A DNA stretch of 64,000 nt, taken from NCBI GenBank assembly GCA_045605805.1, contig JAZUQR010000008.1:43253-107252 (forward strand), read 5' to 3'. Of this stretch, positions 1 to 64,000 are shown piece by piece; positions within the stretch are counted from its first letter, which is position 1; every line of letters starts with the position of its first letter. Source of the DNA: Alphaproteobacteria bacterium (GTDB lineage: Bacteria; Pseudomonadota; Alphaproteobacteria; CAAHEQ01; UBA3637). Made by a program: the position numbers and the translations under genes. The notes beneath the pieces were generated by a model that did not search any database, was not told the origin of the DNA, and saw nothing but the letters and a program-made list of their open reading frames with translations.

Positions 1-2
1 CC

Positions 3-776
3 CAATCCAATACAGGTGCCGCGATCGCATGGGGAATAATTGACAGTGGTGGTGTTTGGACTCAAATTATAACATCCGGCAATGGTTATTGTGTCGGTCT
101 AAGGGACGGGTATGCCTATTATGCAACCAGCCAGGGTTCAAATGGGACAATGATTATCGGGCATCTTGTGCAGTTGGCATCAAAAACCGATTATACCCTT
201 TACGGCGGAAACTCAAACTATATTTATGCTTGCAATGGCAATACCTGTGACGTGTATCCGATTAATTCAATTGTCAATGGTTATACAACGGGGCCATCTA
301 CTACATATACATTCCCCGCCAATATTGTGCAAATTTCTGATAGTTATTTTCTGCTTGAAGACGGTAGGATGTACAGTAATCAAAGCCTTATCACTTCAGA
401 TGTAATTGCACTAGGATCAGGATTCTTCTTGAAGGAAGATGGTGTTTATGTTTTATCAACAAGAGTATTTGCAATTGATGGTTCTTTTCAGACCATGTCC
501 GGAAATATATTGTTTTCCGGGGCCGGTTCAATCCAAAGGTCAACAGTTTACACTGTTGAAAATCCGGCGACAAATTACATTGCCTACAAGAAAGTGAGCC
601 TCCAGGATGCTTCAACAATTACAGCCACAACATCGACAACCGTTACGGCTGGCGGAACAACGTATACAAGGGATCTAAGTAAGGATTCCACATTTACACA
701 GCCACCGGACGATTTGAAAAAACAAACCCCAACCAAGTGGCAATTTTTGGAAATGATCAGCAATATAGGAGATTAA
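3..776 (+). CDS. Phage tail-associated protein, 3' part (5' end outside the window)
   Basis: Frame of ORF 150..776 stays open back to position 3; G/S/T/Y-rich beta-type sequence directly upstream of the tail-tip genes. Confidence 0.6.
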   Translation, partial: QSNTGAAIAWGIIDSGGVWTQIITSGNGYCVGLRDGYAYYATSQGSNGTMIIGHLVQLASKTDYTLYGGNSNYIYACNGNTCDVYPINSIVNGYTTGPSTTYTFPANIVQISDSYFLLEDGRMYSNQSLITSDVIALGSGFFLKEDGVYVLSTRVFAIDGSFQTMSGNILFSGAGSIQRSTVYTVENPATNYIAYKKVSLQDASTITATTSTTVTAGGTTYTRDLSKDSTFTQPPDDLKKQTPTKWQFLEMISNIGD

Positions 777-777
777 A

Positions 778-987
778 ATGACTGTTTATCACAAACTAAT
801 CAATGGCTTTATACTTAACAATTATGAATTAGGCGATATTACCGAAGAGGAAGCATTCGCACAAGGCTATAAAACGATCAATGAGCCACCACAAGACGGC
901 GAGGCTTATTGTGCCGAAAGCTTCAATGAGGGAGAACATCACATTGAGGTAAAATGGGTCGAATTCAAGGTTCCGGAGGAACAATGA
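778..987 (+). CDS. Small acidic phage protein, possibly a tail assembly chaperone
   Basis: 69 aa, GGAGA RBS, stop overlaps the next start (ATGA). Confidence 0.6.
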   Translation: MTVYHKLINGFILNNYELGDITEEEAFAQGYKTINEPPQDGEAYCAESFNEGEHHIEVKWVEFKVPEEQ

Positions 988-1526
988 CCGACAACACACT
1001 TTCGGAAGCATTAAAGGAAGCGTACGCCTCGGCCCCGAGTGATGTGATTTTGTTGCACACCTTGGAACTGAGGCACCCGACCTTTATTGATGACAACGGT
1101 AATCCGACAGCTATCCGGGTTGTGCGGGACCATATAAACCACACCTGTACGCTTGAAAACTCGGCTCCGCTTAACCCGGGCCAACCCGTTGAGTTCATCG
1201 CCATGGCCTTTGATTTGGAATTACCACCGGTCAATAACACGCCGACACCTGAAATTTCGGTCACGATTGATAACGTTTCAACAGAGATGATCTCTTATCT
1301 TGACCGGGCCGTAGAAACTCAGGACATGATTGAGCTGACATATCGGCCATATCTGTCTGATGACCTGACAACCCCGCAAATGGACCCGCCGATAACCTTG
1401 GTTATTACCGATATTCACGTGGACTGCTATAAAATTACAGCAACAGCCCGCATGATGGACATCGGCAACCGGTCCTTTCCGGGCGAGAATTACACCGTTA
1501 AAAAATATCCGGGATTAACACGATGA
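984..1526 (+). CDS. DUF1833-like phage tail protein
   Basis: ALKEAYASAPSDVILLHTLELRHP and YRPYLSDDL..P motifs; ATG at 984 preferred over 954. Confidence 0.8.
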   Translation: MTDNTLSEALKEAYASAPSDVILLHTLELRHPTFIDDNGNPTAIRVVRDHINHTCTLENSAPLNPGQPVEFIAMAFDLELPPVNNTPTPEISVTIDNVSTEMISYLDRAVETQDMIELTYRPYLSDDLTTPQMDPPITLVITDIHVDCYKITATARMMDIGNRSFPGENYTVKKYPGLTR

Positions 1527-1927
1527 CACATTTTGCTTGCAAATATATTGGTAAACCATGGGTGGCCGGCGCACAAGGCCCTGACCAGTTTGACTGTTGG
1601 GGAATGGTGCGCTGGATCCTTAAATATGAGTACGGCGTAGATGTGCCGGCGGTCAATGTCAATCCGGACAACTTAAGGAGTGTTTTGATCGCCTTTCGAG
1701 AGGATCCTGCTTTTCGGGCCTTTAAGGAAGTTCAAACACCGCAAGACGGCGATGTCGTTCTGCTTCGTCAATCAAAACATCCGGTTCATGCCGGCTTATG
1801 GCTTGATGCAGACGGCGGTGGAATTTTACATTGTTGCCGCGATGGCGGTGTTGTTTTTCAGGATTTGCCATCTATGCGCCTGTGCGGGTGGCAAATTGAC
1901 AGCTATTACCGAGTAAAAGGAAAATAA
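1523..1927 (+). CDS. NlpC/P60-family tail assembly protein (gpK-like)
   Basis: YIGKPW..G..GPDQFDCWG catalytic Cys motif, HAGLW and GILH. Confidence 0.85.
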   Translation: MTHFACKYIGKPWVAGAQGPDQFDCWGMVRWILKYEYGVDVPAVNVNPDNLRSVLIAFREDPAFRAFKEVQTPQDGDVVLLRQSKHPVHAGLWLDADGGGILHCCRDGGVVFQDLPSMRLCGWQIDSYYRVKGK

Positions 1928-4162
1928 ATGATTTACTTTTCACATATTACAAACCCTTTTCAGCCGAATAAGGGTCGGATAGATCGTGTCCTTGACGAAG
2001 GGAAAACGGTCTGGCAACTGGTCGAAGAACAGAAAGTTGACTTGAAACGCCCGACAATTTGTATGATCAACGGTGGTGCAGTCCTCAGAAAGTTTTGGAA
2101 CGACCTTGTTCAGCCAGATTCGCTTGTTTGCTTTATCACGCTTCCGGAAGGCGGTGGCGGCGGTAAATCCTCAAATCCAGTTCAGGTTGTTTTAATGGTC
2201 GCGGTTGTTGTTGCTTCCGTTTATACCGGTGGTGCTGTGGCGGCGGCCTATGGTGCTGTTTGGGGTGGTGTTGCGGCGGCGGCAGTTTCCATTGGCGGAA
2301 GCTTTCTTGTCAACACATTCGTTCCACCACCTAAGGCCTCTCTTAACGGGTCCGGCTCGGCCAACTCAATAGCGGCACAAAGTCCGACTTATTCCTTGCA
2401 AGCACAAGGTAATCAGGCCCGGCTTGGCAGTCCGATACCGGTTATTTATGGCCGACACCTGATTTATCCGGATTTTGCCAGTCAGCCTTATTACGGCTAT
2501 GCAAACGATGAACAATACACTTATCAAGTGCACTGCATCGGCCAAGGCTACTATGACATCGAGAAAATCCGGATTGAGGACACGCCAATCAGCTCGTTTG
2601 AAGAGATAACATATCAGATTATCAATCCGGGCGAGAAGAACACGCTCTTTCGTGATGATGTGGTAACTTCGCCGGAGGTTGCCGGACAAGAGCTTTTGAA
2701 AGGAAACACGATCGGGCCGTTTGTCTTAAACCCGACCGAAAGTGAAATTGACCGGGTGGAAATTGATGTTGCTTGTCAGCGCGGCCTTTATTACGCAAAT
2801 GACAGCGGCGGCCTGAACACAAAATCGGTTCAATGGCGCGTTGATGCCCGAAAAATTGATGATGAGGATAATCCCTTGGGTGACTGGTTCACTCTCGGGA
2901 CCGAAACATTGTCAGCCAATACGGTCAACGGTCTTTACCGGACATATGGTTATTCGGTGGCAAAAGGCAGATACGAAGTCCGGGCCACACGTTTAGATGA
3001 TAAAGATACATCTTCACGCGCTGGACATGAACTCCGTTGGGCCTCGGCAAAAGGCTTTATTGTATCAAATCCGAGTTACGGCGACGTAACCTTGCTCGCC
3101 ATTAAGATGAAAGCCACAAATAACCTGTCGCAACGTTCAAGCCGTATGGTTAACTGTATTGTGACAAGGAAGTTGCCGACCTGGTCACCGTCTGGTGGCT
3201 GGACCGGCAGAGTGCCGACACGCTCTATCGCCTGGGCAATAGCCGACATCTTAAAAGCTAACTATGGTGCAAGACTGACTGACAAGTCCATAGATCTTGA
3301 AGGTTTATACCGGCTGGATCAGATTTGGGCCGCACGGGGTGATACGTTTAATGCCGTCTTTGATTCCAAATTGACGGTTTATGATGCCTTGTCGCGAACC
3401 TGCAAAGTCGGACGTTCCGTTCCCTACATTCAAGGCGGCATTGTTCGCTTTGTCCGGGATGAGCCAAAATCAATACCGGTTGCATTGTTCGGGCCAAGAA
3501 ACATCGTCAAAAACAGCCTGACAATTCAATACATCATGCCCTCTGAAGATACAGCGGACAGCGTTTGTGTTCAGTATTTTTCGGACCGAACTTGGAAGAA
3601 CTCAGAGATAACCGGCAGTTTTGAAGGCTCCACCTCAGATAAGACGGCAACGGTTGAGCTTTTCGGTTGTACCGATAAAAACCAAGCTCTCCGGGAGGCC
3701 ATCTATATGGCGTTGGCTAACCGATATCGCCGGCGAATTGTGACATTTTCAACCGAATTGGAAGGTCTGATCCCGAGCTATGGGGATTTGATTTCCATTA
3801 CGCATGATATGCCGCATTGGGGTTCAGGTGGTGAAATCCTGTCAAAAAATGACATGACTTTAACGCTATCCGAGCCGGTTGAGTTTACCGAGGGCCAAAC
3901 TCACTATTTGGCTTTAAGAACTCGAACCGGGGAACTATCAGGACCGTACCGGGTAAAAGCCGGTTCGCTTCCGACTGAGGTTATTTTGCTAGATACTCCC
4001 GATATTCCTATCGATACCGGGACCGATGCAGAACGAACTCATTTTGCCTTTGGAACTCAAGACAAATGGGGAACATTAGCTCGTGTGACAGGGATTAAAC
4101 CACGCTCCGGCAAGGTTGAAATTACCGCCGTCATTGAGGACAACAGAGTTCACGCCAATTAA
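1928..4162 (+). CDS. Tail tip / host-specificity protein (gpI-like N-terminus plus gpJ-like domain)
   Basis: GNQARLGSPIPVIYGRH and TRSIAWAIADIL motifs; 744 aa; follows NlpC/P60. Confidence 0.85.
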   Translation: MIYFSHITNPFQPNKGRIDRVLDEGKTVWQLVEEQKVDLKRPTICMINGGAVLRKFWNDLVQPDSLVCFITLPEGGGGGKSSNPVQVVLMVAVVVASVYTGGAVAAAYGAVWGGVAAAAVSIGGSFLVNTFVPPPKASLNGSGSANSIAAQSPTYSLQAQGNQARLGSPIPVIYGRHLIYPDFASQPYYGYANDEQYTYQVHCIGQGYYDIEKIRIEDTPISSFEEITYQIINPGEKNTLFRDDVVTSPEVAGQELLKGNTIGPFVLNPTESEIDRVEIDVACQRGLYYANDSGGLNTKSVQWRVDARKIDDEDNPLGDWFTLGTETLSANTVNGLYRTYGYSVAKGRYEVRATRLDDKDTSSRAGHELRWASAKGFIVSNPSYGDVTLLAIKMKATNNLSQRSSRMVNCIVTRKLPTWSPSGGWTGRVPTRSIAWAIADILKANYGARLTDKSIDLEGLYRLDQIWAARGDTFNAVFDSKLTVYDALSRTCKVGRSVPYIQGGIVRFVRDEPKSIPVALFGPRNIVKNSLTIQYIMPSEDTADSVCVQYFSDRTWKNSEITGSFEGSTSDKTATVELFGCTDKNQALREAIYMALANRYRRRIVTFSTELEGLIPSYGDLISITHDMPHWGSGGEILSKNDMTLTLSEPVEFTEGQTHYLALRTRTGELSGPYRVKAGSLPTEVILLDTPDIPIDTGTDAERTHFAFGTQDKWGTLARVTGIKPRSGKVEITAVIEDNRVHAN

Positions 4163-4175
4163 GAAAGGACACATC

Positions 4176-4418
4176 ATGGATTGGATTCAATTTTTACAGA
4201 TCATCTGCGTACCGGCCTTTGGCTGGTTTTTTTATAAGCTCGGCGAACAGCGCAAAGAATTAAAAACTCTTGAGCGCGACCTCAACGAGTTCAAAGTTGC
4301 GGTGGCCAAAGAGTATGCCACTCAGGTTAACATCAATCGCCTGGAGACAAAGATTGATGAATTACATCAGCTTTTATGGGAGATGCACAATGAACACACC
4401 TCGCGGCATAAGAAATAA
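4176..4418 (+). CDS. Small membrane-anchored coiled-coil phage protein (holin/antiholin-like position)
   Basis: AAGGA RBS before ATG 4176; N-terminal hydrophobic segment MDWIQFLQIICVPAFGWFFY. Confidence 0.55.
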   Translation: MDWIQFLQIICVPAFGWFFYKLGEQRKELKTLERDLNEFKVAVAKEYATQVNINRLETKIDELHQLLWEMHNEHTSRHKK

Positions 4419-4797
4419 TAACCCCGGAAATATCCGGTGGGGATCGGACTGGAAAGGATTAAAAAAGGACGGAAAGCAACAGGATCCGTCCTTTTGTGTA
4501 TTTGAAACGCCTGAATATGGTATCCGGGCGTTGGCCAAATTACTCCGGAACTATCAGCGGCTTTATGGCCTGAACACGCCTTATCGGATAATCAGCCGGT
4601 ACGCGCCACCGACCGAAAACGAAACAGTTTCATATATTGACAGCGTTTCGTGGCAACTGAACATCACGCCGGACACGCCGGTCGACCTTTCGGAAGATGG
4701 TGTTTTGATGGTGTTTATAAAAGCAATCATTAGACATGAGAACGGCATACAACCATACTCTAATGAAACTCTATTGAAAGGAATTCAAATGGCATGA
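4390..4797 (+). CDS. Phage lysin (structural protein P5-like, lysozyme fold)
   Basis: TPRGIRNNNPGNIR, F..PEYGIRA, RYAPPTEN and AIIRHENG motifs. Confidence 0.8.
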   Translation: MNTPRGIRNNNPGNIRWGSDWKGLKKDGKQQDPSFCVFETPEYGIRALAKLLRNYQRLYGLNTPYRIISRYAPPTENETVSYIDSVSWQLNITPDTPVDLSEDGVLMVFIKAIIRHENGIQPYSNETLLKGIQMA

Positions 4798-5012
4798 AAA
4801 AGCGGCTTTGGATCCCGGTCCTCGGGTGGATCCTGTGCTACGGGTTTCTGCACAACTGCCTGATTTCGCCTATAACAGGCCTGCCGGTAGTGGACTGGGA
4901 GTATTTATTAACGGCCATGGGCATTTTACTCGGTGTCAGTGGCGTACGAGATATTGGGTTAAAGGAAAGGAAAAAACAAGATGTGGTATCAGATAACAAA
5001 CCTTTGGAATAA
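4794..5012 (+). CDS. Putative holin
   Basis: 72 aa with two hydrophobic segments, LLGVSGVR motif and basic tail; follows the lysin. Confidence 0.55.
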   Translation: MKKRLWIPVLGWILCYGFLHNCLISPITGLPVVDWEYLLTAMGILLGVSGVRDIGLKERKKQDVVSDNKPLE

Positions 5013-5202
5013 AGGTAAATACTGGATAATTGCCGGAGCGGTGGCCGTTTTATACATACTCGGCTATCGGCGCGGCAAGGAAAAAGAACAAGTCAAAGTA
5101 ATGAAAGGAACGGTGGACAATGTTAAAACAGCTAAGAATAGTCGGGACAGCCTGGCTGATCCTGAGCGCGTTAAGCGGTTGCACAACAAATATAAACGGT
5201 GA
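4981..5202 (+). CDS. Putative inner-membrane spanin (Rz-like)
   Basis: Single N-terminal TM segment plus basic helical region; overlaps the next lipoprotein ORF. Confidence 0.55.
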   Translation: MWYQITNLWNKGKYWIIAGAVAVLYILGYRRGKEKEQVKVMKGTVDNVKTAKNSRDSLADPERVKRLHNKYKR

Positions 5203-5314
5203 TTTTTGCCTTTTATATGAACCGGTGTATGCCGATTATGAGCATGATACCCCGGAAACGGTCCGTCAAATTGATAGAAACAATGTGATTTACGATGATT
5301 TATGTACAAATTAA
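5120..5314 (+). CDS. Putative outer-membrane spanin lipoprotein (Rz1-like)
   Basis: Lipobox LSGC; overlaps the Rz-like gene in another frame. Confidence 0.6.
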   Translation: MLKQLRIVGTAWLILSALSGCTTNINGDFCLLYEPVYADYEHDTPETVRQIDRNNVIYDDLCTN

Positions 5315-5411
5315 AAGATTTTGTTTGACTTTTCTTGCAAAAATGGCTCGAATCATAAGCGGAGGTGTCATGAACCTCTGTAATCTTAATATTAAGAAAG
5401 GAAAATTAAAC

Positions 5412-5684
5412 ATGAATAAAACTGAATTTGTTGAAGCAGTTGCTAAAGAAGCTAAAGCCTCTAAAGCCGCCGCAAATGAATTGGTAAACGCTGTTGTAGC
5501 TGTTGTTACAAAAGCATTGAAAAAAGGTGAATCAGTTCAAATCACTGGTTTCGGTACATTTGAAGTAGCAAAACGCGCCGCTCGTAAAGGTCGCAATCCT
5601 GCTACCGGTAAAGAAATCAAAATCCCGGCATCAAAAGCTCCTAAGTTCAAAGCCGGCGCAGTCTTGAAAAAAGCTGTAAAATAA
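5412..5684 (+). CDS. hup: HU family DNA-binding protein
   Basis: MNKTEFVEAVA...GFGTF...RKGRNPATG...PKFKAG; AAAGGA RBS before ATG 5412. Confidence 0.95.
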   Translation: MNKTEFVEAVAKEAKASKAAANELVNAVVAVVTKALKKGESVQITGFGTFEVAKRAARKGRNPATGKEIKIPASKAPKFKAGAVLKKAVK

Positions 5685-5703
5685 GCCAAATTTGTCTTAA
5701 TAT

Positions 5704-5736
5704 ACCTCACAGGTTCTATCCCGTGAGGTTTTTTGT
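5704..5736 (+). terminator. Intrinsic terminator after hup
   Basis: ACCTCAC/GTGAGGT stem followed by a T run. Confidence 0.7.
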
Positions 5737-5764
5737 TGCATTTTAATCTGCCATGGGTTATAAT
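5736..5764 (+). promoter_or_regulatory. Sigma70-type promoter for the structured leader and SLOG gene
   Basis: TTGCAT-17 bp-TATAAT. Confidence 0.7.
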
Positions 5765-5798
5765 GACCGAGCTTGGTTAGTTATGCCCAATCAGGCTA

Positions 5799-5988
5799 GG
5801 ATTCGATAAATCCGATTATCAGTATGGGCAGAAGGTATTTCTGTCGGCATCCGCCATGGATACGCCGAAAGATTGTGTTAGTTCATGGGTGGATGCCTGC
5901 CGAATAAGGTATCCACCCCAATAAGGCAGGACTATTTCTCATACTGATAATAGTTTATCGACATCCACCCGCCTCATCACAGGTGGGT
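5799..5988 (+). ncRNA. Structured leader RNA, copy 1 (C4/CI-like architecture)
   Basis: ATTATCAGTATG 5815-5826 pairs with CATACTGATAAT 5940-5951; TCGATAAA pairs with TTTATCGA; internal hairpins; homologous copy near 61.6 kb with compensatory changes. Confidence 0.6.
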
Positions 5989-6022
5989 AAATTGTTGATA
6001 TGGGGCGTATGAAGGGTGGATC

Positions 6023-6463
6023 ATGGGCAAGATATGCTCGTTTTTTGGACACAGTCATTTATATGGACAATCGGACCGTATTGCCCAACAATTAAGGCAA
6101 GTCATTATCAATTTAATCGGACAAGGTGTTGATACCTTTTACGTTGGCAATCATGGTGAGTTTGATATTTTTGCCAGCCGGGTAGCCTATGATCTGAAAA
6201 GTTTATATCCTAACATCCAAATCATTGTTGTTTTATGTTATCCAAATGAGTTGCAATACTTAAAATGTGCCTTCACGGATTTTTTGATGCCTCCGGAAAT
6301 AGAAGCGGCCCCCAAACGGGCTTGCATTGTAACTCGCAATCATTGGGTTGCTGATAATTCTGACTACATCGTCTGCTTTATCAAATACAAAATGGGTGGA
6401 GCCTATGCGGCTATCGAATACGCCCAAAAGCACCATAAACAGATTATAGAGGTGAGAGCATGA
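6023..6463 (+). CDS. SLOG-superfamily protein (DUF1273/YpsA-like)
   Basis: CSFFGH, FYVGNHGEFD, RNHWVADNSDYIVC and GGAYAAIEYA motifs. Confidence 0.75.
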   Translation: MGKICSFFGHSHLYGQSDRIAQQLRQVIINLIGQGVDTFYVGNHGEFDIFASRVAYDLKSLYPNIQIIVVLCYPNELQYLKCAFTDFLMPPEIEAAPKRACIVTRNHWVADNSDYIVCFIKYKMGGAYAAIEYAQKHHKQIIEVRA

Positions 6464-6498
6464 ACCAAGCAGGCATACGTCACATTTGGGCTGAACGG

Positions 6499-6527
6499 TT
6501 GACTTCGCAAGGGAAGACGGATAAAAT
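6499..6527 (+). promoter_or_regulatory. Sigma70-type promoter upstream of avd-TR-RT
   Basis: TTGACT-17 bp-TAAAAT. Confidence 0.6.
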
Positions 6528-6562
6528 TGGCCCGGTAAAAACTCATAAAGAATGGTGTAAAA

Positions 6563-7156
6563 ATGCGTAAAGATCAAGTCAGTCGTAATCAAAGAATTCA
6601 TATGCCCAGGAAGGTAGAAAACGTTTCGGGGCAATTAATGCTACCTGTGGATGTTGCTTCTGTAAAGCAAGCATTTGCAACAGCTAATGACAAACGATTT
6701 AAATATGCTGATGCGCTGGATCAAGCAACCAAAGAAGATCCGGAATTGCATCAAATTTCAACAATTCCAAGCGATTCAAGCGAATTAATTGTTATAACGA
6801 AACTTAAAAAACTGGGGGCTTATATTCTAGCCGTGACGGTTAAATCGCCGGCCAAATTTAGACCTGTTTTTATCAATCGGATGCAAAATTACAGCTTGTC
6901 GGCTTTGGAAAATTTATTGAATGCTAATTTTATTCGGATGGATAGCCCCGAACATAAAGCCCAGCGAGAAAAGCATCAAACGGATGCACTCATTCAGTTA
7001 AAAATGGTGGCATATGTTGCAATGCTGTCGGAAAATGCAAAGTGTATTTTGATGAGGCAGTATAAACAAATATCAATTCAGGTTGGTGAAATTATTAACC
7101 TGATTATGGCATGGAAAAAAAGTGATGATAAACAATGGCAAACAAAAAAGTTTTGA
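6563..7156 (+). CDS. avd: DGR accessory variability determinant (Avd-like four-helix bundle) with N-terminal extension
   Basis: ELIVITK...KSPAKFR..FINRMQN...AN...EIINLIMAWKKSD pattern; sits directly before TR and RT. Confidence 0.85.
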   Translation: MRKDQVSRNQRIHMPRKVENVSGQLMLPVDVASVKQAFATANDKRFKYADALDQATKEDPELHQISTIPSDSSELIVITKLKKLGAYILAVTVKSPAKFRPVFINRMQNYSLSALENLLNANFIRMDSPEHKAQREKHQTDALIQLKMVAYVAMLSENAKCILMRQYKQISIQVGEIINLIMAWKKSDDKQWQTKKF

Positions 7157-7195
7157 ATCCGAAAGGGTCAAAAGAGGGAAAGTTGATAATGCGTA

Positions 7196-7314
7196 TTGTG
7201 CCTCTTGGTCCGCGTCTTCAAATGAAAATGAAAACGTGCGTTGCGTCAACTATAAGGGCGATAAGAACTGGAATAACACGAATAAACGTAAAATCTCGGC
7301 GCGCCCCGATTTGC
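7196..7314 (+). repeat. DGR template repeat (TR)
   Basis: 119-nt ungapped match to 8822-8940; all 23 differences are at TR adenines; rich in AAC/AAT codons. Confidence 0.97.
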
Positions 7315-7569
7315 TTTTAAGGAGAACAACAAAATGTGGTCGGCAAAGACACAGATCTCTGAAACAAGCCAGATATGTGGATTTTAGAAAAAATCCGCCC
7401 GTGCTTAAAGCAAAGGAAACTTTCTCTTTTCTAACCGCTGTCAGCTTAATGCTCAGTGCGGTGGAAGAAGTAAAAATGCAAAGTTTGCGTTTTATGGGGT
7501 ATCACATATATTGACACGTCTTGTTTTAATATATTATCGGGTACCCCTTTTTTACAACAAAAGAGAACG

Positions 7570-8619
7570 ATGAAGATAGAAGAGATATTTACATTTGAAA
7601 ACTTGGTTGCGGCCCACAAAGCATGTCGGCTGAGTAAGCAACATAAACGAGGAACAATCATGTTTGAAATTGAATTGGGGCGTAATGTCACCAATCTGGT
7701 CAAACAATTGACGGCTAGAACATATCGTTTAAGTCCTTACAGATCCTTTACCATTTATGATCCGAAGAAAAGATTAATTGAAGCGTTACCCTACAAAGAC
7801 AGAGTGGTTTTAATGTGCTTTTGTCAGCATTCGGTAGCTCCCCGGCTAGAGAGACACCTGATTTATGACAATGCCGCTTCACGCAAAGAAAAAGGAACGC
7901 ATTTTGCGGTAGAGAGATTGCATTCATTTATGCGAAAGCTGTACATCAAAAACAAAACAAATCGGATTTATTTTTTGAAATGCGATATCAGGAAATATTT
8001 TCAAAGCATCAATCATGAGATTTTATTGGAACTGTTGGCCAAGACCGGTTTTTCGGCTGATGAGATGTGGTTTTTAAGGATGATCATTGAATCACACGGT
8101 TCCATCGGGTTGCCTTTGGGTAATCAGACCAGCCAATGGTTTGCCTTGCTTTATTTGAACGGAATGGACAGGCTGATTAAAGAACGTCTGCGTATGTCCT
8201 GTTATGTGCGCTATATGGATGATTTTGTTATCCTAAGCGAAGATAAAGCCAAATTACAGCTGTGTAGAAAGCAAATTGATGAATATGTCAAAGGATTAAA
8301 GCTGTCCTTAAATCAAAAGACACAAATCGGGCTGTTATCGGATGGTATTGATTTTTTGGGATTTAACCACAAATTATCGGCCACAGGTAAGATTATCAAA
8401 TCTTTGCGTGGATCGGCCAAAAGCCGCCAAAGAAAATACCTGAAAACCATCCGTCATTACTATTTGAATGATGTCCTGGATGATGAGTACCTAGACGTCC
8501 GTTTAGCCTCGTTTCGCGGGCATTTAAAGGGGACTAAGAACTGGATCCATATCAGCAACCGCTTGGCTTCCTTAAAACACGAGAAACGCCGTACAAAAAA
8601 AATTGTTGCAGAACAATAA
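7570..8619 (+). CDS. DGR reverse transcriptase
   Basis: IYDPKKRLI, KCDIRKYF, GLPLGNQTSQ (DGR-type SQ), YVRYMDDF and GIDFLGF motifs; no maturase or endonuclease domain. Confidence 0.95.
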   Translation: MKIEEIFTFENLVAAHKACRLSKQHKRGTIMFEIELGRNVTNLVKQLTARTYRLSPYRSFTIYDPKKRLIEALPYKDRVVLMCFCQHSVAPRLERHLIYDNAASRKEKGTHFAVERLHSFMRKLYIKNKTNRIYFLKCDIRKYFQSINHEILLELLAKTGFSADEMWFLRMIIESHGSIGLPLGNQTSQWFALLYLNGMDRLIKERLRMSCYVRYMDDFVILSEDKAKLQLCRKQIDEYVKGLKLSLNQKTQIGLLSDGIDFLGFNHKLSATGKIIKSLRGSAKSRQRKYLKTIRHYYLNDVLDDEYLDVRLASFRGHLKGTKNWIHISNRLASLKHEKRRTKKIVAEQ

Positions 8620-8634
8620 ATTGTATGATATACT
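8606..8634 (+). promoter_or_regulatory. Promoter of the DGR target operon
   Basis: TTGCAG-17 bp-TATACT with extended -10 TG; AGGAGG RBS before ATG 8664. Confidence 0.6.
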
Positions 8635-8663
8635 GGGAGTATAAGCTAAATTAGGAGGCTCAT

Positions 8664-10613
8664 ATGGACTTTACGTTTTTGAAGGAAGATCAGATATGGG
8701 GCGATGGTGCCCTAGATGTAATGAAGCGTTATGGCACGAAGGTTGCGCCAACGGATCTGACAGTCATATTGGGTGGTTATATGACTGGTGGAGGTGATCG
8801 TACTTCTGAAGATGATCTAACTTGTGCCTCTTGGTCCGCGTCTTCAGATGGACATGGAGGCGTGCGTTGCGTCCGCTGTGAGGGCGATGAGCACTGGGGT
8901 GGCACGCATGGACGTGTGATCTCGGCGCGCCCCGCTTTGCCTCCATCGGAGGCATCTAAAATCAGCCCGAGCGAAGCGAGAGCTATCGCTGGAATCCGCG
9001 TAGCGGAATATGGGGAATACCCGCAAACGGTCGCCGATGAACGCACCAGCGAGAAATTAGAAAGATTACATGATTCAAGATCTCTCCGTCCGACCGGAAA
9101 AAATTACACATTTGATTCAGTTGGTTTAACCGATTATGACACGTCTTTTAAGGCCACATCCTATCAGGAATATGAAATGGATGGCAAAAGGTATATCCGC
9201 GTTCCTGGACGGCCTGCTGACGACGATAGCAAACTATCTACTGGGGAACAGGTAGAGTCCGGAAAACCCTACTGGGTTGAGGTCCAACCGATAGAATGGC
9301 TGATGGATAGAAGCGGCACAATGGTCGCCAAAAAATGCTTATTCGCCGGTATTCAATTTGATACAAAGAGCTCATATGACGGTGACTTCTCTAAAACGTC
9401 CATGAAACACTATTTGGACACTTATTTTGCCAAAGAAATGGAGCCAACCGGACGTGTGGCCGCAAGAACGGTATCAAGAGACTATGAAGAAGAGCCGGAA
9501 AGAAAAGAACCCGTTAAAAAGAAAGAACCGACAGCCAGACAGAAGAAATACGGGATCGAGGTATCTGATGAGCCTATGCCCGTCAAGGACCAAATAAACT
9601 TCTATATTCAAAACGGAATGAGCTTCATGCTCCATGGCCCGTCCGGTGTCGGTAAATCACAACGTGTGAAAGAAATTGATCCGGATTTGACCTCAATTAC
9701 GCTGTGTAACGGAATTTTGCCTGAAGATGTTATCGGTAAAACAATCTATCCAAACGGCGTGGGAGCCGATGGGGCCTCCGGTGGTGTTTGGGTGCCGCCT
9801 AAGTGGTACACGGATTTGTGCAGAAAATGCGAAACAGAACCGGACAAACAGCACGTCTTATTTATCGATGAAGTGACCAATGCGCGTGAAACAACACAAA
9901 GTTTGATCTATCACGTAGCGTTGGAAAAATCAATTGCCCAGGGCGTTGGCAAACTGCCTAATAATGCTGTGGTCGTATTGGCCGGTAACAGCAAGGAAGA
10001 ATCAGGAGCCGCTTATAACATGCCGGCCCCGTTGTTCAGACGTTTAAGCCATATTTACTTGGACTTGAATATTCAGGATTGGTTGGAATGGGGCTCGGAA
10101 CACAGCAAGAGCCATCCGGAAGATCCGGATCGCTTAAACATCCATCCATTAGTCGCCAGTTTTGTGGCAACCTACGGACGGCAAGTGTTCTATTCCGAGT
10201 ATGATGAAGAAAACCCCGGCAAGTTTGCACTTGACCCACGAAAATGGGAAAAAGTATCAGATAAAATCTACGCTAATAAGGGTATGATGCGCCGTGAGAT
10301 TTTGGAAGCTGATATCGGGCCTGAGTTGGCGGCCAGTTTGTTGTCTTATGCTAAAAATCCGCCGCTATCCCTGGAAGAAGTGATTGAGGGCGAATATACC
10401 CGCGAGGATATTCCTACGGGACAGGATGCCCGTTTGGCGTTGGCGTTGAGTTTGCGTCATGCAACACCGAAACAAGTCGGGAAAGTACGTCAATTTGTTG
10501 AAACACAGTTAGGCGCAGAAAATCGTGCGATTTTTGACTCTGTTTGGGTGGGCAAGGATGATACACGCGCCATGCAGATTGCCACTTTACATAACTTAAA
10601 GGGAGGAAGATAA
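8664..10613 (+). CDS. DGR target: N-terminal variable lectin-like (DUF6273-like) domain fused to a MoxR/AAA_5 ATPase
   Basis: VR at residues 54-92; YGEYPQT and PIEWL motifs; Walker A GPSGVGKS, Walker B VLFIDE, LAGN, PLFRRL. Confidence 0.9.
   Translation: MDFTFLKEDQIWGDGALDVMKRYGTKVAPTDLTVILGGYMTGGGDRTSEDDLTCASWSASSDGHGGVRCVRCEGDEHWGGTHGRVISARPALPPSEASKISPSEARAIAGIRVAEYGEYPQTVADERTSEKLERLHDSRSLRPTGKNYTFDSVGLTDYDTSFKATSYQEYEMDGKRYIRVPGRPADDDSKLSTGEQVESGKPYWVEVQPIEWLMDRSGTMVAKKCLFAGIQFDTKSSYDGDFSKTSMKHYLDTYFAKEMEPTGRVAARTVSRDYEEEPERKEPVKKKEPTARQKKYGIEVSDEPMPVKDQINFYIQNGMSFMLHGPSGVGKSQRVKEIDPDLTSITLCNGILPEDVIGKTIYPNGVGADGASGGVWVPPKWYTDLCRKCETEPDKQHVLFIDEVTNARETTQSLIYHVALEKSIAQGVGKLPNNAVVVLAGNSKEESGAAYNMPAPLFRRLSHIYLDLNIQDWLEWGSEHSKSHPEDPDRLNIHPLVASFVATYGRQVFYSEYDEENPGKFALDPRKWEKVSDKIYANKGMMRREILEADIGPELAASLLSYAKNPPLSLEEVIEGEYTREDIPTGQDARLALALSLRHATPKQVGKVRQFVETQLGAENRAIFDSVWVGKDDTRAMQIATLHNLKGGR
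8822..8940 (+). repeat. DGR variable repeat (VR)
   Basis: Copy of the TR with 17 A>G, 5 A>C and 1 A>T changes altering 16 codons. Confidence 0.97.
8938..8954 (+). promoter_or_regulatory. Hairpin/cruciform at the VR 3' end (DGR target-recognition element)
   Basis: TGCCTCC-ATC-GGAGGCA perfect 7-bp stem after GC-rich TCGGCGCGCCCCG; absent after the TR. Confidence 0.7.
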
Positions 10614-10614
10614 A

Positions 10615-11079
10615 ATGTCATTAAAAGAAATACTCGAAAAAAGTCGGAAAAAACGCAAGAATGGCTTAGTCATTGGGCCTGATATAGGATGGCTTGGTCC
10701 GAAACCCGCCCGAACAAAAGCCGAAAAGATTAATCAAATCAAAACGGAATTTATTGATGATAGAGCTTTGTTGATTGTCGGAGCTAAAGCATCCGATTTT
10801 GCAGAATATCCGAAGATAGAGGCTGATATCTCAGTTCAACGTTTGATTCAATATATGGATACGTTTGAAAAAACGGAAGATCATAAAGGTTTCTTGGTCA
10901 TTGATGGGTTAGACAATATACCTGAATCTGAACAGGAAAAGTTTGTCCCCTTGTTAAAAGATCGGCAGATTTTATCCAGTAAGCTGCCAAATGAAGTTCA
11001 AATTTTGGTTCCTGTGAAAAAAATTGAAGACATTTCAAAAAGGATAAAATCTCTGATATTTCCTCTGAAGGTGGTATAA
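10615..11079 (+). CDS. Degenerate stand-alone AAA-like protein
   Basis: WLGPKPARTK (broken P-loop), FLVIDGLD (Walker B-like) and KLPNEVQILV parallel motifs of the upstream ATPase. Confidence 0.6.
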   Translation: MSLKEILEKSRKKRKNGLVIGPDIGWLGPKPARTKAEKINQIKTEFIDDRALLIVGAKASDFAEYPKIEADISVQRLIQYMDTFEKTEDHKGFLVIDGLDNIPESEQEKFVPLLKDRQILSSKLPNEVQILVPVKKIEDISKRIKSLIFPLKVV

Positions 11080-12926
11080 TGATCAAAGATGTTTTAAAAC
11101 AACAAGAAGAAATTCAATATATCAAGGAACAGGTTTTAGCCAAGTTTCCCTTACTTGGTGTGACGATGATGCCTTTGTCGGTTGTTCCTGATGATAGAAT
11201 TGGGACAGCGGCCACGGATGGACATAAAATTATCTATTCTCCAAAGTTTTTTAACACCTTATCGGACGAACAAAAACAATTTGTCTTTGCGCATGAAGTG
11301 ATGCATGTCGCTTTTAACCATATTTTGCGCAGTAAGGGTCGTAATCAAAGATTGTGGAATATCGCAACCGATTCTGTTATCAACCAAATCTTGAAAAATG
11401 AAAAATTGCCATTAGCGGAAGGTGGCGTTGATATTGCAGAAGCTGTCAATCATTCGGCCGAGGAAATGTACGAAAAACTTTTGAAAAAGAAAGAACAGCG
11501 CGATCAGGAAAAACAGCAAAATCAAGAGCAAGATCAACAGCAACAACAATCACAATCCGGTGGGACGGACCAGCCTCAGGATCAGGATGCACAAAATCAG
11601 CCTGAACAGGAACAACCTCAGGATCAAGACGGACAAAATCAATCCGGACAAGACCAGCCTCAGGATCAAGACGGGCAAAAGGGACAAGAACAATCCGATC
11701 AACAATCAGACGGTTCAGAAAATCAAGATGAACAAAACAAAAATTCATCAGAAGGCTCGGAAGGATCCGAACAACAGAAAGATCAATCTCAAGATGGTGA
11801 TTCAAACTCTGAACAAAACAGTTCTTCCGGTCAGGGAGACGAAAATCAATCTGATTCAAATTCCGAACAATCAAGCGACAATCAACAAGGATCCTCTAAA
11901 CCTCAAAAAGGTGGTCAACGTTCGCAATCCGGTTCTTCCTCTCAATCAGAAGACACCGACTGGGATGACAGCAATATCGATTGGGACAATGAAGATGAAC
12001 AAGTAGGCCACGATACACATGATATTTGGAAAGAAGCAGTTGAGCAAGCAGAACGTGAAGAACAACGAAAACAGGAAGCATCCAAAAAGAAAAGTTTATG
12101 GGATAAACTAAAAGAGAACATGGGGCAAAAAGAAGTTAAAGAGGATCAGCAAGGCGAACCTCAAGAAAAAGAAGCTCCTGTACCGCAAGATGAAAACATG
12201 GATGCGTATGAAAAAGGCTTCTTGGCAGAAAATCAAGAAAAACGTCATGAGATGGCCGAACAGGTGCGCGAACAATTAAACAGGATAAAAGGAAGCCTCC
12301 GTCAATCAAATGATCATACCACAGTCGGGGATGTTGGGGAAACTCAAACGCCGGTGGTTGATTGGAAAAAAATGCTTAAAAAATCTTTTGATGAAGAGCG
12401 TGATCGTTGGTCCTATCGTCGTTCCGGTTCTGAAAACGACTATATGGCTCGGGTAGAAGAATTGGAAGATGAAGGCCGTCCGGATACTGAGGTTATGTTG
12501 GATGTCAGCGGTTCTGTAAATATCCGCTTGTTACGTGAATTTTTAAGACAACTTAAACCGTTACTTAAATCCTCTAAATTAAAGGTCGGTTGCTTTGATG
12601 AGTTTGTTTATGATTTTAAAGAAATAAAGACAAAAGAAGATATTGATCATTTTCAAATTACGGCAACATCTCAATGGACTGAAAACTGGGATGCGGCTGT
12701 CCGGGCATTTTCTAAGAAAAAAGAAGTGAATAAAATTATTTTTACAGACGGATATCCATGCCCAGGAACAATGCCTAAAGAAGATTTAAAGGGTAAGAAT
12801 GTTATTTGGATAGTTTATGGAAATAAAGATTTTAATCCATGCTGTGGTAAAGTCATCCAGGTTTCTGAACGACAACTTCAGTCGTATATTCAGACGGCCG
12901 CTCCACTTTCTAGAGGTGGAAGATAA
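11079..12926 (+). CDS. DUF2201-like protein: HEXXH metallopeptidase domain, Q/D/S-rich linker, vWA domain
   Basis: TAATDG, AHEVMHVAFNH, WNIATD.VIN; MIDAS DVSGS and FTDG; TAATG overlap with the upstream gene. Confidence 0.85.
   Translation: MIKDVLKQQEEIQYIKEQVLAKFPLLGVTMMPLSVVPDDRIGTAATDGHKIIYSPKFFNTLSDEQKQFVFAHEVMHVAFNHILRSKGRNQRLWNIATDSVINQILKNEKLPLAEGGVDIAEAVNHSAEEMYEKLLKKKEQRDQEKQQNQEQDQQQQQSQSGGTDQPQDQDAQNQPEQEQPQDQDGQNQSGQDQPQDQDGQKGQEQSDQQSDGSENQDEQNKNSSEGSEGSEQQKDQSQDGDSNSEQNSSSGQGDENQSDSNSEQSSDNQQGSSKPQKGGQRSQSGSSSQSEDTDWDDSNIDWDNEDEQVGHDTHDIWKEAVEQAEREEQRKQEASKKKSLWDKLKENMGQKEVKEDQQGEPQEKEAPVPQDENMDAYEKGFLAENQEKRHEMAEQVREQLNRIKGSLRQSNDHTTVGDVGETQTPVVDWKKMLKKSFDEERDRWSYRRSGSENDYMARVEELEDEGRPDTEVMLDVSGSVNIRLLREFLRQLKPLLKSSKLKVGCFDEFVYDFKEIKTKEDIDHFQITATSQWTENWDAAVRAFSKKKEVNKIIFTDGYPCPGTMPKEDLKGKNVIWIVYGNKDFNPCCGKVIQVSERQLQSYIQTAAPLSRGGR
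11568..11693 (+). repeat. Three imperfect 42-bp tandem repeats in the linker
   Basis: DQPQDQDAQNQPEQ / EQPQDQDGQNQSGQ / DQPQDQDGQKGQEQ. Confidence 0.75.
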
Positions 12927-12968
12927 GGTACAACGCCATTCTTAGGCGATGAATGGGAAAGTGTTAAA

Positions 12969-15551
12969 TTAATATAAATTAGCCTCAAAAATTTGATAAA
13001 GGTCAAATTCTATACCGTCAACGCCTCTGATGAGGTCTATTTCATCTTCGGCGGCGACATCAATTCGGGCCTGATCTAAAAACAAGCCTTCTTCTTTTCG
13101 TTTAAGCTCTTTTTCAGCGACATTCAGCTGTTTTTGAATTCTTAATTCCGTGAGCCGGTCTGAAGCGGAGGATATTGTCTCACGAATTTTTTTAACCTCT
13201 TGCCTTGCTTCTGAAATGTTTTGCTCTAGGACAGATTTTTGGCGGCTGGCTTTTATTTTAATTAAATCAACATCCGTATCAAACTTTTTGGTATAATCAT
13301 TTACATAACGTTCCTTAAGGTCGCGCTGGATGCGTGTATCTAACAAATCTCGCGATGAACCGCCAGTCGTTTTTAGCCAATACGGATTCCTCTTTTCTTC
13401 AGCTATAAATTCACTAACCGGTTGATTGATAATTTTTTGGCATTCCTCATCAGTCATGAGCCGTCCATCAGGTGTCGTACCAACCAAAATGTCATACTCT
13501 GATAAATACTGCCGGCGGCGATTACGTAAGACGATGTTATAGAACTTTATATTGCATTTTTCTGTTGGCTCAACGGTTTTAATGTCCGCTTTGTCAGAGC
13601 ATGATATTTCTTGTAAAATACCACGAACAAGCACGGATGTTAAAGTGATGCGCCCTGCGACCGGCTTAAAATCTTTACTCATTCCATAAGTCCTGCGACC
13701 GGTGTATGGCACATTTCTTGTGCCGGTGTAATAGTAAAACATGTGCGGCAATTCTTCATCGTCCGGTAAAGTCAGCGTTTGATTGAAGTCATCGATCACA
13801 TATTCCGGATGCTTTGTCGCAAAATAAAACTTCACAACTTCCCATAAATCTTTATTCAAGAACTCCGCTTGTTCCTCTATGTATTTCGGCGAAACGGACA
13901 CTTTCTCGGCAATATCTTTGGTAAAAGTGGTAAAGAGAGAACTTTCAGCCGCTGAAACAATGCGCTCATTCGGTTCGCGGTTTACTTCCAAGTTTGTTTC
14001 CATATCTGCGCGTATATCACTAAGCGTGCGGCGTTTTTGCAAAACATCTTCCAGTTTAACATCAAAATTACCGACAATATCGTCCGACATACCAAAAATG
14101 CCTTCAAATTGCAGGGTACGCTTGTTTATCAGCTCCAAAATACGGACATCCGAGATATTTTCTTTGCTTAAAAGATTGATAACTAAAACATCGGATTGCT
14201 GGCCTTGTCGGTGGCAACGACAGATACGCTGTTCCATTTCCACGGCGTTATAAAGTAAATCATAGTTAACCACAACTGGACAATATTCAATATCCAAGCC
14301 TTTGGCCATAGCATCACTACAAATTAAAATTTGCAAATCTTTTTCTGCCCGAAAACGTGGCAGAGCATCATTTTCTGTATGCTTGATGACATTATATCCG
14401 GCGGTTTTAAGCAAATTTGCCAAAACTGGCACGGTGGCAAGATTATCCACGAACACAATCGCTTTTTGTGTTTCTTTACGCAATTTTAAGTGTGCAAATG
14501 TCGTTTTAATAGCTTTTAGAAATTCTTCCATTTTGGCGGTTTGCGTAATTTTTGCCGCCATATCGCGCATTGATTCCAAAATAACACGTTCATCGCCTTG
14601 TGTTCGCTCAATAGGTGCTTCCAACATTGTGGCAAATGCTTGTGGTGATGAGGCCAAAATGTGGTAAAACATCAAAGTCAGTTGATAATTATCCATTTGC
14701 GGATAAGCCTGCTTTTCAGCTAAATTTAAGTATTTTTCGGTTAAATCATAAATTTTCTTTTCATCATCTTTTGGTACGTAGTTCAAAACAATCGGTAAGC
14801 GACGTGTAAAGTTTACATACTGGCTCGCTTGGCTTTTAAGGGTACGAAAAGCGAATTGTGATACCCAATTTGATAGTTCTGGATAGTTTTCGGGCTTTCT
14901 GAAATACCGGCGATAAAAACTGTCAGGATCCGGCAGAACGCTTTCATCAATAAAATGTATCAATCCGTAAATATCCATGATACTCATTGTGATCGGCGTT
15001 GGCGTTAAAAGCAGTTTGAAAGCATCGCCGACAGCACCCTTAATGGTTGCAACTGATTTATTGTCCGGCTTAAAAAGAAAATCAGCCTCATCAAACACGG
15101 CCAAATCCCAACGAATGCTTTTGACTTTTTCTGCCTCACGGATAACATCATCGTATGTGACAAGGCAAATACCTTTACTATCGGCAGTATATTCGGCCCA
15201 TTTGATAACCGGCAAGGTGAACTCTTCATCAAGTTTTTGTTGCCATTGTGCCATAAGGTTTTGGGGTAAAACAACCAATATATGTTCTTTTCCCTCGTAC
15301 CAACGTTGAACTACTACAAGCAAAGCCTCATAAGTTTTACCGAGTGAGCCTTCATCACATAAAATGCAACCTTTAATCAACCTAGATCGCAGGGCAAAAC
15401 GGGCCGCGGCTATTTGATAAGGTAATACTTTAATTTTTGAAGAAGCATAAACCGCCAGTAAATTATCGTCATCGCGAAAACTGGCCAATCGTCTGGCTTC
15501 CACCATAGCGGCAAATTCGGATACAAAACGATACGGCTTAGTCTCTTCCAT
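12969..15551 (-). CDS. SNF2-family helicase-like protein with degenerate motifs
   Basis: LPYQ, CDEGSLGKT, FDEAD, LLTPTP, VVNYDL and EQRICRCHRQGQ motifs. Confidence 0.8.
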   Translation of the reverse strand: MEETKPYRFVSEFAAMVEARRLASFRDDDNLLAVYASSKIKVLPYQIAAARFALRSRLIKGCILCDEGSLGKTYEALLVVVQRWYEGKEHILVVLPQNLMAQWQQKLDEEFTLPVIKWAEYTADSKGICLVTYDDVIREAEKVKSIRWDLAVFDEADFLFKPDNKSVATIKGAVGDAFKLLLTPTPITMSIMDIYGLIHFIDESVLPDPDSFYRRYFRKPENYPELSNWVSQFAFRTLKSQASQYVNFTRRLPIVLNYVPKDDEKKIYDLTEKYLNLAEKQAYPQMDNYQLTLMFYHILASSPQAFATMLEAPIERTQGDERVILESMRDMAAKITQTAKMEEFLKAIKTTFAHLKLRKETQKAIVFVDNLATVPVLANLLKTAGYNVIKHTENDALPRFRAEKDLQILICSDAMAKGLDIEYCPVVVNYDLLYNAVEMEQRICRCHRQGQQSDVLVINLLSKENISDVRILELINKRTLQFEGIFGMSDDIVGNFDVKLEDVLQKRRTLSDIRADMETNLEVNREPNERIVSAAESSLFTTFTKDIAEKVSVSPKYIEEQAEFLNKDLWEVVKFYFATKHPEYVIDDFNQTLTLPDDEELPHMFYYYTGTRNVPYTGRRTYGMSKDFKPVAGRITLTSVLVRGILQEISCSDKADIKTVEPTEKCNIKFYNIVLRNRRRQYLSEYDILVGTTPDGRLMTDEECQKIINQPVSEFIAEEKRNPYWLKTTGGSSRDLLDTRIQRDLKERYVNDYTKKFDTDVDLIKIKASRQKSVLEQNISEARQEVKKIRETISSASDRLTELRIQKQLNVAEKELKRKEEGLFLDQARIDVAAEDEIDLIRGVDGIEFDLYQIFEANLY

Positions 15552-15554
15552 AAT

Positions 15555-18500
15555 TTACACCGTTTTCTTAAATTCCTGCCAATTTCTGACCGGCTGTTCG
15601 GAGTAGATAACATTATCAAGAGCTTTGAAGTGCTGTGCGCCGCAATGAATCTTTTGTTGTTCTTCCGGTCGCAGGCCATAGAACGAATCAGTTCCTTTGG
15701 TTTCAAGCACGAAATAAAGTTTCTGTTCGCCATTTTTCTCTAAATATACGGCCCAGTCCGGATTATAGGTTCCAATAGGTGTATCAATCTTAAACCGGCT
15801 TGGAATTTTAAAGAACATTTTAACGTCAGGATCCTCATCCAAAGCCACGGCAAACGGCTTTTCAACCGTGCTACTGTCATAAATAACATAGTCATAAACG
15901 CTGTTTTTAACCGCGACAGCATTACGATCGAGGTTAGCAATCAATTCTTCACTCGAGAAAATCTCTTGCACGGCATATTCTTCGCCGGCCAATTTAATAT
16001 ACTTAATTCCATCAATGGCCAATGCATGGCGATTGCGCTGGATGATCTCCAAAACCTTTTCGTAAAAGTCTTGTGGGTTCTTCAAAAAGTCTCCGGCCCG
16101 GCTGCTTTCTTGAATGATTTTATTCACGGTCGAACGTTTCAGCAATGTTTTGGTAGAGATTAAACGCAAAATATCCGGCAGAACATCATAGCTCTTTTCC
16201 AGGTTTTGGGTAAACATCGCACCGGCTTGGGCGGTTACGCCTGACTTTTGAATATCAACCGAGGCTGTCTGACTGAGTAAACGGGCCGAAGCAATCTCCG
16301 GCATCTTACGAATATCCTTGATACTGTCGGCGATCAGTTTATCTAAATCAAACTGGACCCGATAAGTGGTCTTTTGCTTAATTTTATTCCACAACTCCAT
16401 AAATTCCGGTGATAATAGCGCACGTTTATTGAGTTTTACCGTTACATCCTTGGAAGCATCGCGGATGTTGAGCTTATTATCAGCCTTGTTCATGGACTGC
16501 AAAATTGCACGTTGCGCGGCTTTTGACCAACGCTCACTTAAATTGAGTGTACCGGCCGCAAGCTGTGCCTTCATGGTGTCTTTAATCTTGTTCTTGCTGT
16601 CAATAACCTTTTTATCTTTCAGCTCATCCATAATCGCGGCCGCTTCCTCATACGAGAAGGTCTTTTTCTCAACAACAGTTTCTTTATATGTTGTATTAGC
16701 AAGCGCGGCAACCGACACCGGCTTTGAAGTTTTGATCATATCTTGAACATGTGTTTTTACAGGTTCAGGCATGGGGATATTTTCGATTTTAATTTCTTCC
16801 GGCTTAACTTCCGGTTTAATGTAGCCACCATCATCAATTAAGCCATATTTTTGTAAATCTTCAACAATAGCGGTGGCCTCGCTTTCGCTGACTCTACGTT
16901 CAACTTCTACTTCTTCATCGTAAGAATAGCCGACAAGCATATCCAACTCGAAAACGCCAAATTTAACACCGGTTTCATCTTCAATTTCTTTCTGTAATTT
17001 ATCGGCAAACTCGGCAAAACTTTCGTTGGCGATAACGTGCAAAACATTGATGTTCTTATCCTCAATCCGTTCTCCGTCCTGATTAACGCAAAGTCTTAAG
17101 CCACGACCGATTTTTTGACGGCAGGTAAACAGCGATTTTTGCTCGATCAGCGTGCAAACTTGGAAGACATTCGGATTATCCCAACCTTCTTTTAAGGCAG
17201 AGTGCGAGAAAATAAAGCGGAGCGGACATTCAAACGACAACAGCCACTCTTTATCTTTCATGATGGTATTGTAGGTGTCGTCATCAGCCTGCGTATCGCC
17301 TTTGGTATCCTTATATTTACCTTTTTTATCTTGGGAGAAGTAACCGTTGTGTGCTTTGTTTACGTCTGTATCGAACTTGGTTTTTAGCTCAGCGTAACGT
17401 GGTTTATTGATCAGTTCGTTATAGCATTCTTCGAACATTTTGGCATAAATACCTTTGCCGCCATCCTCAGTGCGGTATTTTTTAACCTCATCAATAAAGA
17501 ACAGGGACAACACCTTAATTCCCATATCAAAATAGCGTAATTCCTTATCTAAATGGGTTTTAATGGTCTGATAAATTTGCGCACGTTTCAAAACTTTTTC
17601 ATCAACGCTACCGATGGCTTTACCCAGGGCAACATATTCCGAGTTTGCAAATTCCACACCCTCAAGGCCTGATGTACAATCAATCCCTGAAACAACATAG
17701 CCTTCATAAATTTTGCGATGGCCGGATTTGATAAACAGATCATCGTCCGGTTTAACCGTTATAACTTTACGCGTAATATGAGCGTTGTCGTCTTCCACAT
17801 CAATTTCCAGTTTGGCCGAAAAGCCGTTGGCGTTTGAAACGTTCTTTAAGGCGATATAGGGTTTGTTTGAATCATTGATAACTGAATTTGAAATAACGCA
17901 AATCTGTTTTACTAATCCCAGTTGATACGCATCAACTGGTGTTAAACGATAGACAAGATTCTGCTTTTCGCGGTGGGTAGCGGAATAACGCAACACGCAC
18001 AGCGGATTAAGCATCGCGATGGCTTCCTTTGCCTTTGGCGTATTATCAACACTTTGCGGTTCGTCAATAATCACAACCGGATTTGTGTCCTGAATATAGC
18101 GCATAGCGGTTTCGCCGTTCAGTTTATCTTGCTCTTGATTGATAATGTTTTCGGCCTTTTTGAAAGCATCGATGTTGATGATCATGATTTCAATGTTGCT
18201 GGAAGTTGCAAAGGCTCGCACATCAGAGAGCTTGGCCGAATTATAAATAAAGTAGCGGTACGGCACACCGTCATATTGATTTTTGAAATACTCTTCCGTA
18301 ACCTGAAACGACTTGTTTACACCTTCGCGAATTGCTACACTCGGTACAACAATGATGAACTTTGTAAAACCGTAGCGGTGGTTAAGCTCCAAAATTGTTT
18401 TTGTATAAACGAAAGTTTTGCCGGTTCCGGTTTCCATTTCAATTGAAAGCGGCACCGCCTTTATGCCGTCAATGTTGGTTTGCGGCAGAGAATGAGCCTT

Positions 18501-18713
18501 TTGGATTGCATGAAGATTGTTGTTTATTGTCTCTTCATCCAACAGCAACTTGTTACCGAACCCAAATTCATTTTGCAGGAAAGAAGCCTGCGCGGAGTTA
18601 TCGGCGATTGAAAAAGTCATGTTGGCTTTTTCTTGGCCCTTGAATAACTCAACCGCCGCATTCGTGGCATCAGTTTGAAATTCTTGATTCTTAAACTTTA
18701 GTTTCATGCTCAT
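15555..18713 (-). CDS. res: Type III restriction endonuclease Res subunit
   Basis: IEMETGTGKT, IIDEPQ, RYSATH, SHSALKEGWDNPNVF and YNPDW...LETKG nuclease motifs. Confidence 0.93.
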   Translation of the reverse strand: MSMKLKFKNQEFQTDATNAAVELFKGQEKANMTFSIADNSAQASFLQNEFGFGNKLLLDEETINNNLHAIQKAHSLPQTNIDGIKAVPLSIEMETGTGKTFVYTKTILELNHRYGFTKFIIVVPSVAIREGVNKSFQVTEEYFKNQYDGVPYRYFIYNSAKLSDVRAFATSSNIEIMIINIDAFKKAENIINQEQDKLNGETAMRYIQDTNPVVIIDEPQSVDNTPKAKEAIAMLNPLCVLRYSATHREKQNLVYRLTPVDAYQLGLVKQICVISNSVINDSNKPYIALKNVSNANGFSAKLEIDVEDDNAHITRKVITVKPDDDLFIKSGHRKIYEGYVVSGIDCTSGLEGVEFANSEYVALGKAIGSVDEKVLKRAQIYQTIKTHLDKELRYFDMGIKVLSLFFIDEVKKYRTEDGGKGIYAKMFEECYNELINKPRYAELKTKFDTDVNKAHNGYFSQDKKGKYKDTKGDTQADDDTYNTIMKDKEWLLSFECPLRFIFSHSALKEGWDNPNVFQVCTLIEQKSLFTCRQKIGRGLRLCVNQDGERIEDKNINVLHVIANESFAEFADKLQKEIEDETGVKFGVFELDMLVGYSYDEEVEVERRVSESEATAIVEDLQKYGLIDDGGYIKPEVKPEEIKIENIPMPEPVKTHVQDMIKTSKPVSVAALANTTYKETVVEKKTFSYEEAAAIMDELKDKKVIDSKNKIKDTMKAQLAAGTLNLSERWSKAAQRAILQSMNKADNKLNIRDASKDVTVKLNKRALLSPEFMELWNKIKQKTTYRVQFDLDKLIADSIKDIRKMPEIASARLLSQTASVDIQKSGVTAQAGAMFTQNLEKSYDVLPDILRLISTKTLLKRSTVNKIIQESSRAGDFLKNPQDFYEKVLEIIQRNRHALAIDGIKYIKLAGEEYAVQEIFSSEELIANLDRNAVAVKNSVYDYVIYDSSTVEKPFAVALDEDPDVKMFFKIPSRFKIDTPIGTYNPDWAVYLEKNGEQKLYFVLETKGTDSFYGLRPEEQQKIHCGAQHFKALDNVIYSEQPVRNWQEFKKTV

Positions 18714-19405
18714 TTACCTATTTTATAAATTACATATTTAATTTCAGGATTCGAAAACTGCTCCTTAAAGAAAGATTCCATTTTCTTGTCATTATTCACA
18801 ACTTCTTTAGGCAATTGATTAAAATTTAATATTGTTTTATCCATCATGCCTACATCATTTATCAGAATACGATGACGCTTGTCTTCGTTCTTATTCCAGT
18901 AGAGGATCGCATACCTTATGGAGCCGGAAATAACCTCATTATCAAACGTAACGCTGTGCGTTGTAATGGTTTCCAACTTTTTCTTTTTTTTGATTTTACC
19001 AGTAAACGGGATAAAAATCGTCTTTTCGGGAGTTTGAACTCTAAAATATATGTCTTTATGCATAGGGATTTCAGGCTCATAGGAGTATCTTTTCCCCATA
19101 ATGTTATATGCATGAAAAGGTTCCAACAAAAATGGCTCATCAAAAGTTTTTAGTGTCATTAGGTATTTATTGTTGAATACGACAGAGATGGCCGTAATCG
19201 TTTTCGGAGAGAGCGTTTTATTGAATATCGTGCAATGTAAACCACTCCCTTCAAAAGAATTATGATTTTCTCCGAAAGATGTGATTTTAAGATTTTTTGA
19301 AAAGTGGTAAAGCCAAAAGCCATAAGCAGTTAAAACAAATATCCCCAAATTACCAAGGATGGATGCTACTTTCTCAACAGTTTCCAAATTCAAAAAATCA
19401 CACAT
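18710..19405 (-). CDS. Hypothetical protein with N-terminal TM helix, between mod and res
   Basis: 231 aa AT-rich ORF; hydrophobic segment near residues 13-34; stop overlaps res start. Confidence 0.7.
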   Translation of the reverse strand: MCDFLNLETVEKVASILGNLGIFVLTAYGFWLYHFSKNLKITSFGENHNSFEGSGLHCTIFNKTLSPKTITAISVVFNNKYLMTLKTFDEPFLLEPFHAYNIMGKRYSYEPEIPMHKDIYFRVQTPEKTIFIPFTGKIKKKKKLETITTHSVTFDNEVISGSIRYAILYWNKNEDKRHRILINDVGMMDKTILNFNQLPKEVVNNDKKMESFFKEQFSNPEIKYVIYKIGK

Positions 19406-19414
19406 CGTCCACCT

Positions 19415-21280
19415 CTACAGCAACATAATTTCCACGCCACTGTCTTTGCTTATGTAATAAGCGTTGGATAGGGCCACATCATCTTTGAACGCTTCTTCAG
19501 CCGCGACAATTTTAGCCGGCGATAATTCGCACATCGCGGTTACGTCTTCCGGTGTGATACCGCCATTTGAACCGTCCAGGCAAACAAGAACCAAGCCTTC
19601 TTCGCCAATGGAATAAACTTTGCGGCCGTTCAAATTATTTTCTGTAACCTTATAAGTCTCCGGAATACCAAGCTTCAGCATAACTTCATAAACCACATCT
19701 AATTCGGAGCGGTCAATTTTAAGACTCTTTATCATTGTATCGAAGCGTTCTTTCAAAATCTCTGTCTCGGAGCTTTCCAGCGGTGTATCATCCCACTTAA
19801 CCAAATTTGATGTATCCAGTTTCAAAACCTTAAAGCCAACATCCACATCGGCGTTTTGCTCTTTGATTTTTGCACCGGCGCGGCGGATACGCTCTTTACC
19901 GATTTCACAAATGTTTTTATATCCGGCTTTGAAAGCTTCTGACTTTTCGTCCGTCAGTTCAGGTAACTGCACCATAATAAATTGACGTTTGCCTCCATCT
20001 TCTGCGTTGAGTTGCATAACCGCATGGGCGGTGGTGGCCGAACCCGAGAAGAAGTCAAGAACAATGTCGCCATCAGACACTTTTGACATTAAAATTAGGT
20101 CATTTACGAGATTGACTGGTTTTGCATAATCAAAATATGATTTTTCAATTTGAAATAATTTTTTAATTTCTTCAGTACCCTTTGCATTTATGTATTCGTC
20201 TTTGAATATTGATATAAATTGTTTTTCTCGATTTGAATCATCGCGGATTTTTTCGTAAACAATGTAAGTACCATCGGAGCGTTTTTCAAAGATTACATCT
20301 CCCTCGCTGACTTTCTTATGCATCTTTTCTTTACCTAAACGCCAACGACCCTCTGTCCCATCATTTCGAATAGGATATACATCTTCGCCATTCGGACCTT
20401 TTATAGGAAAATACATAGATGGAGAATCTTCTCGTCTTGAACCTGCGCCCCATTTGTTTAATTCGCGACCTTTCGCATATGCACCTTTTTCATCTTGAAG
20501 ATTTAGCGTCCTACCTTCTACCTCTACACCACCAAATTCAACATCATTTATATTCTTAGAGTAGATGAGAACATAATCGTGCGTAACTCTGATGTATTTA
20601 GATTGACTGCCACCTTTAATGGCTTCTCGTGTAATTTGCGCAATAAAGTTTTCTTCTCCGAATACCTCATTACAAATTTTCTTTAGGTTATCCACCTCGT
20701 TATCATCAATGCTGATGAAAATAACGCCATCGTCACGGAGCAAGTTGGCGGCCAAACGTAACCGCGGATACATCATGTTCAGCCAGTTGGTGTGATAACG
20801 TCCCATTGTTTCAGGATTAGACTTGGTGGTTTGGCTGGTAATTTCTTTATATTTTGCAAGCGGATCTTTGAAGTCATCTTCATAAACAAAGTCATTACCG
20901 GTATTATACGGCGGATCAATGTAAATCATCTTAACTTTGCGATAATAAGCCGTTTGCAACAGCTTTAATACTTCTAAATTGTCGCCCTCAATATACAGAT
21001 TATTGGTATTTTCAAAGTCCACACTTTCTTCAACACACGGGCGGAGTGTACCTGTAGAACGTTTTCCGGCGATACGCAGGCACTCTGATTTGCCTTTCCA
21101 TTCAAACTTGTACTTTTCAAAGTCATTGTCGATATATTCGCCACATAGTGACAACAGTTTATCAATATCCAGCTTGCCCTCAACAAAACATTGCGGGAAG
21201 ACGGCTTTTAAGCGTTCCTTATCAGTTTCTGCCACATCCAAACTCTTGCCGTCTAATTTCTTAATATTAAGTTCTTGCAT
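19415..21280 (-). CDS. mod: Type III R-M DNA methyltransferase Mod subunit
   Basis: EGDNLEVLK, IYIDPPYNTG, HTNWLNMMYPRL and LDFFSGSATTAHA motifs. Confidence 0.95.
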   Translation of the reverse strand: MQELNIKKLDGKSLDVAETDKERLKAVFPQCFVEGKLDIDKLLSLCGEYIDNDFEKYKFEWKGKSECLRIAGKRSTGTLRPCVEESVDFENTNNLYIEGDNLEVLKLLQTAYYRKVKMIYIDPPYNTGNDFVYEDDFKDPLAKYKEITSQTTKSNPETMGRYHTNWLNMMYPRLRLAANLLRDDGVIFISIDDNEVDNLKKICNEVFGEENFIAQITREAIKGGSQSKYIRVTHDYVLIYSKNINDVEFGGVEVEGRTLNLQDEKGAYAKGRELNKWGAGSRREDSPSMYFPIKGPNGEDVYPIRNDGTEGRWRLGKEKMHKKVSEGDVIFEKRSDGTYIVYEKIRDDSNREKQFISIFKDEYINAKGTEEIKKLFQIEKSYFDYAKPVNLVNDLILMSKVSDGDIVLDFFSGSATTAHAVMQLNAEDGGKRQFIMVQLPELTDEKSEAFKAGYKNICEIGKERIRRAGAKIKEQNADVDVGFKVLKLDTSNLVKWDDTPLESSETEILKERFDTMIKSLKIDRSELDVVYEVMLKLGIPETYKVTENNLNGRKVYSIGEEGLVLVCLDGSNGGITPEDVTAMCELSPAKIVAAEEAFKDDVALSNAYYISKDSGVEIMLL

Positions 21281-21494
21281 AAAGTGCTCCGTTTTTTTGA
21301 ATTTTACATGGCTATTAAAATACCCAAATCGTTAAATAATTGCAAGGGAAATGAAAAAATTTCCTTATTTTTTTGAATCCGAAAGGCTTGGTGTGGTTGA
21401 ATTTGGTAAAAAATCAGATACTACCATCAGGACTTGAAAAAATTTTTTATAACATGTATCATCATGAAGAATTTACTTTTTAACAGGACACAAA

Positions 21495-21683
21495 ATGAAA
21501 TACGACAGCAATAAATTATACATCATCATTGATGAAGAGTATCGCGATACTTTTGAAGACAAGGTTGTGGAATTTTTAAATAAAGGTTATTTGCCTCTCG
21601 GAGGTGTTTCAACTTATATTAATGAAGACGGGGCCATTCATTATTGCCAAGCTCTTTTGCAATCAGAAAAAGAGAAAAGTTAA
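21495..21683 (+). CDS. DUF1737-like small protein
   Basis: FEDKV..FLNKGY.PLGGVS...YCQALL pattern; AGGA RBS. Confidence 0.6.
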   Translation: MKYDSNKLYIIIDEEYRDTFEDKVVEFLNKGYLPLGGVSTYINEDGAIHYCQALLQSEKEKS

Positions 21684-22002
21684 TTAATCGTTATTTCTCA
21701 ATGGATTAAGGGTATTTTCCAACTCAATGTCAACCTCTCTTGAGCAGATTAGAAACACAAGAGCAATAAAATTGTATGTAAAACATTTCAAATCAATGAG
21801 TTAAGAACGAAGCGGCACTTTTTGTTTGGCAGATATGGTTCGGTATACTTTTAGGGTATAGGTATACTTTTTAAAGGGTAACAATCAAATTGACAGACAC
21901 GGCGTGCAAAATTCCAAAAGCGGGAATAGTGGCTAGAACTGGGCTTTAAGAGGGTATAGAAAAAACGGACACTTTTAGGTATCCGTTTTTATTTTTTAAT
22001 AC

Positions 22003-22079
22003 TGGTCGGAGCGGCGGGATTTGAACCCACGACCACTTGCCCCCCAGACAAGTGCGCTACCAGGCTGCGCTACGCTCCG
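22003..22079 (-). tRNA. tRNA-Pro(GGG)
   Basis: Reverse complement CGGAGCGTAGCGCAGCCTGGTAGCGC...CT GGG GG...GGTTCAAATCC...CCA. Confidence 0.97.
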
Positions 22080-22466
22080 ATAGCAACTATAATACTTATT
22101 TTTGTGGTAAATTGCAAGTACTTTTTTTAAGTGTTGCCTCTATTGTATTAAAAAAATGTTGACAAAAAATCTTTTTCTGATATAATTTATTTGTTGTTTT
22201 AGGAGATAGAGATGCGTCAAAACTTTCACTCTTGCAAAAGTAAAAGAAATGAGAATCTTGTTGATTTAAGCCTTGTGCTTGCTTTGTTGGCTTTGGGGAT
22301 GGTGTTATCTGGTTGGAGTACTGGTCAAGCCATATACAGAAGATATTCTGCTTCCAAAAATATTCAAGATTCTTGCCAAAAAAATCTTAAAAAAACAAGT
22401 TCTGATTCTTTGAAATCCGATTGTTTTTTGTATCATTATAAACATAACCAAAAATAAGGAGAAAAT

Positions 22467-22781
22467 ATGTCTAAACAAAATGATAATCAAATTAAAAAAG
22501 ACGAATACCCTAAAAAGAAAGACTGGTTGGGATTTTCTGAAATTCGTCCGGGGCTTTATCAATCAGATGTGGATCCGGAAATGATTTTAACAGGCTCTCA
22601 ATATAATGGGATGGTTATTGGTGGTTTAGGGGCTTTAATAGCTCTTGGTGTATGGTTGGCTGGTGGAATCAAAGCGGTTAAGTATGTTTTTGCTCCGCCA
22701 AAAGCCCCTGCCATTCAACAACAAGTGCCTGAAAATCCGGCTGTGACCAATAAAATGCACATTATTTCAAAAGAAAGATAA
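22467..22781 (+). CDS. Hypothetical single-TM protein
   Basis: AAGGAG RBS; one hydrophobic helix; ends ISKER. Confidence 0.65.
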   Translation: MSKQNDNQIKKDEYPKKKDWLGFSEIRPGLYQSDVDPEMILTGSQYNGMVIGGLGALIALGVWLAGGIKAVKYVFAPPKAPAIQQQVPENPAVTNKMHIISKER

Positions 22782-22822
22782 AAATACTTGACAAATAGTT
22801 AAAAAAGTGTTAATATCTTGTT

Positions 22823-22936
22823 GGAGTGACAAAGAGGCTTGTTGTGTAATACTCCTCAACCTTGCAAACAAGTTTGGATTTTCCCCCTTCTTTTTGTTGC
22901 TCCTCCTTTTCTCCCACCAGAAATGGTGGGTTTTTT
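22823..22936 (+). ncRNA. Candidate small RNA
   Basis: TTGACA-17-TAATAT promoter (22788-22816), long stem, CU-rich tracts, terminator CCCACCA-GAAA-TGGTGGG-T6; no ORF. Confidence 0.55.
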
Positions 22937-22992
22937 GTTGACAGAAGGGTCTTTATGTGATAAAACCTTTTCTATAATGAAAGGATTGTATT

Positions 22993-23520
22993 ATGTTCAG
23001 AAAAATTGAAAATGGGCGGACTTTGCTGGAAATGATTGGTGTGATTACCATGATTGGGGTTTTGACGGTGGGTGGTACTTCGTTATACACCCAAGCGATG
23101 GCAAAGGTTAGATTGAATAATCTTTTAGAGGAAGTGCGCAAACGGGCTTTGGTGGCGGACCGAAAAACAAGCAGCAGATATACATATGGGATGTTTAATG
23201 CCCAAGGCGGCGGTGCAAAGAGTGTGACTTCTTATGGGTATGGTATTGGGGACAATAACTCTGGAGTCAACCGTTCAGATGGTACCGTGAAAGTTTGGGT
23301 TGGACAACTTGAAGGGACAGGCGGAAAACCTTTGGATCCTGCGGTTTGTGAGGCTTTATTGGCTTCTGTGGCTGAGGGGGATGAGATTAAAACGGGCAGT
23401 GTTGTGGGCGTTTATAAAGACAACTGTATGACTAAACTGACTGCTTGTCGGTCGGAAGATGATGAGGGTGAGATGGTGAATGAGGTTCCGGATGTTGTGT
23501 GTATAGAAATTAAATCGTAA
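22993..23520 (+). CDS. Type IV pilin/pseudopilin-like protein
   Basis: Prepilin-like N-terminus ENG-RTLLEMIGVITMIGVLTVGG with E5; C-terminal cysteines. Confidence 0.75.
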   Translation: MFRKIENGRTLLEMIGVITMIGVLTVGGTSLYTQAMAKVRLNNLLEEVRKRALVADRKTSSRYTYGMFNAQGGGAKSVTSYGYGIGDNNSGVNRSDGTVKVWVGQLEGTGGKPLDPAVCEALLASVAEGDEIKTGSVVGVYKDNCMTKLTACRSEDDEGEMVNEVPDVVCIEIKS

Positions 23521-23588
23521 AAAAATGCAAAAAATACTTGTATTTTGTTTTGCTTTGGTGTATGAATAAGATAATAACAGAAAGGTGA

Positions 23589-24644
<1,056 letters not shown>

Positions 24645-24666
24645 TTTAACGCCAAAGAGGTGCCGT

Positions 24667-25518
24667 ATGGAGAACAAACAGTTTCGTTTGAAAAGGATTC
24701 GCTCTCAGATACGACGCTTGCTTCCTATTGTTTTTTTAATGTTTTCTTTATGTTTGGTTGTGTTATGGAAAACACAAAACCCTGTTGTGGTAGCTGTGCG
24801 GCATGAAGTGGCGGATTTTTTATCGCCTGTGGGTTATGTTTTATCGGCACCGGCACGGTGGGTGAAATCTGTTAAAGACGGTTTTCACAGAAGAGCCTTT
24901 TTATCCCACAGAAATCAGGTGCTTGAAGAAGAAAATAAGATGTTAAAGCGGTGGCGGTTATTGGCGTTACAATTGCAATCGGAACAAGATGCAATCAAAA
25001 AAATGGTCAATTATGTGCCATATCCAACAGCTGTTTCAAAAGTAGCTCGGTTGGTGTTGGATACAGGAGATAAGTTTTCAAGAAATTATATTGCTTTGGC
25101 TGGTGTGAAAGATGGTATTTCGGTTGGGGCTGTGGCTTTAACGGAAAATGGTTTGTTTGCACGAGTGATTGAAGTAGGTGATCATGGGGCAAGGTTGATG
25201 CTGTTGACGGATTATTTGTCACGTGTGCCTGTGATGGTGGGTGAAAAACGGGTACCGGCTATTTTGTCGGGTGATAATTCATTGAAGCCAAAGTTGATTT
25301 TTGTTGAGAAGGATGCTGATATCAAAGAAAACGATCTTGTTTTGACTTCGGGGCAAGTAGGGGTTTATCCTTCTGGTTTGGCTGTGGGTGTTGTGGCTGC
25401 GGTGAAGCAAGGTGATATTTATGTGGACTTGTTTGAAAGCGGTGAAGGTTTAGAGTTTGTTCGTTTGGTGGATTTCGGTTTATCGGATGTGTTGTTAAAA
25501 ACAGAGTGTCAGGAGTAG
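24667..25518 (+). CDS. mreC: Rod shape-determining protein MreC
   Basis: TM plus coiled coil, LLTD..SRVPV, TSG..GVYPSGL; operon context. Confidence 0.9.
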   Translation: MENKQFRLKRIRSQIRRLLPIVFLMFSLCLVVLWKTQNPVVVAVRHEVADFLSPVGYVLSAPARWVKSVKDGFHRRAFLSHRNQVLEEENKMLKRWRLLALQLQSEQDAIKKMVNYVPYPTAVSKVARLVLDTGDKFSRNYIALAGVKDGISVGAVALTENGLFARVIEVGDHGARLMLLTDYLSRVPVMVGEKRVPAILSGDNSLKPKLIFVEKDADIKENDLVLTSGQVGVYPSGLAVGVVAAVKQGDIYVDLFESGEGLEFVRLVDFGLSDVLLKTECQE

Positions 25519-25522
25519 GGCG

Positions 25523-26029
25523 ATGCATTCCTTTCGTTGGCGATTTTTCTTTATGCGCTTATTGCCTTTTGTATTTGTTTTGACATTGATTTTATGCCAT
25601 TTATCGCCTTTTTATTCGTTGCCTTATTTTCCTTTTTCTGTTCAATTGGCTTTTGTTCCCGTTTTTTATTTTGCTGTTTTTAATCCCAAGGTTTTAAGCT
25701 GTTGGGCAGTTTTTTTATTGGGTGTTGTGTCTGATTTATTGACTTCTTCTGTGTTTGGTGTGACTCCATTTTGCTTTGTATTGATGTATTTTATGGCGAA
25801 TTTTTTCAGAAAGTATTTTGTTGAGTTTAATTTTTTTGGCCTATGGATTGTTTTTTCCGGTGTGCTGTTGATGGTTGAATGTATCAATTATGCTTTGGTG
25901 GCTTTGTTTGGGCAAAATCCTGTTGTTTTTTATCCTGTTTTGGTTGAGTTTTGGATTGTGTGTTTGCTATATCCTTTTTTAATGCGTTTTTGTGCTTATT
26001 TGAACAAGAAAACACGAGAGGTTTCATGA
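25523..26029 (+). CDS. mreD: Rod shape-determining protein MreD
   Basis: Hydrophobic, FLLGVVSDLL motif; between mreC and mrdA. Confidence 0.8.
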   Translation: MHSFRWRFFFMRLLPFVFVLTLILCHLSPFYSLPYFPFSVQLAFVPVFYFAVFNPKVLSCWAVFLLGVVSDLLTSSVFGVTPFCFVLMYFMANFFRKYFVEFNFFGLWIVFSGVLLMVECINYALVALFGQNPVVFYPVLVEFWIVCLLYPFLMRFCAYLNKKTREVS

Positions 26030-27867
26030 GCGTTTGGAAATATGAAAAATCACATGTTATTTTCCTGCGGTCCATATCTTTGGTGGGCTTTTTTGTACTT
26101 GTTAGTTTTGTTTTAATTGGCCGATTGTTCTATTTGCAGATTTTACAAGGCGATCGTTTTTTGGTGTTAGCAGAAAAAAACAGAACCGCCCTTCATTTAA
26201 CAATGCCGGATCGGGGAAAAATATATGACCGAAACGGGGTGATATTGGCCCAAAATAAACGTGTGTTTCAGGCTGTTTTGATTAAAGAACAGACGGATGA
26301 TTATAAACGCACTTTATCCAATTTCAAAAAATTGATTCCCATGACTGATGAGGAAGAAGAGGAGGTTTTGAAAAAAATACGCTTTAAGCGGCCGTTTATG
26401 CCGGTTCAGGTGAAAGATAATTTATCACAAGAGCAGGTGATTTTGCTTCATTTGAATGCCCCCCTTTTGGAGGGGATTCAAATTGAAGAAACCATGATTC
26501 GTACTTATCCTTTTAAGGATTTAACTTCACATTTTTTGGGTTATGTTTCTTTATTGAATGACCGAGATAAGGATGTGGAAGATAAATGGTTTGATTTGGC
26601 TGGTTATCGGATTGGGCGCACTGGGTTGGAAAACTCTATGGAATCTGTTTTAAGGGGGGAACCCGGCTTCAAAAAAACAGAAATCAATGCGATGGGCCGA
26701 ACGGTCAGCCTTATGGAAGAAGGGGAGTCTGTTGCGGGACAGGATTTGCATTTAACCATTGATATTGGTTTACAAAAGGTGGCTTATGACGCTTTGGGCA
26801 AAGAGGCGGGAACAGCCATTTTGATTGATATTCATTCGGGTGATATTTTGGCTTTTGTGTCCACACCGTCCTTTGATCCAAATTTGTTTTTGGCTCCTAT
26901 TTCCCAAAAGGAGTGGAATAAATTGATGAATAATCAAAAAAAACCATTACAAAATAAGGCACTTACGGGGACATATTCCCCAGGTTCCGTGTTTAAGTTG
27001 GTGGTGGCTTTGGCTGGTTTGGAAAGCGGGGATATCTCTGCCCATAAAAAAGTGACCTGTGATGGGGCAACACAATTAGGCAATCAAAAGTTTCACTGTT
27101 GGAAAAAGGATGGTCATGGTGCTTTAACTCTGCAAGAGGCTTTGCAACATTCTTGTGATGTGTATTTTTATGAAACTGCCCAAAAAATTGGGGTGGAAAA
27201 AATTGTGGCAACGGCCAAAAAATTGGGTTTTGGCGAGGCTGTTCAAACAGAGTTGAATATAGACAAAACAGGCCTTTTACCCAATGCAGAATGGAAGGAA
27301 AAAAACAAAAATGATGCTTGGCGTATGGGGGATACTTTGAATTTAAGTATCGGGCAGGGCTTTTTGCTTGCAACGCCCTTGCAATTAGTGCGTATGGTGG
27401 CAGCGATTGCCGGTGATGGTACTTTATCGGATTTGCATTTTATTCAAAATAATGTTGAACAAAAACACAAATCTTCTTTATTCAAAAGTTCTCATTTGCG
27501 CTTGATTCGGGCTGGTATGTATGATGTGGTGAATAAGGAAAAAGGCACTGCTTATGCTTCTCGTTTTACGCAAGGCGGCAAAAAAATGGCGGGCAAAACG
27601 GCCACAACGCAGGTGAGGCGCATTTCGTTGAAAGAACGGGAAGAAGGCTTAAAACAGCAAAAGGATATGCAATGGGAAAGTCGGGATCATGCTTTGTTTG
27701 CGGCTTATGCTCCAACAGATAAGCCTCGCTATGCTGTGATTGTTGTTGTGGAGCATGGTGGTAGCGGTTCGGCCGCAGCAGCTCCGGTGGGCGCAAAAAT
27801 CTTAAAAGAGGCCTTGAACTTACAAGATAAGCCTGTTAAAATGAAAACAGGAGGCACTAAACCATGA
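26026..27867 (+). CDS. mrdA: Penicillin-binding protein 2
   Basis: RGKIYDRNG, PGSVFK (SxxK), SCD and KTA motifs; ATG 26026 overlaps the mreD stop. Confidence 0.95.
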   Translation: MSVWKYEKSHVIFLRSISLVGFFVLVSFVLIGRLFYLQILQGDRFLVLAEKNRTALHLTMPDRGKIYDRNGVILAQNKRVFQAVLIKEQTDDYKRTLSNFKKLIPMTDEEEEEVLKKIRFKRPFMPVQVKDNLSQEQVILLHLNAPLLEGIQIEETMIRTYPFKDLTSHFLGYVSLLNDRDKDVEDKWFDLAGYRIGRTGLENSMESVLRGEPGFKKTEINAMGRTVSLMEEGESVAGQDLHLTIDIGLQKVAYDALGKEAGTAILIDIHSGDILAFVSTPSFDPNLFLAPISQKEWNKLMNNQKKPLQNKALTGTYSPGSVFKLVVALAGLESGDISAHKKVTCDGATQLGNQKFHCWKKDGHGALTLQEALQHSCDVYFYETAQKIGVEKIVATAKKLGFGEAVQTELNIDKTGLLPNAEWKEKNKNDAWRMGDTLNLSIGQGFLLATPLQLVRMVAAIAGDGTLSDLHFIQNNVEQKHKSSLFKSSHLRLIRAGMYDVVNKEKGTAYASRFTQGGKKMAGKTATTQVRRISLKEREEGLKQQKDMQWESRDHALFAAYAPTDKPRYAVIVVVEHGGSGSAAAAPVGAKILKEALNLQDKPVKMKTGGTKP

Positions 27868-29027
27868 GCTTTTTTAAGGACAGAAACTGTTATATGAAAA
27901 ACTATAACCTTTCTTTTGCGGAAAAATTGAAAGGGTTTGATTGGTGGCTTTTGCTTTTGGTTTGTTCGGTTGTTTTTATTGGTATTGGGATGCTGTATTC
28001 TGTTGGCGGGGGAAATTGGTCGCCTTGGGCCAGCAGACAGGCAATGCGTTTTTGTATGAGTTTGTGCTGTTTGATTGTGGTTGCTTTTTTTAATTTGCGT
28101 TTTTTTATGAAATATGCTTATTGGATTTATGGGGCAACTTTTTTGATGCTGATTGCGGTTGAATTGTTTGGTCATGTTGGCATGGGAGCGCAACGCTGGT
28201 TGAACTTAGGTGTGATTCATTTACAACCCTCTGAATGTATGAAAATTGCGTTGGTGTTAGCTTTGGCTCGTTATTTTCATGGGGCCAGTTTAGAGGATGT
28301 GCGCAAAATGAAGTTTATTTTCCCCCCCTTGTTGATGATGTTGGCTCCTGTGGCATTGATTTTGAAACAGCCTGATTTAGGAACGGCAATGATGTTGGTT
28401 TTTGTGACGGCTGCTATTTTCTTTTTGGTTGGTGTGCAAGTTTGGAAGTTCCTTGTGGTTGGTCTTGCTGGGTTATGTTCGTTGCCGATTATATGGAGCT
28501 TTTTGCATGATTATCAAAAAAAGCGTGTTTTGACTTTTTTGAATCCCGAAAATGATCCGATGGGGGCTGGTTATCATATTACTCAATCTAAAATCACTTT
28601 GGGTTCGGGTGGTTTTTGGGGCAAAGGTTTTATGCAAGGGACACAAAGTCGTTTAAGTTTTATTCCGGAAAAACAGACCGATTTTATTTTTACCGTTTTG
28701 GCCGAGGAGTTTGGTTTATTCGGTTCGTTGATTTTATATGGTTTATATATGGCTATTTTATGTTATGGTGTTTATATTGCGTTGAAATGCACCAATTTTT
28801 TTGGTAAGATTTTGGCTTTGGGTTTAACGGTGAACTTTTCGCTGTATGTGTTTATCAATATGGGCATGGTCATGGGCATAATGCCTGTGGTGGGTATTCC
28901 TTTGCCCTTGGTAAGCTATGGCGGAACGGCAATGATGACCTTATTTATTGGTTTTGGGTTGATGGAGTGTGTGGCCATCAATAAAGAAATGGTGATTGGG
29001 CGTTTGGGGTCAATAGATGATGAATAA
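27864..29027 (+). CDS. rodA: Rod shape-determining protein RodA
   Basis: GAQRW, QPSE, KQPDLGT, PEKQTDFIF and PLVSYGG SEDS motifs. Confidence 0.95.
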   Translation: MSFFKDRNCYMKNYNLSFAEKLKGFDWWLLLLVCSVVFIGIGMLYSVGGGNWSPWASRQAMRFCMSLCCLIVVAFFNLRFFMKYAYWIYGATFLMLIAVELFGHVGMGAQRWLNLGVIHLQPSECMKIALVLALARYFHGASLEDVRKMKFIFPPLLMMLAPVALILKQPDLGTAMMLVFVTAAIFFLVGVQVWKFLVVGLAGLCSLPIIWSFLHDYQKKRVLTFLNPENDPMGAGYHITQSKITLGSGGFWGKGFMQGTQSRLSFIPEKQTDFIFTVLAEEFGLFGSLILYGLYMAILCYGVYIALKCTNFFGKILALGLTVNFSLYVFINMGMVMGIMPVVGIPLPLVSYGGTAMMTLFIGFGLMECVAINKEMVIGRLGSIDDE

Positions 29028-30636
29028 TGTTGATTTGATGTTGGATAAGGCTTTTCAGGCTTTTAATACCAATGATTTAAGGTTGGCAGAAACTTTGTGC
29101 CGTGAGGCAATGCGTATTTTGCCAACACATGGGGATGCTCTTTATTTATTGGGGCTTATTGCCTATCGTGAGAAATCGTTGAATGTGGCATTGGATTTAT
29201 TGCATGAGGCGGTGACTTTGTATCCGGCGGTTGTCAATTATGAGCTGGCTTATGCCGAAGTTTTGCGGGCAAAGGGGTTGTTGGATGAGGCATTGGACAT
29301 TTATTTAAGACAAATGAATCATCCAAAAGTACGCACAGAAGCAGGTTTTATTTATTTATCACAAGGGAAGATGGCTTTGGCTAAACAATGTTTCCATACC
29401 GCTTTGAAAGATGATGAAAAAATTGCTTCGGCTTATTTGGGTTTGGCGATGTTTGCTAAAAATAAAAAGGAGAGAGAAAACTTTTTACTAAAAGCCTTTT
29501 CTTGTGAAGCGAATGAGAATACAGCCTATCAATTGGCATTGTTTTATGTGCGAGCAAAAGATTTTGCAAAGGCCGAAACTATTTTGAAAGAGTATTTAAT
29601 TTTCAGCCGTGATTGGACATTGTTTGCGGCTGTATTGGAAGGCTTAAAGCGTCCGGATGAGGCCATGGTTGCTTTGCAAAAGGCCATTGACTTGGATGCT
29701 TATAATACAGGGGCTTTTGTGCAACAAGGGCTTTTATTGGAACATTCCAAGGATTTAGATGGAGCTGCCTGTTCTTATCGCAAGGCTTTGGCGTTGGATG
29801 ATAGTTTAATTGAGGCACATGACGGTTTAAGCAATGTTTTGATGGCCAAAGGAGATTTTGCCTTGGCATTAGAGCATACCAGACGGGTTATTTTACATGA
29901 TCCTAATCATTCAGGCAGTTTGTATAAATTAGGGATTTTATTGGAGCAGACTGAGGACTTTGAAGAGGCTTTGGGGATTTATTTCAAACTTTTAATTTCA
30001 AAACCCAACAAAAAACATTTGGAAAAAAGGATTCATAAAACGATTTTAGCTTTGGCTCAAACCAAAAAGCGTTTGGCCAAAAAATTTGCCAAAGGATGGC
30101 TTAAAAACTTCCCTTGCTCTCGGTTTGCCCAACAAACTTGGAATATGTTGAAAGTGTTGCTTGTGGCTTTGTTGTTGGGATGTGCTTTGCCTTCGTTTGC
30201 TTTTGATGATGAGCAAAATCTGCTTGCATGGGATATGAAATATGCTGCGCAAGGGGATGCCGAAAGTCAATATAATATGGCTCAATTATGGGAAGAGGGT
30301 AAAAAAGTTCCAAAGGATTTGGATCGGGCTTCCTTTTATTACAAACAGGCGGCCAATCAAAATTATGTGCCAGCCGTGATGGCATTGGCTCGTTTGTATG
30401 GGACAAAAAATAATACTTCGCAGGCTATTCTCTATTATGAACAGGCAGCTGCGTTAGGGGCTGTGCCGGCTCAATTATATCTTGCTTCTTATTATGAAGA
30501 AAAAGCGGATTATGCTTTGGCTTATTCTTGGTTGGAGAAAGCTATGCGAAACATGTTTCCTGCACATGCCGATTTACACCAAGTTTCGCCTAAATTGGCT
30601 GAATTACACATTAAACTGCAAGCAAAGGTTGACTGA
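29017..30636 (+). CDS. TPR protein fused in frame to a Sel1-repeat protein
   Basis: TPR helices in the first ~370 aa; signal-peptide-like MLKVLLVALLLGCALPSFA at residue 377; AAQGDAESQY and YKQAANQ Sel1 repeats. Confidence 0.75.
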   Translation: MMNNVDLMLDKAFQAFNTNDLRLAETLCREAMRILPTHGDALYLLGLIAYREKSLNVALDLLHEAVTLYPAVVNYELAYAEVLRAKGLLDEALDIYLRQMNHPKVRTEAGFIYLSQGKMALAKQCFHTALKDDEKIASAYLGLAMFAKNKKERENFLLKAFSCEANENTAYQLALFYVRAKDFAKAETILKEYLIFSRDWTLFAAVLEGLKRPDEAMVALQKAIDLDAYNTGAFVQQGLLLEHSKDLDGAACSYRKALALDDSLIEAHDGLSNVLMAKGDFALALEHTRRVILHDPNHSGSLYKLGILLEQTEDFEEALGIYFKLLISKPNKKHLEKRIHKTILALAQTKKRLAKKFAKGWLKNFPCSRFAQQTWNMLKVLLVALLLGCALPSFAFDDEQNLLAWDMKYAAQGDAESQYNMAQLWEEGKKVPKDLDRASFYYKQAANQNYVPAVMALARLYGTKNNTSQAILYYEQAAALGAVPAQLYLASYYEEKADYALAYSWLEKAMRNMFPAHADLHQVSPKLAELHIKLQAKVD

Positions 30637-31532
30637 TGAAGCACATTCGGGTTTATTCGGCACCTATGGCGGGGATTTCGGATTATCCTTTTCGGCAAAT
30701 GCTGCGTCAGTTTGGCAATCAGACTTTGTTTTCTGAAATGATTGGGGTGGAAACCTTGATTCATGGGCATCCGAAGACATTAAAGATGCTTACTTTTGAT
30801 AAAGAAAAGGATGTGGTTGTACAATTGGTGGGGGCAAAGCCAGCGTCTATGGCAAAGGCTGCAGCGATTGTCGCAGATGCGGGTGCTTGCGGCATTGATA
30901 TCAATATGGGGTGTCCGGTTAGAAAGTTGATTCAGAATCACTCGGGTGCTATGTTGATGAAAGAGGTGGATTTGGCGTGCCGCTTGGTGGCGGCTGTGAA
31001 ATCTTGTGTGGACTTGCCTGTTTCGGTTAAAACCCGTTTGGGATGGGATAAAGTGCAGGATTTTGTGGATTTTGTGCCTGCGCTTGTTTCGGCAGGGGCA
31101 GAACGCATTGAGATTCATGCCCGCACAAAGGAAATGGGTTATCAAGGCAAGGCTGATTGGGGCCTTTTGAAGGCTTTGAATGTGGATGTTCCTGTGGTTG
31201 TAAATGGTGATATTAAAGATTTTTCTTCAGCCGTTGATGCTCTGGATTTAAGTGGTGCAGAGGCTGTGATGGTGGGGCGGGCGTTGTTGGGCCGACCTTG
31301 GCGTTTGGCAGAAATTGAACAAAATTGCAAGTTAAAGGTGTGTTTGTCTGATGTCGTTTTAAGACACTTGGATTTGTTGCTGTCACACTATGGAAAAGCT
31401 GGTTTATATGTGGCTCGTAAGCATTTGGCATGGTACGCCACCCATAAAAAAGGTGTTGCAAAGTGGCGTGAAAAAATGTATTCTTTAGAAGATGAACACG
31501 CAGTTATCAAGATGATTCAAGATTTTTTTTAA
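30636..31532 (+). CDS. dusB: tRNA-dihydrouridine synthase
   Basis: APMAGISD, DINMGCP, VNGDI and VMVGR motifs. Confidence 0.9.
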   Translation: MKHIRVYSAPMAGISDYPFRQMLRQFGNQTLFSEMIGVETLIHGHPKTLKMLTFDKEKDVVVQLVGAKPASMAKAAAIVADAGACGIDINMGCPVRKLIQNHSGAMLMKEVDLACRLVAAVKSCVDLPVSVKTRLGWDKVQDFVDFVPALVSAGAERIEIHARTKEMGYQGKADWGLLKALNVDVPVVVNGDIKDFSSAVDALDLSGAEAVMVGRALLGRPWRLAEIEQNCKLKVCLSDVVLRHLDLLLSHYGKAGLYVARKHLAWYATHKKGVAKWREKMYSLEDEHAVIKMIQDFF

Positions 31533-31544
31533 GGGGAGGGTTGA

Positions 31545-32912
31545 ATGAAAGTTGTTATTGTGGGTGCTGGTCAAGTTGGTGTTGCGTTGGCAAAGTATTT
31601 GCGCATGGAGGACCATTCAGTTGTTTTGGTGGATGATAAAAAAGAAAATCTTTTATATCTTTCAGAACAGTTGGATATTCAGACTGTGTTTGGTTCTGGT
31701 ACTTCTGTTTCTGTTTTAACCCGAGCCGGTACAAAAGATGCGGATATTTTCTTATCTGTGACGGGAAATGATGAGGTCAATTTAATTTCTTGTATGTTGG
31801 CAAAGACTTTGTTCCATGTGAATAAGCGGATTGCACGGTTGACTTCTTCGGAATATCTTGATAAAAAAAATGCGGCTTTTTTGGAAAGTTTATCTTTGGA
31901 TGTGGTTGTTTCGCCGGAAGAGGAAACGGCTAAACGCATTTTGGCCGATTTAAGTATTCATGGGGCAGTTGATGTCACTTCTTTTGCTGATTCAAAAGTG
32001 GAGTTTATTGGTTTGAAATGTCGCAAAAACTGTGCTTTGGTTGGGCAAACTGTGCGTCAGGTGCGTGATTTATTGGGTAATGTCAATTTTACCATTGTTT
32101 CAGTGCATCGCAAAAATCAGTTGGTTGATTTGGAAGAAACGCCCATCAAGGCAGGGGATGATATCTATTTCTTCGTGGCCTCTGGTCATTTGGAAAGGGT
32201 ATTGGATATTTTTGGTTATACTGTTCAATCGCCAGATAATGTGGTGATTTTTGGCGGCGGACATATTGGTTATCGTTTGGGTAAGTTATTGGAAGCCCCA
32301 CTGTATAAGCAAAATTTGACTATTATTGAAAAGTCTGATGAGAGGGCAAACTTTTTGGCCTCTCATTTAGATGAAGCGATTATTTTGAAAAGTGATGGTT
32401 TTGATGATAAATTGTTGGAAGAAATTGATTTCAAACACTTTGATATGGCGGTGGCAACAACCCATAATGATGAGAACAATGTTTTGCTGTCATTGTTGGC
32501 CAAACGCAATGGCATTATGAGGTCTTGTGCTTTGATTCGTAATAATTTATACATGAATTATTTGAATGGTTTGGGTATTGATTGTTTTATCAATCCCAAT
32601 GCTGTGATGGTGTCGGCTATTTTACAGCATTTGCGCAAAGGTCGTGTGCAAGATGGCTATTTCTTGCAATCCGGTTTGGGTGAGGTGTTGCAGATTGAAG
32701 TTTTACCTACGGCTCGGATTACAAAATCGCCTTTGGGACGTATTAAAATCCCAAAAGGAATTATCTTAGGGGGTATTTTGCGTGAGGATGTGTTTATGTG
32801 TCCGGATGACGATTTGATGATTCAAGCCGGTGATATTGCTTTTGTTTTTGCTGAAAAAGGATATGTGCGTGATGCCGAAAAATTGTTTATGGTGGATTTG
32901 ACATTTTTTTAA
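31545..32912 (+). CDS. trkA: Trk potassium uptake protein TrkA
   Basis: Two RCK domains, IVGAGQVG and IFGGGHIG. Confidence 0.93.
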   Translation: MKVVIVGAGQVGVALAKYLRMEDHSVVLVDDKKENLLYLSEQLDIQTVFGSGTSVSVLTRAGTKDADIFLSVTGNDEVNLISCMLAKTLFHVNKRIARLTSSEYLDKKNAAFLESLSLDVVVSPEEETAKRILADLSIHGAVDVTSFADSKVEFIGLKCRKNCALVGQTVRQVRDLLGNVNFTIVSVHRKNQLVDLEETPIKAGDDIYFFVASGHLERVLDIFGYTVQSPDNVVIFGGGHIGYRLGKLLEAPLYKQNLTIIEKSDERANFLASHLDEAIILKSDGFDDKLLEEIDFKHFDMAVATTHNDENNVLLSLLAKRNGIMRSCALIRNNLYMNYLNGLGIDCFINPNAVMVSAILQHLRKGRVQDGYFLQSGLGEVLQIEVLPTARITKSPLGRIKIPKGIILGGILREDVFMCPDDDLMIQAGDIAFVFAEKGYVRDAEKLFMVDLTFF

Positions 32913-32915
32913 GGA

Positions 32916-35900
32916 ATGAATATGAATAAATTATCGGGTATTCCATCTGGGTTTGAACCGTTTGTTTTGAAAAAACTTGTAAAGAAACACAATGTTGTGG
33001 TTCATGTGGCTCAAAATGAAAACAGATTGCGTTTTTTGGCGGATTTGTTGAAGGTGATTTACCCAAAACAAAAAGTGTTGGTTTTGCCCCCATGGGATAC
33101 TGTGCCCTATGACAGAACGGCACCGGCTGCGGAGGTGATTGGAAATCAGGTGGATGTTTTGATGGCGGCTGTTCAAGGTGTTCAAGAGACAATTGTTTTA
33201 ACTTCGGTGTCGGTTTGGTCACAATTGTTGCCTCCAAAAGATTTTTTTCAAAACAGAATGTTAAAAATCAAACAGGGCGAGATGTGTTCCTTTGATACGG
33301 TGCTTTCTTTTTTGAATGAGAACGGTTATCAACGCACTGATGTGGTGATGGAATCGGGTGAATACGCTGTGCGGGGTGGTATTTTAGATGTTTTTGCGGC
33401 CGGCATGGGCGAACCTGTGCGGTTGGATTTTTTTGGTGATGAAGTTGATTCTATTCGCACTTTTGATGCGGTGACACAACGGACTTTGGCCAAAATTGAT
33501 GCCTTTTGTATCAAACCAAACCGTTTGTTTTTCTTGGACGAAAAAACACAGCAAAGGTTTAGAAGCCGTTATCGGGATTTATTTGGTGAGGTAAGAGATG
33601 ATGCCATTTATCAAGCGGTTTCCGAAGGACGCTATGTTCAAGGAATGGAACATTATTTACCATTGTTTTATGAAAAAATGGTGCATTTAACGGATTATTT
33701 TTCGCAGGCTGTTTTTACTTTTGATGCCCAATTTTATCAATCTTTTTCGGCTCGGGAAGCGCAAATAGAAGATTATTATCAGGCAAGATTACAAGCGATG
33801 CATGATAGAAATATGGCCCAAACAGCTTATTATCCTATTCCAAAAGAATTATTTTTTATTGATAAAAATCAAAGTGATAATTTAATTTCTTCATTTAATT
33901 CTTTAATCTTTACGCCTTTCCAAGATGTGGGGGCAAAAGATCAAGGCGCCCGCATGGGGCGAGATTTTGTTGATGTGCGGGTGAAAAATGATCGGGATAT
34001 TTTTGAAGCGGTGGCAGACTTTATTCGCACTTCGGATAAAAAAGTGATTGTGACGGCTTGTACAGGTGGGTCAGGGCAACGGATTTTAGCTCAATTAAAA
34101 GAAAAGAATCTTTTTCTTTTTGAGGCTGATAGTTGGGAAAGTGCTAACACGCACGCTCCCAGTTTGTTTATTTGCCCCTTTACAAGTGGCTTCCAGACAA
34201 ATGATTTTATTGTGATTACAGAAACGGATATGTTTGGCGAGAGGATTCAACGGACTGTTCGGAAAAAGCGAGCGGAAAACTTTATTCAAGATATTTCAGC
34301 TTTATCTGTGGGTGATTTGGTTGTGCATACTGTGCATGGTATTGGGCAATTTGCAGGGCTTGTGCCGTTGCAATTAAATGGAGCCGCCCATGATTGTTTG
34401 TGCATTTTATATGCGGACAATGACAAACTTTTTGTGCCGGTTGAAAATGCGGATGTATTGTCCCGATATGGTTCGGGCGAAGTGGCGTTGGATCGGATGG
34501 GGTCTCACAGTTTTGAAAACAAGAAGGAACGGGTAAAAAAAGATTTATTTGCTATGGCGGACAAATTGTTGGATATTGCTTCTCAACGCCTGTTGAATAA
34601 AACAGATCGTATTTTGGCCCCCCATGGTTTATATCAAGAGTTTTGCGCCCGTTTTCCTTATGCCGAAACAGAAGATCAATTGCGCACTATTCAAGAAATT
34701 GAAACAGATTTGGCCAAAGGGACTCCTATGGATCGTTTGGTGTGTGGAGATGTGGGGTTTGGCAAAACAGAAGTGGCTATGCGGGCGGCCTTTTTGGCTG
34801 TTTTAAGTGGCAAACAAGTTGTGATTGTGGCTCCAACTACTTTGTTGGCCAGACAGCATGCTCAAAACTTTGTGGACAGATTCAAGGGCTTCCCTGTGCG
34901 GATTGACAGTCTTTCCCGCTTGGTGAGTGCGACACGCAGCAAACAAATCAAAAAAGAGTTAGAGCAAGGGACTTTGGACATTGTTGTGGGGACTCATGCG
35001 GTTTTAAGCAAAAATATCAAGTTTAAGAATCTGGGTCTTGTGATTGTGGATGAGGAACAACATTTTGGTGTGGCTCATAAAGAACGCTTGAAAGAGCTTA
35101 AAACAGGGGTGCATGTGTTGACCTTAACAGCGACCCCAATTCCAAGAACCTTACAATTATCTTTGTCGGGTGTGCGTGAATTATCTGTGATTGCCACACC
35201 GCCTGTGGATCGGTTGGCGGTTAAAACATATGTGATGCCCTTTGATGCGGTTGTGATTAAAGAGGCTATTTTACGAGAACATTTTCGGGGCGGGCAGAGC
35301 TTTTTTGTTGTGCCTCGTATTTCTGATATGGCAGAGGTGGCCGATGTTTTGAAGGCAATTTTGCCAGATATTCGGGTGGTTCAAGCACACGGACAAATGG
35401 CCGCTACTCAATTGGAAAAAATTATGACAGATTTTTCCGAAAAGAAGTTTGATGTTCTTTTGGCAACCAGTATCATTGAGTCCGGCTTGGATATTTCGTC
35501 TGTGAATACAATGATTGTTTATCGGGCGGATATGTTTGGTTTGGCGGCTTTATATCAATTGCGTGGTCGTGTTGGCAGGGGCAAGATTAAAGCCTATGCT
35601 TATTTAACAACACCAGAAAACAAAACTTTATCCGAAATGGCACGCAAACGATTGGAAGTGATTGGCCGATTAGATAGTTTGGGGGCAGGCTTTGCTTTGG
35701 CCAGTCATGATTTGGATATTCGGGGGGCTGGCAACCTGTTAGGAGATGATCAATCGGGACATATTCGTGAAATCGGTGTGGCTCTTTATCAAAAAATGTT
35801 GGCTGAGACAGTGGCCTCTTTACGGGCAGAAAAGTTTGGTGAAAAAGAAGATGTGGTGCAAGATTTTTCGCCACAGATTTCTGTGGGCTTGCCTGTTTTG

Positions 35901-36317
35901 ATTCCGGATACTTATGTGGCCGATTTGGATGTGCGTATGGATTTATATCACAGAATGAGTGAACTTTCTTCCCTTGATGAGATAGAGTCTATGCGGGCAG
36001 AGTTGATTGACCGTTTTGGACAATATCCAACAGAAACGGAAAATCTGTTTTTAACTTTGGAGCTTAAAGTGTTGGCTAAACAGGCCCATATTGAACGTTT
36101 GGATGCGGGTGATAAAGGGGCAACGGTGACTTTCTTTAACAATACTTTTCCTAATCCTGCTGGTATGATTCAATATATTCAAAGCCAATTGGGCACTATG
36201 AAATTGCGGCCGGATCAAAAATTGATTGTGATGCGCCCTTGGACAAAAGTTGAAAGTCGCTTGAAAGGGGTGCGGGATATGATTCAAAAGTTTGCGGAAT
36301 TGGCAAAAAAGAATTGA
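32916..36317 (+). CDS. mfd: Transcription-repair coupling factor
   Basis: CGDVGFGKTEVA, DEEQHFG, QLRGRVGR and DLDIRGAGNLLG motifs. Confidence 0.97.
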   Translation: MNMNKLSGIPSGFEPFVLKKLVKKHNVVVHVAQNENRLRFLADLLKVIYPKQKVLVLPPWDTVPYDRTAPAAEVIGNQVDVLMAAVQGVQETIVLTSVSVWSQLLPPKDFFQNRMLKIKQGEMCSFDTVLSFLNENGYQRTDVVMESGEYAVRGGILDVFAAGMGEPVRLDFFGDEVDSIRTFDAVTQRTLAKIDAFCIKPNRLFFLDEKTQQRFRSRYRDLFGEVRDDAIYQAVSEGRYVQGMEHYLPLFYEKMVHLTDYFSQAVFTFDAQFYQSFSAREAQIEDYYQARLQAMHDRNMAQTAYYPIPKELFFIDKNQSDNLISSFNSLIFTPFQDVGAKDQGARMGRDFVDVRVKNDRDIFEAVADFIRTSDKKVIVTACTGGSGQRILAQLKEKNLFLFEADSWESANTHAPSLFICPFTSGFQTNDFIVITETDMFGERIQRTVRKKRAENFIQDISALSVGDLVVHTVHGIGQFAGLVPLQLNGAAHDCLCILYADNDKLFVPVENADVLSRYGSGEVALDRMGSHSFENKKERVKKDLFAMADKLLDIASQRLLNKTDRILAPHGLYQEFCARFPYAETEDQLRTIQEIETDLAKGTPMDRLVCGDVGFGKTEVAMRAAFLAVLSGKQVVIVAPTTLLARQHAQNFVDRFKGFPVRIDSLSRLVSATRSKQIKKELEQGTLDIVVGTHAVLSKNIKFKNLGLVIVDEEQHFGVAHKERLKELKTGVHVLTLTATPIPRTLQLSLSGVRELSVIATPPVDRLAVKTYVMPFDAVVIKEAILREHFRGGQSFFVVPRISDMAEVADVLKAILPDIRVVQAHGQMAATQLEKIMTDFSEKKFDVLLATSIIESGLDISSVNTMIVYRADMFGLAALYQLRGRVGRGKIKAYAYLTTPENKTLSEMARKRLEVIGRLDSLGAGFALASHDLDIRGAGNLLGDDQSGHIREIGVALYQKMLAETVASLRAEKFGEKEDVVQDFSPQISVGLPVLIPDTYVADLDVRMDLYHRMSELSSLDEIESMRAELIDRFGQYPTETENLFLTLELKVLAKQAHIERLDAGDKGATVTFFNNTFPNPAGMIQYIQSQLGTMKLRPDQKLIVMRPWTKVESRLKGVRDMIQKFAELAKKN

Positions 36318-36379
36318 TTTTTTGCGAATAAACGGATATAATATACCCATTCAAACGCAATCAACGGAAAGGATCACCC

Positions 36380-38092
36380 ATGCGTCAATCAAAACTTATT
36401 TCCAAAAAACACAAAGAAAAACCGGCTGATGCCACTTTGGCAAGTCATATTTATTTGTTGCGTGGCGGCTATATTCGCCCTGTGGCAAATGGGATATATT
36501 CTTTATTGCCTCCGGCAAAACGCATTCAACAAAAAATTGAAGCCATTATTCGTGAAGAAATGAACAAAGTGGATGGGCAAGAAGTTATGATGCCTGTGGT
36601 GATGCCTCGTGAGCTATGGGATGAGTCGCAACGGTGGGATTCTGTTGGGCCGGAATTGCTGCGCTTTAAGGACAGAACAGGGCATGATATGTTGCTTGGG
36701 ATGACACATGAGGAGGCTTGTACTGCCTTGGCAAGAACAGAGGTGACAAGTTATCGTGATTATCCTTTTATGTTGTATCAGATTCAGACAAAATATCGGG
36801 ATGAAGCCCGTTCTCGGGGGGGATTGGTGCGTGTGCGTGAGTTCACTATGAAGGATGCTTATTCTTTCCACACCAATGAAGCCGATTTGGATGCATATTA
36901 TAACCGTATGGCAAAGGCATATGACAATGTTTATCGTCGGATTGGGATTCCCGAAGTGGTGGCCATTCAATCGGATACCGGTATGATGGGGGGCAAGGTT
37001 GCCCATGAATATCAATTGGTGACCGATGCCGGAGAAGACAAAATTGTGGCTTGTGATACTTGTCATTCTTATTGGAACTTGGAAGTGGCACATACCAATT
37101 ATACCTATATGCCAGAAGAATTGTTGCCTTTGGAAGAAATTGAAACACCCAATGTCAAAACAATTGATGATTTGGTGACATTGACGGGGATTCCCGCAAT
37201 AAAGATGGCAAAGATTGTTTTTTATACAACCGAACAAAATGAAACTGTTGCCGTGATGATTCGGGGCGATTTAGAAATCAATGAAACAAAATTGGCCAAG
37301 GTTTTGAAATGTTTATTTAACTTTGCAACGGATGCAGAAGTTTTGAAGGTGGGTGCTGTCCCTGGTTTTGCAACAGGGATGGGTCTTTCTTGTAAGGTTT
37401 TTGCCGATAAATCTGTGTCAGGTGCGTATAACCTTGTTTGTGGGGCAAACAAAGAAGGGTATCATTTGAAAAACTTTAATGTTGGACGAGATGTGCCAGA
37501 GGCAGAAGTTGTGGATGTTGCCACAGTGAAGGATGGGGATATTTGTCCAAAGTGTGGGGCAAAGTTGCGTTTAACTCGGGGCATTGAGGTTGGTAATATC
37601 TTTAAGTTGGGTACAAAATATACCGCTTCTATGAATATGACCTATACAGATGAAAATGGGGAAGATAAAGTGCCCTTGATGGCGTGTTATGGTATTGGTG
37701 TGGGGCGTTCTTTGGCTTCTGTAATTGAGGCCAAACATGATGATTATGGTCCCATTTGGCCTTTATCTATTGCTCCATGGCAAGTTCAAATCAACGCAAT
37801 GGGTTTGGACAAAGAAGGTATTCAGGAAGTGGCCGAAAAACTTTATGCGGATTTGGAACAAGCAGGCATTGAGGTTTTATATGATGATCGTAATTTGTCG
37901 GCTGGTGTTCAGTTTGCTGAGGCGGACTTGACAGGTATTCCTTTGCGTTTGATTGTTGCTCCCAAAGCGTTGGCGCAAGGGATGATTGAATATAAAGTGC
38001 GTGGAACAGATGAAAAAGGATTGATTCCTGTGGAGGAGGCTGTCTCATTTGCACAAAATTGGATTCAAAAAGAAATGGAAAAATATAAATAA
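36380..38092 (+). CDS. proS: Proline-tRNA ligase, long form with editing domain
   Basis: THEE, RDEAR.RGGL.R.REFTMKDAYSF, GIEVGNIFKLG and CYGIGVGR motifs; 570 aa. Confidence 0.97.
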   Translation: MRQSKLISKKHKEKPADATLASHIYLLRGGYIRPVANGIYSLLPPAKRIQQKIEAIIREEMNKVDGQEVMMPVVMPRELWDESQRWDSVGPELLRFKDRTGHDMLLGMTHEEACTALARTEVTSYRDYPFMLYQIQTKYRDEARSRGGLVRVREFTMKDAYSFHTNEADLDAYYNRMAKAYDNVYRRIGIPEVVAIQSDTGMMGGKVAHEYQLVTDAGEDKIVACDTCHSYWNLEVAHTNYTYMPEELLPLEEIETPNVKTIDDLVTLTGIPAIKMAKIVFYTTEQNETVAVMIRGDLEINETKLAKVLKCLFNFATDAEVLKVGAVPGFATGMGLSCKVFADKSVSGAYNLVCGANKEGYHLKNFNVGRDVPEAEVVDVATVKDGDICPKCGAKLRLTRGIEVGNIFKLGTKYTASMNMTYTDENGEDKVPLMACYGIGVGRSLASVIEAKHDDYGPIWPLSIAPWQVQINAMGLDKEGIQEVAEKLYADLEQAGIEVLYDDRNLSAGVQFAEADLTGIPLRLIVAPKALAQGMIEYKVRGTDEKGLIPVEEAVSFAQNWIQKEMEKYK

Positions 38093-38115
38093 AAGTTTTC
38101 TATTTTATAAAAATC

Positions 38116-38143
38116 AAGCCCCAATTTGATTGGGGCTTTTTTT
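38116..38143. terminator. Intrinsic terminator between convergent genes
   Basis: AAGCCCCA/TGGGGCTT stem followed by a T run. Confidence 0.7.
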
Positions 38144-38157
38144 GTGGTATGTATTGA

Positions 38158-38607
38158 TTAAAATTTGGATAAGTCCAGTTTATTGCCTGGAACAATACCA
38201 TATTTTTTTGCTTCTCCGGCATTGATTTCCAAAACACCTGCCACAGGGTGGTTTGGGGTGATAACACTTAAATCATGCGGTTTAGCGTTATAATGAATGT
38301 GAACAATCATTCCGTTATGATCAAAGAAAATCATATCCAAAGGAATCAATGTGTTCTTCATCCACATGTGGGCATGGCGCACGGGCTTAAACAAAAAAAT
38401 CATTCCTGTTTTAGGAGCTAGATAACGTCTGTGCATTAAGCCTTTTTGTTGTTGCTGTGGCGTAATCGCTTTTTCTACACGAAAGTATGTTGGTCCATTT
38501 TCGGTTGAAATGGTGAGTTTTGTTTTTCCGCAAAAGTAAATATAGATAAAAGAAATCAAAAATATTGTAATCAGCGCAATGATGGATATTTTAAGTGTTT
38601 TTTTCAT
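38158..38607 (-). CDS. DUF192 family protein
   Basis: GLMHR, GMIFLF, MWMKNTLIPLDMIF and VLEINAG motifs. Confidence 0.9.
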   Translation of the reverse strand: MKKTLKISIIALITIFLISFIYIYFCGKTKLTISTENGPTYFRVEKAITPQQQQKGLMHRRYLAPKTGMIFLFKPVRHAHMWMKNTLIPLDMIFFDHNGMIVHIHYNAKPHDLSVITPNHPVAGVLEINAGEAKKYGIVPGNKLDLSKF

Positions 38608-38608
38608 G

Positions 38609-39430
38609 TTATTCTCCTTTGTTGATGAAAGTTGCGTTGTATAAAGTTTTTAGAGGGGGATTGTTTATAATAATTTTGCGAATTGTATCTTTGTAAAGTG
38701 GGTCTTCTGGGCGATAGACCTGTATGCTTGCAGCTAATGTATAACCAAGATTTTCTTTAATGTACCGGTGGCTTGATTTTTGTCTGTGTGTACGCCATTC
38801 CCAATAGTTTGCGGCACTGTTCATTTCTTTGACATAGGCTTTTGTGGCTTCAATTAAAGAATCATATGGCAGTTCGTTGTAATTTTCTTCATCCAGCCAC
38901 CCCATTTGTCCATAAGGATGTGTCATATTCTTTTTGCCCCAATCGGTTGCATAAACACTTTGGGCTACTGCAAGGGTGGGGATGACCTCATCCACTTTTA
39001 ATTGCAGTTGTGTCAGTTTTGTAGCTGTTGTTTTTGTGACGGTGACATCATATTTTTCAACAAGCATATGAAAGAAATCTGTTTCCGTTTTGCTCCATTC
39101 TTTGCCGCTGTCATATTTATTTTTCAAGACTGTTAAAAGCATTTTTTCTTTTAAGGCTTGTTCATTTTCACGCAAAATTAAAGCTGTTATAATTTGTGTA
39201 TAGAGTTCCGGTGAACCGTTTTGGGCAAAGTCCGCAGGTAGTTTGTCAACAAAGATGCGGGGGACTTCTGTCAAGGTGGCATCTTTGAAAAGTTCTTTTA
39301 ATTCGTCTGTTGTTTGTGGGGTCACAATTTGACCCTTTGGCTCTTTGATTAGTTCTGGAATGGCCTTATCCAGATTTTGGGCGGATAACGGTAATGTCCA
39401 TAGGCATAAGGCGATGAGTAGCTTTCGCAT
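38609..39430 (-). CDS. Exported Bax/glucosaminidase-like protein, probably inactive
   Basis: Signal peptide; KVDEVIPTLAVAQSVYATDWG resembles the Bax VD.IP.S.A.AQAA.ESGWG motif. Confidence 0.55.
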   Translation of the reverse strand: MRKLLIALCLWTLPLSAQNLDKAIPELIKEPKGQIVTPQTTDELKELFKDATLTEVPRIFVDKLPADFAQNGSPELYTQIITALILRENEQALKEKMLLTVLKNKYDSGKEWSKTETDFFHMLVEKYDVTVTKTTATKLTQLQLKVDEVIPTLAVAQSVYATDWGKKNMTHPYGQMGWLDEENYNELPYDSLIEATKAYVKEMNSAANYWEWRTHRQKSSHRYIKENLGYTLAASIQVYRPEDPLYKDTIRKIIINNPPLKTLYNATFINKGE

Positions 39431-41044
39431 TTATTTCCCCCTTCTTTTGCGTAATAAAGATACTAATTGTTTAGCGGAAAATGCTTTTGTTGTCAAGAGG
39501 CTTATTAAAAAACTTATTCCACCTATGCCAATCAAGATGGATAAATATATAATTTGTGTTATTTTAGAGTGTGTTTGTGAAATTGATGGCAAAATATGTT
39601 GTGTGCCAGAAATTACAAGAGCCATTATTATACATGAAATCAAAATGCGTTTGAGGCGATATTTGAACAGATTATCTAAAGTGAACTCTTTGTGTGATTT
39701 TAATCGTACCCAGTATTGACAGGCATTTATCCATGTTGTGATGCCGGTCGCCAGGGCGATACCGACATAGCCCCAAAATGACATTAAAGATACAGCAAGA
39801 ATGGCATTTAAGATGACACCAACGATGGCAATTTTAACAGGCGTTGTGGTATCCCCACGGGCATAAAAGAATGGTGAGAGGGCTTTTGTCATCATATAAG
39901 CAGGTAAGCCGATGGCAAAGGCAATTAAGGCACGAGAGGTGTGCATTGTATCGTTGGCTGAGAACATACCATTTTGGAATAAAGTTTGGATAATAGGTTG
40001 TGCCAACAGAATCAGTCCAATCATTGCACCGCAGGACAAAGCTATTGACAGTTCCAATCCCCGATTTAGCTGTGTATTGGCTTGTTCTTTTTCTCCTGCT
40101 TTAATATGATGCGATAATACCGGCAACAAGGCTGTACCGATGGCAACACCAATAATACCAATGGGCAGTTGAAACAGGTGTTGAGCATAGTTTAACCATG
40201 ACATGGCGCCCGCTCCAACAAATGACACAAAAAGGGTGTCCAAAAATAGGTTGATTTGATAAACCCCCGAACCCAAAACGCCTGGGGCCATCTTTTTAAG
40301 CAGGGTTTTTACTTCACCAGTTATATGAAACAAGGCCTTGATTGGGGACATCAGGCCAAACAGATAGCCGGCTTTTTTGATGTGCCATCCCAAGAAGATG
40401 AGTTCTATGACACCAGCACCGACAACGCCCCATGCCAATGCGAAGGCGGGGGCATACTGATTATTTATAAAAGGTGTTAGGCATAATAAGGCACCAATCA
40501 TACAAATGTTTAACAGGGTTGGGGTAAAGGCAGCTGCCCAAAACTTGCCGATAGAGTTGAGTATACCAGCTAATAAGGAAACTAATGACACAAAGAGTAA
40601 AAATGGAAATGTGATGCGTGATAGTGTTGTTGTGAGTTCCAATTTGCCTTGTATTTCTTCAAATCCTGGGGCAAACAGAAACATCAGTGCTGGCATAATG
40701 ATTTCCATGATAAGAACAAAGCCAAGCAAAATATAGAACAGAAAGCTGAATACAGCTTTGGCAAAGTTTATGGCATCTTGTTTGCTTTTATGTAGTTCTC
40801 CGGTAAAAAGGGGGACAAAGGCCACATTCAGCGTGCCTTCGGCAAACAGGCTTCGGAATAAATTAGGAAAACGCAGAGCCACGAAAAAGGCATCTGCCAT
40901 CATGCTTGCCCCCAAAAAACGAGCTATTAAAATATCCCGCACAAAGCCAACGACACGGCTGACTGCGGTTCCAGAACTGATTGTTGCTATACTTTTTAAT
41001 AATGACATGAACATCACTATATGCAAAAAAAAATGAAGATGCAA
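39431..41044 (-). CDS. murJ: Lipid II flippase MurJ
   Basis: SRVVGFVRD, PNLFRSLFAEG and FQLPIG motifs. Confidence 0.95.
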   Translation of the reverse strand: MHLHFFLHIVMFMSLLKSIATISSGTAVSRVVGFVRDILIARFLGASMMADAFFVALRFPNLFRSLFAEGTLNVAFVPLFTGELHKSKQDAINFAKAVFSFLFYILLGFVLIMEIIMPALMFLFAPGFEEIQGKLELTTTLSRITFPFLLFVSLVSLLAGILNSIGKFWAAAFTPTLLNICMIGALLCLTPFINNQYAPAFALAWGVVGAGVIELIFLGWHIKKAGYLFGLMSPIKALFHITGEVKTLLKKMAPGVLGSGVYQINLFLDTLFVSFVGAGAMSWLNYAQHLFQLPIGIIGVAIGTALLPVLSHHIKAGEKEQANTQLNRGLELSIALSCGAMIGLILLAQPIIQTLFQNGMFSANDTMHTSRALIAFAIGLPAYMMTKALSPFFYARGDTTTPVKIAIVGVILNAILAVSLMSFWGYVGIALATGITTWINACQYWVRLKSHKEFTLDNLFKYRLKRILISCIIMALVISGTQHILPSISQTHSKITQIIYLSILIGIGGISFLISLLTTKAFSAKQLVSLLRKRRGK

Positions 41045-41104
41045 GAAAAAAGTTCTTGCTTTTTGAGAAAAAATGGTGTAAATATATTGTTATCCGACTT
41101 GAAA

Positions 41105-41181
41105 GGGTGTGTAGCTCAGGTGGTTAGAGCGTTACGTTGACATCGTAAAGGTCGCAAGTTCGAGTCTTGCCACACCCACCA
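41105..41181 (+). tRNA. tRNA-Val(GAC)
   Basis: GGGTGTGTAGCTCAG...TT GAC AT...GTTCGAGTC...CACCCACCA. Confidence 0.97.
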
Positions 41182-41246
41182 TTTTTTGAACGCCTGAGGG
41201 CGTTTTTTTTATTGACACTGGTTGATTATTATGTTAGTGTCAAGTT

Positions 41247-42167
41247 ATGACAGAGGAAAAATCAATTTTTATGTTTCCGGGGCAAGGGGCTCAATCCATT
41301 GGGATGGGGGCTGATTTGGCACGGGACTTTAAGGTCGCAAAAGCCGTCTTTGAAGAAGTGGATGAGACCTTGCATCAAAACTTGTCCTCCTTGATGTTTG
41401 AAGGGGATTTGGCGCAATTGACTCAAACACAAAATGCTCAGCCGGCCATTATGGCTGTTTCTGTGGCTGTTGTTCGTGTGTTGGAATCGGAAGGCTATGC
41501 GTTGCAAGATCATGCTTTGGCTGTGGCCGGACATTCTTTGGGAGAATACAGTGCTTTATGTGCTGCCGGTGTTATTACTTTGTCACAGGCGGCGTTGCTT
41601 TTACAGGCTAGGGGGCAGGCGATGGCCGAGGCGTGTGAGGCCAATCAAGGTGGCATGCTGGCTTTGTTGGGGGCAACGCCTGAACAAGCGTATGAGATTG
41701 CCGAAAAATGCGGGTGTTATGTGGCCAATGATAATTCGGTGGGACAGATTGTTTTAAGCGGTGTTCAAGAGGCGTTATACAAAGCAAAAGTTTGTGCCGC
41801 AGAAATGGGTATTAAACGGGCTTTGCCGTTGCAAGTAGCGGGGGCTTTTCATTCGCCTTTAATGCAGGAAGCGGCAGAAAAAATGCGCTGTGTTTTGGAT
41901 GAAACCAAGTTTAGTGTGCCAAAAGTGCCGGTTTATTTTAATGTGACGGCCAAAACAGAATCGGATGTGGGGTGTTTTTCAGATTTGATGGTTCGTCAGA
42001 TTGTTTCGCCTGTGCGGTGGCGTGAATTGATTTTGAATACAAAGGCGAATTCGTTTATAGAATGCGGTTCGGGAAATGTTTTGTGCGGTTTGATTAAACG
42101 AATCGTACCGGATGCACAAACCGTTGCCTTGAATTCGTCTGAAACCATTCAATCATTCTTGAAATAA
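41247..42167 (+). CDS. fabD: Malonyl-CoA:ACP transacylase
   Basis: FPGQGAQ, GHSLGEY and AFHS motifs. Confidence 0.96.
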   Translation: MTEEKSIFMFPGQGAQSIGMGADLARDFKVAKAVFEEVDETLHQNLSSLMFEGDLAQLTQTQNAQPAIMAVSVAVVRVLESEGYALQDHALAVAGHSLGEYSALCAAGVITLSQAALLLQARGQAMAEACEANQGGMLALLGATPEQAYEIAEKCGCYVANDNSVGQIVLSGVQEALYKAKVCAAEMGIKRALPLQVAGAFHSPLMQEAAEKMRCVLDETKFSVPKVPVYFNVTAKTESDVGCFSDLMVRQIVSPVRWRELILNTKANSFIECGSGNVLCGLIKRIVPDAQTVALNSSETIQSFLK

Positions 42168-42182
42168 GAAAGGAAAATGTAA

Positions 42183-44252
42183 ATGGAAGAAAAGGAAATT
42201 GAAACTTGGTATAATTTGGTCAATCTTAACTGGTCAAAGAAAAAAGTTTTAGGGATTGTTGATAAAAATTTGGAATTTTTTTGTCCCTTTACACACGACT
42301 TTTTTGAAAAACTTGTGAAAGGATCGGCTAGACCTGGGCCCTTTTTGGACAATGATCCTTGCTATAAAGCGATGAAAGAATATATGGAAACACAACAAAA
42401 AGAGGCAGAACAAATTGCATCAGACATGGCCAGAATGTCAGGCGACGAGAGAAAAAATTTTATTACGAATCATGTTGACATTATTACACCTTCTGATGAA
42501 CTGAAGAAAGAGGTTTTGGATTGGTTGGTAGCGTTGTGTAATACCCCAGAGGGACGCCAAAATATTGCTCTTGCCATGGGCAGTTATGAGGGGGGAGACG
42601 ATGGAAAATTTTCAATTCATTTGGGTACAAAAGAAGATTTGAATGGTGCTGGTGGTTGGGCCAGCACCGGTGGCTCAATGATTATGCTTTCAGAAGAAAG
42701 TTGGAAAAATCAGGGTGACTGGAATAAAAACAATACTATTCCTCATGAGATTTGTCATTTGGGTCAGGAGGATGTTGAAAATCTATCTAACAGAGAATGG
42801 GCCTTGTATAATGCCTTGTTGGTTGAGGCTCAGGCACGGCTTGTGGAGTTTTGTGATGGAGTGACCGAGGGTAGAAATGATAATTTTAAAGGTTTTTTAC
42901 ACTCTTTGAATGATGATTTAGACGCCGTTGTGGAAGATTTGAAAAAAAGTGGTGTCCTTAAAGAAAATATGACACCAGATGATTTTATAAAATTAAAAGA
43001 CACCAATCATCCACAATATGATTTAATTATGGGTCGTATTAAAGAAAAACAATTTTCTTGTGTGTTGAACAATTTGGGGAAGTATCCTCTATATCAAAGA
43101 CAGGGGTTGGGGGAACGTTCAGGGCCGGGAAATTTGACGGCATTAAAGGCATGGGTTGACGTGGTTTGTGAACGAACTGGTATGCGTAAAGATGTTACAT
43201 GGCCGGAAGTTCATGCTATGGCAACGGGTACCAAAGAAATCCCAGGATACGAAAATTGTTTTACCAAGGAAGGGAAAAGAAGTACAATCGGTGTGCAGAA
43301 ACATGAATTGGCACAGAAGTTGATTGATTTGGGGTTTGGTAGTAGCATAATCTCTTCTTGGGTTAAAGAAGGCAATGAAATCACGATTGAAGATGAAGAT
43401 AGAGACAAGTGTGTATGTACTTTGGATGAAAATGGCCAACTAAAAGAAGCAAATGTGACTTATGCGGATGGAGATAAGTGTGTTTATAGCTTTGAAAAAG
43501 GCCAACTAAAAGAAGCAAATGTGACTTTTGTGAATGGAGATAAGTGTGTTTGTAGCTATGAAAATGGCCACCTAATTGAGAGATGGGACTCACCAAAACC
43601 ATTAGGGGAGTATATAGGTATAGAGCCCAGCAAACGAAAATGGAAGTCTGATAAAGGCAACAGGCGTATTGATACCATTGTTGATGGTAAAACCGTTGTG
43701 GAAGAATATACGGATAAAAAAGGAGATAAGTATAAAGAAGTTTCCAGAGGTGCTGGTGTGACAACAACAACAGAGTTTGGGGTTGGTGAAAAGCCAAAAA
43801 CTCAAATAACAAAATTTGCGAATGGAACTGTTATGACCAAAGAGTTTGGTTCAAAGACCAATAAGATAATTGTGAAAGAGCCAGATGGTCGTGAGACTGT
43901 TCGTTTTGAAGATAAAGACGGAAAACTGCTTCCAGAAGATTATACCGAAGAAATTAAAGAACAACCGAGTGTCGCTTCTGAATCCGAAAATGACAAAGTA
44001 GAGGCTAAAAAATCTCTTGGCAATGGCAAGGGCTTGGATGACAAGTTGCAAGCCAGACAACAAGCCGAAGCGCAAAAATCTTTGGGTAATGGTAAGGGCT
44101 TGGATGACAAGTTGCAAGCCAGACAACCGGTAGAGGCGCAAAAATCGCTGGGTAATGGCAAAGGTTTGGATGATAAGTTGCAAGCCAAACAACAAGCCGA
44201 AGAACGTGTGGCAAAGGTGGCCCGTACAAAGGGCAAAGGCCAAAATGCCTAA
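42183..44252 (+). CDS. Orphan protein with HEXXH motif and two repeat blocks
   Basis: PHEICHLGQ with downstream E.QA; MORN-like 22-aa repeats; three C-terminal 22-aa repeats. Confidence 0.75.
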   Translation: MEEKEIETWYNLVNLNWSKKKVLGIVDKNLEFFCPFTHDFFEKLVKGSARPGPFLDNDPCYKAMKEYMETQQKEAEQIASDMARMSGDERKNFITNHVDIITPSDELKKEVLDWLVALCNTPEGRQNIALAMGSYEGGDDGKFSIHLGTKEDLNGAGGWASTGGSMIMLSEESWKNQGDWNKNNTIPHEICHLGQEDVENLSNREWALYNALLVEAQARLVEFCDGVTEGRNDNFKGFLHSLNDDLDAVVEDLKKSGVLKENMTPDDFIKLKDTNHPQYDLIMGRIKEKQFSCVLNNLGKYPLYQRQGLGERSGPGNLTALKAWVDVVCERTGMRKDVTWPEVHAMATGTKEIPGYENCFTKEGKRSTIGVQKHELAQKLIDLGFGSSIISSWVKEGNEITIEDEDRDKCVCTLDENGQLKEANVTYADGDKCVYSFEKGQLKEANVTFVNGDKCVCSYENGHLIERWDSPKPLGEYIGIEPSKRKWKSDKGNRRIDTIVDGKTVVEEYTDKKGDKYKEVSRGAGVTTTTEFGVGEKPKTQITKFANGTVMTKEFGSKTNKIIVKEPDGRETVRFEDKDGKLLPEDYTEEIKEQPSVASESENDKVEAKKSLGNGKGLDDKLQARQQAEAQKSLGNGKGLDDKLQARQPVEAQKSLGNGKGLDDKLQAKQQAEERVAKVARTKGKGQNA
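43400..43571 (+). repeat. 66-bp-period repeats (MORN-variant-like)
   Basis: GGCCAACTAAAAGAAGCAAATGTGACT at 43434 and 43500; partial third copy at 43566. Confidence 0.8.
44001..44198 (+). repeat. Three 66-bp tandem repeats
   Basis: EA(K/Q)KSLGNGKGLDDKLQA(R/K)Q three times. Confidence 0.9.
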
Positions 44253-44424
44253 CCCCTGTTGGTCTTGCGTCATAATAAAAACTCTCCCGACAAAAAATCG
44301 GGGGATTTTTTTCTTTATTTTTGAGTGCGTTTTGCTTGTTTTGGAAAAAAATAAATTTTTTTTGAAAAAAAGTACTTGCAATTTGTTTTGAAATGGGGTA
44401 TGATAACTTTGTTCTCGTGATTGC

Positions 44425-44501
44425 GGGGTTGTAGCTCAGCTGGTTAGAGCGTCTGCCTGTCACGCAGAAGGTCGAGGGTTCGAGCCCCTTCAATCCCGCC
44501 A
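44425..44501 (+). tRNA. tRNA-Asp(GTC)
   Basis: GGGGTTGTAGCTCAG...CT GTC AC...GGTTCGAGCCC...CCA. Confidence 0.96.
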
Positions 44502-44760
44502 TTAAAAATGTAATGCCTTGATTTTCAAGGCTTTTTTTATGCTTTTTTTTAGGATTATTTTCCTGTCTGTCAGGACTTCCTCAAATCACACGATGGATGA
44601 TATTTTAATCAAATTTAAGCAAAATCTCTGCCATTTCCATATCTGATTAAATGTTGCCAATTATATTTTGATTTAATTTTCTTTAATGGCTTCAGTCAGT
44701 TGGGATTAATTCGTTTTTAATATCCATAAAAAAAGCCTTTGAGTATCAAAGGCTTTTGAT

Positions 44761-44836
44761 TGGCGACCCCAGGGGGATTCGAACCCCCGTTACCGCCGTG
44801 AAAGGGCGATGTCCTAGGCCTCTAGACGATGGGGTC
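44761..44836 (-). tRNA. tRNA-Glu(TTC)
   Basis: Reverse complement GACCCCATCGTCTAGAGGCCTAGGAC...CT TTC AC...GGTTCGAATCC...GCCA. Confidence 0.96.
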
Positions 44837-44977
44837 ATTTTTGCTTAGAACAAAACCTATTATACATAAAAAAAAGTTTTTTGCAAGCCTTTTTTTAATT
44901 TTTTTTATTTTTTTAAGAAAAAACTTGACCTTGAAGCGTTTCTAAGACTAAAATAGAACTTATACAAAGGGGGGATT

Positions 44978-47182
44978 TTGAAAAAGATTCTTGATTACTC
45001 GGTTTCTGATTTGATGTCAGGGTTGCGCTCTGTGATGCAGAAAGAAATGTCTGCTTCTCGTCGCTTGTCGGCTATTTTAACCTTATTGTGTGAGCAGTTG
45101 CATATGCCTTCGGCTGTTTTTTATATGATGCGTCCCGGTGAGGTGTTAGAACGCTATATGATGGTTGGTCAGTCAGGGCAACTGCCTTGTTTCGTGCGTT
45201 TAGGTGAGGCTGTGGCTGGTGAGGTGGCTTTAAGTAAAAAGCTGCGGATTGTTTATGCCAAAACCGGTTTTAATAAAACAGTGTTTGCTGTGCCTGTCTT
45301 GCGGGGCAGCGAGGTGGTGGCTGTTTTGGAAATGCGATCTGATAAAGTTCAATCGTTGCCAAATGAAGTGATAGAAGCGGTTGAAAATGTAGCGATGATT
45401 TTGGCGGAGTTTTTGCCTGAATTGAAAGTGGGTAAAACTTCTGAAAAACTTGGAAATATCAGTCCCAGCACACAGATAGAAGGTATTCCCTTGGTGCGTG
45501 GCTTTGCTTTGGGCTCGGTTTTAATTCATCGTCGTTTTGAAGTGACCGGATCTATTTTAACAGATAATCCAAATCGGGAAATTAAAGCCTTGAATGGGGC
45601 ATTTTCTCGTGTGCAGAGACTTTTGAAAAAGCGTTTGAATCGTACAGGACTGCCTATTGAAGAAAAAGAATTATTTGACGGCTATTTGATGTTTTTGAAT
45701 GATGTTGTTTGGAAAGGCAAGGTCTTATCTTCCATTCAATCGGGCTTGACGGCACAGGTTGCTTTGCAAAAGGTGGCTGAGGAAATGATGGATAAAATGC
45801 GTTCCTCTGGCGATGTTTATTGGCGTGAACGGGCAAAGGATTTTCAAGATTTAACTGTGCGTTTGATGCAATCGTTGGAACAGAAATCAACACGAAAAAA
45901 AATTGTTGGAAATAAGATTTTGGTGGCGGATACTTTGGGGGCTTCTGAACTGTTGGATTACGATTTGAAGCATATTAAAGGGATTGTGTTGGAAGATGCC
46001 TCTCAAACTACCCATGTTGTGATTGTTGCTCGGGCGTATCGCATCCCCTTGATTGGTGGCGTAAAAGATGTTGCTAAAATGTTTTCCGATTCTGCACCGG
46101 TTGCTATGGATGCGGTACGAGGGGTGATTTATTTGCATCCTACTGATGAAGTGTTAGAGACGCTTCGTGTTCAAAAACAACATTTATTGCGTTTGGCCAG
46201 AATGGAGGCCAGACATCGGGATAAACCCGCCTTTACCAAAGATGGTGAGCGTATTTGCTTGATGTTAAACCTTGGGCTGTCGGCTGGATTGGATAAACTG
46301 CCTTCTTGTGATGGTGTGGGGTTGTACAGAACGGAATTGTTGTTTATGACGGCCAAGTCTTTTCCGGATATAAAAGCTCAGACAGAAGCCTATAAACGAG
46401 TTTTGGCTTTGGCCAAAGGGCTGCCAGTGGTGTTCAGAACATTGGATATCGGTTCGGATAAAGTATTGCCGTATTTAACACAACAGACAGAAGAAAATCC
46501 GGCCATGGGATGGCGTTCTATTCGTATGGTGTTGGACAGACGGGCTTTGTTGCGGAATCAGTTGCGGGCTTTGGTGCGAGCAACGGCTGGGGATGTTTTG
46601 CGTGTGATGTTCCCAATGGTGACGGATGTTTCCGAATTTTTGGAGGCTAAACGCACTTTGGACATTGAAGTGAAAAATGCAATGGCTCGCAAAGAAAAAG
46701 TACCAAAAGAAATTATGATTGGAACTATGTTGGAAGTCCCATCGTTGATTTTTCAATTGGAAAAATTATTACCCTATGTTGATTTTGTTTCGGTTGGGAC
46801 AAATGATTTGGCACAATTTATGTTTGCTGCCGATCGGACAAACGCCCTTTTATCTAATCGCTATGATGTTTTATCACCGGCATTTTTGAAGATGTTGAAA
46901 TATGTCGCTGATATGTGTACAGCCTTCAATGTAAAATGTTCCGTGTGTGGTGAGATGGCTTCTCGTCCCGTTGATGCTTTGACTTTGGTGGCATTGGGAT
47001 ATCGTGTTTTGTCTATGAGTCCCGAAGCCTTAGGTGGGGTTAAAATGGCTATTTCTAGTTTGGAGTTGGCTCGGTTTGAAAAATATCTTTACTCTCGGTT
47101 GGACAGTGCGCAATCGTCTTTACGAGAGGATTTATATGCTTATTTACGAGATCATCATGTTCAATTAGGAGATTTACAATGA
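44978..47182 (+). CDS. ptsP: PEP-protein phosphotransferase EI(Ntr) with GAF domain
   Basis: N-terminal GAF-like region; THVVIVARA, GVGLYRTE, RTLDIGSDK, EENPAMGWR, SVGTNDL and CGEMA motifs. Confidence 0.93.
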   Translation: MKKILDYSVSDLMSGLRSVMQKEMSASRRLSAILTLLCEQLHMPSAVFYMMRPGEVLERYMMVGQSGQLPCFVRLGEAVAGEVALSKKLRIVYAKTGFNKTVFAVPVLRGSEVVAVLEMRSDKVQSLPNEVIEAVENVAMILAEFLPELKVGKTSEKLGNISPSTQIEGIPLVRGFALGSVLIHRRFEVTGSILTDNPNREIKALNGAFSRVQRLLKKRLNRTGLPIEEKELFDGYLMFLNDVVWKGKVLSSIQSGLTAQVALQKVAEEMMDKMRSSGDVYWRERAKDFQDLTVRLMQSLEQKSTRKKIVGNKILVADTLGASELLDYDLKHIKGIVLEDASQTTHVVIVARAYRIPLIGGVKDVAKMFSDSAPVAMDAVRGVIYLHPTDEVLETLRVQKQHLLRLARMEARHRDKPAFTKDGERICLMLNLGLSAGLDKLPSCDGVGLYRTELLFMTAKSFPDIKAQTEAYKRVLALAKGLPVVFRTLDIGSDKVLPYLTQQTEENPAMGWRSIRMVLDRRALLRNQLRALVRATAGDVLRVMFPMVTDVSEFLEAKRTLDIEVKNAMARKEKVPKEIMIGTMLEVPSLIFQLEKLLPYVDFVSVGTNDLAQFMFAADRTNALLSNRYDVLSPAFLKMLKYVADMCTAFNVKCSVCGEMASRPVDALTLVALGYRVLSMSPEALGGVKMAISSLELARFEKYLYSRLDSAQSSLREDLYAYLRDHHVQLGDLQ

Positions 47183-47391
47183 AAAAGTGGATTTTCCCTT
47201 TAACAATTTGTGCTGTATTTATTTTTATTGCTGCTTTATTTTTAACACCGGATTTTACATCTCGTTGTACTTATGATTTGATTGAATGCGTGGAAATTGG
47301 AAATCGTTCTCATTCCTTTTGGGGACGGATATGGGCGCATTTAGGGTGTGTGTTTTCCAATGTTTTTTGTGTGTTGGGAGGTTTGTTTTAG
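47179..47391 (+). CDS. Small membrane protein
   Basis: AGGAG RBS; overlaps the ptsP stop; hydrophobic. Confidence 0.55.
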   Translation: MKKWIFPLTICAVFIFIAALFLTPDFTSRCTYDLIECVEIGNRSHSFWGRIWAHLGCVFSNVFCVLGGLF

Positions 47392-48249
47392 ATGGCTGTT
47401 GTTGTGGGAGATTTTGGTGCAACAAACATTCGTTTGGCTGTGCTTCGTTCTGGACAAATGTCGGATATTTATCGCTTTGCATGTGATGATTTTCGGGAGG
47501 CGTATGCGGTGCTTCGTTCTTTTGTTTATGCTTATGTGCCGGATGTTTCCTCGGTACTTTTAGGGGTTCCGGGGCCGGTTGTCAATGGATCTGTTTCTTG
47601 GACAAATCGACCTTGGCAGTTGGATGAAAAAAAATTAAAAAAGATGTTTAACCTTCAACAAGTGTTTTTGAAGAATGATTTGGTTGTTCAAGGTGAGGCT
47701 TTGCCCTGTTTATCCAAAAAAGATTTTATGGTTTTACAAAAAGGCAAAGCCAGAACGGGCGTGAAGGTTCTTGCGAATGTTGGCACAGGGCTTGGGGTTT
47801 GTTTTGTGTGTGATGGACAAGTTTTTCCTGCGGAATATGGTCAGACTTTGTTGGAAGACGGTATGCCTTTGGAGAAGATGGTCTCCGCCACCGGTTTTAA
47901 GGCTTTGTACGCAGATATTAAAGGTGAAGAAGGTGTTTCTTCTTCGGAGATTTTTAAGCGTTTTCAGACCAAAGAAACAGCAGCGTTGGAAACATACGAG
48001 TTGTTTTATTTGTATTTAGGGCGGACTTTGATGAATTTGGCACTTACTTTTCAAGCTGTGGGTGGTGTTTATTTTGCGGGTAATATGTTGGATGAGAATA
48101 CTTTGCAAAACTTTAAGATTATTGAAAAGTTTTTGGCTCATCCCACGATGAGACCGATTTTGAAGAATATCCCTGTTTGCTTTGTTAAACAAAAGGATTT
48201 TGCTTTTTTGGGGCTCAAAAAGTTAGTGAAAAAATACGATTTGTCATAG
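47392..48249 (+). CDS. glk: Glucokinase
   Basis: GDFGATNIRLA, PGPV, TN, ND, GTGLG and EYG motifs. Confidence 0.85.
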   Translation: MAVVVGDFGATNIRLAVLRSGQMSDIYRFACDDFREAYAVLRSFVYAYVPDVSSVLLGVPGPVVNGSVSWTNRPWQLDEKKLKKMFNLQQVFLKNDLVVQGEALPCLSKKDFMVLQKGKARTGVKVLANVGTGLGVCFVCDGQVFPAEYGQTLLEDGMPLEKMVSATGFKALYADIKGEEGVSSSEIFKRFQTKETAALETYELFYLYLGRTLMNLALTFQAVGGVYFAGNMLDENTLQNFKIIEKFLAHPTMRPILKNIPVCFVKQKDFAFLGLKKLVKKYDLS

Positions 48250-48607
48250 CTAAAAAGCCGTTTCTGCGGGAAGGGGACAAATGTTCTTCCAATCCAAGTC
48301 GTTTGAAAATGCCTAACATATCCAGATTTTGAATTTCTTTTGAGGTGCGACCGTTGACAAATGTGAGAAGTACTGCTTCTAATCCCCTTACAATATGCGA
48401 ATCGCTTGTGGCATTGAAATAGTGCTTGTCGCCCTCTGTATAGTGTGTAATCCATACTTGTGATTGACAACCTTCCACTTTGTTTGCGTCTGTTTTGTCG
48501 CTTTCAGGAAAGGCGCGCATATGATCTCCAAGGTCAATCAGATAGCGGTATTTATCTTCCCAATCCATCAACATTTGAAAGTTTTCCATCAATTCTGCTG
48601 GTGTCAT
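48215..48607 (-). CDS. sufE: SufE family Fe-S sulfur acceptor
   Basis: WEDKYRYLIDLG, GCQSQVW, SDSHIVRGL and LSPSRRNG motifs. Confidence 0.93.
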   Translation of the reverse strand: MTPAELMENFQMLMDWEDKYRYLIDLGDHMRAFPESDKTDANKVEGCQSQVWITHYTEGDKHYFNATSDSHIVRGLEAVLLTFVNGRTSKEIQNLDMLGIFKRLGLEEHLSPSRRNGFLAMTNRIFSLTF

Positions 48608-48678
48608 TTTTTTTCTCCTGTTTTTAATTTATGAAAAAAAGATAGCATTTTTTTCTCTTTTATGCTATATTATACAAA

Positions 48679-49347
48679 ATGAAATGGGAAATCAAGCATT
48701 TTAATTCTTTATCCAGCACAAATTTAACAGCACGGGATTATCCTGTGGGTACTGTGGTGTTGGCTGATGTGCAAACCGATGGTCGTGGGCGTTATGGTCG
48801 GATATGGCACGGTTCAGCCGGCAACTTATATGCTTCGTTTGTATTTGATAGAAATGCTTGCTATGTCCCATATCTTTCTTTTTTGGCCGGATTGGCTTTG
48901 GCAGAAAGTTTGCCAGAGCTGAATGTGCGTTTGAAATGGCCAAATGATGTTTTGTTGAATGGAGCAAAGGTGGCTGGTATTTTGTTGGAAGTTGTGGATG
49001 ATAAGGTGATTGTTGGTGTTGGTGTGAATCTTGTTTCTCATCCGGAGGAAAAAGATATGCTGTATCCGGTTGCTGATTTGTCTGGGCGTTTTACTGCCAT
49101 GGGTTTGTTGAACCGTTTGATGCTTCAATTGGATGCTTTGTTGGATGTTTTCCAGAAAAAAGGCTTTGATAAGATTCGCAAGCGGTGGTTGGATTTGGCG
49201 GTTGGTGTGGGTGATACGATTTTAGTTCAGCTGCCAACAAAAAAGATAACAGGGATTTTTAAGGGGATAGGTGAAGAGGGTGCTTTACTGTTAAAAACCA
49301 AAAAAGGCCTTCAAAATATCACTGTGGGAGATGTTTTTTTAATTTAA
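48679..49347 (+). CDS. birA: Biotin-protein ligase
   Basis: STN, QTDGRGR, KWPND and KVAGIL motifs. Confidence 0.93.
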   Translation: MKWEIKHFNSLSSTNLTARDYPVGTVVLADVQTDGRGRYGRIWHGSAGNLYASFVFDRNACYVPYLSFLAGLALAESLPELNVRLKWPNDVLLNGAKVAGILLEVVDDKVIVGVGVNLVSHPEEKDMLYPVADLSGRFTAMGLLNRLMLQLDALLDVFQKKGFDKIRKRWLDLAVGVGDTILVQLPTKKITGIFKGIGEEGALLLKTKKGLQNITVGDVFLI

Positions 49348-49377
49348 TGTATAACTTTAATATGAAAGAATAACTAT

Positions 49378-51066
49378 ATGGAAAATAATGAAAAAAATGA
49401 AAATAAAATTGTGATTCCAAAAGATGAGTTTGTTTTTCTTCCTTTGGGTGGGGCAACAGATATTGGAATGAACTTTTTTGCTTATGGCTATCGTGGTAAG
49501 TGGTTGATTGTGGATTGCGGAATAGGTTTTCCTGGTGAAAACTTGCCAGGGGTGGATTGCTTATTGCCTGATCCGTCTTTTTTATCGGAAAGACAAGAAG
49601 ATATTGTTGGTTTGGTGATAACGCATGCACACGAAGATCACATTGGAGCGATTGGTTATTTGTGGCATGATTTACATTGTCCGATTTATTGTACGCCCTT
49701 TGCAAATGAGTTAGTTGAATCTAAATTGAGTGAGATGGGCCTTTTGGGGCGTGCGGATGTGCATGTTGTGGCCCAAGGGGATATTGTGGATTTATCGCCT
49801 TTTGAAGTGGAGTTTGTTAGAATGAATCACTCGTTGCCTGAGCCGAATGCGTTGGCAATTCGCACCGAAGAAGGGCTTGTTGTTCATACGGGTGATTGGC
49901 GTTTGGATGCGGATCCTGTTTTGGGTCAAGCCCCTGATTTTAAGGCATTGGAGGACTTTGGTAAAGAAGGGGTTTTAGCGTTGGTTTGTGATTCTACCAA
50001 TGCTTCGGGTGAAGCATCTGAGTTCACCGAGGCTGATGTGCGTGTGACTTTGGAACGATTGGTGAAAGACCATCCGGATGTACACATTGCTGTGGCCTGT
50101 TTTGCCAGTAATGTGGCTCGGATGAAAAGCATTTACTATGCGGCTAATGCTGCGGGGCGAGAGGTTTGTTTATTGGGACGCAGTTTGTGGCGGATTGATG
50201 CGGCAGCGCGGGCCACAGGCTATTTTGATGATATTCCTGAGTTTTTGTCGGAAGAGGAAGCTGTGGAAAGACCTCGTGGTTCGGTGCTTTATATCTGTAC
50301 CGGTTCGCAGGGAGAGCCTTATTCTGCGTTGAATAATTTGGCGGCTACAACACCGAATAAAGGCTCGGTTTATTTTGGGACAGATGATGTGGTGATTTTT
50401 TCGTCTCGTGTTATTCCAGGGAATGAAAAAGCGATTAGTCTTTTGCAAAAACGCTTGGCCAGCAAGGGTATTAAAATTATTACAGATCGAGAAGATTTGG
50501 TTCATGTGTCGGGGCATTATGCGGGCGAAGATTTGGAAAAACTTTATGCCATTTTGAAGCCAAAAATTGCTTTGCCGGTGCATGGTGAGGCTTTGGAGTT
50601 GGTGTACCACAGTAATGTGGCCAAAAAATGTGGGGTACCCTATGTTTTTTGTTTGGAAGATGGTGAAGTTTTGGTGCTGAGTGGTGATGCTCCAGAGATT
50701 TTAGGAGAAGTTCAAGCCGGTATTTTGGCAGTGGACGGCAAACAGATTATTCCCCTTAATGCCGAAGTGATTAAAAAACGCAGAAAGATGATGGATGAAG
50801 GAACGGCTGTATTGACCTTGGTTATTGATAAAAAGGGACAAGTTTTGGGACAGCCTCAATTGTCTACTTTTGGATTACTTGCTGCGGATGGGGCAGAGCA
50901 GGAAGAATTGCTGGTGCGTATCACAAACGCCATGGCAGAAGTGGCACCGGAACGATTGGATGATGACAATTTAATCAAGGATAAAATGCGTCATACTATT
51001 CGCCAATTCTTGTCTGAAAAATACGGCAAAAAACCTCTGATGGAAATTCATTTAATACGGGTTTAA
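49378..51066 (+). CDS. rnj: Ribonuclease J
   Basis: PLGG..IGMN, THAHEDHIG, GSQGEP, HVSGH and PVHGE motifs. Confidence 0.95.
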   Translation: MENNEKNENKIVIPKDEFVFLPLGGATDIGMNFFAYGYRGKWLIVDCGIGFPGENLPGVDCLLPDPSFLSERQEDIVGLVITHAHEDHIGAIGYLWHDLHCPIYCTPFANELVESKLSEMGLLGRADVHVVAQGDIVDLSPFEVEFVRMNHSLPEPNALAIRTEEGLVVHTGDWRLDADPVLGQAPDFKALEDFGKEGVLALVCDSTNASGEASEFTEADVRVTLERLVKDHPDVHIAVACFASNVARMKSIYYAANAAGREVCLLGRSLWRIDAAARATGYFDDIPEFLSEEEAVERPRGSVLYICTGSQGEPYSALNNLAATTPNKGSVYFGTDDVVIFSSRVIPGNEKAISLLQKRLASKGIKIITDREDLVHVSGHYAGEDLEKLYAILKPKIALPVHGEALELVYHSNVAKKCGVPYVFCLEDGEVLVLSGDAPEILGEVQAGILAVDGKQIIPLNAEVIKKRRKMMDEGTAVLTLVIDKKGQVLGQPQLSTFGLLAADGAEQEELLVRITNAMAEVAPERLDDDNLIKDKMRHTIRQFLSEKYGKKPLMEIHLIRV

Positions 51067-51067
51067 T

Positions 51068-52372
51068 TTAATGAAGCAAGGGCGACCAAGCCGGATCACT
51101 TGCGTCTGTGCTTGTTTGCAGTTCTGTTTCAAAATAGCCTGTGATGTCAATGGTGAACAGTTTTGCGGTTTGTCCTTTGCCTTTTTTATCCATTGGTGTT
51201 TGCTTCCAAAAGGCCAAAATACGCCCATTGGGGGCCCATGTTGGCCCTTCCACAAGCCAACCCTTTGTAATGAGTCTTTCTCCAGATCCGTTTGGTTTCA
51301 TAAGGCCAATGTGAAACTGTCCGTCTTTGATTTTTGTGAAGGCAATATAATCCCCTCGTGGTGACCAAACAGGGGTGGCATAACTGCCTTCGCCAAAGCT
51401 GATTCTTTGCACATTTGTGCCATCTGTGTTCATCACATATAATTGTTGCTTGCCAGAACGATCCGAGTTGAAAACAATTTGCTTGCCATTTGGGGAAAAG
51501 CTGGGTGAGGTATCAATGGCATGATGGTTTGTCAATTGGGTGCGTTTTTGGGTTTTCAAATGATACAGATAGATTTCTGAATTACCTCGTTTGGATTGCG
51601 AATAGACCAAGTATTCTCCGTTGGGTGAAAAACGAGGGGCAAAAGACATGCCTTCAAAAGTTCCCAATGCTTTTGTTGTTAAATCTTGCGTGTTCATAAT
51701 ATACAGCTGTGGCTTGCCTTTGGCGTAGGACATATAGACAATTTCTTTCATGTTTGGTGAAAAGCGAGGTGTCATGGCCATATCTTTTCCGTCTGTTAAA
51801 TAGCGTAGGTTAGCCCCATCTTGATCCATAACGGCCAATCTTCTTTGACGGTTTTGGGCGTTTCCTCGTTCGGAAATGAAGGCGATTTTTGTATCAAAAT
51901 AACCTTTTTCTCCTGTCAACCGTTCATAAATAATATCGGAAATGACATGGGCAATTTTGCGCCAATTATCTGATGGGGCAGACAATCGCTTTGCTTCCAG
52001 CTGTTGTTGGGCGTAGATATCCCAAATGCGAAAGGAAATATAGATTTTATTGTCCAGCCCTTGACTTATTTCGCCATGAATTAAGGCGTGGGCGTTCAGA
52101 GCTTGCCAATCGGCAAAGTGCGGTTGTGTTTGTAAGGAATCCATTTGTTGGATATGCGCTTCTTTATCTATGATGCGAAACAGATTTGATTTTTCCAGAT
52201 TTTGAGTAATTATTTGGGTAATTTGTTCCCCAAGATTTGTGTTTGTTGTGGCGGTAAAGTTGCTTATGGCTATTGGGGTTGGGTCTGATTTTGCGCCTTC
52301 TATATCAATGCGCAAAGCAGCCCTTGCATGAGCGGACAGACAAATCAGGCATAACAGTATCAGCTTTTTCAT
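51068..52372 (-). CDS. tolB: Tol-Pal beta-propeller protein TolB
   Basis: Signal peptide; [16 protein letters not shown]; repeated P.(F/W)SP.G. Confidence 0.95.
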
Positions 52373-52384
52373 TTTTCCCCCTTT

Positions 52385-53245
52385 TTAGAACACATTAGCA
52401 TCCATTGGATTAAAATGCAAGTGTAATTCTTTCCAATCATTATAATGTTCGGCATAGGTGTTGGCCAAGATTTTGAAAGGTGATTCTTCGCCTTTTTGGG
52501 CGCAAATATGGACAGCCCGACGGGCACTTTCAGCCAAAGATTTGAATGCAGGAAGATTCATATTATTTGAGATAGTGGCTTCTCGGACAGAGCCGTCTTT
52601 ATTCAGTAATACTTTAATTTCTATGATAATTTCTTCAATGTTTTGGGCACCACCGTCTATGTTCCAACACTCACGCAACTTGGAGGCGATGAAGTCTTTT
52701 TCGGAAATTGTCAGCACTTTATCTATGCGTCCTTCTAAGCTGGTTGAGATAGTTTCTTGTTGTGTGGGCTGTTCCTGTGGTTCAGAAGGGGAGATTTCTT
52801 GCCGGACTTTTTCCACACTGGCTAATAATGATTTTAGATTATAATTTTGTTTTTTTTCTGGTTGCTTTGGTTGTGGTTTAGGCTGAGCTTTTTCTTGTTT
52901 CTTGTCTTGTTTGGGTGGCTGAACGGCTACCGCTTGCTTTGGTGGTGGTGTTTCTTGTGGTTTTGGTTTTGGTGTTGGGGTTTTTATCTCTTTTTTGGGT
53001 GTGATTTGGGTCGTTTTTTGTTTTTCCTGTTTGGGTTGGACAGGTTGCTTTGTTTGTTGTTGCTTTTTTTTGATGGATTTTTGGGGCAGATTGGTTTTTT
53101 CGGCAATTTTAACTTTTGTCAAGTCTATCATCATCACAGCCTGTGGTGTTTTTTCTTTTTCAGTGGGCAAAGAAAAGTTTATCATCATCAAGCCAAGGAT
53201 GCATGCATGTAGAGTGAGCGAAAGTAAAAAGGCTTGTTTTTGCAT
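52385..53245 (-). CDS. tolA: TolA-like protein
   Basis: S..LH TM motif, P/K/Q-rich linker, C-terminal CWN...AESARRAV domain. Confidence 0.8.
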   Translation of the reverse strand: MQKQAFLLSLTLHACILGLMMINFSLPTEKEKTPQAVMMIDLTKVKIAEKTNLPQKSIKKKQQQTKQPVQPKQEKQKTTQITPKKEIKTPTPKPKPQETPPPKQAVAVQPPKQDKKQEKAQPKPQPKQPEKKQNYNLKSLLASVEKVRQEISPSEPQEQPTQQETISTSLEGRIDKVLTISEKDFIASKLRECWNIDGGAQNIEEIIIEIKVLLNKDGSVREATISNNMNLPAFKSLAESARRAVHICAQKGEESPFKILANTYAEHYNDWKELHLHFNPMDANVF

Positions 53246-53667
53246 CAGTTGTTTTTTATCTCCATCACTTTTGCATCTGTTTTTAAGCCGACTTGTGTAA
53301 AACCAGCGGTTCTGAGCAGGGCCATCACCTCAATCACCTGACCATAGTGGGCTTGGCTGTCACCGGAAATCATCATTTGTATCTTGGGATTTTCTTTGAC
53401 AATTGCAGTTATTTTATTTGTTAAAGAGTTTATTTTAACTTCTTGATTTGAAATAAAAATCTTTCCTTCTTTATCAATACTTATATCTAATGTTTTTTCT
53501 TGGCTTTCAATGGCCTTTCCATCCCCTTTTGGCAAAGTTAAAGGAATGCCTGTTGTTAGCAGTGGGGCTGTAATCATAAAGATAGCCAACAAACTGGTCA
53601 TCACATCAATCAAGGGGGTTAGATTGACCTCTGATTTAATGGTGTGGGTATGGCGTCTGTGCCTCAT
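53245..53667 (-). CDS. tolR: TolR
   Basis: EVNLTPLIDVM..LL.IFMITAP motif. Confidence 0.92.
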   Translation of the reverse strand: MRHRRHTHTIKSEVNLTPLIDVMTSLLAIFMITAPLLTTGIPLTLPKGDGKAIESQEKTLDISIDKEGKIFISNQEVKINSLTNKITAIVKENPKIQMMISGDSQAHYGQVIEVMALLRTAGFTQVGLKTDAKVMEIKNN

Positions 53668-54350
53668 TTATGGCTCCTTTGTGTTTCCAAAATTGTTGTC
53701 AGTTCATCAGAAAATGTTTCCATTTTGCCCACCACTCGGTCAATATCGTGTGTGATTTTGTTATATCCGATTAAGGCTGGGATGGCGGCAATTAGGCCAA
53801 CTGCTGTGGTGAACAGAGCTTCGGCCACGCCTGGGGCAACAGCAGCGATGTTTGTGCTTTGGGTTGCCCCGATGGCGTTAAAGCTGTCCATAATTCCCCA
53901 AACTGTTCCAAACAGCCCCAGCAATGGTGCTACCGAACCAGTGGAGGCCAAGAAAATCATATGCGTTTCAAGTTTTTCCACTTGTTTATCAATAGTGATT
54001 TGAATGGTTTTGTTTAGGCGTTCGGATAGTTTGACCCCTTCCGTGTTTTTATTTTCATGGCTGTGTTTCCATTCTTGATAGCTGGTGGTAAAAATCAAGG
54101 ACAGAGGGTCTTTGGCTTTTTGAGCCACTTCGTTAAAGAATTGTTCCAGTGAGGTTGTTTTCCAAAACTTTTCTTCAAAGCGTTTCATACCTCGTTTGAT
54201 ATGTTTTAAGGTTATCATCTTGTCAAAGATGATTGCCCAGCACCAAACAGATGCCAATAATAATCCCAAAATCAACAGCTTCATAAAAGTATCGGCTTGT
54301 TGAAACATCGTCATCATAGAGATGGATGAGTGTACGACTTCGTTTTGCAT
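53664..54350 (-). CDS. tolQ: TolQ
   Basis: LASTGSVAPLLGLFGTVWGIM and VAPGVAEAL motifs. Confidence 0.95.
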   Translation of the reverse strand: MQNEVVHSSISMMTMFQQADTFMKLLILGLLLASVWCWAIIFDKMITLKHIKRGMKRFEEKFWKTTSLEQFFNEVAQKAKDPLSLIFTTSYQEWKHSHENKNTEGVKLSERLNKTIQITIDKQVEKLETHMIFLASTGSVAPLLGLFGTVWGIMDSFNAIGATQSTNIAAVAPGVAEALFTTAVGLIAAIPALIGYNKITHDIDRVVGKMETFSDELTTILETQRSHK

Positions 54351-54767
54351 TTATTGTTCTCCTTTTTCCAGATATTCTTCATAGATTTTTTTAATGTCGG
54401 GGGCAATGCGTTTTGGACGCAGGGTTGTTGTATCCACACTGACGGCTTCCACACACACAGTTGCAATATGTTGGTCTTCCAACCAAAAGGTTTGTTGGGT
54501 CAAGCAGCTGGCTGCTTTAATTTGTTTGACAACTGTTTTGATTTTGATAACGCTGTTTAATGGAGCAGGGCGTTTATAGTCAATTTCGGCATGCGCGATG
54601 ACGAAGGCATCTCCTCGTTCTAACAGCATCGGCATTGGGAGACCAACCTCATTAAACCATTCACTTCTGGCTCGTTCCGCATAGACCAGATAGTTTGCAT
54701 GATAGGCGATACCACTTGCATCTGTATCTTTATAATAGATTCTGAATTCAAATTCGTGTGTTTTCAT
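54351..54767 (-). CDS. ybgC: YbgC family acyl-CoA thioesterase
   Basis: [17 protein letters not shown]...ERARSE; upstream of tolQ. Confidence 0.9.
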
Positions 54768-55795
54768 GCTTCATTATCCCTCAATAAATCTGGTTGAACA
54801 TATTGTGTTGGGGTTTTAAGACCCAAATGCTTATAGCCAAGAGGTGAAAGCATACGACCACGGGGGGTGCGCATGACTAATCCTAATTGCATTAGGTATG
54901 GTTCAATCACTTCTTCTAATGTATCCCTTTCTTCGGACAGGGCAGCACTTAAAGTGTCGGCCCCAACGGGACCTCCCGCATATTTTTCGGCAATACAGCG
55001 CAAGTATCTTCTGTCCATTGCATCAAGCCCCTGTTTATCCACCTCTAAACGATTGAGGGCAAGGTCGGCCAATTCGGGGGTGACGGGTTGATTGGTGGCA
55101 AAGTCACGCACTCTGCGGAGTAAGCGACCGGCAATACGAGGTGTGCCACGAGAACGTTTGGCAATTTCATGGGCGCCTTCTGGTGTCATATTCATATTCA
55201 GCAGATGGGCGTTGCGTTCCACAATTTTTTGCAAATCATCTGTTTCGTAAAAGTTGAGATGAAGCGGAATTCCGAATCGGTCACGCAATGGTGTGGAAAG
55301 CAGGCCAGAACGGGTTGTTGCCCCAATCAATGTGAAGGGGGGCAGGTCAATGCGCACAGAGCGGGCGGCTGGGCCTTCTCCAATCACGATATCCAATTGA
55401 TAATCTTCCATGGCGGAATAAAGGACTTCTTCCACAGCCGGATTCAGACGGTGGATTTCATCAATAAACAGCACATCTCGTGGTTCAAGATTGGTTAAAA
55501 TGGCGGCCAAATCGCCCGATTTTGAAATCATTGGGCCGGAAGTAGGGCGGAAATTGACCCCCAATTCTTTGGACACAATTTGGGCCAATGTTGTTTTACC
55601 CAGCCCTGGTGGGCCAAACAGTAAGACATGGTCCATTGCCTCTTGTCTGTCACGAGCGGCATTGACGAACACACGCAGATTTTGGCAAAGTGTGCGTTGG
55701 CCGACAAAATCGTCTAAACTTTGGGGGCGCAGACTTTTGTAAAGTTCTTCATCTCCGGTTTGTTTTTGTGGGGCGATAATTCTGTTTTCTGTCAT
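54764..55795 (-). CDS. ruvB: Holliday junction helicase RuvB
   Basis: [17 protein letters not shown] and SRGTPRIA motifs. Confidence 0.98.
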
Positions 55796-57189
55796 TTTTT
55801 TAGTCCTTGTTTATAATTTAACTCTGTACCACCCCATTCAACTACGGTAAAGCCTGTGCGTGTTGGTGTAGGAGGTAAAATTTGTTCCGGAAGATCTATT
55901 TTCTTTTCAAGTGGTTTATATACCATTAAAACCCGAATCAGTGTGTCTGGCTTTGGGGTAATGTGAAGGGGCATATTTTCGTTTTGTTGGCTGATGCTTT
56001 CAAAGCGAATAAGGTTATAAGGGTTGTTTTCCATTTTTGGCAACCAGTAAATGATAAACTCTTCCGCTTCGTGTTCATTCAAACCCAACTGTGCCAGTTT
56101 TTCTTCCAAAAACTTGATTGTATCTTCGCCTTTGACTATAAAGCCATTGTTGCTTTGGGTGGTGGTGGTATTGTGTCCTTCCCAATATAGGGCATACAGG
56201 TTTCGCTTTGTTTTCAGGTCTATTAAATCACCAGTTGGTTTGGCCAATATATGCCATCCATCGTTTGGGTATTTTGGATAAGTATGTGTTAGTTTTTTGG
56301 GATAGCCCATTTTCACAATGACTTCTGTTTCCTCTTGCGGATACAGATAAATAATAGGTTTTGCAACACAGGAGTTTGGAATGTTTTTTTGATAGGGAAG
56401 ACCTTCGGGCTTTCCGTTGAGATATTTTTGAATGGTTGCGATATCGTGCTGATCACAGTTGTTGCTTGGTTTGAGATGTATTGTTATTTCACCCGAGAAC
56501 GGTTTGTCCTGTTTGTGGTTAGGGGTATCAAGCAAGGCATAGAAACGTCCTTCTTTTGTGTAGACTTGATGTATTGTATAACCATGCGACTCTAAGGATT
56601 TGTCTGATGGGATTTCTGTGATAGGATATGCCGCTTTTTGAACACCTTTTTCAATTATCAATAGGTGTGTTTTATCTTTTGAGTATAATTTGCCGGTATA
56701 TGGTTGTGCCAATTGTTTATTTTGGATGTAAAAATCATTTATCCATTTATCTATGGATTTTTTGTGCCTTTCCATTGGAACAGTTAGCATCTTTGATATG
56801 TTGATTTTACAAGTGTTGTGCTTGTTATGACAAGATTGTATTTCGTTTTTGGGGTATTTGTTTTTTGCGAGTGTGGTACACTGATCAAGAATTTGTGAGC
56901 ATTTTGTTTGATATGCAGATGAACACTTGTGTATGCCATTCATTACATCATCTTTTTGTAAGGGGGCACCGAGTTGTTGACATGTATTTTTAGTATATTG
57001 ATAGATATGTTGTTCGAGTGTTTTTGTGACCATATCATCAAAGCTGCGCTTTACGGATGGATAGGAGGAATAATCAGGTATGTGTTTGATGATATTATTC
57101 TCTACAAAGGTTTGTGTGTTTAACTCGTAGATTTTGGCGTGAGTTGTGAATGATATTAAAATTAAGCTTAGGGCAATTATTTTTTTCAT
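55792..57189 (-). CDS. Exported hypothetical protein with C-terminal KPIIYLYP...VVEWGG domain
   Basis: Signal peptide, Cys-rich N-region; [28 protein letters not shown] and GFTVVEWGG blocks. Confidence 0.75.
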
Positions 57190-57813
57190 TTATAAACTCC
57201 CTTTGCCGATTTCTTTTAAGGACAGACGGATGAGTTCCGCAGTTTCTAAATCTGGATTTTGGCGCAAGATATTGGCCACAATCATCCCCGCCTCAATGCG
57301 GGCATAACCCAGATTGGACAAGGCCGAAATAGCATCTTCCATTGCTTGATTTTGTTGTGGTGCCTGTGTGGTTTGTGTTCCTAAGATTTGCATAGATTCG
57401 GATGAGCCGATGCTTCCCATTTTGCCTTTTAGTTCTGTGACAAGGCGCACACCTAATTTGGGGCCCACACCGCCAGCTCGGGTGAAGGCTTTGCCATCTG
57501 CGGCCATAACGGCCATTTGAATCTCGTTGGGCGAGAGGGCGGATAAAATAGCTAATGCTACTTTTGCACCTACGCCTTGAACAGTGCTTAAAATCGTGAA
57601 CATTTCTTGTTCGGTTTTATCGGCAAAGCCAATCAAGTGGATATGGTCCTCACGCACCTGCGTTTCAATCCAAAGCGAAGCCGTGCCACCCGCTTGGGGC
57701 ATTTTAGAGGCTGTTTTTGACGAGCAAAAGATACGATAGCCTACGCCAGACACATCCAGAATAAGGTATCCATCATAAAAAGAATCAATCAATCCGGTCA
57801 ATTTTCCAATCAT
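57190..57813 (-). CDS. ruvA: Holliday junction protein RuvA
   Basis: MIGKLTG, GVGY, VREDHI.LIGF and GVGAKVALAIL motifs; ATG 57813 with AGGAG RBS. Confidence 0.96.
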   Translation of the reverse strand: MIGKLTGLIDSFYDGYLILDVSGVGYRIFCSSKTASKMPQAGGTASLWIETQVREDHIHLIGFADKTEQEMFTILSTVQGVGAKVALAILSALSPNEIQMAVMAADGKAFTRAGGVGPKLGVRLVTELKGKMGSIGSSESMQILGTQTTQAPQQNQAMEDAISALSNLGYARIEAGMIVANILRQNPDLETAELIRLSLKEIGKGSL

Positions 57814-57935
57814 TTTTATGTTCTCCTTTTGTTCTACTTTAACCAAAAATCAGAAAAATGCAAATAAAAAGAGTTGCAATTTGGAAAAAAGTTTTGTATG
57901 ATTGGTTAAAAATTGGTTAAAAAAAAGGATTTGTC

Positions 57936-59387
57936 ATGGCGATATTAAATGATGCACCTCGGATTCCACCGCAAAACTTAGAAGCTGAACAGGCTGTTTT
58001 GGGGGCGATTTTGTCTGATAACCGCAATCTTGAAAAGGTTTCGGATTTTTTGAAACCCGTTCATTTTGTGCATGCTGTGCATGGCAAAATCTATGAGGCA
58101 GCACAAAATTATATCAATCAGGGCCGAATCGCAGATATTGTGACTTTGAAGCCGTTGTTTTTACATGATGATACTTTGAATGATGTGGGTGGGGTGGAGT
58201 ATTTAACAAAACTTGCTTCCTCGGCTTCTACCATCATCAATGTGGTGGATTATGCTCGGGAGATTTTGGATTGCTATACACGGCGTCAGTTGATTTCTTT
58301 GGGAACAGATGTTGTGAACAAAGCTTATGACCGTAATTTAGACGAAGGTTCAACCAAGCAAATTGAATTTGCAGAAAAATCTTTGTTTGAATTGGCCAAC
58401 CAAGGAGAATTGAACGGTGGGCCTCAATCGTTGATATTGGCTTTGCATCAAACCTTAACTTCTGCGGAAGATGCAATGAAAAATCCCATGGGTATTGCGG
58501 GCACACCAACTGGCTTGGTGGATTTGGATAAGCTGTTGGGTGGTCTTTATAATACAGACTTGATTATTTTGGCTGGTCGGCCGGCTATGGGTAAATCGGC
58601 GTTGGCCATCAACATTGCTTTTAATGCGGCGCAACATTTTGAAAAAGAAAATCAAAAGCCTGGGGCTGTGAAAAAATCGGTTGCCTTTTTCTCTTTGGAA
58701 ATGTCTGCGGAACAGGTAGCGGGGCGTATTTTATCATCTAAGGCCAGTGTGTCTAGTCACTTGATGCGGACAGGTAAATTGACCGAGGATCAATTTGAAG
58801 AATTGGCGGCTGGGGTGAATCTGTTATCAAAAGTGCCTTTGTATGTGGATGAAACGCCGGGGATTACTGTGAACGCTATCAAGAATCGGGCAAGGCGGAT
58901 GTTGCGTAATAAAGAGCAGGGGCTTGGTTTGATTGTGGTGGACTATTTACAGCTTATTTCTGCCAATGGTCGCTCAGAAAATCGGGTACAGGAACTTTCA
59001 GAAATGACTCGTGCTTTGAAGATTATGGCAAAAGAATTGGAAGTGCCGGTGATTGTTTTGTCACAGCTGTCTCGTCTTGTTGAACAGCGGGATAACAAGC
59101 GTCCGATGTTATCCGATTTGCGTGAATCTGGTTCTATTGAACAGGATGCGGATATCGTGATGTTTGTTTATCGTGAGATTTATTATTTGAAAAGTGAACA
59201 ACCGCAACGGCATATGAATGAAACACCCGAGAAGTTTGCTATCCGATTGGCGGAATTGGAACAAAAGAAGTTGGAACTTGAAAATCAAGCCGAAGTGATT
59301 GTGGCCAAGCAACGGCATGGGCCTGTTGGAACGGTTAAGTTATATTTTAACGGTGAGTTTGGCCGTTTTACGGATTTAGAACAATAA
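57936..59387 (+). CDS. dnaB: Replicative DNA helicase
   Basis: EAEQAVLG, AGRPAMGKS, VDYLQL, DLRESGSIEQDAD and KQRHGP motifs. Confidence 0.98.
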   Translation: MAILNDAPRIPPQNLEAEQAVLGAILSDNRNLEKVSDFLKPVHFVHAVHGKIYEAAQNYINQGRIADIVTLKPLFLHDDTLNDVGGVEYLTKLASSASTIINVVDYAREILDCYTRRQLISLGTDVVNKAYDRNLDEGSTKQIEFAEKSLFELANQGELNGGPQSLILALHQTLTSAEDAMKNPMGIAGTPTGLVDLDKLLGGLYNTDLIILAGRPAMGKSALAINIAFNAAQHFEKENQKPGAVKKSVAFFSLEMSAEQVAGRILSSKASVSSHLMRTGKLTEDQFEELAAGVNLLSKVPLYVDETPGITVNAIKNRARRMLRNKEQGLGLIVVDYLQLISANGRSENRVQELSEMTRALKIMAKELEVPVIVLSQLSRLVEQRDNKRPMLSDLRESGSIEQDADIVMFVYREIYYLKSEQPQRHMNETPEKFAIRLAELEQKKLELENQAEVIVAKQRHGPVGTVKLYFNGEFGRFTDLEQ

Positions 59388-59425
59388 AAAAGTCCCCCGA
59401 TTCCAATGCGGTATCGGGGTTTTCT

Positions 59426-59659
59426 TTACACAAAGCCATATTCTTTTGCTTTGATAAGAATCTGGACTCTGTTTTGCACGCCCATGACACGCAATAAAGC
59501 ACTGATATGCATTTTGATGGTTGGTTCGGCAATCCCTAATTTATGGGCAATTTGTTTATTGCTCAGTCCAAGAGCAAGTTGTTCCAAAACTGCTACCTGC
59601 CGTGGGGACAGGAAAAGGCCGTTTTCCAATGCATAATCGGTTTTGTTATAAGGTTTCAT
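59426..59659 (-). CDS. Stand-alone LuxR-type HTH regulator
   Basis: LSPRQ..VL..LA.GLSNKQIA..LGI.E.TIK.H motif. Confidence 0.88.
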   Translation of the reverse strand: MKPYNKTDYALENGLFLSPRQVAVLEQLALGLSNKQIAHKLGIAEPTIKMHISALLRVMGVQNRVQILIKAKEYGFV

Positions 59660-59677
59660 TGCCTTTTCCCCTTTGCT

Positions 59678-59944
59678 TCAGTTGTTTAATTCTTTTTCCA
59701 TTTGTTCTAATTTTTCTTCGGAGTGTTTGATTTTCTTTACCAATAACTCTGAGATTATGGCATTATGGTTTTCATCTGCCCAATTCTTTATCATATACAA
59801 AATGTTCAGTTTATGTTTTTTTGCTTCAAAAATTACTTTGCGCAGTTCCACTGGAAATTGGGACCATACTTTATGGATTTCTTCTTTCAGCTTTTTCTTT
59901 TCCTCTGTTGTTAAACAGATTGATTTTTCTTGTGTTTTTTTCAT
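59678..59944 (-). CDS. Hypothetical small protein
   Basis: AAGGAGG RBS; upstream of the LuxR gene. Confidence 0.6.
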   Translation of the reverse strand: MKKTQEKSICLTTEEKKKLKEEIHKVWSQFPVELRKVIFEAKKHKLNILYMIKNWADENHNAIISELLVKKIKHSEEKLEQMEKELNN

Positions 59945-60089
59945 TTGACCTCCTTATTTTCTTGACAAGATTTAGGTGGGGGTAAGCAAAATGAAAGTCA
60001 ACTCATAAAATCGTAAGAGAACATACTTATTTCTTGCTTGACAAACAGGCTTTGTTTCTTATATAGTGGTTTCATCTGAAAGGGAGTTT

Positions 60090-60620
60090 ATGAAACTTTA
60101 TTGGCGATTATTTTATTCTTTTTTTAAGATAGGGTTGTTCACTTTTGGTGGTGGATATGCTATGTTGCCTTTTTTACAGCGTGACTTGGTTGCTCGTGGT
60201 TGGGTATCCAAAAAAGAGGTGCTGGATTATTATGCCTTTTCACAGATTACTCCTGGGATTATTGCGGTGAATGTTTCTACTTTTGTTGGCTATAAATTGC
60301 GGGGGTGGAAAGGGGCTTGTTGTTCTATGGTAGGCATTGTGATGCCCTCTGTTATTATTATTACTTTATTTGCTTTGGGATTAGATTCTTTGTGGGCGTA
60401 TCCTTTGATGCAAAGTGTTGTAGCAAGTATTCAGTTGATGATACCTGCTTTAATGCTGCCGATTGTTTTTCGCATGATTAAAGATCGGGCGACCACTGCG
60501 TTTGGGATAGAGTTGATGTTGTTGTCGTTTATATTGGCAATGTGTGGGATGCCGGCGGTTTATATTTTGTTGATTTGTGCCGGTATCAGTTTGTTTGTTT
60601 TTTACAGGCGTTATCGGTGA
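60090..60620 (+). CDS. chrA: Chromate transporter (short-chain CHR), first subunit
   Basis: FFKIGLFTFGGGYAM and QITPG motifs. Confidence 0.9.
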   Translation: MKLYWRLFYSFFKIGLFTFGGGYAMLPFLQRDLVARGWVSKKEVLDYYAFSQITPGIIAVNVSTFVGYKLRGWKGACCSMVGIVMPSVIIITLFALGLDSLWAYPLMQSVVASIQLMIPALMLPIVFRMIKDRATTAFGIELMLLSFILAMCGMPAVYILLICAGISLFVFYRRYR

Positions 60621-60627
60621 GGTCTAA

Positions 60628-61173
60628 ATGATTTTTTTAGAGCTTTTTTTATCCTTTTTTAAGATTGGTTTGTTTGCCGTTGGCGGTGGTTTGGCGACTG
60701 TGCCTTTTTTGTTTGAATTGTCGGAAACAACACATTGGTTTTCTGTTTCTGAGTTGGTGAAGATGATTGCTGTTTCCGAGTCTACTCCTGGGCCTTTGGG
60801 TATCAATATGGCCACTTATTGCGGGGTGCACGTGGCCGGTGTGTTTGGTGGTCTTGTGGCTACATTGGGGATTGTGAGCCCGATGTTGTTGGTTGTTGGG
60901 ATTCTTTCACATTATTACAGAAAGTTGCGCAAAAACAGGTGGGTTAAAGCCTTGTTTTTGGGGTTACGCCCAGCGGTGGCGATGATGATCTTTGGCTTTG
61001 TTTTGCGTTTGATATGGGTTATTTTTGACCATGCCTTGGACAGTGAAATTGGTTTTTTAAGTTTTGTTTTGTTTTTCTTTTATGTGTGGTTGACCTTCAA
61101 ATACAAATGGCATCCTGTTGTCTTTATTGCACTGGCCGGTCTTATTGGTTTGGTTCAAGGTTTGCTTGTGTGA
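60628..61173 (+). CDS. chrA: Chromate transporter (short-chain CHR), second subunit
   Basis: FFKIGLFAVGGG and ESTPGPLGINMATY motifs. Confidence 0.9.
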   Translation: MIFLELFLSFFKIGLFAVGGGLATVPFLFELSETTHWFSVSELVKMIAVSESTPGPLGINMATYCGVHVAGVFGGLVATLGIVSPMLLVVGILSHYYRKLRKNRWVKALFLGLRPAVAMMIFGFVLRLIWVIFDHALDSEIGFLSFVLFFFYVWLTFKYKWHPVVFIALAGLIGLVQGLLV

Positions 61174-61595
61174 TTTTTCCCAATCCAGTATTTTGAGATA
61201 AAGAAATTATCTGTCATTGTTTTTTGAATGCGGTTGTATTGATGGCTTTTGTTGTAAACTTTGTTATTGTTTTTGCCACATATTGTGTTTTGTTTTTGGC
61301 CATCTTATTTTCCTTTTAATTTAAGCAGAGGTGAAAAATTGAGGAGAGTTTATCCTATTTTTGTCCAAAAGTCAATAATCTTGACAAAAATCTTTTTGGC
61401 GAGGGGTATCTTGCAAGGCGCGAGCTGATTTCTTGGTGCTGATTTAAAAGAATAAAGATAATCCGAATGAGATATGGTAATTCTTGTGGTATTTGCACTC
61501 AGCAATAAATATAAAAGCTCTTTTGGGGATTTTTTTATAAAAAGAGCTTGCAGTTTGATATAAAATGCAGTAAACTTAGTTTGCAAGGTGTTTAA

Positions 61596-61772
61596 TGTGA
61601 TGCCATCTTGTGGGACTTAGAACTCCCAAAATTAGACAGCCGAATTGTTTCGGTTTTGATATGCCAGCCCCTTGGCTGGATGACGGCAGAATAAAGCCGT
61701 TGGCTGAATATGCCGTACTATTTTGTCTAATTATAGGTTCTAACGTCCAGTCGCTTTCGCATCACAGCGATT
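61596..61772 (+). ncRNA. Structured leader RNA, copy 2
   Basis: Promoter TTGCAG-17-TAAACT (61548-61576); AATTAGACA/TGTCTAATT and GGAC-TTAGAACT/GGTTCTAACGTCC stems; motif order shared with 5799-5988. Confidence 0.6.
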
Positions 61773-61791
61773 TTAAACGAAAGGAACTAAA

Positions 61792-62349
61792 ATGGGTGAA
61801 ATGTATTTTCCTGGTGAGGAACCAGATAATGTGGAAACACTCTATGATAGAGCTGGGCATCTGATTAAAAGATATAGGGCTAAAAATGGTGGAACAGGAC
61901 TTACAGAACATCATTATCGGCAAGGTGAGGGGAGCCCCTTGATGTGGGCTGACTATTGGTCAGATTATCGGGATAAAACAAACCGAGAAACATTATTTTT
62001 TGAAGGTAAAGCAGGAGAAGAAACCCCCTATTTGAGCCGTATTTATCGTCAAAATAGGTTGGTAAAGGAAACAGGCTTAGGAGAAAGGCTTCGTGTGCGT
62101 TATAGCGAAGAGTACGAGTATTGCGATGGTGAAACAATGCCCATAAGTATTCGACATGAAGATTTTGATGAAAAAGGAAACTCCTTATCTGTGATAATAA
62201 AAGATAAAGATAACCCTTTTGGAAAAGTAATTAGTCCCAAAAAAATCTCGAAGATTATGAACACTTTGAAAAAGGCAGAGCAAAACGGTATGCAAGCAGT
62301 AAGATCTGGTAAAATGAATCAAAGAATAAACGAAAGGAGCATAAGATGA
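61792..62349 (+). CDS. Hypothetical protein
   Basis: AAAGGA RBS; 185 aa; basic C-terminal tail. Confidence 0.7.
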   Translation: MGEMYFPGEEPDNVETLYDRAGHLIKRYRAKNGGTGLTEHHYRQGEGSPLMWADYWSDYRDKTNRETLFFEGKAGEETPYLSRIYRQNRLVKETGLGERLRVRYSEEYEYCDGETMPISIRHEDFDEKGNSLSVIIKDKDNPFGKVISPKKISKIMNTLKKAEQNGMQAVRSGKMNQRINERSIR

Positions 62350-63101
62350 CAGCAATCATGGATAAAGAAACATGGATTAAATCCAGAACGGATAATCCAA
62401 ATAAATTAGGGCGAAATGTTTGGATTTCTTTTTATGAATTGAGATCAAAAGGTATGCAACTTCCTCCAGAATCAATGAAGGCACTAAAACCCCTTTATAT
62501 AGATATGGAAAGGGAATTTTTAATTAAAATGGGACTTCCCCCTAATGTGAATGATTCAAATTGGAAACTTATTTTGAATCATATGGGAAATACAGATTTA
62601 AATCAAAGTCAAGAAGCTATGAAAATGGGGCTCAGTGTAGTTTTAGGTTTAGGTGTTCCTGCGCCACAAAAACCAACGAAAGCACCCACCGAAAAAATGG
62701 ATAAAGAAACATGGATTAAATCCAGAACAAAAAATCCAGACAGAATTGGAAAAGATGTATGGGGTGCCATGTATGATTTTACATCAGCAGGGAAAAATCT
62801 TTCCCCCACAGATGCTAAGGAATTAAAACCCCTTCATATAGAGATGGTAAAAGATTATTTTGAAAAAATGGGATTTTCTTATAGCACGGATGCAATTAAG
62901 CGTGCTGCTGATTCTCAGCTTTGGAATTCTTTACTTGCGACTATGATGCAACAAGCAAAAGTAGCGCCCTCTATTCAAGAATCAGTTATAAAAAGTATGA
63001 TGAATCAATTGGGAGAAAAACCAAAAAAATCACTTCTTGATACTTTAAAAGAGGCCTCTAAAAAGTTTTTACCAACACAGAATAATAAGGGTAGGGTGTA
63101 A
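62346..63101 (+). CDS. Hypothetical protein with internal domain duplication
   Basis: MDKETWIKSRT.NP...G..VW...Y......G..L.P...K.LKPL.I.M occurs twice. Confidence 0.75.
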   Translation: MTAIMDKETWIKSRTDNPNKLGRNVWISFYELRSKGMQLPPESMKALKPLYIDMEREFLIKMGLPPNVNDSNWKLILNHMGNTDLNQSQEAMKMGLSVVLGLGVPAPQKPTKAPTEKMDKETWIKSRTKNPDRIGKDVWGAMYDFTSAGKNLSPTDAKELKPLHIEMVKDYFEKMGFSYSTDAIKRAADSQLWNSLLATMMQQAKVAPSIQESVIKSMMNQLGEKPKKSLLDTLKEASKKFLPTQNNKGRV

Positions 63102-63104
63102 TTT

Positions 63105-63132
63105 AAAAGGGCAGGTTTACTGCCCTTTTTTT
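63105..63132 (+). terminator. Intrinsic terminator
   Basis: AAAAGGGCAG/CTGCCCTTTT stem followed by a T run. Confidence 0.75.
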
Positions 63133-63310
63133 AACACCATTTCAATCCATTTTTGGCAGGATAAAAAGAGTTTTTTATCCGGTGTTTCAGAATTTGGATT
63201 ATAAATTGCATAGGCCAGCTGTTTTGCTTGCTCTAAAAATTGACTTACGAACTCGTACAAGCGACTCGAAACAAAAGGAAAAACGCCCATTGAAGGACGT
63301 TTGCATTTAA

Positions 63311-63455
63311 TGGCGACCCTAACGGGATTTACCGCCTTTGGCGTTGCCTGCGTTAAAACTTCGGCCGACCCCTACGGTTTCAATTTCCTTGCGGAAATCT
63401 TCAAAAATAAATCCCCACACAAGTGAGGATTTCCTTTTTGGCGACCCTAACGGGA
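63311..63455. repeat. Two 17-bp direct repeats resembling a tRNA-Glu 3' end (att-like)
   Basis: TGGCGACCCTAACGGGA at 63311-63327 and 63439-63455; reverse complement ends GGGTCGCCA as in the tRNA-Glu at 44761. Confidence 0.65.
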
Positions 63456-63660
63456 GCCTAGGGGTTAAACCAAATAAACAATTGGAAAGATTGGATTTTT
63501 TTCTGCCTTTTTTAGGGGTATTTTGAAATGGGGTGTCACTCCTGCACATAGGTTATGAGTGTCATTTTTTTATGTATCTTATATGACTAATTATCCATGG
63601 GGGCAAATTGGTGAATATGGCTGGTGTATCACATGGCCAAAAATCTTCTTTTGTCAGAAG

Positions 63661-63990
63661 TTAAAAATATCTCAAAAGACGGTTGGTAATCATGGCCTGC
63701 CCTTCTTCATAAAGCCTTTCTAAATACATCCTATTCACAAGGCCATCATTCAGGTCTGATAGATTTCGTATCAGATTATGGATGGAATCTATTGAGGGAT
63801 GTCTCTGTTCACAAAGTATCATACCAAAATAGTATTTGTTCTTGTTTAGGAACTGCTCGCTAAACTGGTATTGGGATTCCACAAGACCAAGTTTTCTTAG
63901 GTACTTATAACATTTAACAATGTATTTCGTATCTTCTGCTTGGTGTTTATAGTGGGGTTCGTCCAGTTCATCCTCTACCTCATCATCCAC
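63661..63990 (-). CDS. Hypothetical protein, DUF6626-like (may begin beyond the window end)
   Basis: GLV.SQY.FS..FL.K...Y......R.PS pattern recalled from alphaproteobacterial mobile-element proteins. Confidence 0.5.
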   Translation of the reverse strand: MDDEVEDELDEPHYKHQAEDTKYIVKCYKYLRKLGLVESQYQFSEQFLNKNKYYFGMILCEQRHPSIDSIHNLIRNLSDLNDGLVNRMYLERLYEEGQAMITNRLLRYF

Positions 63991-64000
63991 TGTTTTAGTT

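Follow-up and report, generated by a model that had tools for sequence, protein, structure and literature searches.

The window, by which the whole 64,000-nt stretch analysed is meant (Alphaproteobacteria bacterium, GCA_045605805.1, contig JAZUQR010000008.1, positions 43,253-107,252 of the forward strand; genome G000), carries two copies of a structured RNA leader, the features of which are collected in Table 1. Copy 1 precedes a SLOG-like gene and a DGR, and is itself preceded by phage-tail-like genes (DUF1833, NlpC/P60, GpJ) and HU. Judged from its sequence, the DGR is genuine; TR and VR differ at 23 positions, every one of which is a TR adenine. The VR falls close to the N-terminal end of a 649-aa ORF that has weak AAA-ATPase matches; the next gene encodes a DUF2201 vWA-peptidase. 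Beyond the DGR cargo, the minus strand encodes an SNF2 helicase and type III restriction Res and Mod genes (12969-21280). A terminator-like hairpin with a T run covers the first SLOG codons at 6023-6051, near the end of an RNA contig at 6028, and may be due to chance. At copy 2, an inverted repeat at 61531-61553 overlaps the -35 box in G000 and in genome G019; in genome G004 the rplQ terminator lies there.

Table 1. Leader features and following genes in the window (positions of the window; +, forward strand).
Feature	Position	Strand	Basis
Copy 1 promoter-like site, TTGCAT-17-TATAAT	5736-5764	+	Sequence, family-wide pattern; not in consensus scan list
Copy 1 5' hairpin	5771-5796	+	Predicted fold
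Copy 1 upstream target (a1-like 5799-5810, b1-like 5815-5828), complementary to core linker and P3 loop	5799-5828	+	Best among 160 upstream regions, score 43.5; zipped in predicted fold
Copy 1 anti-P1 strand, able to sequester P1 5' strand	5846-5855	+	Sequence pairing, family comparison
Copy 1 core: P1 5887-5895/5962-5970; P2 5896-5901/5925-5930 with AATA/AATA internal loop; P3 5931-5936/5949-5954	5887-5970	+	Covariation; model R2, 77 bits
Copy 1 core variable loop (about 5937-5948) and linker (5954-5961)	within 5887-5970	+	Covariation
Subtype-specific internal partner of P1 5' strand	5908-5919	+	10/160 copies; dominates core-only fold of copy 1
Copy 1 hairpin taking four bases of P1 3' strand, no U-tract after	5967-5988	+	Sequence, predicted fold
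Partial downstream a2/b2-like tract, then repeat of P1 5' strand (6014-6021) over SLOG RBS	5995-6021	+	Downstream complementarity rank 3 of 160; weak
SLOG-like ORF, first gene after copy 1	6023-6463	+	Pfam YpsA, E 6e-6, just below cut-off
DGR: Avd-like 6563-7156, TR 7196-7314, RT 7570-8619, target ORF 8664-10613, VR 8822-8940	6563-10613	+	Pfam and TR/VR comparison
Copy 2 promoter-like site, TTGCAG-17-TAAACT	61548-61576	+	Conserved in G004 and G019
Copy 2 upstream target (a1-like 61613-61623, b1-like 61630-61638)	61613-61638	+	Rank 1 of 160
Copy 2 anti-P1 strand	61664-61669	+	Sequence, predicted fold
Copy 2 core cloverleaf	61674-61752	+	Covariation, folding, model R2; sRNA-Xcc1 22 bits against cut-off 53
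Copy 2 terminator-like hairpin overlapping P1 3' strand, short T run	61749-61774	+	Sequence; weak, out-competed in copy 2 predicted folds
185-aa ORF without Pfam family, after copy 2	61792-62349	+	Pfam scan

Traces of expression were sought in four sequencing runs, the RNA runs with 0.05-0.06 of words left out, except X3. One faecal metatranscriptome yielded a 235-nt contig that covers 5794-6028 with a single mismatch and left 6062-8700 uncovered, which fits a leader that accumulates alone; this is one low-depth contig, and contigs carry neither strand nor ends. A second RNA run gave pieces on the DGR genes and none on the leader, the raw-read run yielded no reads, and a run of unrecorded kind gave a contig over 5277-8531.

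A dispersed family of covarying RNA leaders

A multi-stem leader at 5736-5990 had been described by an earlier sequence-only reading of this DNA, and the motifs it named were found in place. In copy 1, GGGTGGATG at 5887 is able to pair with CATCCACCC at 5962 and with TATCCACCC at 5910, and CCTGCC at 5896 with GGCAGG at 5925. In copy 2, GGCTGGATG at 61674 lies opposite CGTCCAGTC at 61744, and ACGGCA at 61683 opposite TGCCGT at 61711. Both copies fold more stably than shuffled sequences (z = -7.0 and z = -5.0 for copies 1 and 2, respectively). The promoter of copy 1, presented as near-consensus, agrees with the consensus at 9/12 positions and at only 3/6 in its -35 box. The second copy about 56 kb away was also recovered: a direct blastn comparison of the two copies displayed no link at E<=10, and both match a third copy on contig C24 (E 1.7e-10 for copy 1, E 4.3e-4 for copy 2). 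Four further copies in this genome, located through pattern, blastn and RF02221 searches, bring the total to six; they had been overlooked, as had the upstream anti-P1 strand and the a1/b1-like target of copy 1. The copy on C24 precedes a SLOG-like ORF and another (C10:7929) a pilin-like EGF/Hint protein, while two precede small lipoprotein-like ORFs inserted amid core genes, one adjoining rpoC and one between pgk and gap, as named from their translations.

It had also been claimed that the pairings covary, and this is borne out. Across the six genomic copies, 97% of paired cells are satisfied and 18 both-side changes occur, levels reached by none of 500 shuffles; the count of covarying pairs is weaker, being equalled in 46/500 shuffles. 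In 109 further model-aligned matches, both-side changes appear in 21/23 pairs (0/500 shuffles), in an alignment that is fitted to the structure and contains five weak or reverse-strand rows and two rows near-identical to training copies. A real conserved structure behind the leader is thus virtually certain, and both window copies are members of one covarying three-stem RNA family. At gathering level, the Rfam scan of the window returned four tRNAs only, with no family over either copy, and the closest informative match is that of copy 2 to sRNA-Xcc1. Weak matches at copy 1, such as HCV_J7880 and S4-Clostridia, are far under cut-off and were taken as chance.

When genomes were searched with family models, further homologues with covariation were obtained. 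Model R1 detected the RNA in 33/36 other genomes of the family and in 3/24 outside it. With model R2, in counts that take in some reverse-strand shadows, it was present in 75/80 genomes of the order with roughly 750 matches, in 12/149 genomes of the other families of the class, all of 0.9-2.5 Mb, and in 0/150 of a phylum sample. Searched one at a time with R1, G013 gave 60 matches, G017 39 and G019 24, the last figure including three weak ones; the highest copy number, 60, belongs to one 1.1-Mb genome. A strict pattern matched at least 122 times in the genome collection, and of the 80 listed, almost all carry titles of uncultured alpha- or proteobacteria, a large number of them from animal guts. 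Three collection matches in Firmicutes-titled bins, situated before pilin-like genes, are probably mis-binned. Scans of viral sequences with two strict patterns gave five matches. One is a true sRNA-Xcc1 locus, another a family member and a third a weak relative; the remaining two have no model match.

Module architecture and its relation to sRNA-Xcc1

The fetched loci were parsed into 176 distinct elements, of which 160 remained once 9 failing the P3 parse and 7 without flanks were removed. The usual order of the module is promoter, upstream target, anti-P1 strand, cloverleaf core, terminator-like hairpin sharing the P1 3' strand, RBS and gene. The promoter pattern TTG-16..18-TAnnnT is present in 143/160, compared with about 30 after shuffling, and an anti-P1 strand of at least 7 bp in 92/160, compared with 4/159 in a control window. 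By alignment score, the best partner of the P3 loop and linker is the module's own upstream 130 nt in 131/160, while its own downstream region is best in 6/160, near chance; in a separate set drawn from strict-pattern matches, the corresponding values are 72/81 and 1/81. A hairpin directly follows P1 in 158/160 and usually uses 3-4 bases of the P1 3' strand, an overlap favoured by the measurement, which was made on a fold seeded with that strand; its T-rich tail is found in 115/160. An RBS with ATG follows in 136/160 at a median of 46 nt past P1, leaving scant room for a second promoter.

The genes behind the modules are varied. The 136 called ORFs include a single-linkage cluster of 76, 11 small lipoproteins, 7 SLOG-type and 4 beta-barrel-like proteins and many singletons; a prepilin motif is carried by 44 of the 160, and Pfam families in selected ORFs comprise PilS, OMP barrel, DNA methylase, HTH, TM2 and glycosyltransferase. 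Copy 1 had been described as a leader upstream of the SLOG-DGR cargo; the element has no special bond with that cargo and is a dispersed multicopy module before many gene types. At 7 of 136 ORFs, a dedicated SLOG or DGR RNA is ruled out. As for antirepressor genes, clustering of the 136 ORFs and Pfam scans of selected ones brought to notice one weak Bro-N-like ORF (L184). The family member in front of a weak Bro-N gene lies amid prophage genes that are Mu-like, judged from their translations. After the terminator of several G013 modules (loci L048, L062, L069, L124) there is a palindromic repeat, which we take to be REP-like.

sRNA-Xcc1 is described as a trans-acting sRNA. It shares with the present family a P1-P2(AATA...AATA)-P3 core. 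The gathering cut-off of RF02221, 53 bits, is reached by no family member tested: copy 1 has no match at E<=10, copy 2 scores 22 bits, the best genomic copies 33-34, and 3/11 other family loci scanned 33-44. In the other direction, model R2 detects a true sRNA-Xcc1 phage locus at 39 bits (E 6.6e-8). The phage locus from the viral scan scores 69.6 bits on RF02221 and possesses an upstream target, a downstream target repeat and a Bro-N gene. On this sequence comparison we regard the family as a sub-threshold relative of sRNA-Xcc1 with C4/CI architecture, and an ancestry among C4/sRNA-Xcc1 RNAs is very likely. The C4/CI resemblance proposed earlier is accordingly upheld in the P1-P2-P3 junction, in the pairing of an upstream target by a variable loop and linker, and in the detection of the sRNA-Xcc1 member. 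An intermediate element (L326:1501-3108), with 43.8 bits on RF02221, 38.7 on R2 and a terminator-like hairpin, stands before a DNA methylase of type III Mod-like look.

As a control, 29 of 30 fetched RF02221 loci (L346-L375), a few of them under cut-off, were analysed in the same terms. Their own upstream target is best in 18/29, and their own downstream target best in 12/29 and among the top three in 19/29. The genes at true sRNA-Xcc1 loci include Bro-N, P22_AR_C or Rha, with the downstream target near the RBS. These control results give RF02221 the C4/CI layout set out in the available portions of PMC2864571 and PMC4825925, and suggest from sequence that sRNA-Xcc1 itself is a C4/CI-type leader. 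Against this background the family differs clearly. The downstream target is best in 12/29 true sRNA-Xcc1 loci but 6/160 modules; the T-tract or terminator tail past P1 occurs in 1/29 against 115/160, the anti-P1 strand in 4/29 against 92/160, and a T-run upstream of the core in 14/29 against 3/160. Antirepressor-type Pfam families are found in 5/24 sRNA-Xcc1 ORFs, whereas the family mostly precedes surface and accessory genes, and sRNA-Xcc1 has 1-6 copies per genome in the sample, compared with up to 60. The rarity of the downstream target and the frequency of the terminator tail indicate that the output was rewired, and the enrichment of anti-P1 strand and tail over true sRNA-Xcc1 indicates that these were gained rather than inherited.

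Address diversity, predicted folding and proposed gene control

The loop, linker and matching upstream target form an address, or barcode, that mostly differs from copy to copy. In G013, 54 different addresses occur among 55 copies, and in tandem triplets (L106, L230) near-identical genes carry differing addresses, the tandem duplicates differing mainly there. In close within-genome paralogues, identity is 0.66 in the loop, 0.785 in the promoter spacer and 0.965 in the scaffold. When 171 modules were compared, pairs at least 85% identical outside the address had a common address in 1/35 cases within genomes and 8/11 between genomes, although such pairs are few, non-independent and unevenly matched for identity. 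By a cruder test on scaffolds alone, pairs within genomes did not avoid a common address any more than pairs between genomes (5/54 and 15/117 sharing one, respectively). In G017 (L085, L088, L089, L096-L098, L152, L153, L155, L157) and in L230, loop and linker halves of the address are mixed among paralogues, with the upstream target changed to match. One guess is that such both-side changes arise by templated repair between inverted arms.

Folding was predicted for 132 modules with a promoter, a hairpin and a good P1. The full leader is zipped, P1 having a probability of 0.0 and the terminator base 0.91; in the core alone, the outer pairs of P1 reach 0.86 and the terminator base falls to 0.17. 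A clear flip between these folds is observed in 76/132, and 56/132, including both window copies, display none. The 3' arm of the terminator covaries with the P1 strands. When a cognate core is placed on its own 5' leader, the co-fold has a median of -14.1 kcal/mol and the anti-P1 strand is paired in 119/132; non-cognate pairs lie at about 0 kcal/mol, with 40/810 sampled at -8 or below. The swapped state is nearly isoenergetic with the zipped one, differing by some 2 kcal/mol or less (-1.0 while the arm of the terminator is still missing, +2.2 once it exists). Masking of the target alone closes P1 in only 9/132, which speaks against a plain trigger at loop and target, and the model consequently needs an additional swap at the anti-P1 strand and favourable kinetics. 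The sequence-only reading had proposed a two-partner switch. The idea of a switch persists and both partners are in place; the internal partner at 5907-5918, present in 10/160 copies, is ruled out as the conserved one, a role that falls to the upstream anti-P1 strand (5846-5855).

Sequence comparison shows that the cloverleaf, the copy-specific upstream target, the anti-P1 strand and the covarying hairpin sharing P1 are conserved. The fold states, the duplex energies of core and leader and the near-isoenergetic swap together point to a default-off attenuator opened by its own RNA. We therefore favour, at a probability of roughly 0.5, a portable promoter-plus-attenuator module derived from C4/CI-type (sRNA-Xcc1-like) phage leaders, which would be off by default and opened in trans by its own released RNA. 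During transcription the nascent leader would zip its loop and linker onto its own target; with both ends of P1 blocked, the terminator would form and the gene stay off. Were the 5' leader taken out of play, P1 would close and the terminator would lose its base. The putative opener is the module's own released cloverleaf RNA, which would swap strands with a new transcript by pairing to the cognate target and anti-P1 strand there. A read-through transcript would display the cloverleaf, and processing, perhaps by RNase P as in the C4/CI analogy, would supply more opener; RNase P RNA is present. Differing barcodes may allow dozens of modules to work independently. The predicted folds make it most likely that the leader keeps each gene off until the RNA refolds. 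Conditional gating of the downstream genes is, on the whole, probable, while the odds that the module's own RNA is the trigger are about even. A trigger encoded elsewhere in G000 was considered and set aside, the best blastn look-alikes of the copy 1 target and antisense (E 0.28 and 0.98) being at chance level.

If the cloverleaf is processed out, positive feedback follows. The module might then act as an autocatalytic RNA-only toggle, in which an ON transcript makes the opener for the next and an OFF module makes none, with barcodes keeping up to 60 toggles independent; we hold this extension tentatively, and bistability itself is doubtful. Were it true, combinations of surface proteins could be inherited and varied within a clone without DNA change, and a phage immunity RNA, its output inverted, would underlie an epigenetic form of phase variation. 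Another portable leader, unrelated to the first, was noticed at G000:C3:11894-12144(-) (L339:2895-3145) and in at least 14 other places, mostly contig ends, and is full length in G000 only among the 80 genomes of the order. Its TTGACA promoter is followed by a short leader ORF containing 7-11 consecutive G, then by a hairpin, a strong terminator and an RBS, and it stands before pilin-like and other genes; the frame past the G run sets an early stop (C3, C11, C24) or a run through the terminator (C9, C14). The sequence has the look of slipped-strand phase variation that acts through ribosome-coupled attenuation. By analogy only, gating of the same gene class in the same genome by this poly-G leader would fit the toggle reading.

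The inefficiency of target masking, together with the scaffold-only test, can also be read in favour of an attenuator that works in cis only, which a protein or ligand would open by recognising the AATA/AATA loop of P2 or the cloverleaf; barcodes would then be a neutral zipper and all copies obey one shared signal. The AATA motifs are invariant across the six genomic copies, and P2 is formed in most zipped folds and in cloverleaf folds, as such a reading would have it. Yet addresses diverge faster than the promoter spacer in close paralogues and are the main difference between tandem duplicates, the relatives of the family are antisense RNAs, and the gated genes are highly diverse; we consider a shared cis signal unlikely.

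The mobility of the module raises another alternative, in which no regulated switch exists and a portable promoter with a small-RNA gene and leaky terminator gives low constant output, spreads by recombination and keeps its folds as inherited baggage. The promoter-to-RBS module of copy 2 is 96% identical in G004 and G019, where upstream genes differ, downstream ORFs are unrelated and dnaB is 71-72% identical, and copies per genome range from 0 to 60 within one genus. The three copy-2 modules are all situated at most a few kb from dnaB, and local rearrangement with gene replacement could therefore also account for this pattern; inspection by eye of the ends of the three aligned modules revealed no terminal inverted repeats or target-site duplication. 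Against inherited baggage, four mutually exclusive pairings (zip, anti-P1, P1 and terminator base) are kept together across more than 200 divergent modules, and the anti-P1 strand and terminator tail are the very parts enriched over true sRNA-Xcc1. This alternative is judged improbable, somewhat more so than a shared cis signal.

Copy 1 is an atypical member, with an extra internal P1 partner, no U-tract, a P1 repeat covering the RBS and a partial downstream target; the repeat of the P1 5' strand at the RBS is seen in 5/7 SLOG-type copies among those listed, a weak signal. The same states probably serve in this copy to reveal or conceal the ribosome-binding site of the SLOG gene, and copy 1 may act on translation, as a translational or even repressive variant. 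It is for this SLOG-type copy at 5736, with its partial downstream target over the RBS, that a canonical C4/CI polarity is most plausible, namely brief expression upon entry into a naive cell followed by silencing through the accumulating cognate RNA. The downstream targets of true sRNA-Xcc1 members agree with such polarity, as do the downstream rank and missing U-tract of copy 1 and the 93% identity of copy 1 and its SLOG-Avd-TR neighbours in two other genera, which is as expected for a mobile island. For the family as a whole this polarity is as improbable as inherited baggage, since the downstream target is near chance in both module sets and the default fold without the RNA is the terminated one. 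The default-off attenuator opened by its own RNA remains the preferred reading.

Comparison with known systems

C4/CI-type RNAs are immunity regulators of phage antirepressors, and C4 and CI are processed by RNase P. The supplementary figure text of PMC2864571 gives C4 three stems, antisense regions a' and b' and an a1b1 target motif, and PMC4825925, in the portion available, has P4 CI RNA pairing with seqA upstream and seqC downstream. In the accessible parts of PMC12197685 and PMC4825925 the released RNA represses in P1 and P4, and the former source relates sequence-specific addresses to heteroimmunity. The family has in common with C4 (RF01695) and P4 CI a three-stem RNA, a variable loop (b') and linker (a') and an upstream target (a1b1/seqA). 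It differs in that nearly all modules are without a downstream target (a2b2/seqC) or an antirepressor, copy 1 having the former in part, and in that the output is repression in those systems and predicted antitermination here. With the downstream target generally lost and a terminator in place, the logic of the family is unlike that of C4/CI. RF01695 had no match in the genome of the window at E<=10, nor did any other curated C4-like Rfam family match the window at cut-off.

The nearest likeness to the proposed action is IsrK (RF01394) of Gifsy-1, for which the text available from PMC4825925 describes a short RNA that activates its own read-through mRNA. As is proposed here, the short RNA shares its promoter with the read-through transcript, which it binds in trans and brings into the active fold; IsrK differs in being a 5' (seqA-like) piece that mainly activates translation of orf45-anrP at a single prophage locus. 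Rfam isrK has no match at the window copies. In pLS20 cATT, a long-range zipper decides whether a terminator forms, zipping giving the antiterminator (PMC13401043, in part), and in EGeRS1 similar leaders are repeated before variable operons (PMC8708921, in part). Both are analogues only, being from Gram-positive plasmids and, in those portions, described with neither a cloverleaf nor a copy-specific address. Tandem copies of sRNA-Xcc1 are reported in Xylella in the part of PMC12189769 available. Among the papers listed by literature searches none describes multicopy chromosomal C4-like leaders; an earlier entry may exist in the supplements of structured-RNA catalogues, and a short-motif search of two such catalogues, large supplements excepted, returned nothing.

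What emerges is a phage-derived RNA that appears to have been rewired and multiplied across the genome, with an address of its own for each leader before host surface and accessory genes, throughout an order of uncultured gut bacteria. Should this RNA act in trans, these genomes would harbour dozens of naturally occurring RNA activators of transcription that are orthogonal to one another, and perhaps a novel means of heritable phenotypic variation. The mechanism is a predicted one, and it is the scale and the rewiring that are surprising beside the C4/CI-type RNAs known from phage immunity.

Follow-up and report, generated by a model that had tools for sequence, protein, structure and literature searches.

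Related Systems

The MoxR-vWA-VMAP ternary conflict systems that carry a diversity-generating retroelement (DGR) (Kaur et al. 2020, eLife, PMC7159879; Dore et al. 2024, PNAS, PMC10907252) are among the closest described counterparts of the locus reported here, which lies in a 64,000-nucleotide stretch of DNA from an alphaproteobacterium (the window). As those systems are described there, one gene cluster encodes a vWA protein and its MoxR-type AAA+ ATPase along with a peptidase and a C-type-lectin-fold domain that a DGR varies, and cytoplasmic sensing of invaders is predicted; the window shares this composition and would share the mode of sensing. The FGS/CLec domain of the described VMAP systems is C-terminal on the vWA protein or another component, not on the ATPase, whereas in the window the ATPase bears the variable domain at its N-terminus, and the domain reads as DUF6273-like. 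Their third component, the VMAP, usually includes a trypsin- or caspase-like peptidase; the third gene of the window encodes a 154-aa protein that belongs to no known family. A vWA protein with a metallopeptidase is described as rare, and the one in the window has an intact HExxH peptidase. The described hosts are multicellular cyanobacteria, Chromatiales and actinobacteria, rather than gut bacteria with genomes of about 1–2 Mb as here. With regard to VMAP membership, the variable domain is not on the vWA protein, and the absence of a VMAP amounts to a third gene that lacks any family match.

A MoxR AAA+ ATPase paired with a metallopeptidase-vWA protein has also been described in phages (Iyer et al. 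2021, Viruses, PMC7824862). The two-protein logic set out there is the same, and the corresponding families, phrog_1297 and phrog_1314, match the window proteins. Relatives of the pair occur in rV5-like, PA5oct-like and N4-like phages and in phage G. The phage ATPases are below 30% identity among the matches listed and are without the N-terminal lectin-like domain (0/406), and two phage regions that were inspected had neither a DGR nor the 154-aa partner.

For the variable domain, the nearest descriptions are of tentaclins and other gut-phage DUF6273 targets of DGRs (Baykov et al. 2023, PMC10743442; PMC11792537; bioRxiv 10.1101/2024.10.15.618418). In these accounts, tentaclins have, as the window target appears to, a DUF6273-type lectin-like domain with an N-terminal variable repeat (VR), and two or more targets are served by one DGR. 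The DUF6273 domain is followed by Ig-like domains or stands alone, and the proteins are presumed to be virion receptor-binding proteins. The window target has no Ig-like domain; an ATPase follows instead, and the order of the domain reads as permuted relative to the Pfam model. Fusions of CLec or unclassified VRs to P-loop/AAA NTPases are on record for CPR bacteria and other hosts (Paul et al. 2017, as cited in later work; Wu et al. 2018, PMC5758913), the latter under categories b7, b10, g1 and UVR4/Midasin. As reported, these also join an NTPase to a VR in small-genome hosts, but the NTPase motif is upstream of a C-terminal VR and the descriptions include no peptidase-vWA partner; among the 372 DGRs of Wu et al. 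2018, 3 had an N-terminal VR (PMC5758913). Going by these accounts, the joining of a lectin-type VR to an NTPase in a DGR target is already known from CPR bacteria, and what differs here is the N-terminal, apparently permuted domain, the MoxR-type ATPase and the set of partners. On this point an earlier sequence-only reading of this DNA, which had set the direct fusion to the ATPase apart, needs correction.

An Intact DGR with an N-Terminal Variable Repeat

The avd, template repeat (TR), reverse transcriptase (RT) and VR, together with the partner genes, are real and lie where the earlier reading had placed them, all on the plus strand. The probable avd gene (nt 6563–7156) encodes 197 aa with an N-terminal extension; it matches phrog_3206, 'Avd protein of DGR' (PHROG, 6.7e-11), with matches under cut-off to Pfam bAvd (1.1e-05, 26.3 bits against 40) and NCBIfam Avd (5.4e-05, 23.4 bits against 80). 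The TR (nt 7196–7314) is the only one in the genome. The RT gene beside it (nt 7570–8619, 349 aa) matches RVT_1 of Pfam (9.6e-20) and phrog_1423 of PHROG (2.5e-93). Its catalytic motif is intact, and the translation contains both YMDD and GNQTSQ, which we take to be marks of DGR RTs. The variable repeat VR1 (nt 8822–8940) forms a 119-nt direct repeat with the TR at 81% identity, and all 23 mismatches fall on TR adenines, which make up 36 of the 119 nt; by chance this would be expected at roughly 0.3^23. The window DGR is intact, as the earlier reading had held. VR1 encodes residues 53–93 of the 649-aa target and is thus N-terminal, a position on which that reading had laid no stress.

If the DGR were active, then variation might be expected at the codons with TR adenines, and this was seen. 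Among 39 target homologues (79–100% identity), mean entropy is 1.58 bits at residues 53–93 and 0.16 over the ATPase portion. Codons with a TR adenine show about 3 bits and 11–15 residue types, while VR codons without A, such as C54, S60, G74 and A88–P90, have an entropy of 0. Other versions of the VR were present in contigs from other sequencing runs: a contig from run X1 spans the VR with changes and indels listed at nt 8846–8914 and none listed at the TR (nt 7196–7314), a 199-nt contig from run X2 links the 5′ flank of the VR to a different version, and run X5 gave three overlapping contigs across nt 8721–8846. A-biased TR/VR pairs are found at the same gene position in eleven further species-level loci. 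Judged from this natural variation, the DGR is active. It rewrites about 21 codons in the N-terminal lectin-like domain of the target, a MoxR-like ATPase taken to be cytoplasmic, which allows an estimated number of protein variants of the order of 10^19.

Two further VRs for the same TR, missed in the sequence-only reading, are carried elsewhere in this genome on contigs C7 and C1; 15 of 15 differences fall on TR adenines in the first and 18 of 19 in the second. One of the two is in a gene without an ATPase, amid housekeeping genes. Free-standing domains without an ATPase are served by the same TR, and diversification is not tied to the ATPase. The DGR might then serve soluble, free-standing variable binders, with the fused copy being one more VR paralogue that has no coupling to its ATPase; free-standing genes for the N-domain are indeed common in the order and in a wider sequence library. 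This reading is very unlikely, as the DGR is directly upstream of an ATPase-fused target in all 15 loci that carry an RT, the fusion is kept in two phyla whether a DGR is present or not, and each RT-positive genome of the order has a full-length ATPase target.

The TR can also write stop codons, another point missed earlier, as four of its Lys codons are mutable to stops. As assembled, stops or frameshifts inside the VR break the target frame in seven of the 15 loci with an RT (L004, L010, L012, L015, L018, L026 and L036), a count to be read with the knowledge that the consensus of a metagenome-assembled genome can be chimeric where the VR population is mixed. Since the frame is so often broken, the target may often be off or dispensable. 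Taken further, the stop-prone TR and the broken frames could mean a hitchhiking or decaying element that often destroys its own target and has no adaptive function in many lineages. We consider this most improbable, given the strong conservation of non-A codons in the VR and of the whole ATPase, the many intact full-length homologues with invariant catalytic motifs, and the possible chimerism of the assembled VRs.

A Probable Lectin-Like Domain Joined to an AAA+ ATPase

The target gene (nt 8664–10613, plus strand) joins an N-terminal, putatively ligand-binding domain (nt 8664–9473, aa 1–270) to an AAA+ ATPase module (nt 9582–10466, aa 307–601). The first 270 or so residues are best read as a lectin-like, circularly permuted DUF6273 domain. 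The window domain itself gave no Pfam match, DUF6273 (PF19789) included, even at an E-value of 10; the lectin and permutation readings are made because relatives show such matches. Three of 37 aligned family members match DUF6273; the strongest of these matches clears the cut-off (6.5e-06, 26.6 bits). The halves of the profile appear in swapped order (aa 14–109 of L045 correspond to profile positions 78–171, and aa 274–293 of L060 to positions 28–47). According to published descriptions, DUF6273 resembles C-type lectins and carries the VR C-terminally (PMC10743442; PMC11792537; bioRxiv 10.1101/2024.10.15.618418), and the fold is taken from those papers, as described there for other DUF6273 proteins. 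To this extent the lectin-like nature proposed earlier for the varied domain is borne out, as a remote relationship seen through relatives. The family is very large, with 8880 matching clusters in the wider library, and its members occur alone or with other domains.

The ATPase module matches phrog_1297, 'ATPase', over residues 307–601 (PHROG, 1.8e-37). Matches to Pfam AAA_5 (16.6 bits, cut-off 22), AAA_3 (17.3 bits, cut-off 27) and AAA_16 are all below cut-off, although some target homologues have precomputed matches to PF07728 or PF07726 and source names that include 'MoxR-like ATPase'. The 28 homologues compared all keep G328, G330 and K331 of Walker A, D402 and E403 of Walker B, and also N442 and R460; N442 is read as sensor-1 and R460 as the arginine finger. 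The PHROG match, the source names, the motifs and a partner with vWA and MIDAS together point to a MoxR-type ATPase. The earlier assignment to MoxR/AAA_5 is upheld by phrog_1297 and the invariant Walker motifs, but its Pfam side is weaker than had been claimed.

The Two Partner Proteins

The 154-aa partner (nt 10615–11079, plus strand) starts 1 nt past the stop of the target, and its own stop overlaps the start of the next gene. The conserved protein has no family or PDB match, apart from a weak match to Avs1b (PADLOC 2.0, 5.5e-04). In an hhalign comparison, its residues 80–138 aligned with the stretch of the target from Walker B to sensor-1 (probability 2.8%, E 0.016), which is only suggestive of a degenerate AAA-like alpha/beta domain without a Walker A motif. 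Of the degenerate AAA protein described in the sequence-only reading, the tight coupling is clear and the fold is possible.

The third gene (nt 11079–12926, plus strand) encodes a 615-aa DUF2201 protein with an N-terminal HExxH metallopeptidase, a linker and a C-terminal vWA domain with a MIDAS. Both domains are matched above cut-off (DUF2201_N, PF13203, 2.6e-29 and 103.1 bits; DUF2201 vWA, PF09967, 5.3e-07 and 30.2 bits), and phrog_1314 is matched at 1e-49 (PHROG). The motifs are HEVMH at residue 72 and DVSGS at residue 475, and all 43 DUF2201 homologues retain both HExxH and the MIDAS DxSxS, which agrees fully with the peptidase-vWA partner proposed earlier. The linker is rich in Q, S, D and E and is encoded in part by three 42-nt repeats (nt 11567–11692). 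Neither the target nor the DUF2201 protein was matched by PADLOC 2.0. The genes for the ATPase, the 154-aa protein and the DUF2201 protein are co-transcribed and translationally coupled. Going by the order of the genes and the example of other MoxR-vWA pairs, the three proteins may make physical contact.

Position within a Prophage

The cassette is cargo of a siphovirus-like prophage of 49.9 kb integrated in a tRNA-Pro gene. The tRNA-Pro (ggg) gene (nt 22003–22079, minus strand) has its 3′ 20 nt (nt 22003–22022) repeated at C8:15392, and we take the two copies for the prophage's attR and attL; a large serine recombinase is encoded at C8:16477–18186. Genes for TerL, portal, protease, major head protein and tape measure are found in the contig upstream. 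The lambda J-like central tail fibre gene (nt 1928–4162, plus strand; phrog_469 tail protein, 5.1e-159; phrog_31 central tail fiber J, 4.4e-128) is the last structural gene of the prophage ahead of the cargo region.

The cassette lies between this gene and attR. Upstream of it are genes for an HU-like DNA-binding protein (nt 5295–5684, plus strand; PF00216, 4.5e-32), common only to the closest relatives (L001, L002, L004, L005 and the window), and a SLOG/YpsA-like protein (nt 6023–6463, plus strand), found only in four near relatives and the window. The latter is a marginal call (PF06908, 6e-06; 26.8 bits, cut-off 27.7). Downstream, within the prophage and convergent with the cassette, is an SNF2 helicase gene of DrmD-like type (nt 12969–15551, minus strand; SNF2-rel_dom, 2.8e-23; PADLOC DrmD, 1.3e-76). 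Type III restriction-modification (R-M) genes follow inside the same element (nt 15555–21280, minus strand), with Res at nt 15555–18713, a 231-aa ORF without a family match at nt 18710–19405, and Mod at nt 19415–21280. The R-M genes reported earlier were confirmed by PADLOC (REase_III, 9.8e-297; MTase_III, 1.6e-193) and by Pfam, while the SLOG neighbour is the marginal call noted above.

Such a setting could suggest a device for virion morphogenesis or host range, in which an assembly chaperone and a processing protease act with a variable receptor-binding or fibre-loading part, like classical phage DGR targets. The cassette begins about 2.4 kb past the J-like tail gene, the usual place of phage DGR targets; DUF6273 is described as the DGR target of receptor-binding gut-phage tentaclins (PMC10743442); and a virion-assembly role has been proposed for the jumbo-phage MoxR and metallopeptidase-vWA pair (PMC7824862). 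Distant relatives are also numerous in lytic phages (406 ATPase and 266 peptidase records). This reading is nonetheless quite unlikely. None of the 406 records from isolated phages covers 80% or more of the query, as the fused form would, and no signal peptide or fibre-like domain was seen when the target translation was inspected by eye. Among the 25 families matched most often by 148 neighbour ORFs from 16 loci, none is a phage structural family. Conservation among the neighbours is confined to the trio and the DGR genes. DGR-bearing copies also sit amid non-phage chromosomal genes, next to the housekeeping genes NrdD/NrdG in L016 and resolvase/GNAT genes in L010, which means that the cassette is not by nature a phage device. 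The prophage-borne character claimed earlier applies to the window copy and does not extend to copies such as that of L016.

A Portable Module

The ATPase, the small protein and DUF2201 make up a portable, self-contained three-gene module of gut Alphaproteobacteria and Clostridia. DUF2201 is present in 47 of 74 loci and the 154-aa partner in 42, always alongside DUF2201. The RT was found in only 15 of the 74 (11 of 44 when loci flanked by 3 kb or more on each side are counted), and the module acquired its DGR in one alphaproteobacterial branch. Homologous operons thus mostly lack a DGR, one half of an objection that the sequence-only reading had raised against itself; the other half was a housekeeping role, and no such role was shown.

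Known MoxR-vWA pairs such as RavA-ViaA, CbbQ-CbbO and NorQ-NorD mostly mature enzymes. By that precedent, the module could be a cellular chaperone that matures or turns over a host protein or an envelope or glycan intermediate, with a lectin-like domain that binds a variable ligand from the cell or the gut and a DGR that tunes this binding. Glycosyltransferases, acetyltransferases and radical-SAM enzymes near the module, and the large size of an N-domain family found alone or with other domains, are consistent with this. We regard it as unlikely. The target-family profile matches 29 of 80 genomes searched in the order; many of these matches are free-standing N-domain genes only, and the full-length ATPase type is confined to a minority of the 29. 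The RT was found in four of the 80. Apart from the trio and the DGR genes, neighbourhoods vary, and the window module is on a prophage with R-M genes. RTs that are 95% identical occur in three genera, which indicates that near-identical cassettes move between genera. Patchiness within one order, varied neighbourhoods, prophage carriage, transfer and often broken frames are traits of an accessory system and not of a housekeeping one.

Proposed Function

The anatomy described above is, by itself, very probably correct, going by the sequence comparisons. Taken whole, that anatomy plus a role in conflict, the proposal stands at even chances. By analogy, the function is most likely that of a conflict system, a role favoured because DGR-varied lectin domains occur in MoxR-vWA conflict systems and because the cassette shares its prophage with R-M genes. 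In line with the adaptable sensor proposed in the sequence-only reading, the variable domain would select the ligand or substrate of the machine. As in other MoxR-vWA pairs, the vWA domain with its MIDAS may link the peptidase with the ATPase ring or with the ligand once captured, and ATP hydrolysis would then remodel the ligand for cleavage or switch the peptidase on. It has been speculated in print that VR proteins of the cytosol might deliver targets to proteases that depend on ATP. Free-standing variable domains written from the same TR could act as soluble binders or competitors.

The system looks like a programmable recognition device. Its likeliest use would be in conflicts between mobile elements and cells, where it would recognise fast-changing foreign proteins, and the beneficiary may be the lysogen, through superinfection exclusion or defence, or the phage, through counter-defence.

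The Retroelement Cassette and Its Setting

Six closely spaced features lie on the plus strand between 6563 and 12926: the accessory gene avd (6563–7156), a 119 nt template repeat (TR, 7196–7314), a reverse transcriptase gene (RT, 7570–8619), and ORFs for a target protein of 649 aa (8664–10613), a partner of 154 aa (10615–11079) and a further protein of 615 aa (11079–12926). The TR belongs to a single 119 nt repeat pair located by a repeat finder, the other copy being the variable repeat (VR, 8822–8940; 81% identity). When the copies were aligned, all 23 mismatches fell at adenines of the upstream copy, which number 36 in 119 nt, and this is the signature of the template and variable repeats of a diversity-generating retroelement (DGR). 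The RT matches RVT_1 (9.6e-20) and phrog_1423 (2.5e-93) and carries YMDD in translation, while avd was recognised by PHROGs (6.7e-11) and scores under the curated Pfam and NCBIfam cut-offs. The sequence-only reading, that avd, TR, RT and VR are all intact, is confirmed, for avd on its PHROG match, and the anatomy of the cassette is well supported.

Homology between TR and VR terminates at a GC-rich stretch, TCTCGGCGCGCCCCG, beyond which the variable copies have CTTTGCC in common and the template has ATTTGCT. A search for a hairpin 3′ of the VR found none, and a promoter and terminator scan gave results not usefully above shuffled controls. A TTGACT-17-TAAAAT site is present at 6499–6527.

The genome is 1.21 Mb (98.85% complete, 40.7% GC). 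The window is C8:43253–107252. On the same contig (C8), upstream of the window, are genes for TerL, portal, head protease, major head protein, minor tail protein and tape measure, and a gene resembling J, the lambda-type central tail fibre gene, stands at the start of the window (1928–4162). A 20 nt sequence at C8:15392–15411 exactly repeats the 3′ end of a tRNA-Pro gene (window 22003–22022; gene 22003–22079), and a large serine recombinase is encoded at C8:16477–18186. We read the element between the repeats as a predicted prophage of 49.9 kb, with the repeats as its likely attL and attR. The cassette therefore lies, as first proposed, in prophage cargo, a region from J to attR that also holds HU-like, SLOG-like, SNF2/DrmD-like helicase and type III restriction-modification (R-M) genes. 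The type III R-M genes named in the earlier reading are present, while its SLOG gene gives a marginal match. Most of C8 20–50 kb has a GC content of 45–48%, and several of the cargo genes have one of about 40%.

Other genes of this neighbourhood were noted in passing. Genes for an S-adenosylmethionine-synthetase-like protein and for a ParB-like/DNA methyltransferase fusion lie in the early region of the prophage (C8:20485–21531 and 21860–23083; L076/L086). An ORF of 231 aa that separates the type III Res gene from Mod (window 18710–19405) has no Pfam or PADLOC match. Outside the prophage, large genes form a block on the plus strand (window 23592–38092), most of them without a known function. 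Genes for a 1133 aa helicase-like protein (phrog_16, phrog_34613) and a 570 aa protein (phrog_35619) are among them, and the block could be another accessory island.

The ATPase Target and Its Variable Domain

The VR encodes residues 53–93 of the 649 aa target and so lies near its N-terminus, a position reported for three of 372 DGRs in the available text of Wu et al. 2018 (PMC5758913). Residues 307–601 match phrog_1297 'ATPase' (1.8e-37), and 28 homologues of 49–96% identity all keep Walker A (GPSGVGKS), Walker B (DE at 402–403), N442 and R460 unchanged. Matches to Pfam AAA_5, AAA_3 and AAA_16 are all under the cut-offs, so that 'MoxR-like' rests on the PHROG, on source-given names and on the vWA partner. 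Of the earlier assignment of the C-terminal half to MoxR/AAA_5, the ATPase part stands, by phrog_1297 and the invariant motifs; AAA_5 and AAA_3 stay below their thresholds.

Residues 1–270 have no Pfam match of their own. Alignment of 37 N-terminal regions revealed one conserved domain across both phyla, the first part of which follows the pattern FL..PTDxA..GA..W.xS..V..G..RP and contains the VR, and the second part GEYPQ..TGK.Y..EYE.GK.Y.RV..YW..V.PI.W...YLN. Three of the 37 match DUF6273: residues 14–109 of the L045 homologue correspond to profile positions 78–171 (26.6 bits, above cut-off), residues 5–96 of L038 to positions 55–149, and residues 274–293 of L060 to positions 28–47. In tandem-domain proteins the Pfam model spans two adjacent units. 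The simplest reading of these offsets is a circular permutation in which the two halves of DUF6273 have changed places, which would put the VR on the C-terminal end of DUF6273. According to the available parts of three sources, models of DUF6273 are similar to C-type lectins, and the DGR VRs known so far lie at the DUF6273 C-terminus (PMC10743442; PMC11792537; bioRxiv 10.1101/2024.10.15.618418). The domain is widespread in the swapped order, being matched by 8880 cluster representatives (E ≤ 0.001; 1144 at 1e-30), of which many are free-standing proteins of 270–400 aa and a few are giants with multiple copies. Among PDB sequences the target profile had no match at 0.01. A scan of viral contigs with the target alignment gave 62 pattern matches and no confirmed one, a result that is not evidence of absence.

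Diversification of the VR

Across 39 homologues of 79–100% identity, mean column entropy was 1.58 bits in the VR (residues 53–93), compared with 0.73 bits in residues 1–52, 0.66 bits in residues 94–270 and 0.16 bits in the ATPase part (residues 301–649). Entropy rises to about 3 bits, with 11–15 residue types, at VR codons that have A in the TR, and those without A (e.g., C54, S60, G74 and A88–P90) have zero entropy. Assembled contigs of four sequencing runs of other samples (X1, X2, X5 and X7), from four studies, were also mapped on the window. One X1 contig bridges the VR, with substitutions and indels at 8846–8914 and, among its listed changes, none at the TR (7196–7314); a 199 nt contig of X2 connects the 5′ flank of the VR to a different VR version, and three overlapping X5 contigs run across 8721–8846. 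Large contigs of X2, X5 and X7 end at 8776–8877 and restart at 8919 or later, and summed contig depth drops in the bin 8827–8913; as these are contigs, neither the gap nor the missing cover counts as evidence. Variation of the VR is borne out by the X1, X2 and X5 contigs and by the entropy peaks at A-bearing codons, and judged by this natural variation the retroelement is active. Eleven further species-level loci have A-biased TR/VR pairs at the same position in the gene. Pairs proposed by script for L051, L056 and L065 were dropped as probable chance or low-complexity repeats.

Over 21 codons, about 10^19 protein variants can be written from the TR. An unusual feature is that four of these 21 are Lys codons (AAG twice, AAA twice), from which adenine mutagenesis can yield stops. 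In seven of the 15 RT-bearing loci (L004, L010, L012, L015, L018, L026 and L036) the assembled frame is broken within the VR by stops or frameshifts, mostly at the Lys positions, and the TRs of L010 and L012 themselves hold a stop in the VR frame. These breaks could be real off-states, or a chimeric consensus of mixed populations.

The genome carries one RT, one Avd and one TR as against three VRs, two of them at contig ends. The VR at C7:99–217 differs from the TR at 15 positions, all TR adenines, and that at C1:8–126 (minus strand) at 19, of which 18 are TR adenines. The C7 gene encodes the N-domain and a short basic tail, without an ATPase, and genes of housekeeping appearance come after it; over its first 98 nt C7 is identical to the prophage copy. 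Since C7 begins and C1 finishes at the repeat, the copies may represent two extra genes, one, or an assembly join. Compared as candidate orthologues of the C7 gene, free-standing N-domain genes of DGR-less congeners proved only 44–60% identical and in other neighbourhoods.

Partner Proteins

The 615 aa protein belongs to DUF2201 (DUF2201_N, 2.6e-29; vWA-like DUF2201, 5.3e-07) and has HEVMH at residue 72 and a MIDAS motif, DVSGS, at residue 475. Motifs of both types are kept in 43 of 43 homologues, and the proposed HEXXH-peptidase/vWA protein was upheld. Homologues range from 413 to 896 aa. The linker between peptidase and vWA domains is long and Q/S/D/E-rich, with three tandem 42 nt repeats (window 11567–11692).

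The 154 aa protein has no family match in Pfam, NCBIfam, PHROGs or PADLOC, and its profile found no relative among PDB sequences (sole match, the AIM2 PYD, E 0.3). By profile comparison its residues 80–138 (FLVIDGLD...KLPNEVQILVPV) align to the Walker B–sensor-1 stretch of the target, at a probability of only 2.8% and an E of 0.016. The earlier description as a degenerate AAA protein keeps this alignment in its favour and is weakened by that score; pseudo-AAA is a reasonable guess and not a finding.

In phage PA5oct, a 'putative homing endonuclease' was considered as a DUF2201 partner and small ORFs as relatives of the 154 aa protein; BLASTP and hhalign showed no relation for either. The true DUF2201-like gene of PA5oct is the next gene after the 'putative homing endonuclease'.

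Distribution of the Module

A scan with one genome per species gave 74 loci, in Alphaproteobacteria and Clostridia from the guts of animals and humans. DUF2201 is encoded at 47 of the 74 and the small partner at 42, always with DUF2201. Clusters with the retroelement recur, with RT at 15 loci and Avd at 13. Where at least 3 kb was available on both sides (44 loci), DUF2201 was found at 33 and RT at 11. The sequence-only reading had set a predominance of DGR-less operons, together with a housekeeping role, against its own proposal, and the first half of this holds, as most loci are without a detected RT; the RT count is a lower bound, since in one further genome RT lies on a different contig end.

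A quick tree of the ATPase part had 16 rows taken as DGR-bearing, namely L019, the window and 14 of the RT-bearing loci; L026 was left out for its shortness. All 16 fall within an alphaproteobacterial clade of 36, and none of the 29 Bacillota rows has a DGR. The DGR rows are dispersed, requiring six parsimony changes, two of them forced by well-supported branches. Of 80 genomes in the order to which the host belongs, 29 match the target profile, many through free-standing N-domains, and RT occurs in only four. RT copies 95% identical to that of the window in two other genera point to recent transfer.

Clustering of all neighbouring ORFs around module loci found no other conserved neighbour. 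A PHROG tally of 148 neighbours at 16 loci returned glycosyltransferases, radical-SAM enzymes, acetyltransferases, invertases and integrases, with no phage structural family in the top 25. The trio of ATPase target, 154 aa protein and DUF2201 protein is portable. The main alternative to a role in conflict is that the module serves virion assembly or host range, as suggested in the available text of Iyer et al. 2021 (PMC7824862), and the position of the cassette after tail genes agrees with this. It is weakened by sister cassettes in non-phage settings; the DGR cassette of L016 is flanked by NrdD and NrdG, and that of L010 by a resolvase and a GNAT acetyltransferase.

In Clostridia, L047 has two adjacent paralogous N-domain–ATPase genes (5483–7474 and 7521–9659), as do L046 and L048. 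All three loci have more DUF6273 genes around them, and DUF2201 and the small partner upstream, not downstream.

Proposed Function and Known Systems

The domain order, the intact catalytic motifs and the prophage cargo setting are shown; beyond them, we infer a machine in which variable lectin-like domains would crown the AAA+ ring and choose a ligand. The vWA/MIDAS domain would link the metallopeptidase either to the ring or to the ligand, in the manner of other MoxR–vWA pairs, and ATP hydrolysis would offer the ligand for cleavage or turn the peptidase on. The likeliest use is in the conflict of cells with mobile elements, as defence or counter-defence. This is suggested by a distribution that is accessory, patchy and transferable, by the R-M genes nearby, by a need for recognition to be open-ended, and by published precedents, among them those in the available text of PMC7159879 and PMC10907252.

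A fuller scenario, which we consider improbable as a whole, is antibody-like targeting programmed by the DGR. The ring and vWA-metallopeptidase would capture and destroy, or be triggered by, a foreign protein bound to one of about 10^19 lectin-like tips, free variable binders would be written from the same template at other places in the genome, and the portable system would be exchanged among the cells and phages of gut bacteria with reduced genomes, giving anticipatory immunity or counter-immunity.

Known systems were compared through the available parts of their sources. DGR-linked MoxR–vWA–VMAP systems carry the variable domain at the C-terminus of the vWA protein, and not at the N-terminus of the ATPase as here, and their peptidase is mostly trypsin- or caspase-like and on VMAP (PMC7159879; PMC10907252). 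Phage MoxR and metallopeptidase-vWA pairs are without a variable domain (PMC7824862), and none of 406 phage records with matches covers at least 80% of the target query. Tentaclins have an N-terminal VR, as the target does, and a DUF6273 domain of the type proposed for it, but continue into Ig-like domains (PMC10743442), and CPR targets join an NTPase to a C-terminal VR, unlike the N-terminal VR here (PMC7159879, citing Paul et al. 2017; PMC5758913). In the literature text available, no MoxR-like ATPase with a DUF2201 partner is described as carrying a DUF6273-type VR at its N-terminus; targets of this kind may be listed in the supplements of Roux 2021, Wu 2018, Paul 2017 and Dore 2024.

An evident enzymatic output is, to our knowledge, rare among DGR targets, most of which are surface binders whose ligands are unknown. 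Here a hypervariable domain is wired directly to a motif-intact ATPase and an intact metallopeptidase, in a compact six-part cassette (avd, TR, RT, target, small partner and peptidase-vWA) that could be transferred to a laboratory host. The family also offers a natural experiment on DGR recruitment: some copies of the module have a DGR and others have none, several targets draw on a single template, and stops written by the template can switch the target off. If the variable tip does select the target of the machine, unicellular bacteria and their phages would possess a natural form of protein-level immunity, or counter-immunity, that is anticipatory, and the machine would be a ready scaffold on which to evolve targeted proteolysis.

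Follow-up and report, generated by a model that had tools for sequence, protein, structure and literature searches.

A lectin-type domain at the C-terminus is the usual hallmark of the target of a diversity-generating retroelement (DGR). The locus described here raises the question of how such a protein can carry its diversified region at the front of the chain: in the window (the whole 64,000-nt stretch of DNA analysed, from a contig of an Alphaproteobacteria bacterium), a gene for a 649-residue protein downstream of a DGR reverse transcriptase has its variable repeat (VR) close to the start codon. The original prediction was that the VR lies near the N-terminus because the lectin-like domain bearing it, related to DUF6273, is circularly permuted. 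DUF6273 (Pfam PF19789), a lectin-fold domain found in Firmicutes of the gut and in their phages, is a branch of the C-type-lectin fold from bacteria and phages and a frequent DGR target. At the level of sequence profiles the prediction holds: the protein family matches DUF6273 in two halves of reversed order, and in a single colinear match after rotation. The features concerned are the following.

6563..7156, + strand: bAvd-like DGR accessory protein, 197 aa (Pfam bAvd, E 1.1e-5, 26.3 bits, under the 40-bit cut-off)
7196..7314, + strand: template repeat (TR), 119 nt with 36 adenines (direct repeat with 8822-8940)
7570..8619, + strand: DGR reverse transcriptase, 349 aa (Pfam RVT_1, E 9.6e-20; PADLOC RT, E 7.6e-34)
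8664..10613, + strand: target open reading frame, 649 aa (translation)
8664..8939, + strand: first segment of the proposed permuted domain, residues 1-92 (hhalign to canonical DUF6273)
8822..8940, + strand: VR, residues 54-92, diversified codons 62-91 (repeat comparison with TR)
8940..9281, + strand: putative linker (93-~110), YGEYPQ strand (111-123) and lineage-specific insert of ~85 aa (AF2 secondary structure)
9282..9440, + strand: last segment of the proposed permuted domain, residues ~207-259 (hhalign; Pfam on the relative P0051)
9441..10613, + strand: connecting helix (262-275) and probable divergent AAA+ ATPase (weak Pfam AAA hits)
10615..11079, + strand: 154-aa partner protein (homolog after the ATPase gene in 14 of 59 related loci)
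11079..12926, + strand: DUF2201_N metallopeptidase with DUF2201 vWA-like domain, 615 aa (Pfam DUF2201_N at E 2.6e-29; DUF2201 at E 5.3e-7; each exceeds its cut-off)

The DGR has the expected anatomy. All 23 mismatches between TR and VR fall on TR adenines, so that 23 of the 36 are altered in the VR (17 A>G, 5 A>C, 1 A>T). The VR opens on the last base of codon 53 and closes on the first of codon 93; nearly all changes affect the first or second position of a codon, and the encoded stretch terminates in ISARPAL. Two more VR copies in the same genome likewise differ from the TR almost only at its adenines. A reverse transcriptase and an Avd-type gene adjoin; the matches of the latter to bAvd and to NCBIfam DivGenRetAVD (E 5.4e-5) are weak and under the cut-offs, but extend over the full model length. 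Related loci, collected by a profile search of genome contigs with a 19-sequence alignment, repeat this arrangement in part: a reverse transcriptase homolog lies directly upstream of the target gene in 12 of 59, and an Avd-like homolog lies upstream of the reverse transcriptase in 11 of 59. Twelve related loci were inspected for a TR/VR pair, and 10 have one (74-119 nt) at the same N-terminal place, with mismatches mostly on TR adenines; the match in L055 is just 39 nt long, and in L009 a pair was sought and not found. A hairpin following the VR was considered as a recognition element and rejected, being confined to the window and near-identical relatives (5 of 12 VR ends) and showing no covariation.

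The prototype DGR variable proteins are Mtd (Bordetella phage BPP-1) and TvpA (Treponema denticola, 2y3c). The target shares with them adenine-specific diversification of a lectin-fold surface, the fold being a predicted one here. In Mtd and TvpA, however, the VR occupies the very C-terminal end and the elements of the fold follow in sequential order. In the target the VR lies near the N-terminus, and no sequence similarity to the two proteins is detectable. The N-terminus of the target shows no hydrophobic leader sequence.

The motif order from which permutation was first proposed is present in the translation: FTFLKEDQ (residues 3-10) and ASWSAS (55-60) precede the end of the VR, while YGEYPQT (116-122), PIEWL (209-213) and TSMKHYLDTYF (245-255) follow it. 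The corresponding canonical order, as originally given, was checked against 34 canonical DUF6273 domains from Clostridia genomes, a single bacterial class; the comparators were drawn from there because DUF6273 was found at E<=1e-5 in none of 301 sampled genomes of the window's phylum, as against 68 of 251 sampled Clostridia genomes. Their consensus, W.VL - LR.WLN..F - VFLLS..E - WWLRSPG - GVRPA.W, has the segments in that order. It lacks the G.YPQ motif that had been placed at its head, although several canonical members have FG.Y directly before W.VL.

Standard annotation barely registers the relationship. Pfam DUF6273 has no match even at E<=10 to the window protein (searched as residues 1-649, 1-280, 1-99, and 100-280), which therefore falls short of the gathering score of 23.5 bits, nor does a six-frame search of its own genome give one. 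Only one of 79 relatives, P0079, reaches the cut-off (24.0 bits); three match at E<=0.01, and seven of the 80 members of the family alignment (the relatives plus the window sequence) at E<=0.1. These weak half-hits are in reversed order: residues 44-85 of P0079 align with profile positions 126-168 and residues 45-95 of P0141 with 118-168, while residues 242-290 of P0051 align with 20-67. The pair of reversed half-hits anticipated in the original prediction is thus missing from the Pfam search of the window protein, and appears weakly in its relatives and fully in profile-profile comparison. With hhalign, residues 2-91 of the family alignment match positions 91-173 of the canonical alignment (P 5.1e-7, probability 92.4), and residues 208-255 match positions 5-54 (P 2.2e-4, probability 45). 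An independent protein-profile comparison repeats the first of these (25-101 on 112-184, E 5.1e-7). In terms of the canonical domain, residues 1-92 correspond to its C-terminal half (FLLS-like strand, helices, WWLRS-like strand, variable hairpin, and RPAL strand), and the last segment to its N-terminal part (PIEW strand, second strand, and YLDTYF helix). Between them, residues 93-207 (~115 residues) have no counterpart in the match; by the AF2 model they would comprise a linker and an insert, the latter with a helix (126-137) and strands (142-151, 164-172, and 175-181).

The second half-match is weak alone, and a reading with partial homology has to be weighed here: residues 1-95 would derive from the C-terminal half of a DUF6273/lectin domain and be grafted onto an unrelated beta-rich domain (100-260), with the PIEW and YLDTYF resemblance due to chance or convergence. 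The unmatched central stretch is in keeping with this, as is the behavior of an initial set of comparators (97 sequences of at least 250 aa, kept from 120 listed homologs of the nd4-tentaclin type and nd4 itself), which detects the VR half only, by hhalign (52-95 on 181-226, P 5e-5, probability 67.5) and by hmmsearch (no more than 16 bits); it was replaced by the broader Clostridia set. Against it, the weak match falls precisely on that part of the canonical domain which the first match lacks, and in the register that a permutation needs, and the Pfam placement of the C-terminal part of P0051 is independent of it. Joining the halves also makes a difference. When the family alignment is doubled, one colinear match (208-270 followed by 1'-91') covers canonical positions 5-173 (score 73.8, P 1.3e-9). 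In a scan of 18 cut points, each rotated alignment being compared by hhalign with canonical DUF6273 (192 columns), the native order aligns 78 columns (score 48.7, P 1e-6), while all seven cuts between residues 105 and 195 merge both halves into 140 columns (score ~72.7, P 1.7e-10), again at canonical 5-173. Homology to DUF6273 is thus evident at profile level in either order, and colinearity only after rotation. As a lead only, DUF6273 clusters make up 20 of 30 feature hits in the ESM Atlas (score 0.91). The family profile found no DUF6273-bearing chain among PDB sequences, where its matches were low-complexity noise and weak hemopexin-like ones to the insert only (E 0.0019).

Structure prediction bears on the same question. 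AF2 models residues 1-280 as one confident domain (pLDDT 96.2, pTM 0.92; pLDDT 92.5 for a canonical DUF6273 control), a single rigid unit, which speaks against a graft. When both models are read against the hhalign alignments, the helices and strands of the target follow the canonical order, rotated: in both, the first half consists of a bridge, helix, helix, strand, helix, and four strands, and the second of two strands, a long helix, and a further helix. This agreement in the matched elements also argues against a graft. A colinear Foldseek search of the 1-280 model found nothing at E<=1e-3 in the PDB (best 0.079) or BFVD (best 0.065); below threshold were a DUF6273 phage protein (E 0.12) and the lectin-like chain 1jwi_B (E 0.59), and the canonical control has TvpA among its own weak hits. 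Such a null result is expected for a permuted topology, although it would fit a different fold too, and to that extent favors the graft. The structural part of the original prediction is borne out in part, by the confidence of the model and the order of its elements, and not by the recovery of a lectin in colinear search. On balance, grafting appears unlikely.

Circular permutation of a DUF6273 homolog, with residues 1-~260 forming one compact domain, remains the preferred reading; for the whole explanation, including the origin and sensor role discussed below, we estimate a probability of about 0.82. The canonical chain would run from the W.VL strand through the LR.WLN..F helix, VFLLS strand, a helix, the WWLRS strand and the variable hairpin to the GVRPA strand. 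The permuted chain would start at FTFL, the equivalent of VFLLS, and continue through SWSAS, the equivalent of WWLRS, to the VR hairpin and RPAL; a linker of ~20 aa would then lead to the old N-terminus (YGEYPQ), followed by the insert of ~85 aa, the PIEW strand, the YLDTYF helix, and a helix leading out to the AAA+ ATPase. The DGR, with its Avd, TR and reverse transcriptase directly upstream, would rewrite codons 62-91 by adenine mutagenesis and so vary a surface hairpin. A lectin fold in three dimensions is predicted for residues 1-~260. Besides the swapped halves, the added linker and insert, and the taxonomic range, the domain remains like DUF6273: it shares the motif set, profile homology over nearly the whole canonical domain, a VR on the same strand-hairpin-RPAL segment, and occurrence in tandem copies. 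Because canonical DUF6273 is often tandem (several matches lie inside single open frames of 937-1248 aa), duplication followed by deletion in a tandem array is the most likely origin of the permutation.

The permuted unit is widespread. Its profile matches 1545 representative clusters at E<=1e-3 and 323 at E<=1e-30. Most of the best 150 representatives are stand-alone proteins of 260-400 aa, and some relatives carry 2-3 tandem copies; the permuted unit, rather than any particular fusion, would accordingly be the evolutionary module, joined to an ATPase in a minority of cases. For stand-alone members a conserved partner was sought among 38 flanking open reading frames at 19 loci, which gave unrelated housekeeping genes only. 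In IMG/VR the family is found in only one locus.

A second explanation accepts the permutation and gives it a reason, namely selection for a free C-terminus to which the ATPase could be joined, as the original prediction proposed. The syntax of DGR-linked MoxR-vWA systems, as reported by Kaur et al. (2020; PMC7159879), is strict, with all other domains N-terminal to the lectin-type (FGS) domain; the target inverts this order, and its exit helix (262-275) runs straight into the ATPase. Canonical DUF6273, however, carries C-terminal fusions without permutation, which leaves the proposed reason unsupported. In the nd4 tentaclin an unpermuted DUF6273 occupies residues ~12-226 of 542 with domains downstream, and in an IgA peptidase it is reported to lie at 31-322, followed by an M64 peptidase (PMC12402451). 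The ATPase is, moreover, on only 12 of the best 150 representatives and is fused or adjacent in 23 of the 59 related loci; in L057 the ATPase has a gene of its own, apart from the lectin-like ones. From these C-terminal fusions, the few ATPase carriers and the separate genes, the permutation looks older than the ATPase fusion and independent of it, and selection for a free C-terminus seems a doubtful cause.

Finally, it is very improbable that the permutation is only apparent, an annotation or assembly artefact with the canonical first half lying upstream (through a missed start, a frameshift with the reverse transcriptase gene, or a truncated tandem pair): contigs of the window's genome do break at VR copies, some family fragments begin mid-domain, and P0072 has its halves in canonical order (model positions 80-264, then 2-77), but the reverse transcriptase frame closes at 8619 and the target frame, with its ATG at 8664, leads straight into FTFL, the domain begins at model position <=5 within the first 30 residues in 124 of 151 proteins (the best 150 representatives plus the target), the same start recurs in 58 genome loci in Alphaproteobacteria, Bacilli, and Clostridia, and tandem relatives repeat the complete permuted unit (model positions 2-265 each time), so that P0072 is best seen as a fragment of a tandem.

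Given a permuted N-terminal domain, the remainder of the target and its neighbors suggest a function for the fused form. The C-terminal part appears to be a divergent AAA+ ATPase, probably MoxR/AAA_5-like: Pfam AAA_16, AAA_3, and AAA_5 match at E 0.002-0.008, all under cut-off, and the translation contains GPSGVGKS and FIDEVTNA, which we take to be the Walker A and Walker B motifs. A PDB sequence search gave no match to this part, with the ATPase alone or with the full-length family profile. The 154-aa protein has weak matches only, to Pfam NPHP3_N (E 0.003) and PADLOC Avs1b (E 5.5e-4); the latter is the only, unconvincing, match when defence models are compared with the ATPase, 154-aa and DUF2201 proteins. 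In the 615-aa neighbor the vWA-like DUF2201 domain scores 30.2 bits against a cut-off of 26.4, and there is a long Q/D/S/E-rich linker. Conservation as a module extends to the ATPase fusion, the 154-aa protein and the peptidase-vWA protein with DUF2201: among the 59 related loci, the ATPase occurs in 23 and DUF2201 in 20. Together they are probably a cytoplasmic, DGR-diversified ligand sensor, in which the ATPase would couple ligand binding to the peptidase-vWA partner.

Two groups of known systems come close. Tentaclins, like the target, are DGR targets with an N-terminal lectin-like domain, other domains downstream, and a VR on a surface beta-hairpin. Their domain (in nd4) is nevertheless colinear with DUF6273, matching profile positions 1-171, and their VR therefore lies at ~170-226; they are also phage proteins with Ig domains, whereas the permuted family is unmatched by tblastn in 50,697 phage records (at E<=1e-3 or at E<=10), and a Pfam search of the target and 79 relatives found no Ig or Fn3 domain. 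The second group is the DGR-diversified MoxR-vWA (VMAP) ternary conflict systems, which Kaur et al. (2020; PMC7159879) and, later, Dore et al. (2024; PMC10907252) describe. As characterized there, they too combine a DGR-diversified lectin-type domain with a cytoplasmic NTPase-vWA gene set that includes a peptidase, and invader sensing has been proposed for them as it is here. By the same accounts, their lectin (FGS) domain is C-terminal, usually on the vWA protein, the MoxR ATPase is a separate gene, VMAP is present, and such systems occur in multicellular cyanobacteria, gammaproteobacteria, and others. In the target module it is the ATPase that carries the permuted DUF6273-type domain, at its N-terminus, and the DUF2201 metallopeptidase serves as vWA partner; the module occurs in Alphaproteobacteria and Bacilli of gut and rumen that have small genomes. 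Pfam, NCBIfam and PADLOC models recognised no VMAP, the 154-aa protein having no family match above noise in them.

A literature search on circular permutation of the C-type-lectin fold in DGR targets returned no paper, within the parts of the texts that it covered; the one occurrence of "circularly permuted" that was checked refers to genomes, and the string "permut" is absent from the tentaclin paper and from Dore et al. (2024; PMC10907252). 

In its broadest form, which we regard as tentative, the proposal is that the permuted domain is a large DGR scaffold family, acting either as a stand-alone binder or as an antigen sensor at the N-terminus of an AAA+ ATPase, which in turn would drive a metallopeptidase-vWA effector. 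It might then provide an adaptive-like intracellular recognition in small-genome gut and rumen Alphaproteobacteria and Bacilli, with one TR serving several sensor paralogs per cell; the window's genome has at least two, and a stand-alone paralog is encoded on a second contig. The permuted form is in any case a large family barely detected by standard annotation, and since Pfam misses it, many DGR targets with an "unknown N-terminal domain" could be reclassified. With the ATPase-fused form, the association already known between DGRs and MoxR-vWA conflict systems gains a new architecture (a sensor on the ATPase, with a DUF2201 peptidase-vWA partner) and new hosts, unicellular small-genome gut and rumen bacteria. 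If the permutation is real, the scaffold inverts the rule of a C-terminal diversified lectin domain and brings the variable hairpin to the N-terminal end; the diversified hairpin would then tolerate altered chain connectivity, which may be useful for engineering DGR-based binders.

The window contains a complete DGR, in which a 649-aa ORF is the target:

6563-7156, bAvd-like gene
7196-7314, template repeat (TR), 119 nt
7570-8619, reverse transcriptase (RVT_1 E 9.6e-20)
8664-10613, plus strand, target ORF (649 aa), directly downstream of the reverse transcriptase
8822-8940, variable repeat (VR), inside the target ORF (residues 54-92), ending in ISARPAL

Between TR and VR there are 23 differences, every one at a TR adenine (23 of the 36 in the TR) and nearly all at codon positions 1 and 2, within codons 62-91. 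The original prediction was that the VR is N-terminal here through circular permutation of a DUF6273-like lectin domain, and the motif order it claimed is exact in the translation: FTFLKEDQ and ASWSAS stand ahead of the VR end, while YGEYPQT (residues 116-122), PIEWL (209-213) and TSMKHYLDTYF (245-255) follow it. A TR/VR pair has the same N-terminal placement in 10 of 12 related loci examined.

Hairpins downstream of VRs are known from other DGRs. A resembling 7-bp hairpin (GCCTCC.. / ..GGAGGC, 3-nt loop) lies exactly at the VR 3' end, at 8938-8954, within the coding linker PPSEAS. Of 12 VR ends examined, 5 have it, all from the window or relatives almost identical to it, and it shows no covariation.

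A permuted domain was expected to give two DUF6273 half-matches in reversed order. With the Pfam profile (PF19789), half-matches came from a few relatives and not from the target, which has no match as a whole, over residues 1-280, or in either half, even at E<=10; a six-frame search of the genome also found none. Weak half-matches in reversed order occur at E<=0.01 in 3 of 79 relatives, one in each:

P0079, residues 44-85, DUF6273 profile 126-168 (24.0 bits, cut-off 23.5)
P0141, residues 45-95, DUF6273 profile 118-168
P0051, residues 242-290, DUF6273 profile 20-67

At E<=0.1, 7 of the 80 alignment members (the relatives plus the window sequence) have a match.

Both halves were found by hhalign, comparing a family profile of 80 sequences with 34 canonical domains extracted from Clostridia genomes (DUF6273 occurs at E<=1e-12 in 68 of 251 sampled; nearly all hits span most of the model and are colinear). 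Residues 2-91 match canonical 91-173 (score 50.6, P 5.1e-7, probability 92.4), pairing FTFL with VFLLS, TDL with the tdyA helix, SWSAS with WWLRS, and RPAL with VRPA; this half was recovered in a second, separate profile comparison. Residues 208-255 match canonical 5-54 (score 33.9, P 2.2e-4), pairing PIEWL with W.VL and the YLDTYF helix with LR.WLN.eF. An earlier comparator set, of tentaclin-type DUF6273, detected the VR half alone. When the family alignment was doubled, the best match was one colinear run over the junction (208-270 + 1'-91') onto canonical 5-173 (score 73.8, P 1.3e-9), and rotation at 18 cut points gave the following:

Rotation scan of the family alignment against canonical DUF6273
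Native order: 78 aligned columns, score 48.7, P 1e-6
Rotated, cut after residues 105-195 (all seven such cuts): 140 aligned columns, score about 72.7, P 1.7e-10

In an ESM Atlas feature search, useful as a lead only, DUF6273 clusters made up 20 of 30 matches. At the level of sequence profiles, circular permutation of a DUF6273 domain in the target is well supported, and predicted structures are consistent with it. The AF2 model of residues 1-280 (from the 80-sequence alignment; pLDDT 96.2, pTM 0.92) and that of a canonical control (34 sequences; pLDDT 92.5), read against the hhalign mapping, agree in their secondary-structure elements once the order is rotated. Canonical elements 95-178 have their counterparts in the FTFL bridge and two short helices, followed by a strand, another helix and four strands, the VR hairpin among them; for canonical 9-60 they are the long PIEW strand, the strand after it and the YLDTYF helix. 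Residues 93-207 are extra relative to the canonical domain and comprise a linker and the YGEYPQ strand, then one helix and a small sheet.

Colinear Foldseek of the permuted model gave no match at E<=1e-3 in PDB or BFVD, whereas the control finds 9qa6 (E 1.7e-6), whose N-terminal domain is named DUF6273 in PMC12402451. By chain names, 33 of the 38 control matches listed belong to C-type lectins, FGE or link modules, all at E-values short of significance (0.14-1.1). This contrast is as a non-sequential topology predicts, which is not proof; from the models we infer a permuted lectin fold in three dimensions. The hairpin EYE..GK.YIRV within the insert (window 9140-9270, residues ~160-202) matches plant proteins of the hemopexin fold weakly but repeatedly (3oyo, E 0.0019; 6ix1, E 0.016), probably a chance likeness of motif.

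The permuted family is large, and Pfam recognises few of its members. A full-library phmmer search with residues 1-280 gave 1545 representative clusters at E<=1e-3, of which 323 reach E<=1e-30. The unit is colinear across residues 1 to ~265, and 124 of 151 proteins examined have its start (model position <=5) no more than 30 residues from the N-terminus. Lengths of 260-400 aa prevail among the representatives; nine have two or three tandem copies, each a whole permuted unit.

The suggestion that permutation serves to free the C-terminus for the ATPase is not supported. Canonical DUF6273 can already be N-terminal with domains after it: the colinear profile (1-171) lies at about residues 12-226 of 542 in the nd4 tentaclin, and an IgA peptidase is described in PMC12402451 with DUF6273 at residues 31-322 followed by an M64 peptidase. 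Among the 150 best representatives of the permuted family just 12 have the ATPase, and a Bacilli MAG locus (L057, 244-5255) has a split module, with two stand-alone genes for the permuted domain in tandem (276 and 277 aa), then separate genes for the ATPase, a small protein and the DUF2201 protein. Permutation is therefore neither required for nor tied to C-terminal fusion. Canonical DUF6273 tandem arrays are common; such arrays might have been the raw material, with permutation arising through duplication and deletion.

Two further VR copies lie at contig ends elsewhere in the window's genome, to which loci L101, L102, L105 and L106 are tied:

G000:C7:99-217, plus strand, 87% identity to TR
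G000:C1:8-126, minus strand, 84% identity to TR

The assembly thus breaks at VRs. Both copies vary from the TR almost solely at its adenines (with one T>G in the C1 copy). The C7 copy is part of a 317-aa stand-alone paralog, which shares 92.6% DNA identity with window 8724-9439 before running into a charged tail without ATPase; the C1 piece has the N-terminus and VR only. The targets of this DGR therefore number at least two. In five related loci (L019, L032, L033, L045 and L055; ~6200-6280 in each), in-frame stops inside the VR interrupt the target ORF: in L019 TAG for AAG in the TR, as adenine mutagenesis would give, together with a frame shift, and in L032 and L045 TGA for TAA in the TR register.

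A profile scan of genome contigs found 58 loci, mostly in uncultured gut or rumen Alphaproteobacteria, with some in Bacilli and Clostridia MAGs; the genome that carries the window measures 1.21 Mb, at 98.85% completeness. Phage records contain essentially none of the family, and it is rare in IMG/VR, with one locus.

Module components over 59 loci, the IMG/VR contig included
ATPase fused or adjacent: 23
DUF2201 metallopeptidase-vWA homolog: 20
154-aa protein: 14
Reverse transcriptase: 12
Avd: 11

The window's DUF2201 protein has a long low-complexity Q/D/S/E-rich stretch (residues ~140-300; 11500-12000) between its metallopeptidase and vWA-like domains. The stretches 954-5684 and 6023-6463 hold genes of a prophage tail end (DUF1833, NlpC/P60, a GpJ-like tip protein) and, after these and just upstream of the DGR, small ORFs of membrane-like type together with genes for HU and a SLOG/YpsA-like protein. 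SLOG (4 of 59 loci) and HU (6 of 59) homologs accompany the DGR in its closest relatives. A defence-type block adjoins the module:

12969-21280, minus strand, containing:
DrmD-like SNF2 helicase (PADLOC E 1.3e-76)
type III restriction enzyme (E about 1e-296)
231-aa ORF without assignment
type III methyltransferase (E 1.6e-193)

Past 22 kb, where the MreB/MreC/PBP2/RodA core genes start, GC skew climbs from about -0.04 to values between +0.23 and +0.34, which may only reflect gene orientation.

The domain lies right at the protein start and no hydrophobic leader is visible in the target translation, which suggests that the target is probably cytoplasmic. The closest systems described are the DGR-linked MoxR-vWA ternary conflict systems (PMC7159879, PMC10907252); their lectin-type domain is reported as strictly C-terminal, usually on the vWA protein, unlike the domain here. 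The target would have a putative sensor role, as a DGR-diversified cytoplasmic domain on an AAA+ ATPase acting with the peptidase-vWA protein. Its domain appears to be a circularly permuted form of a domain type already known among DGR targets.
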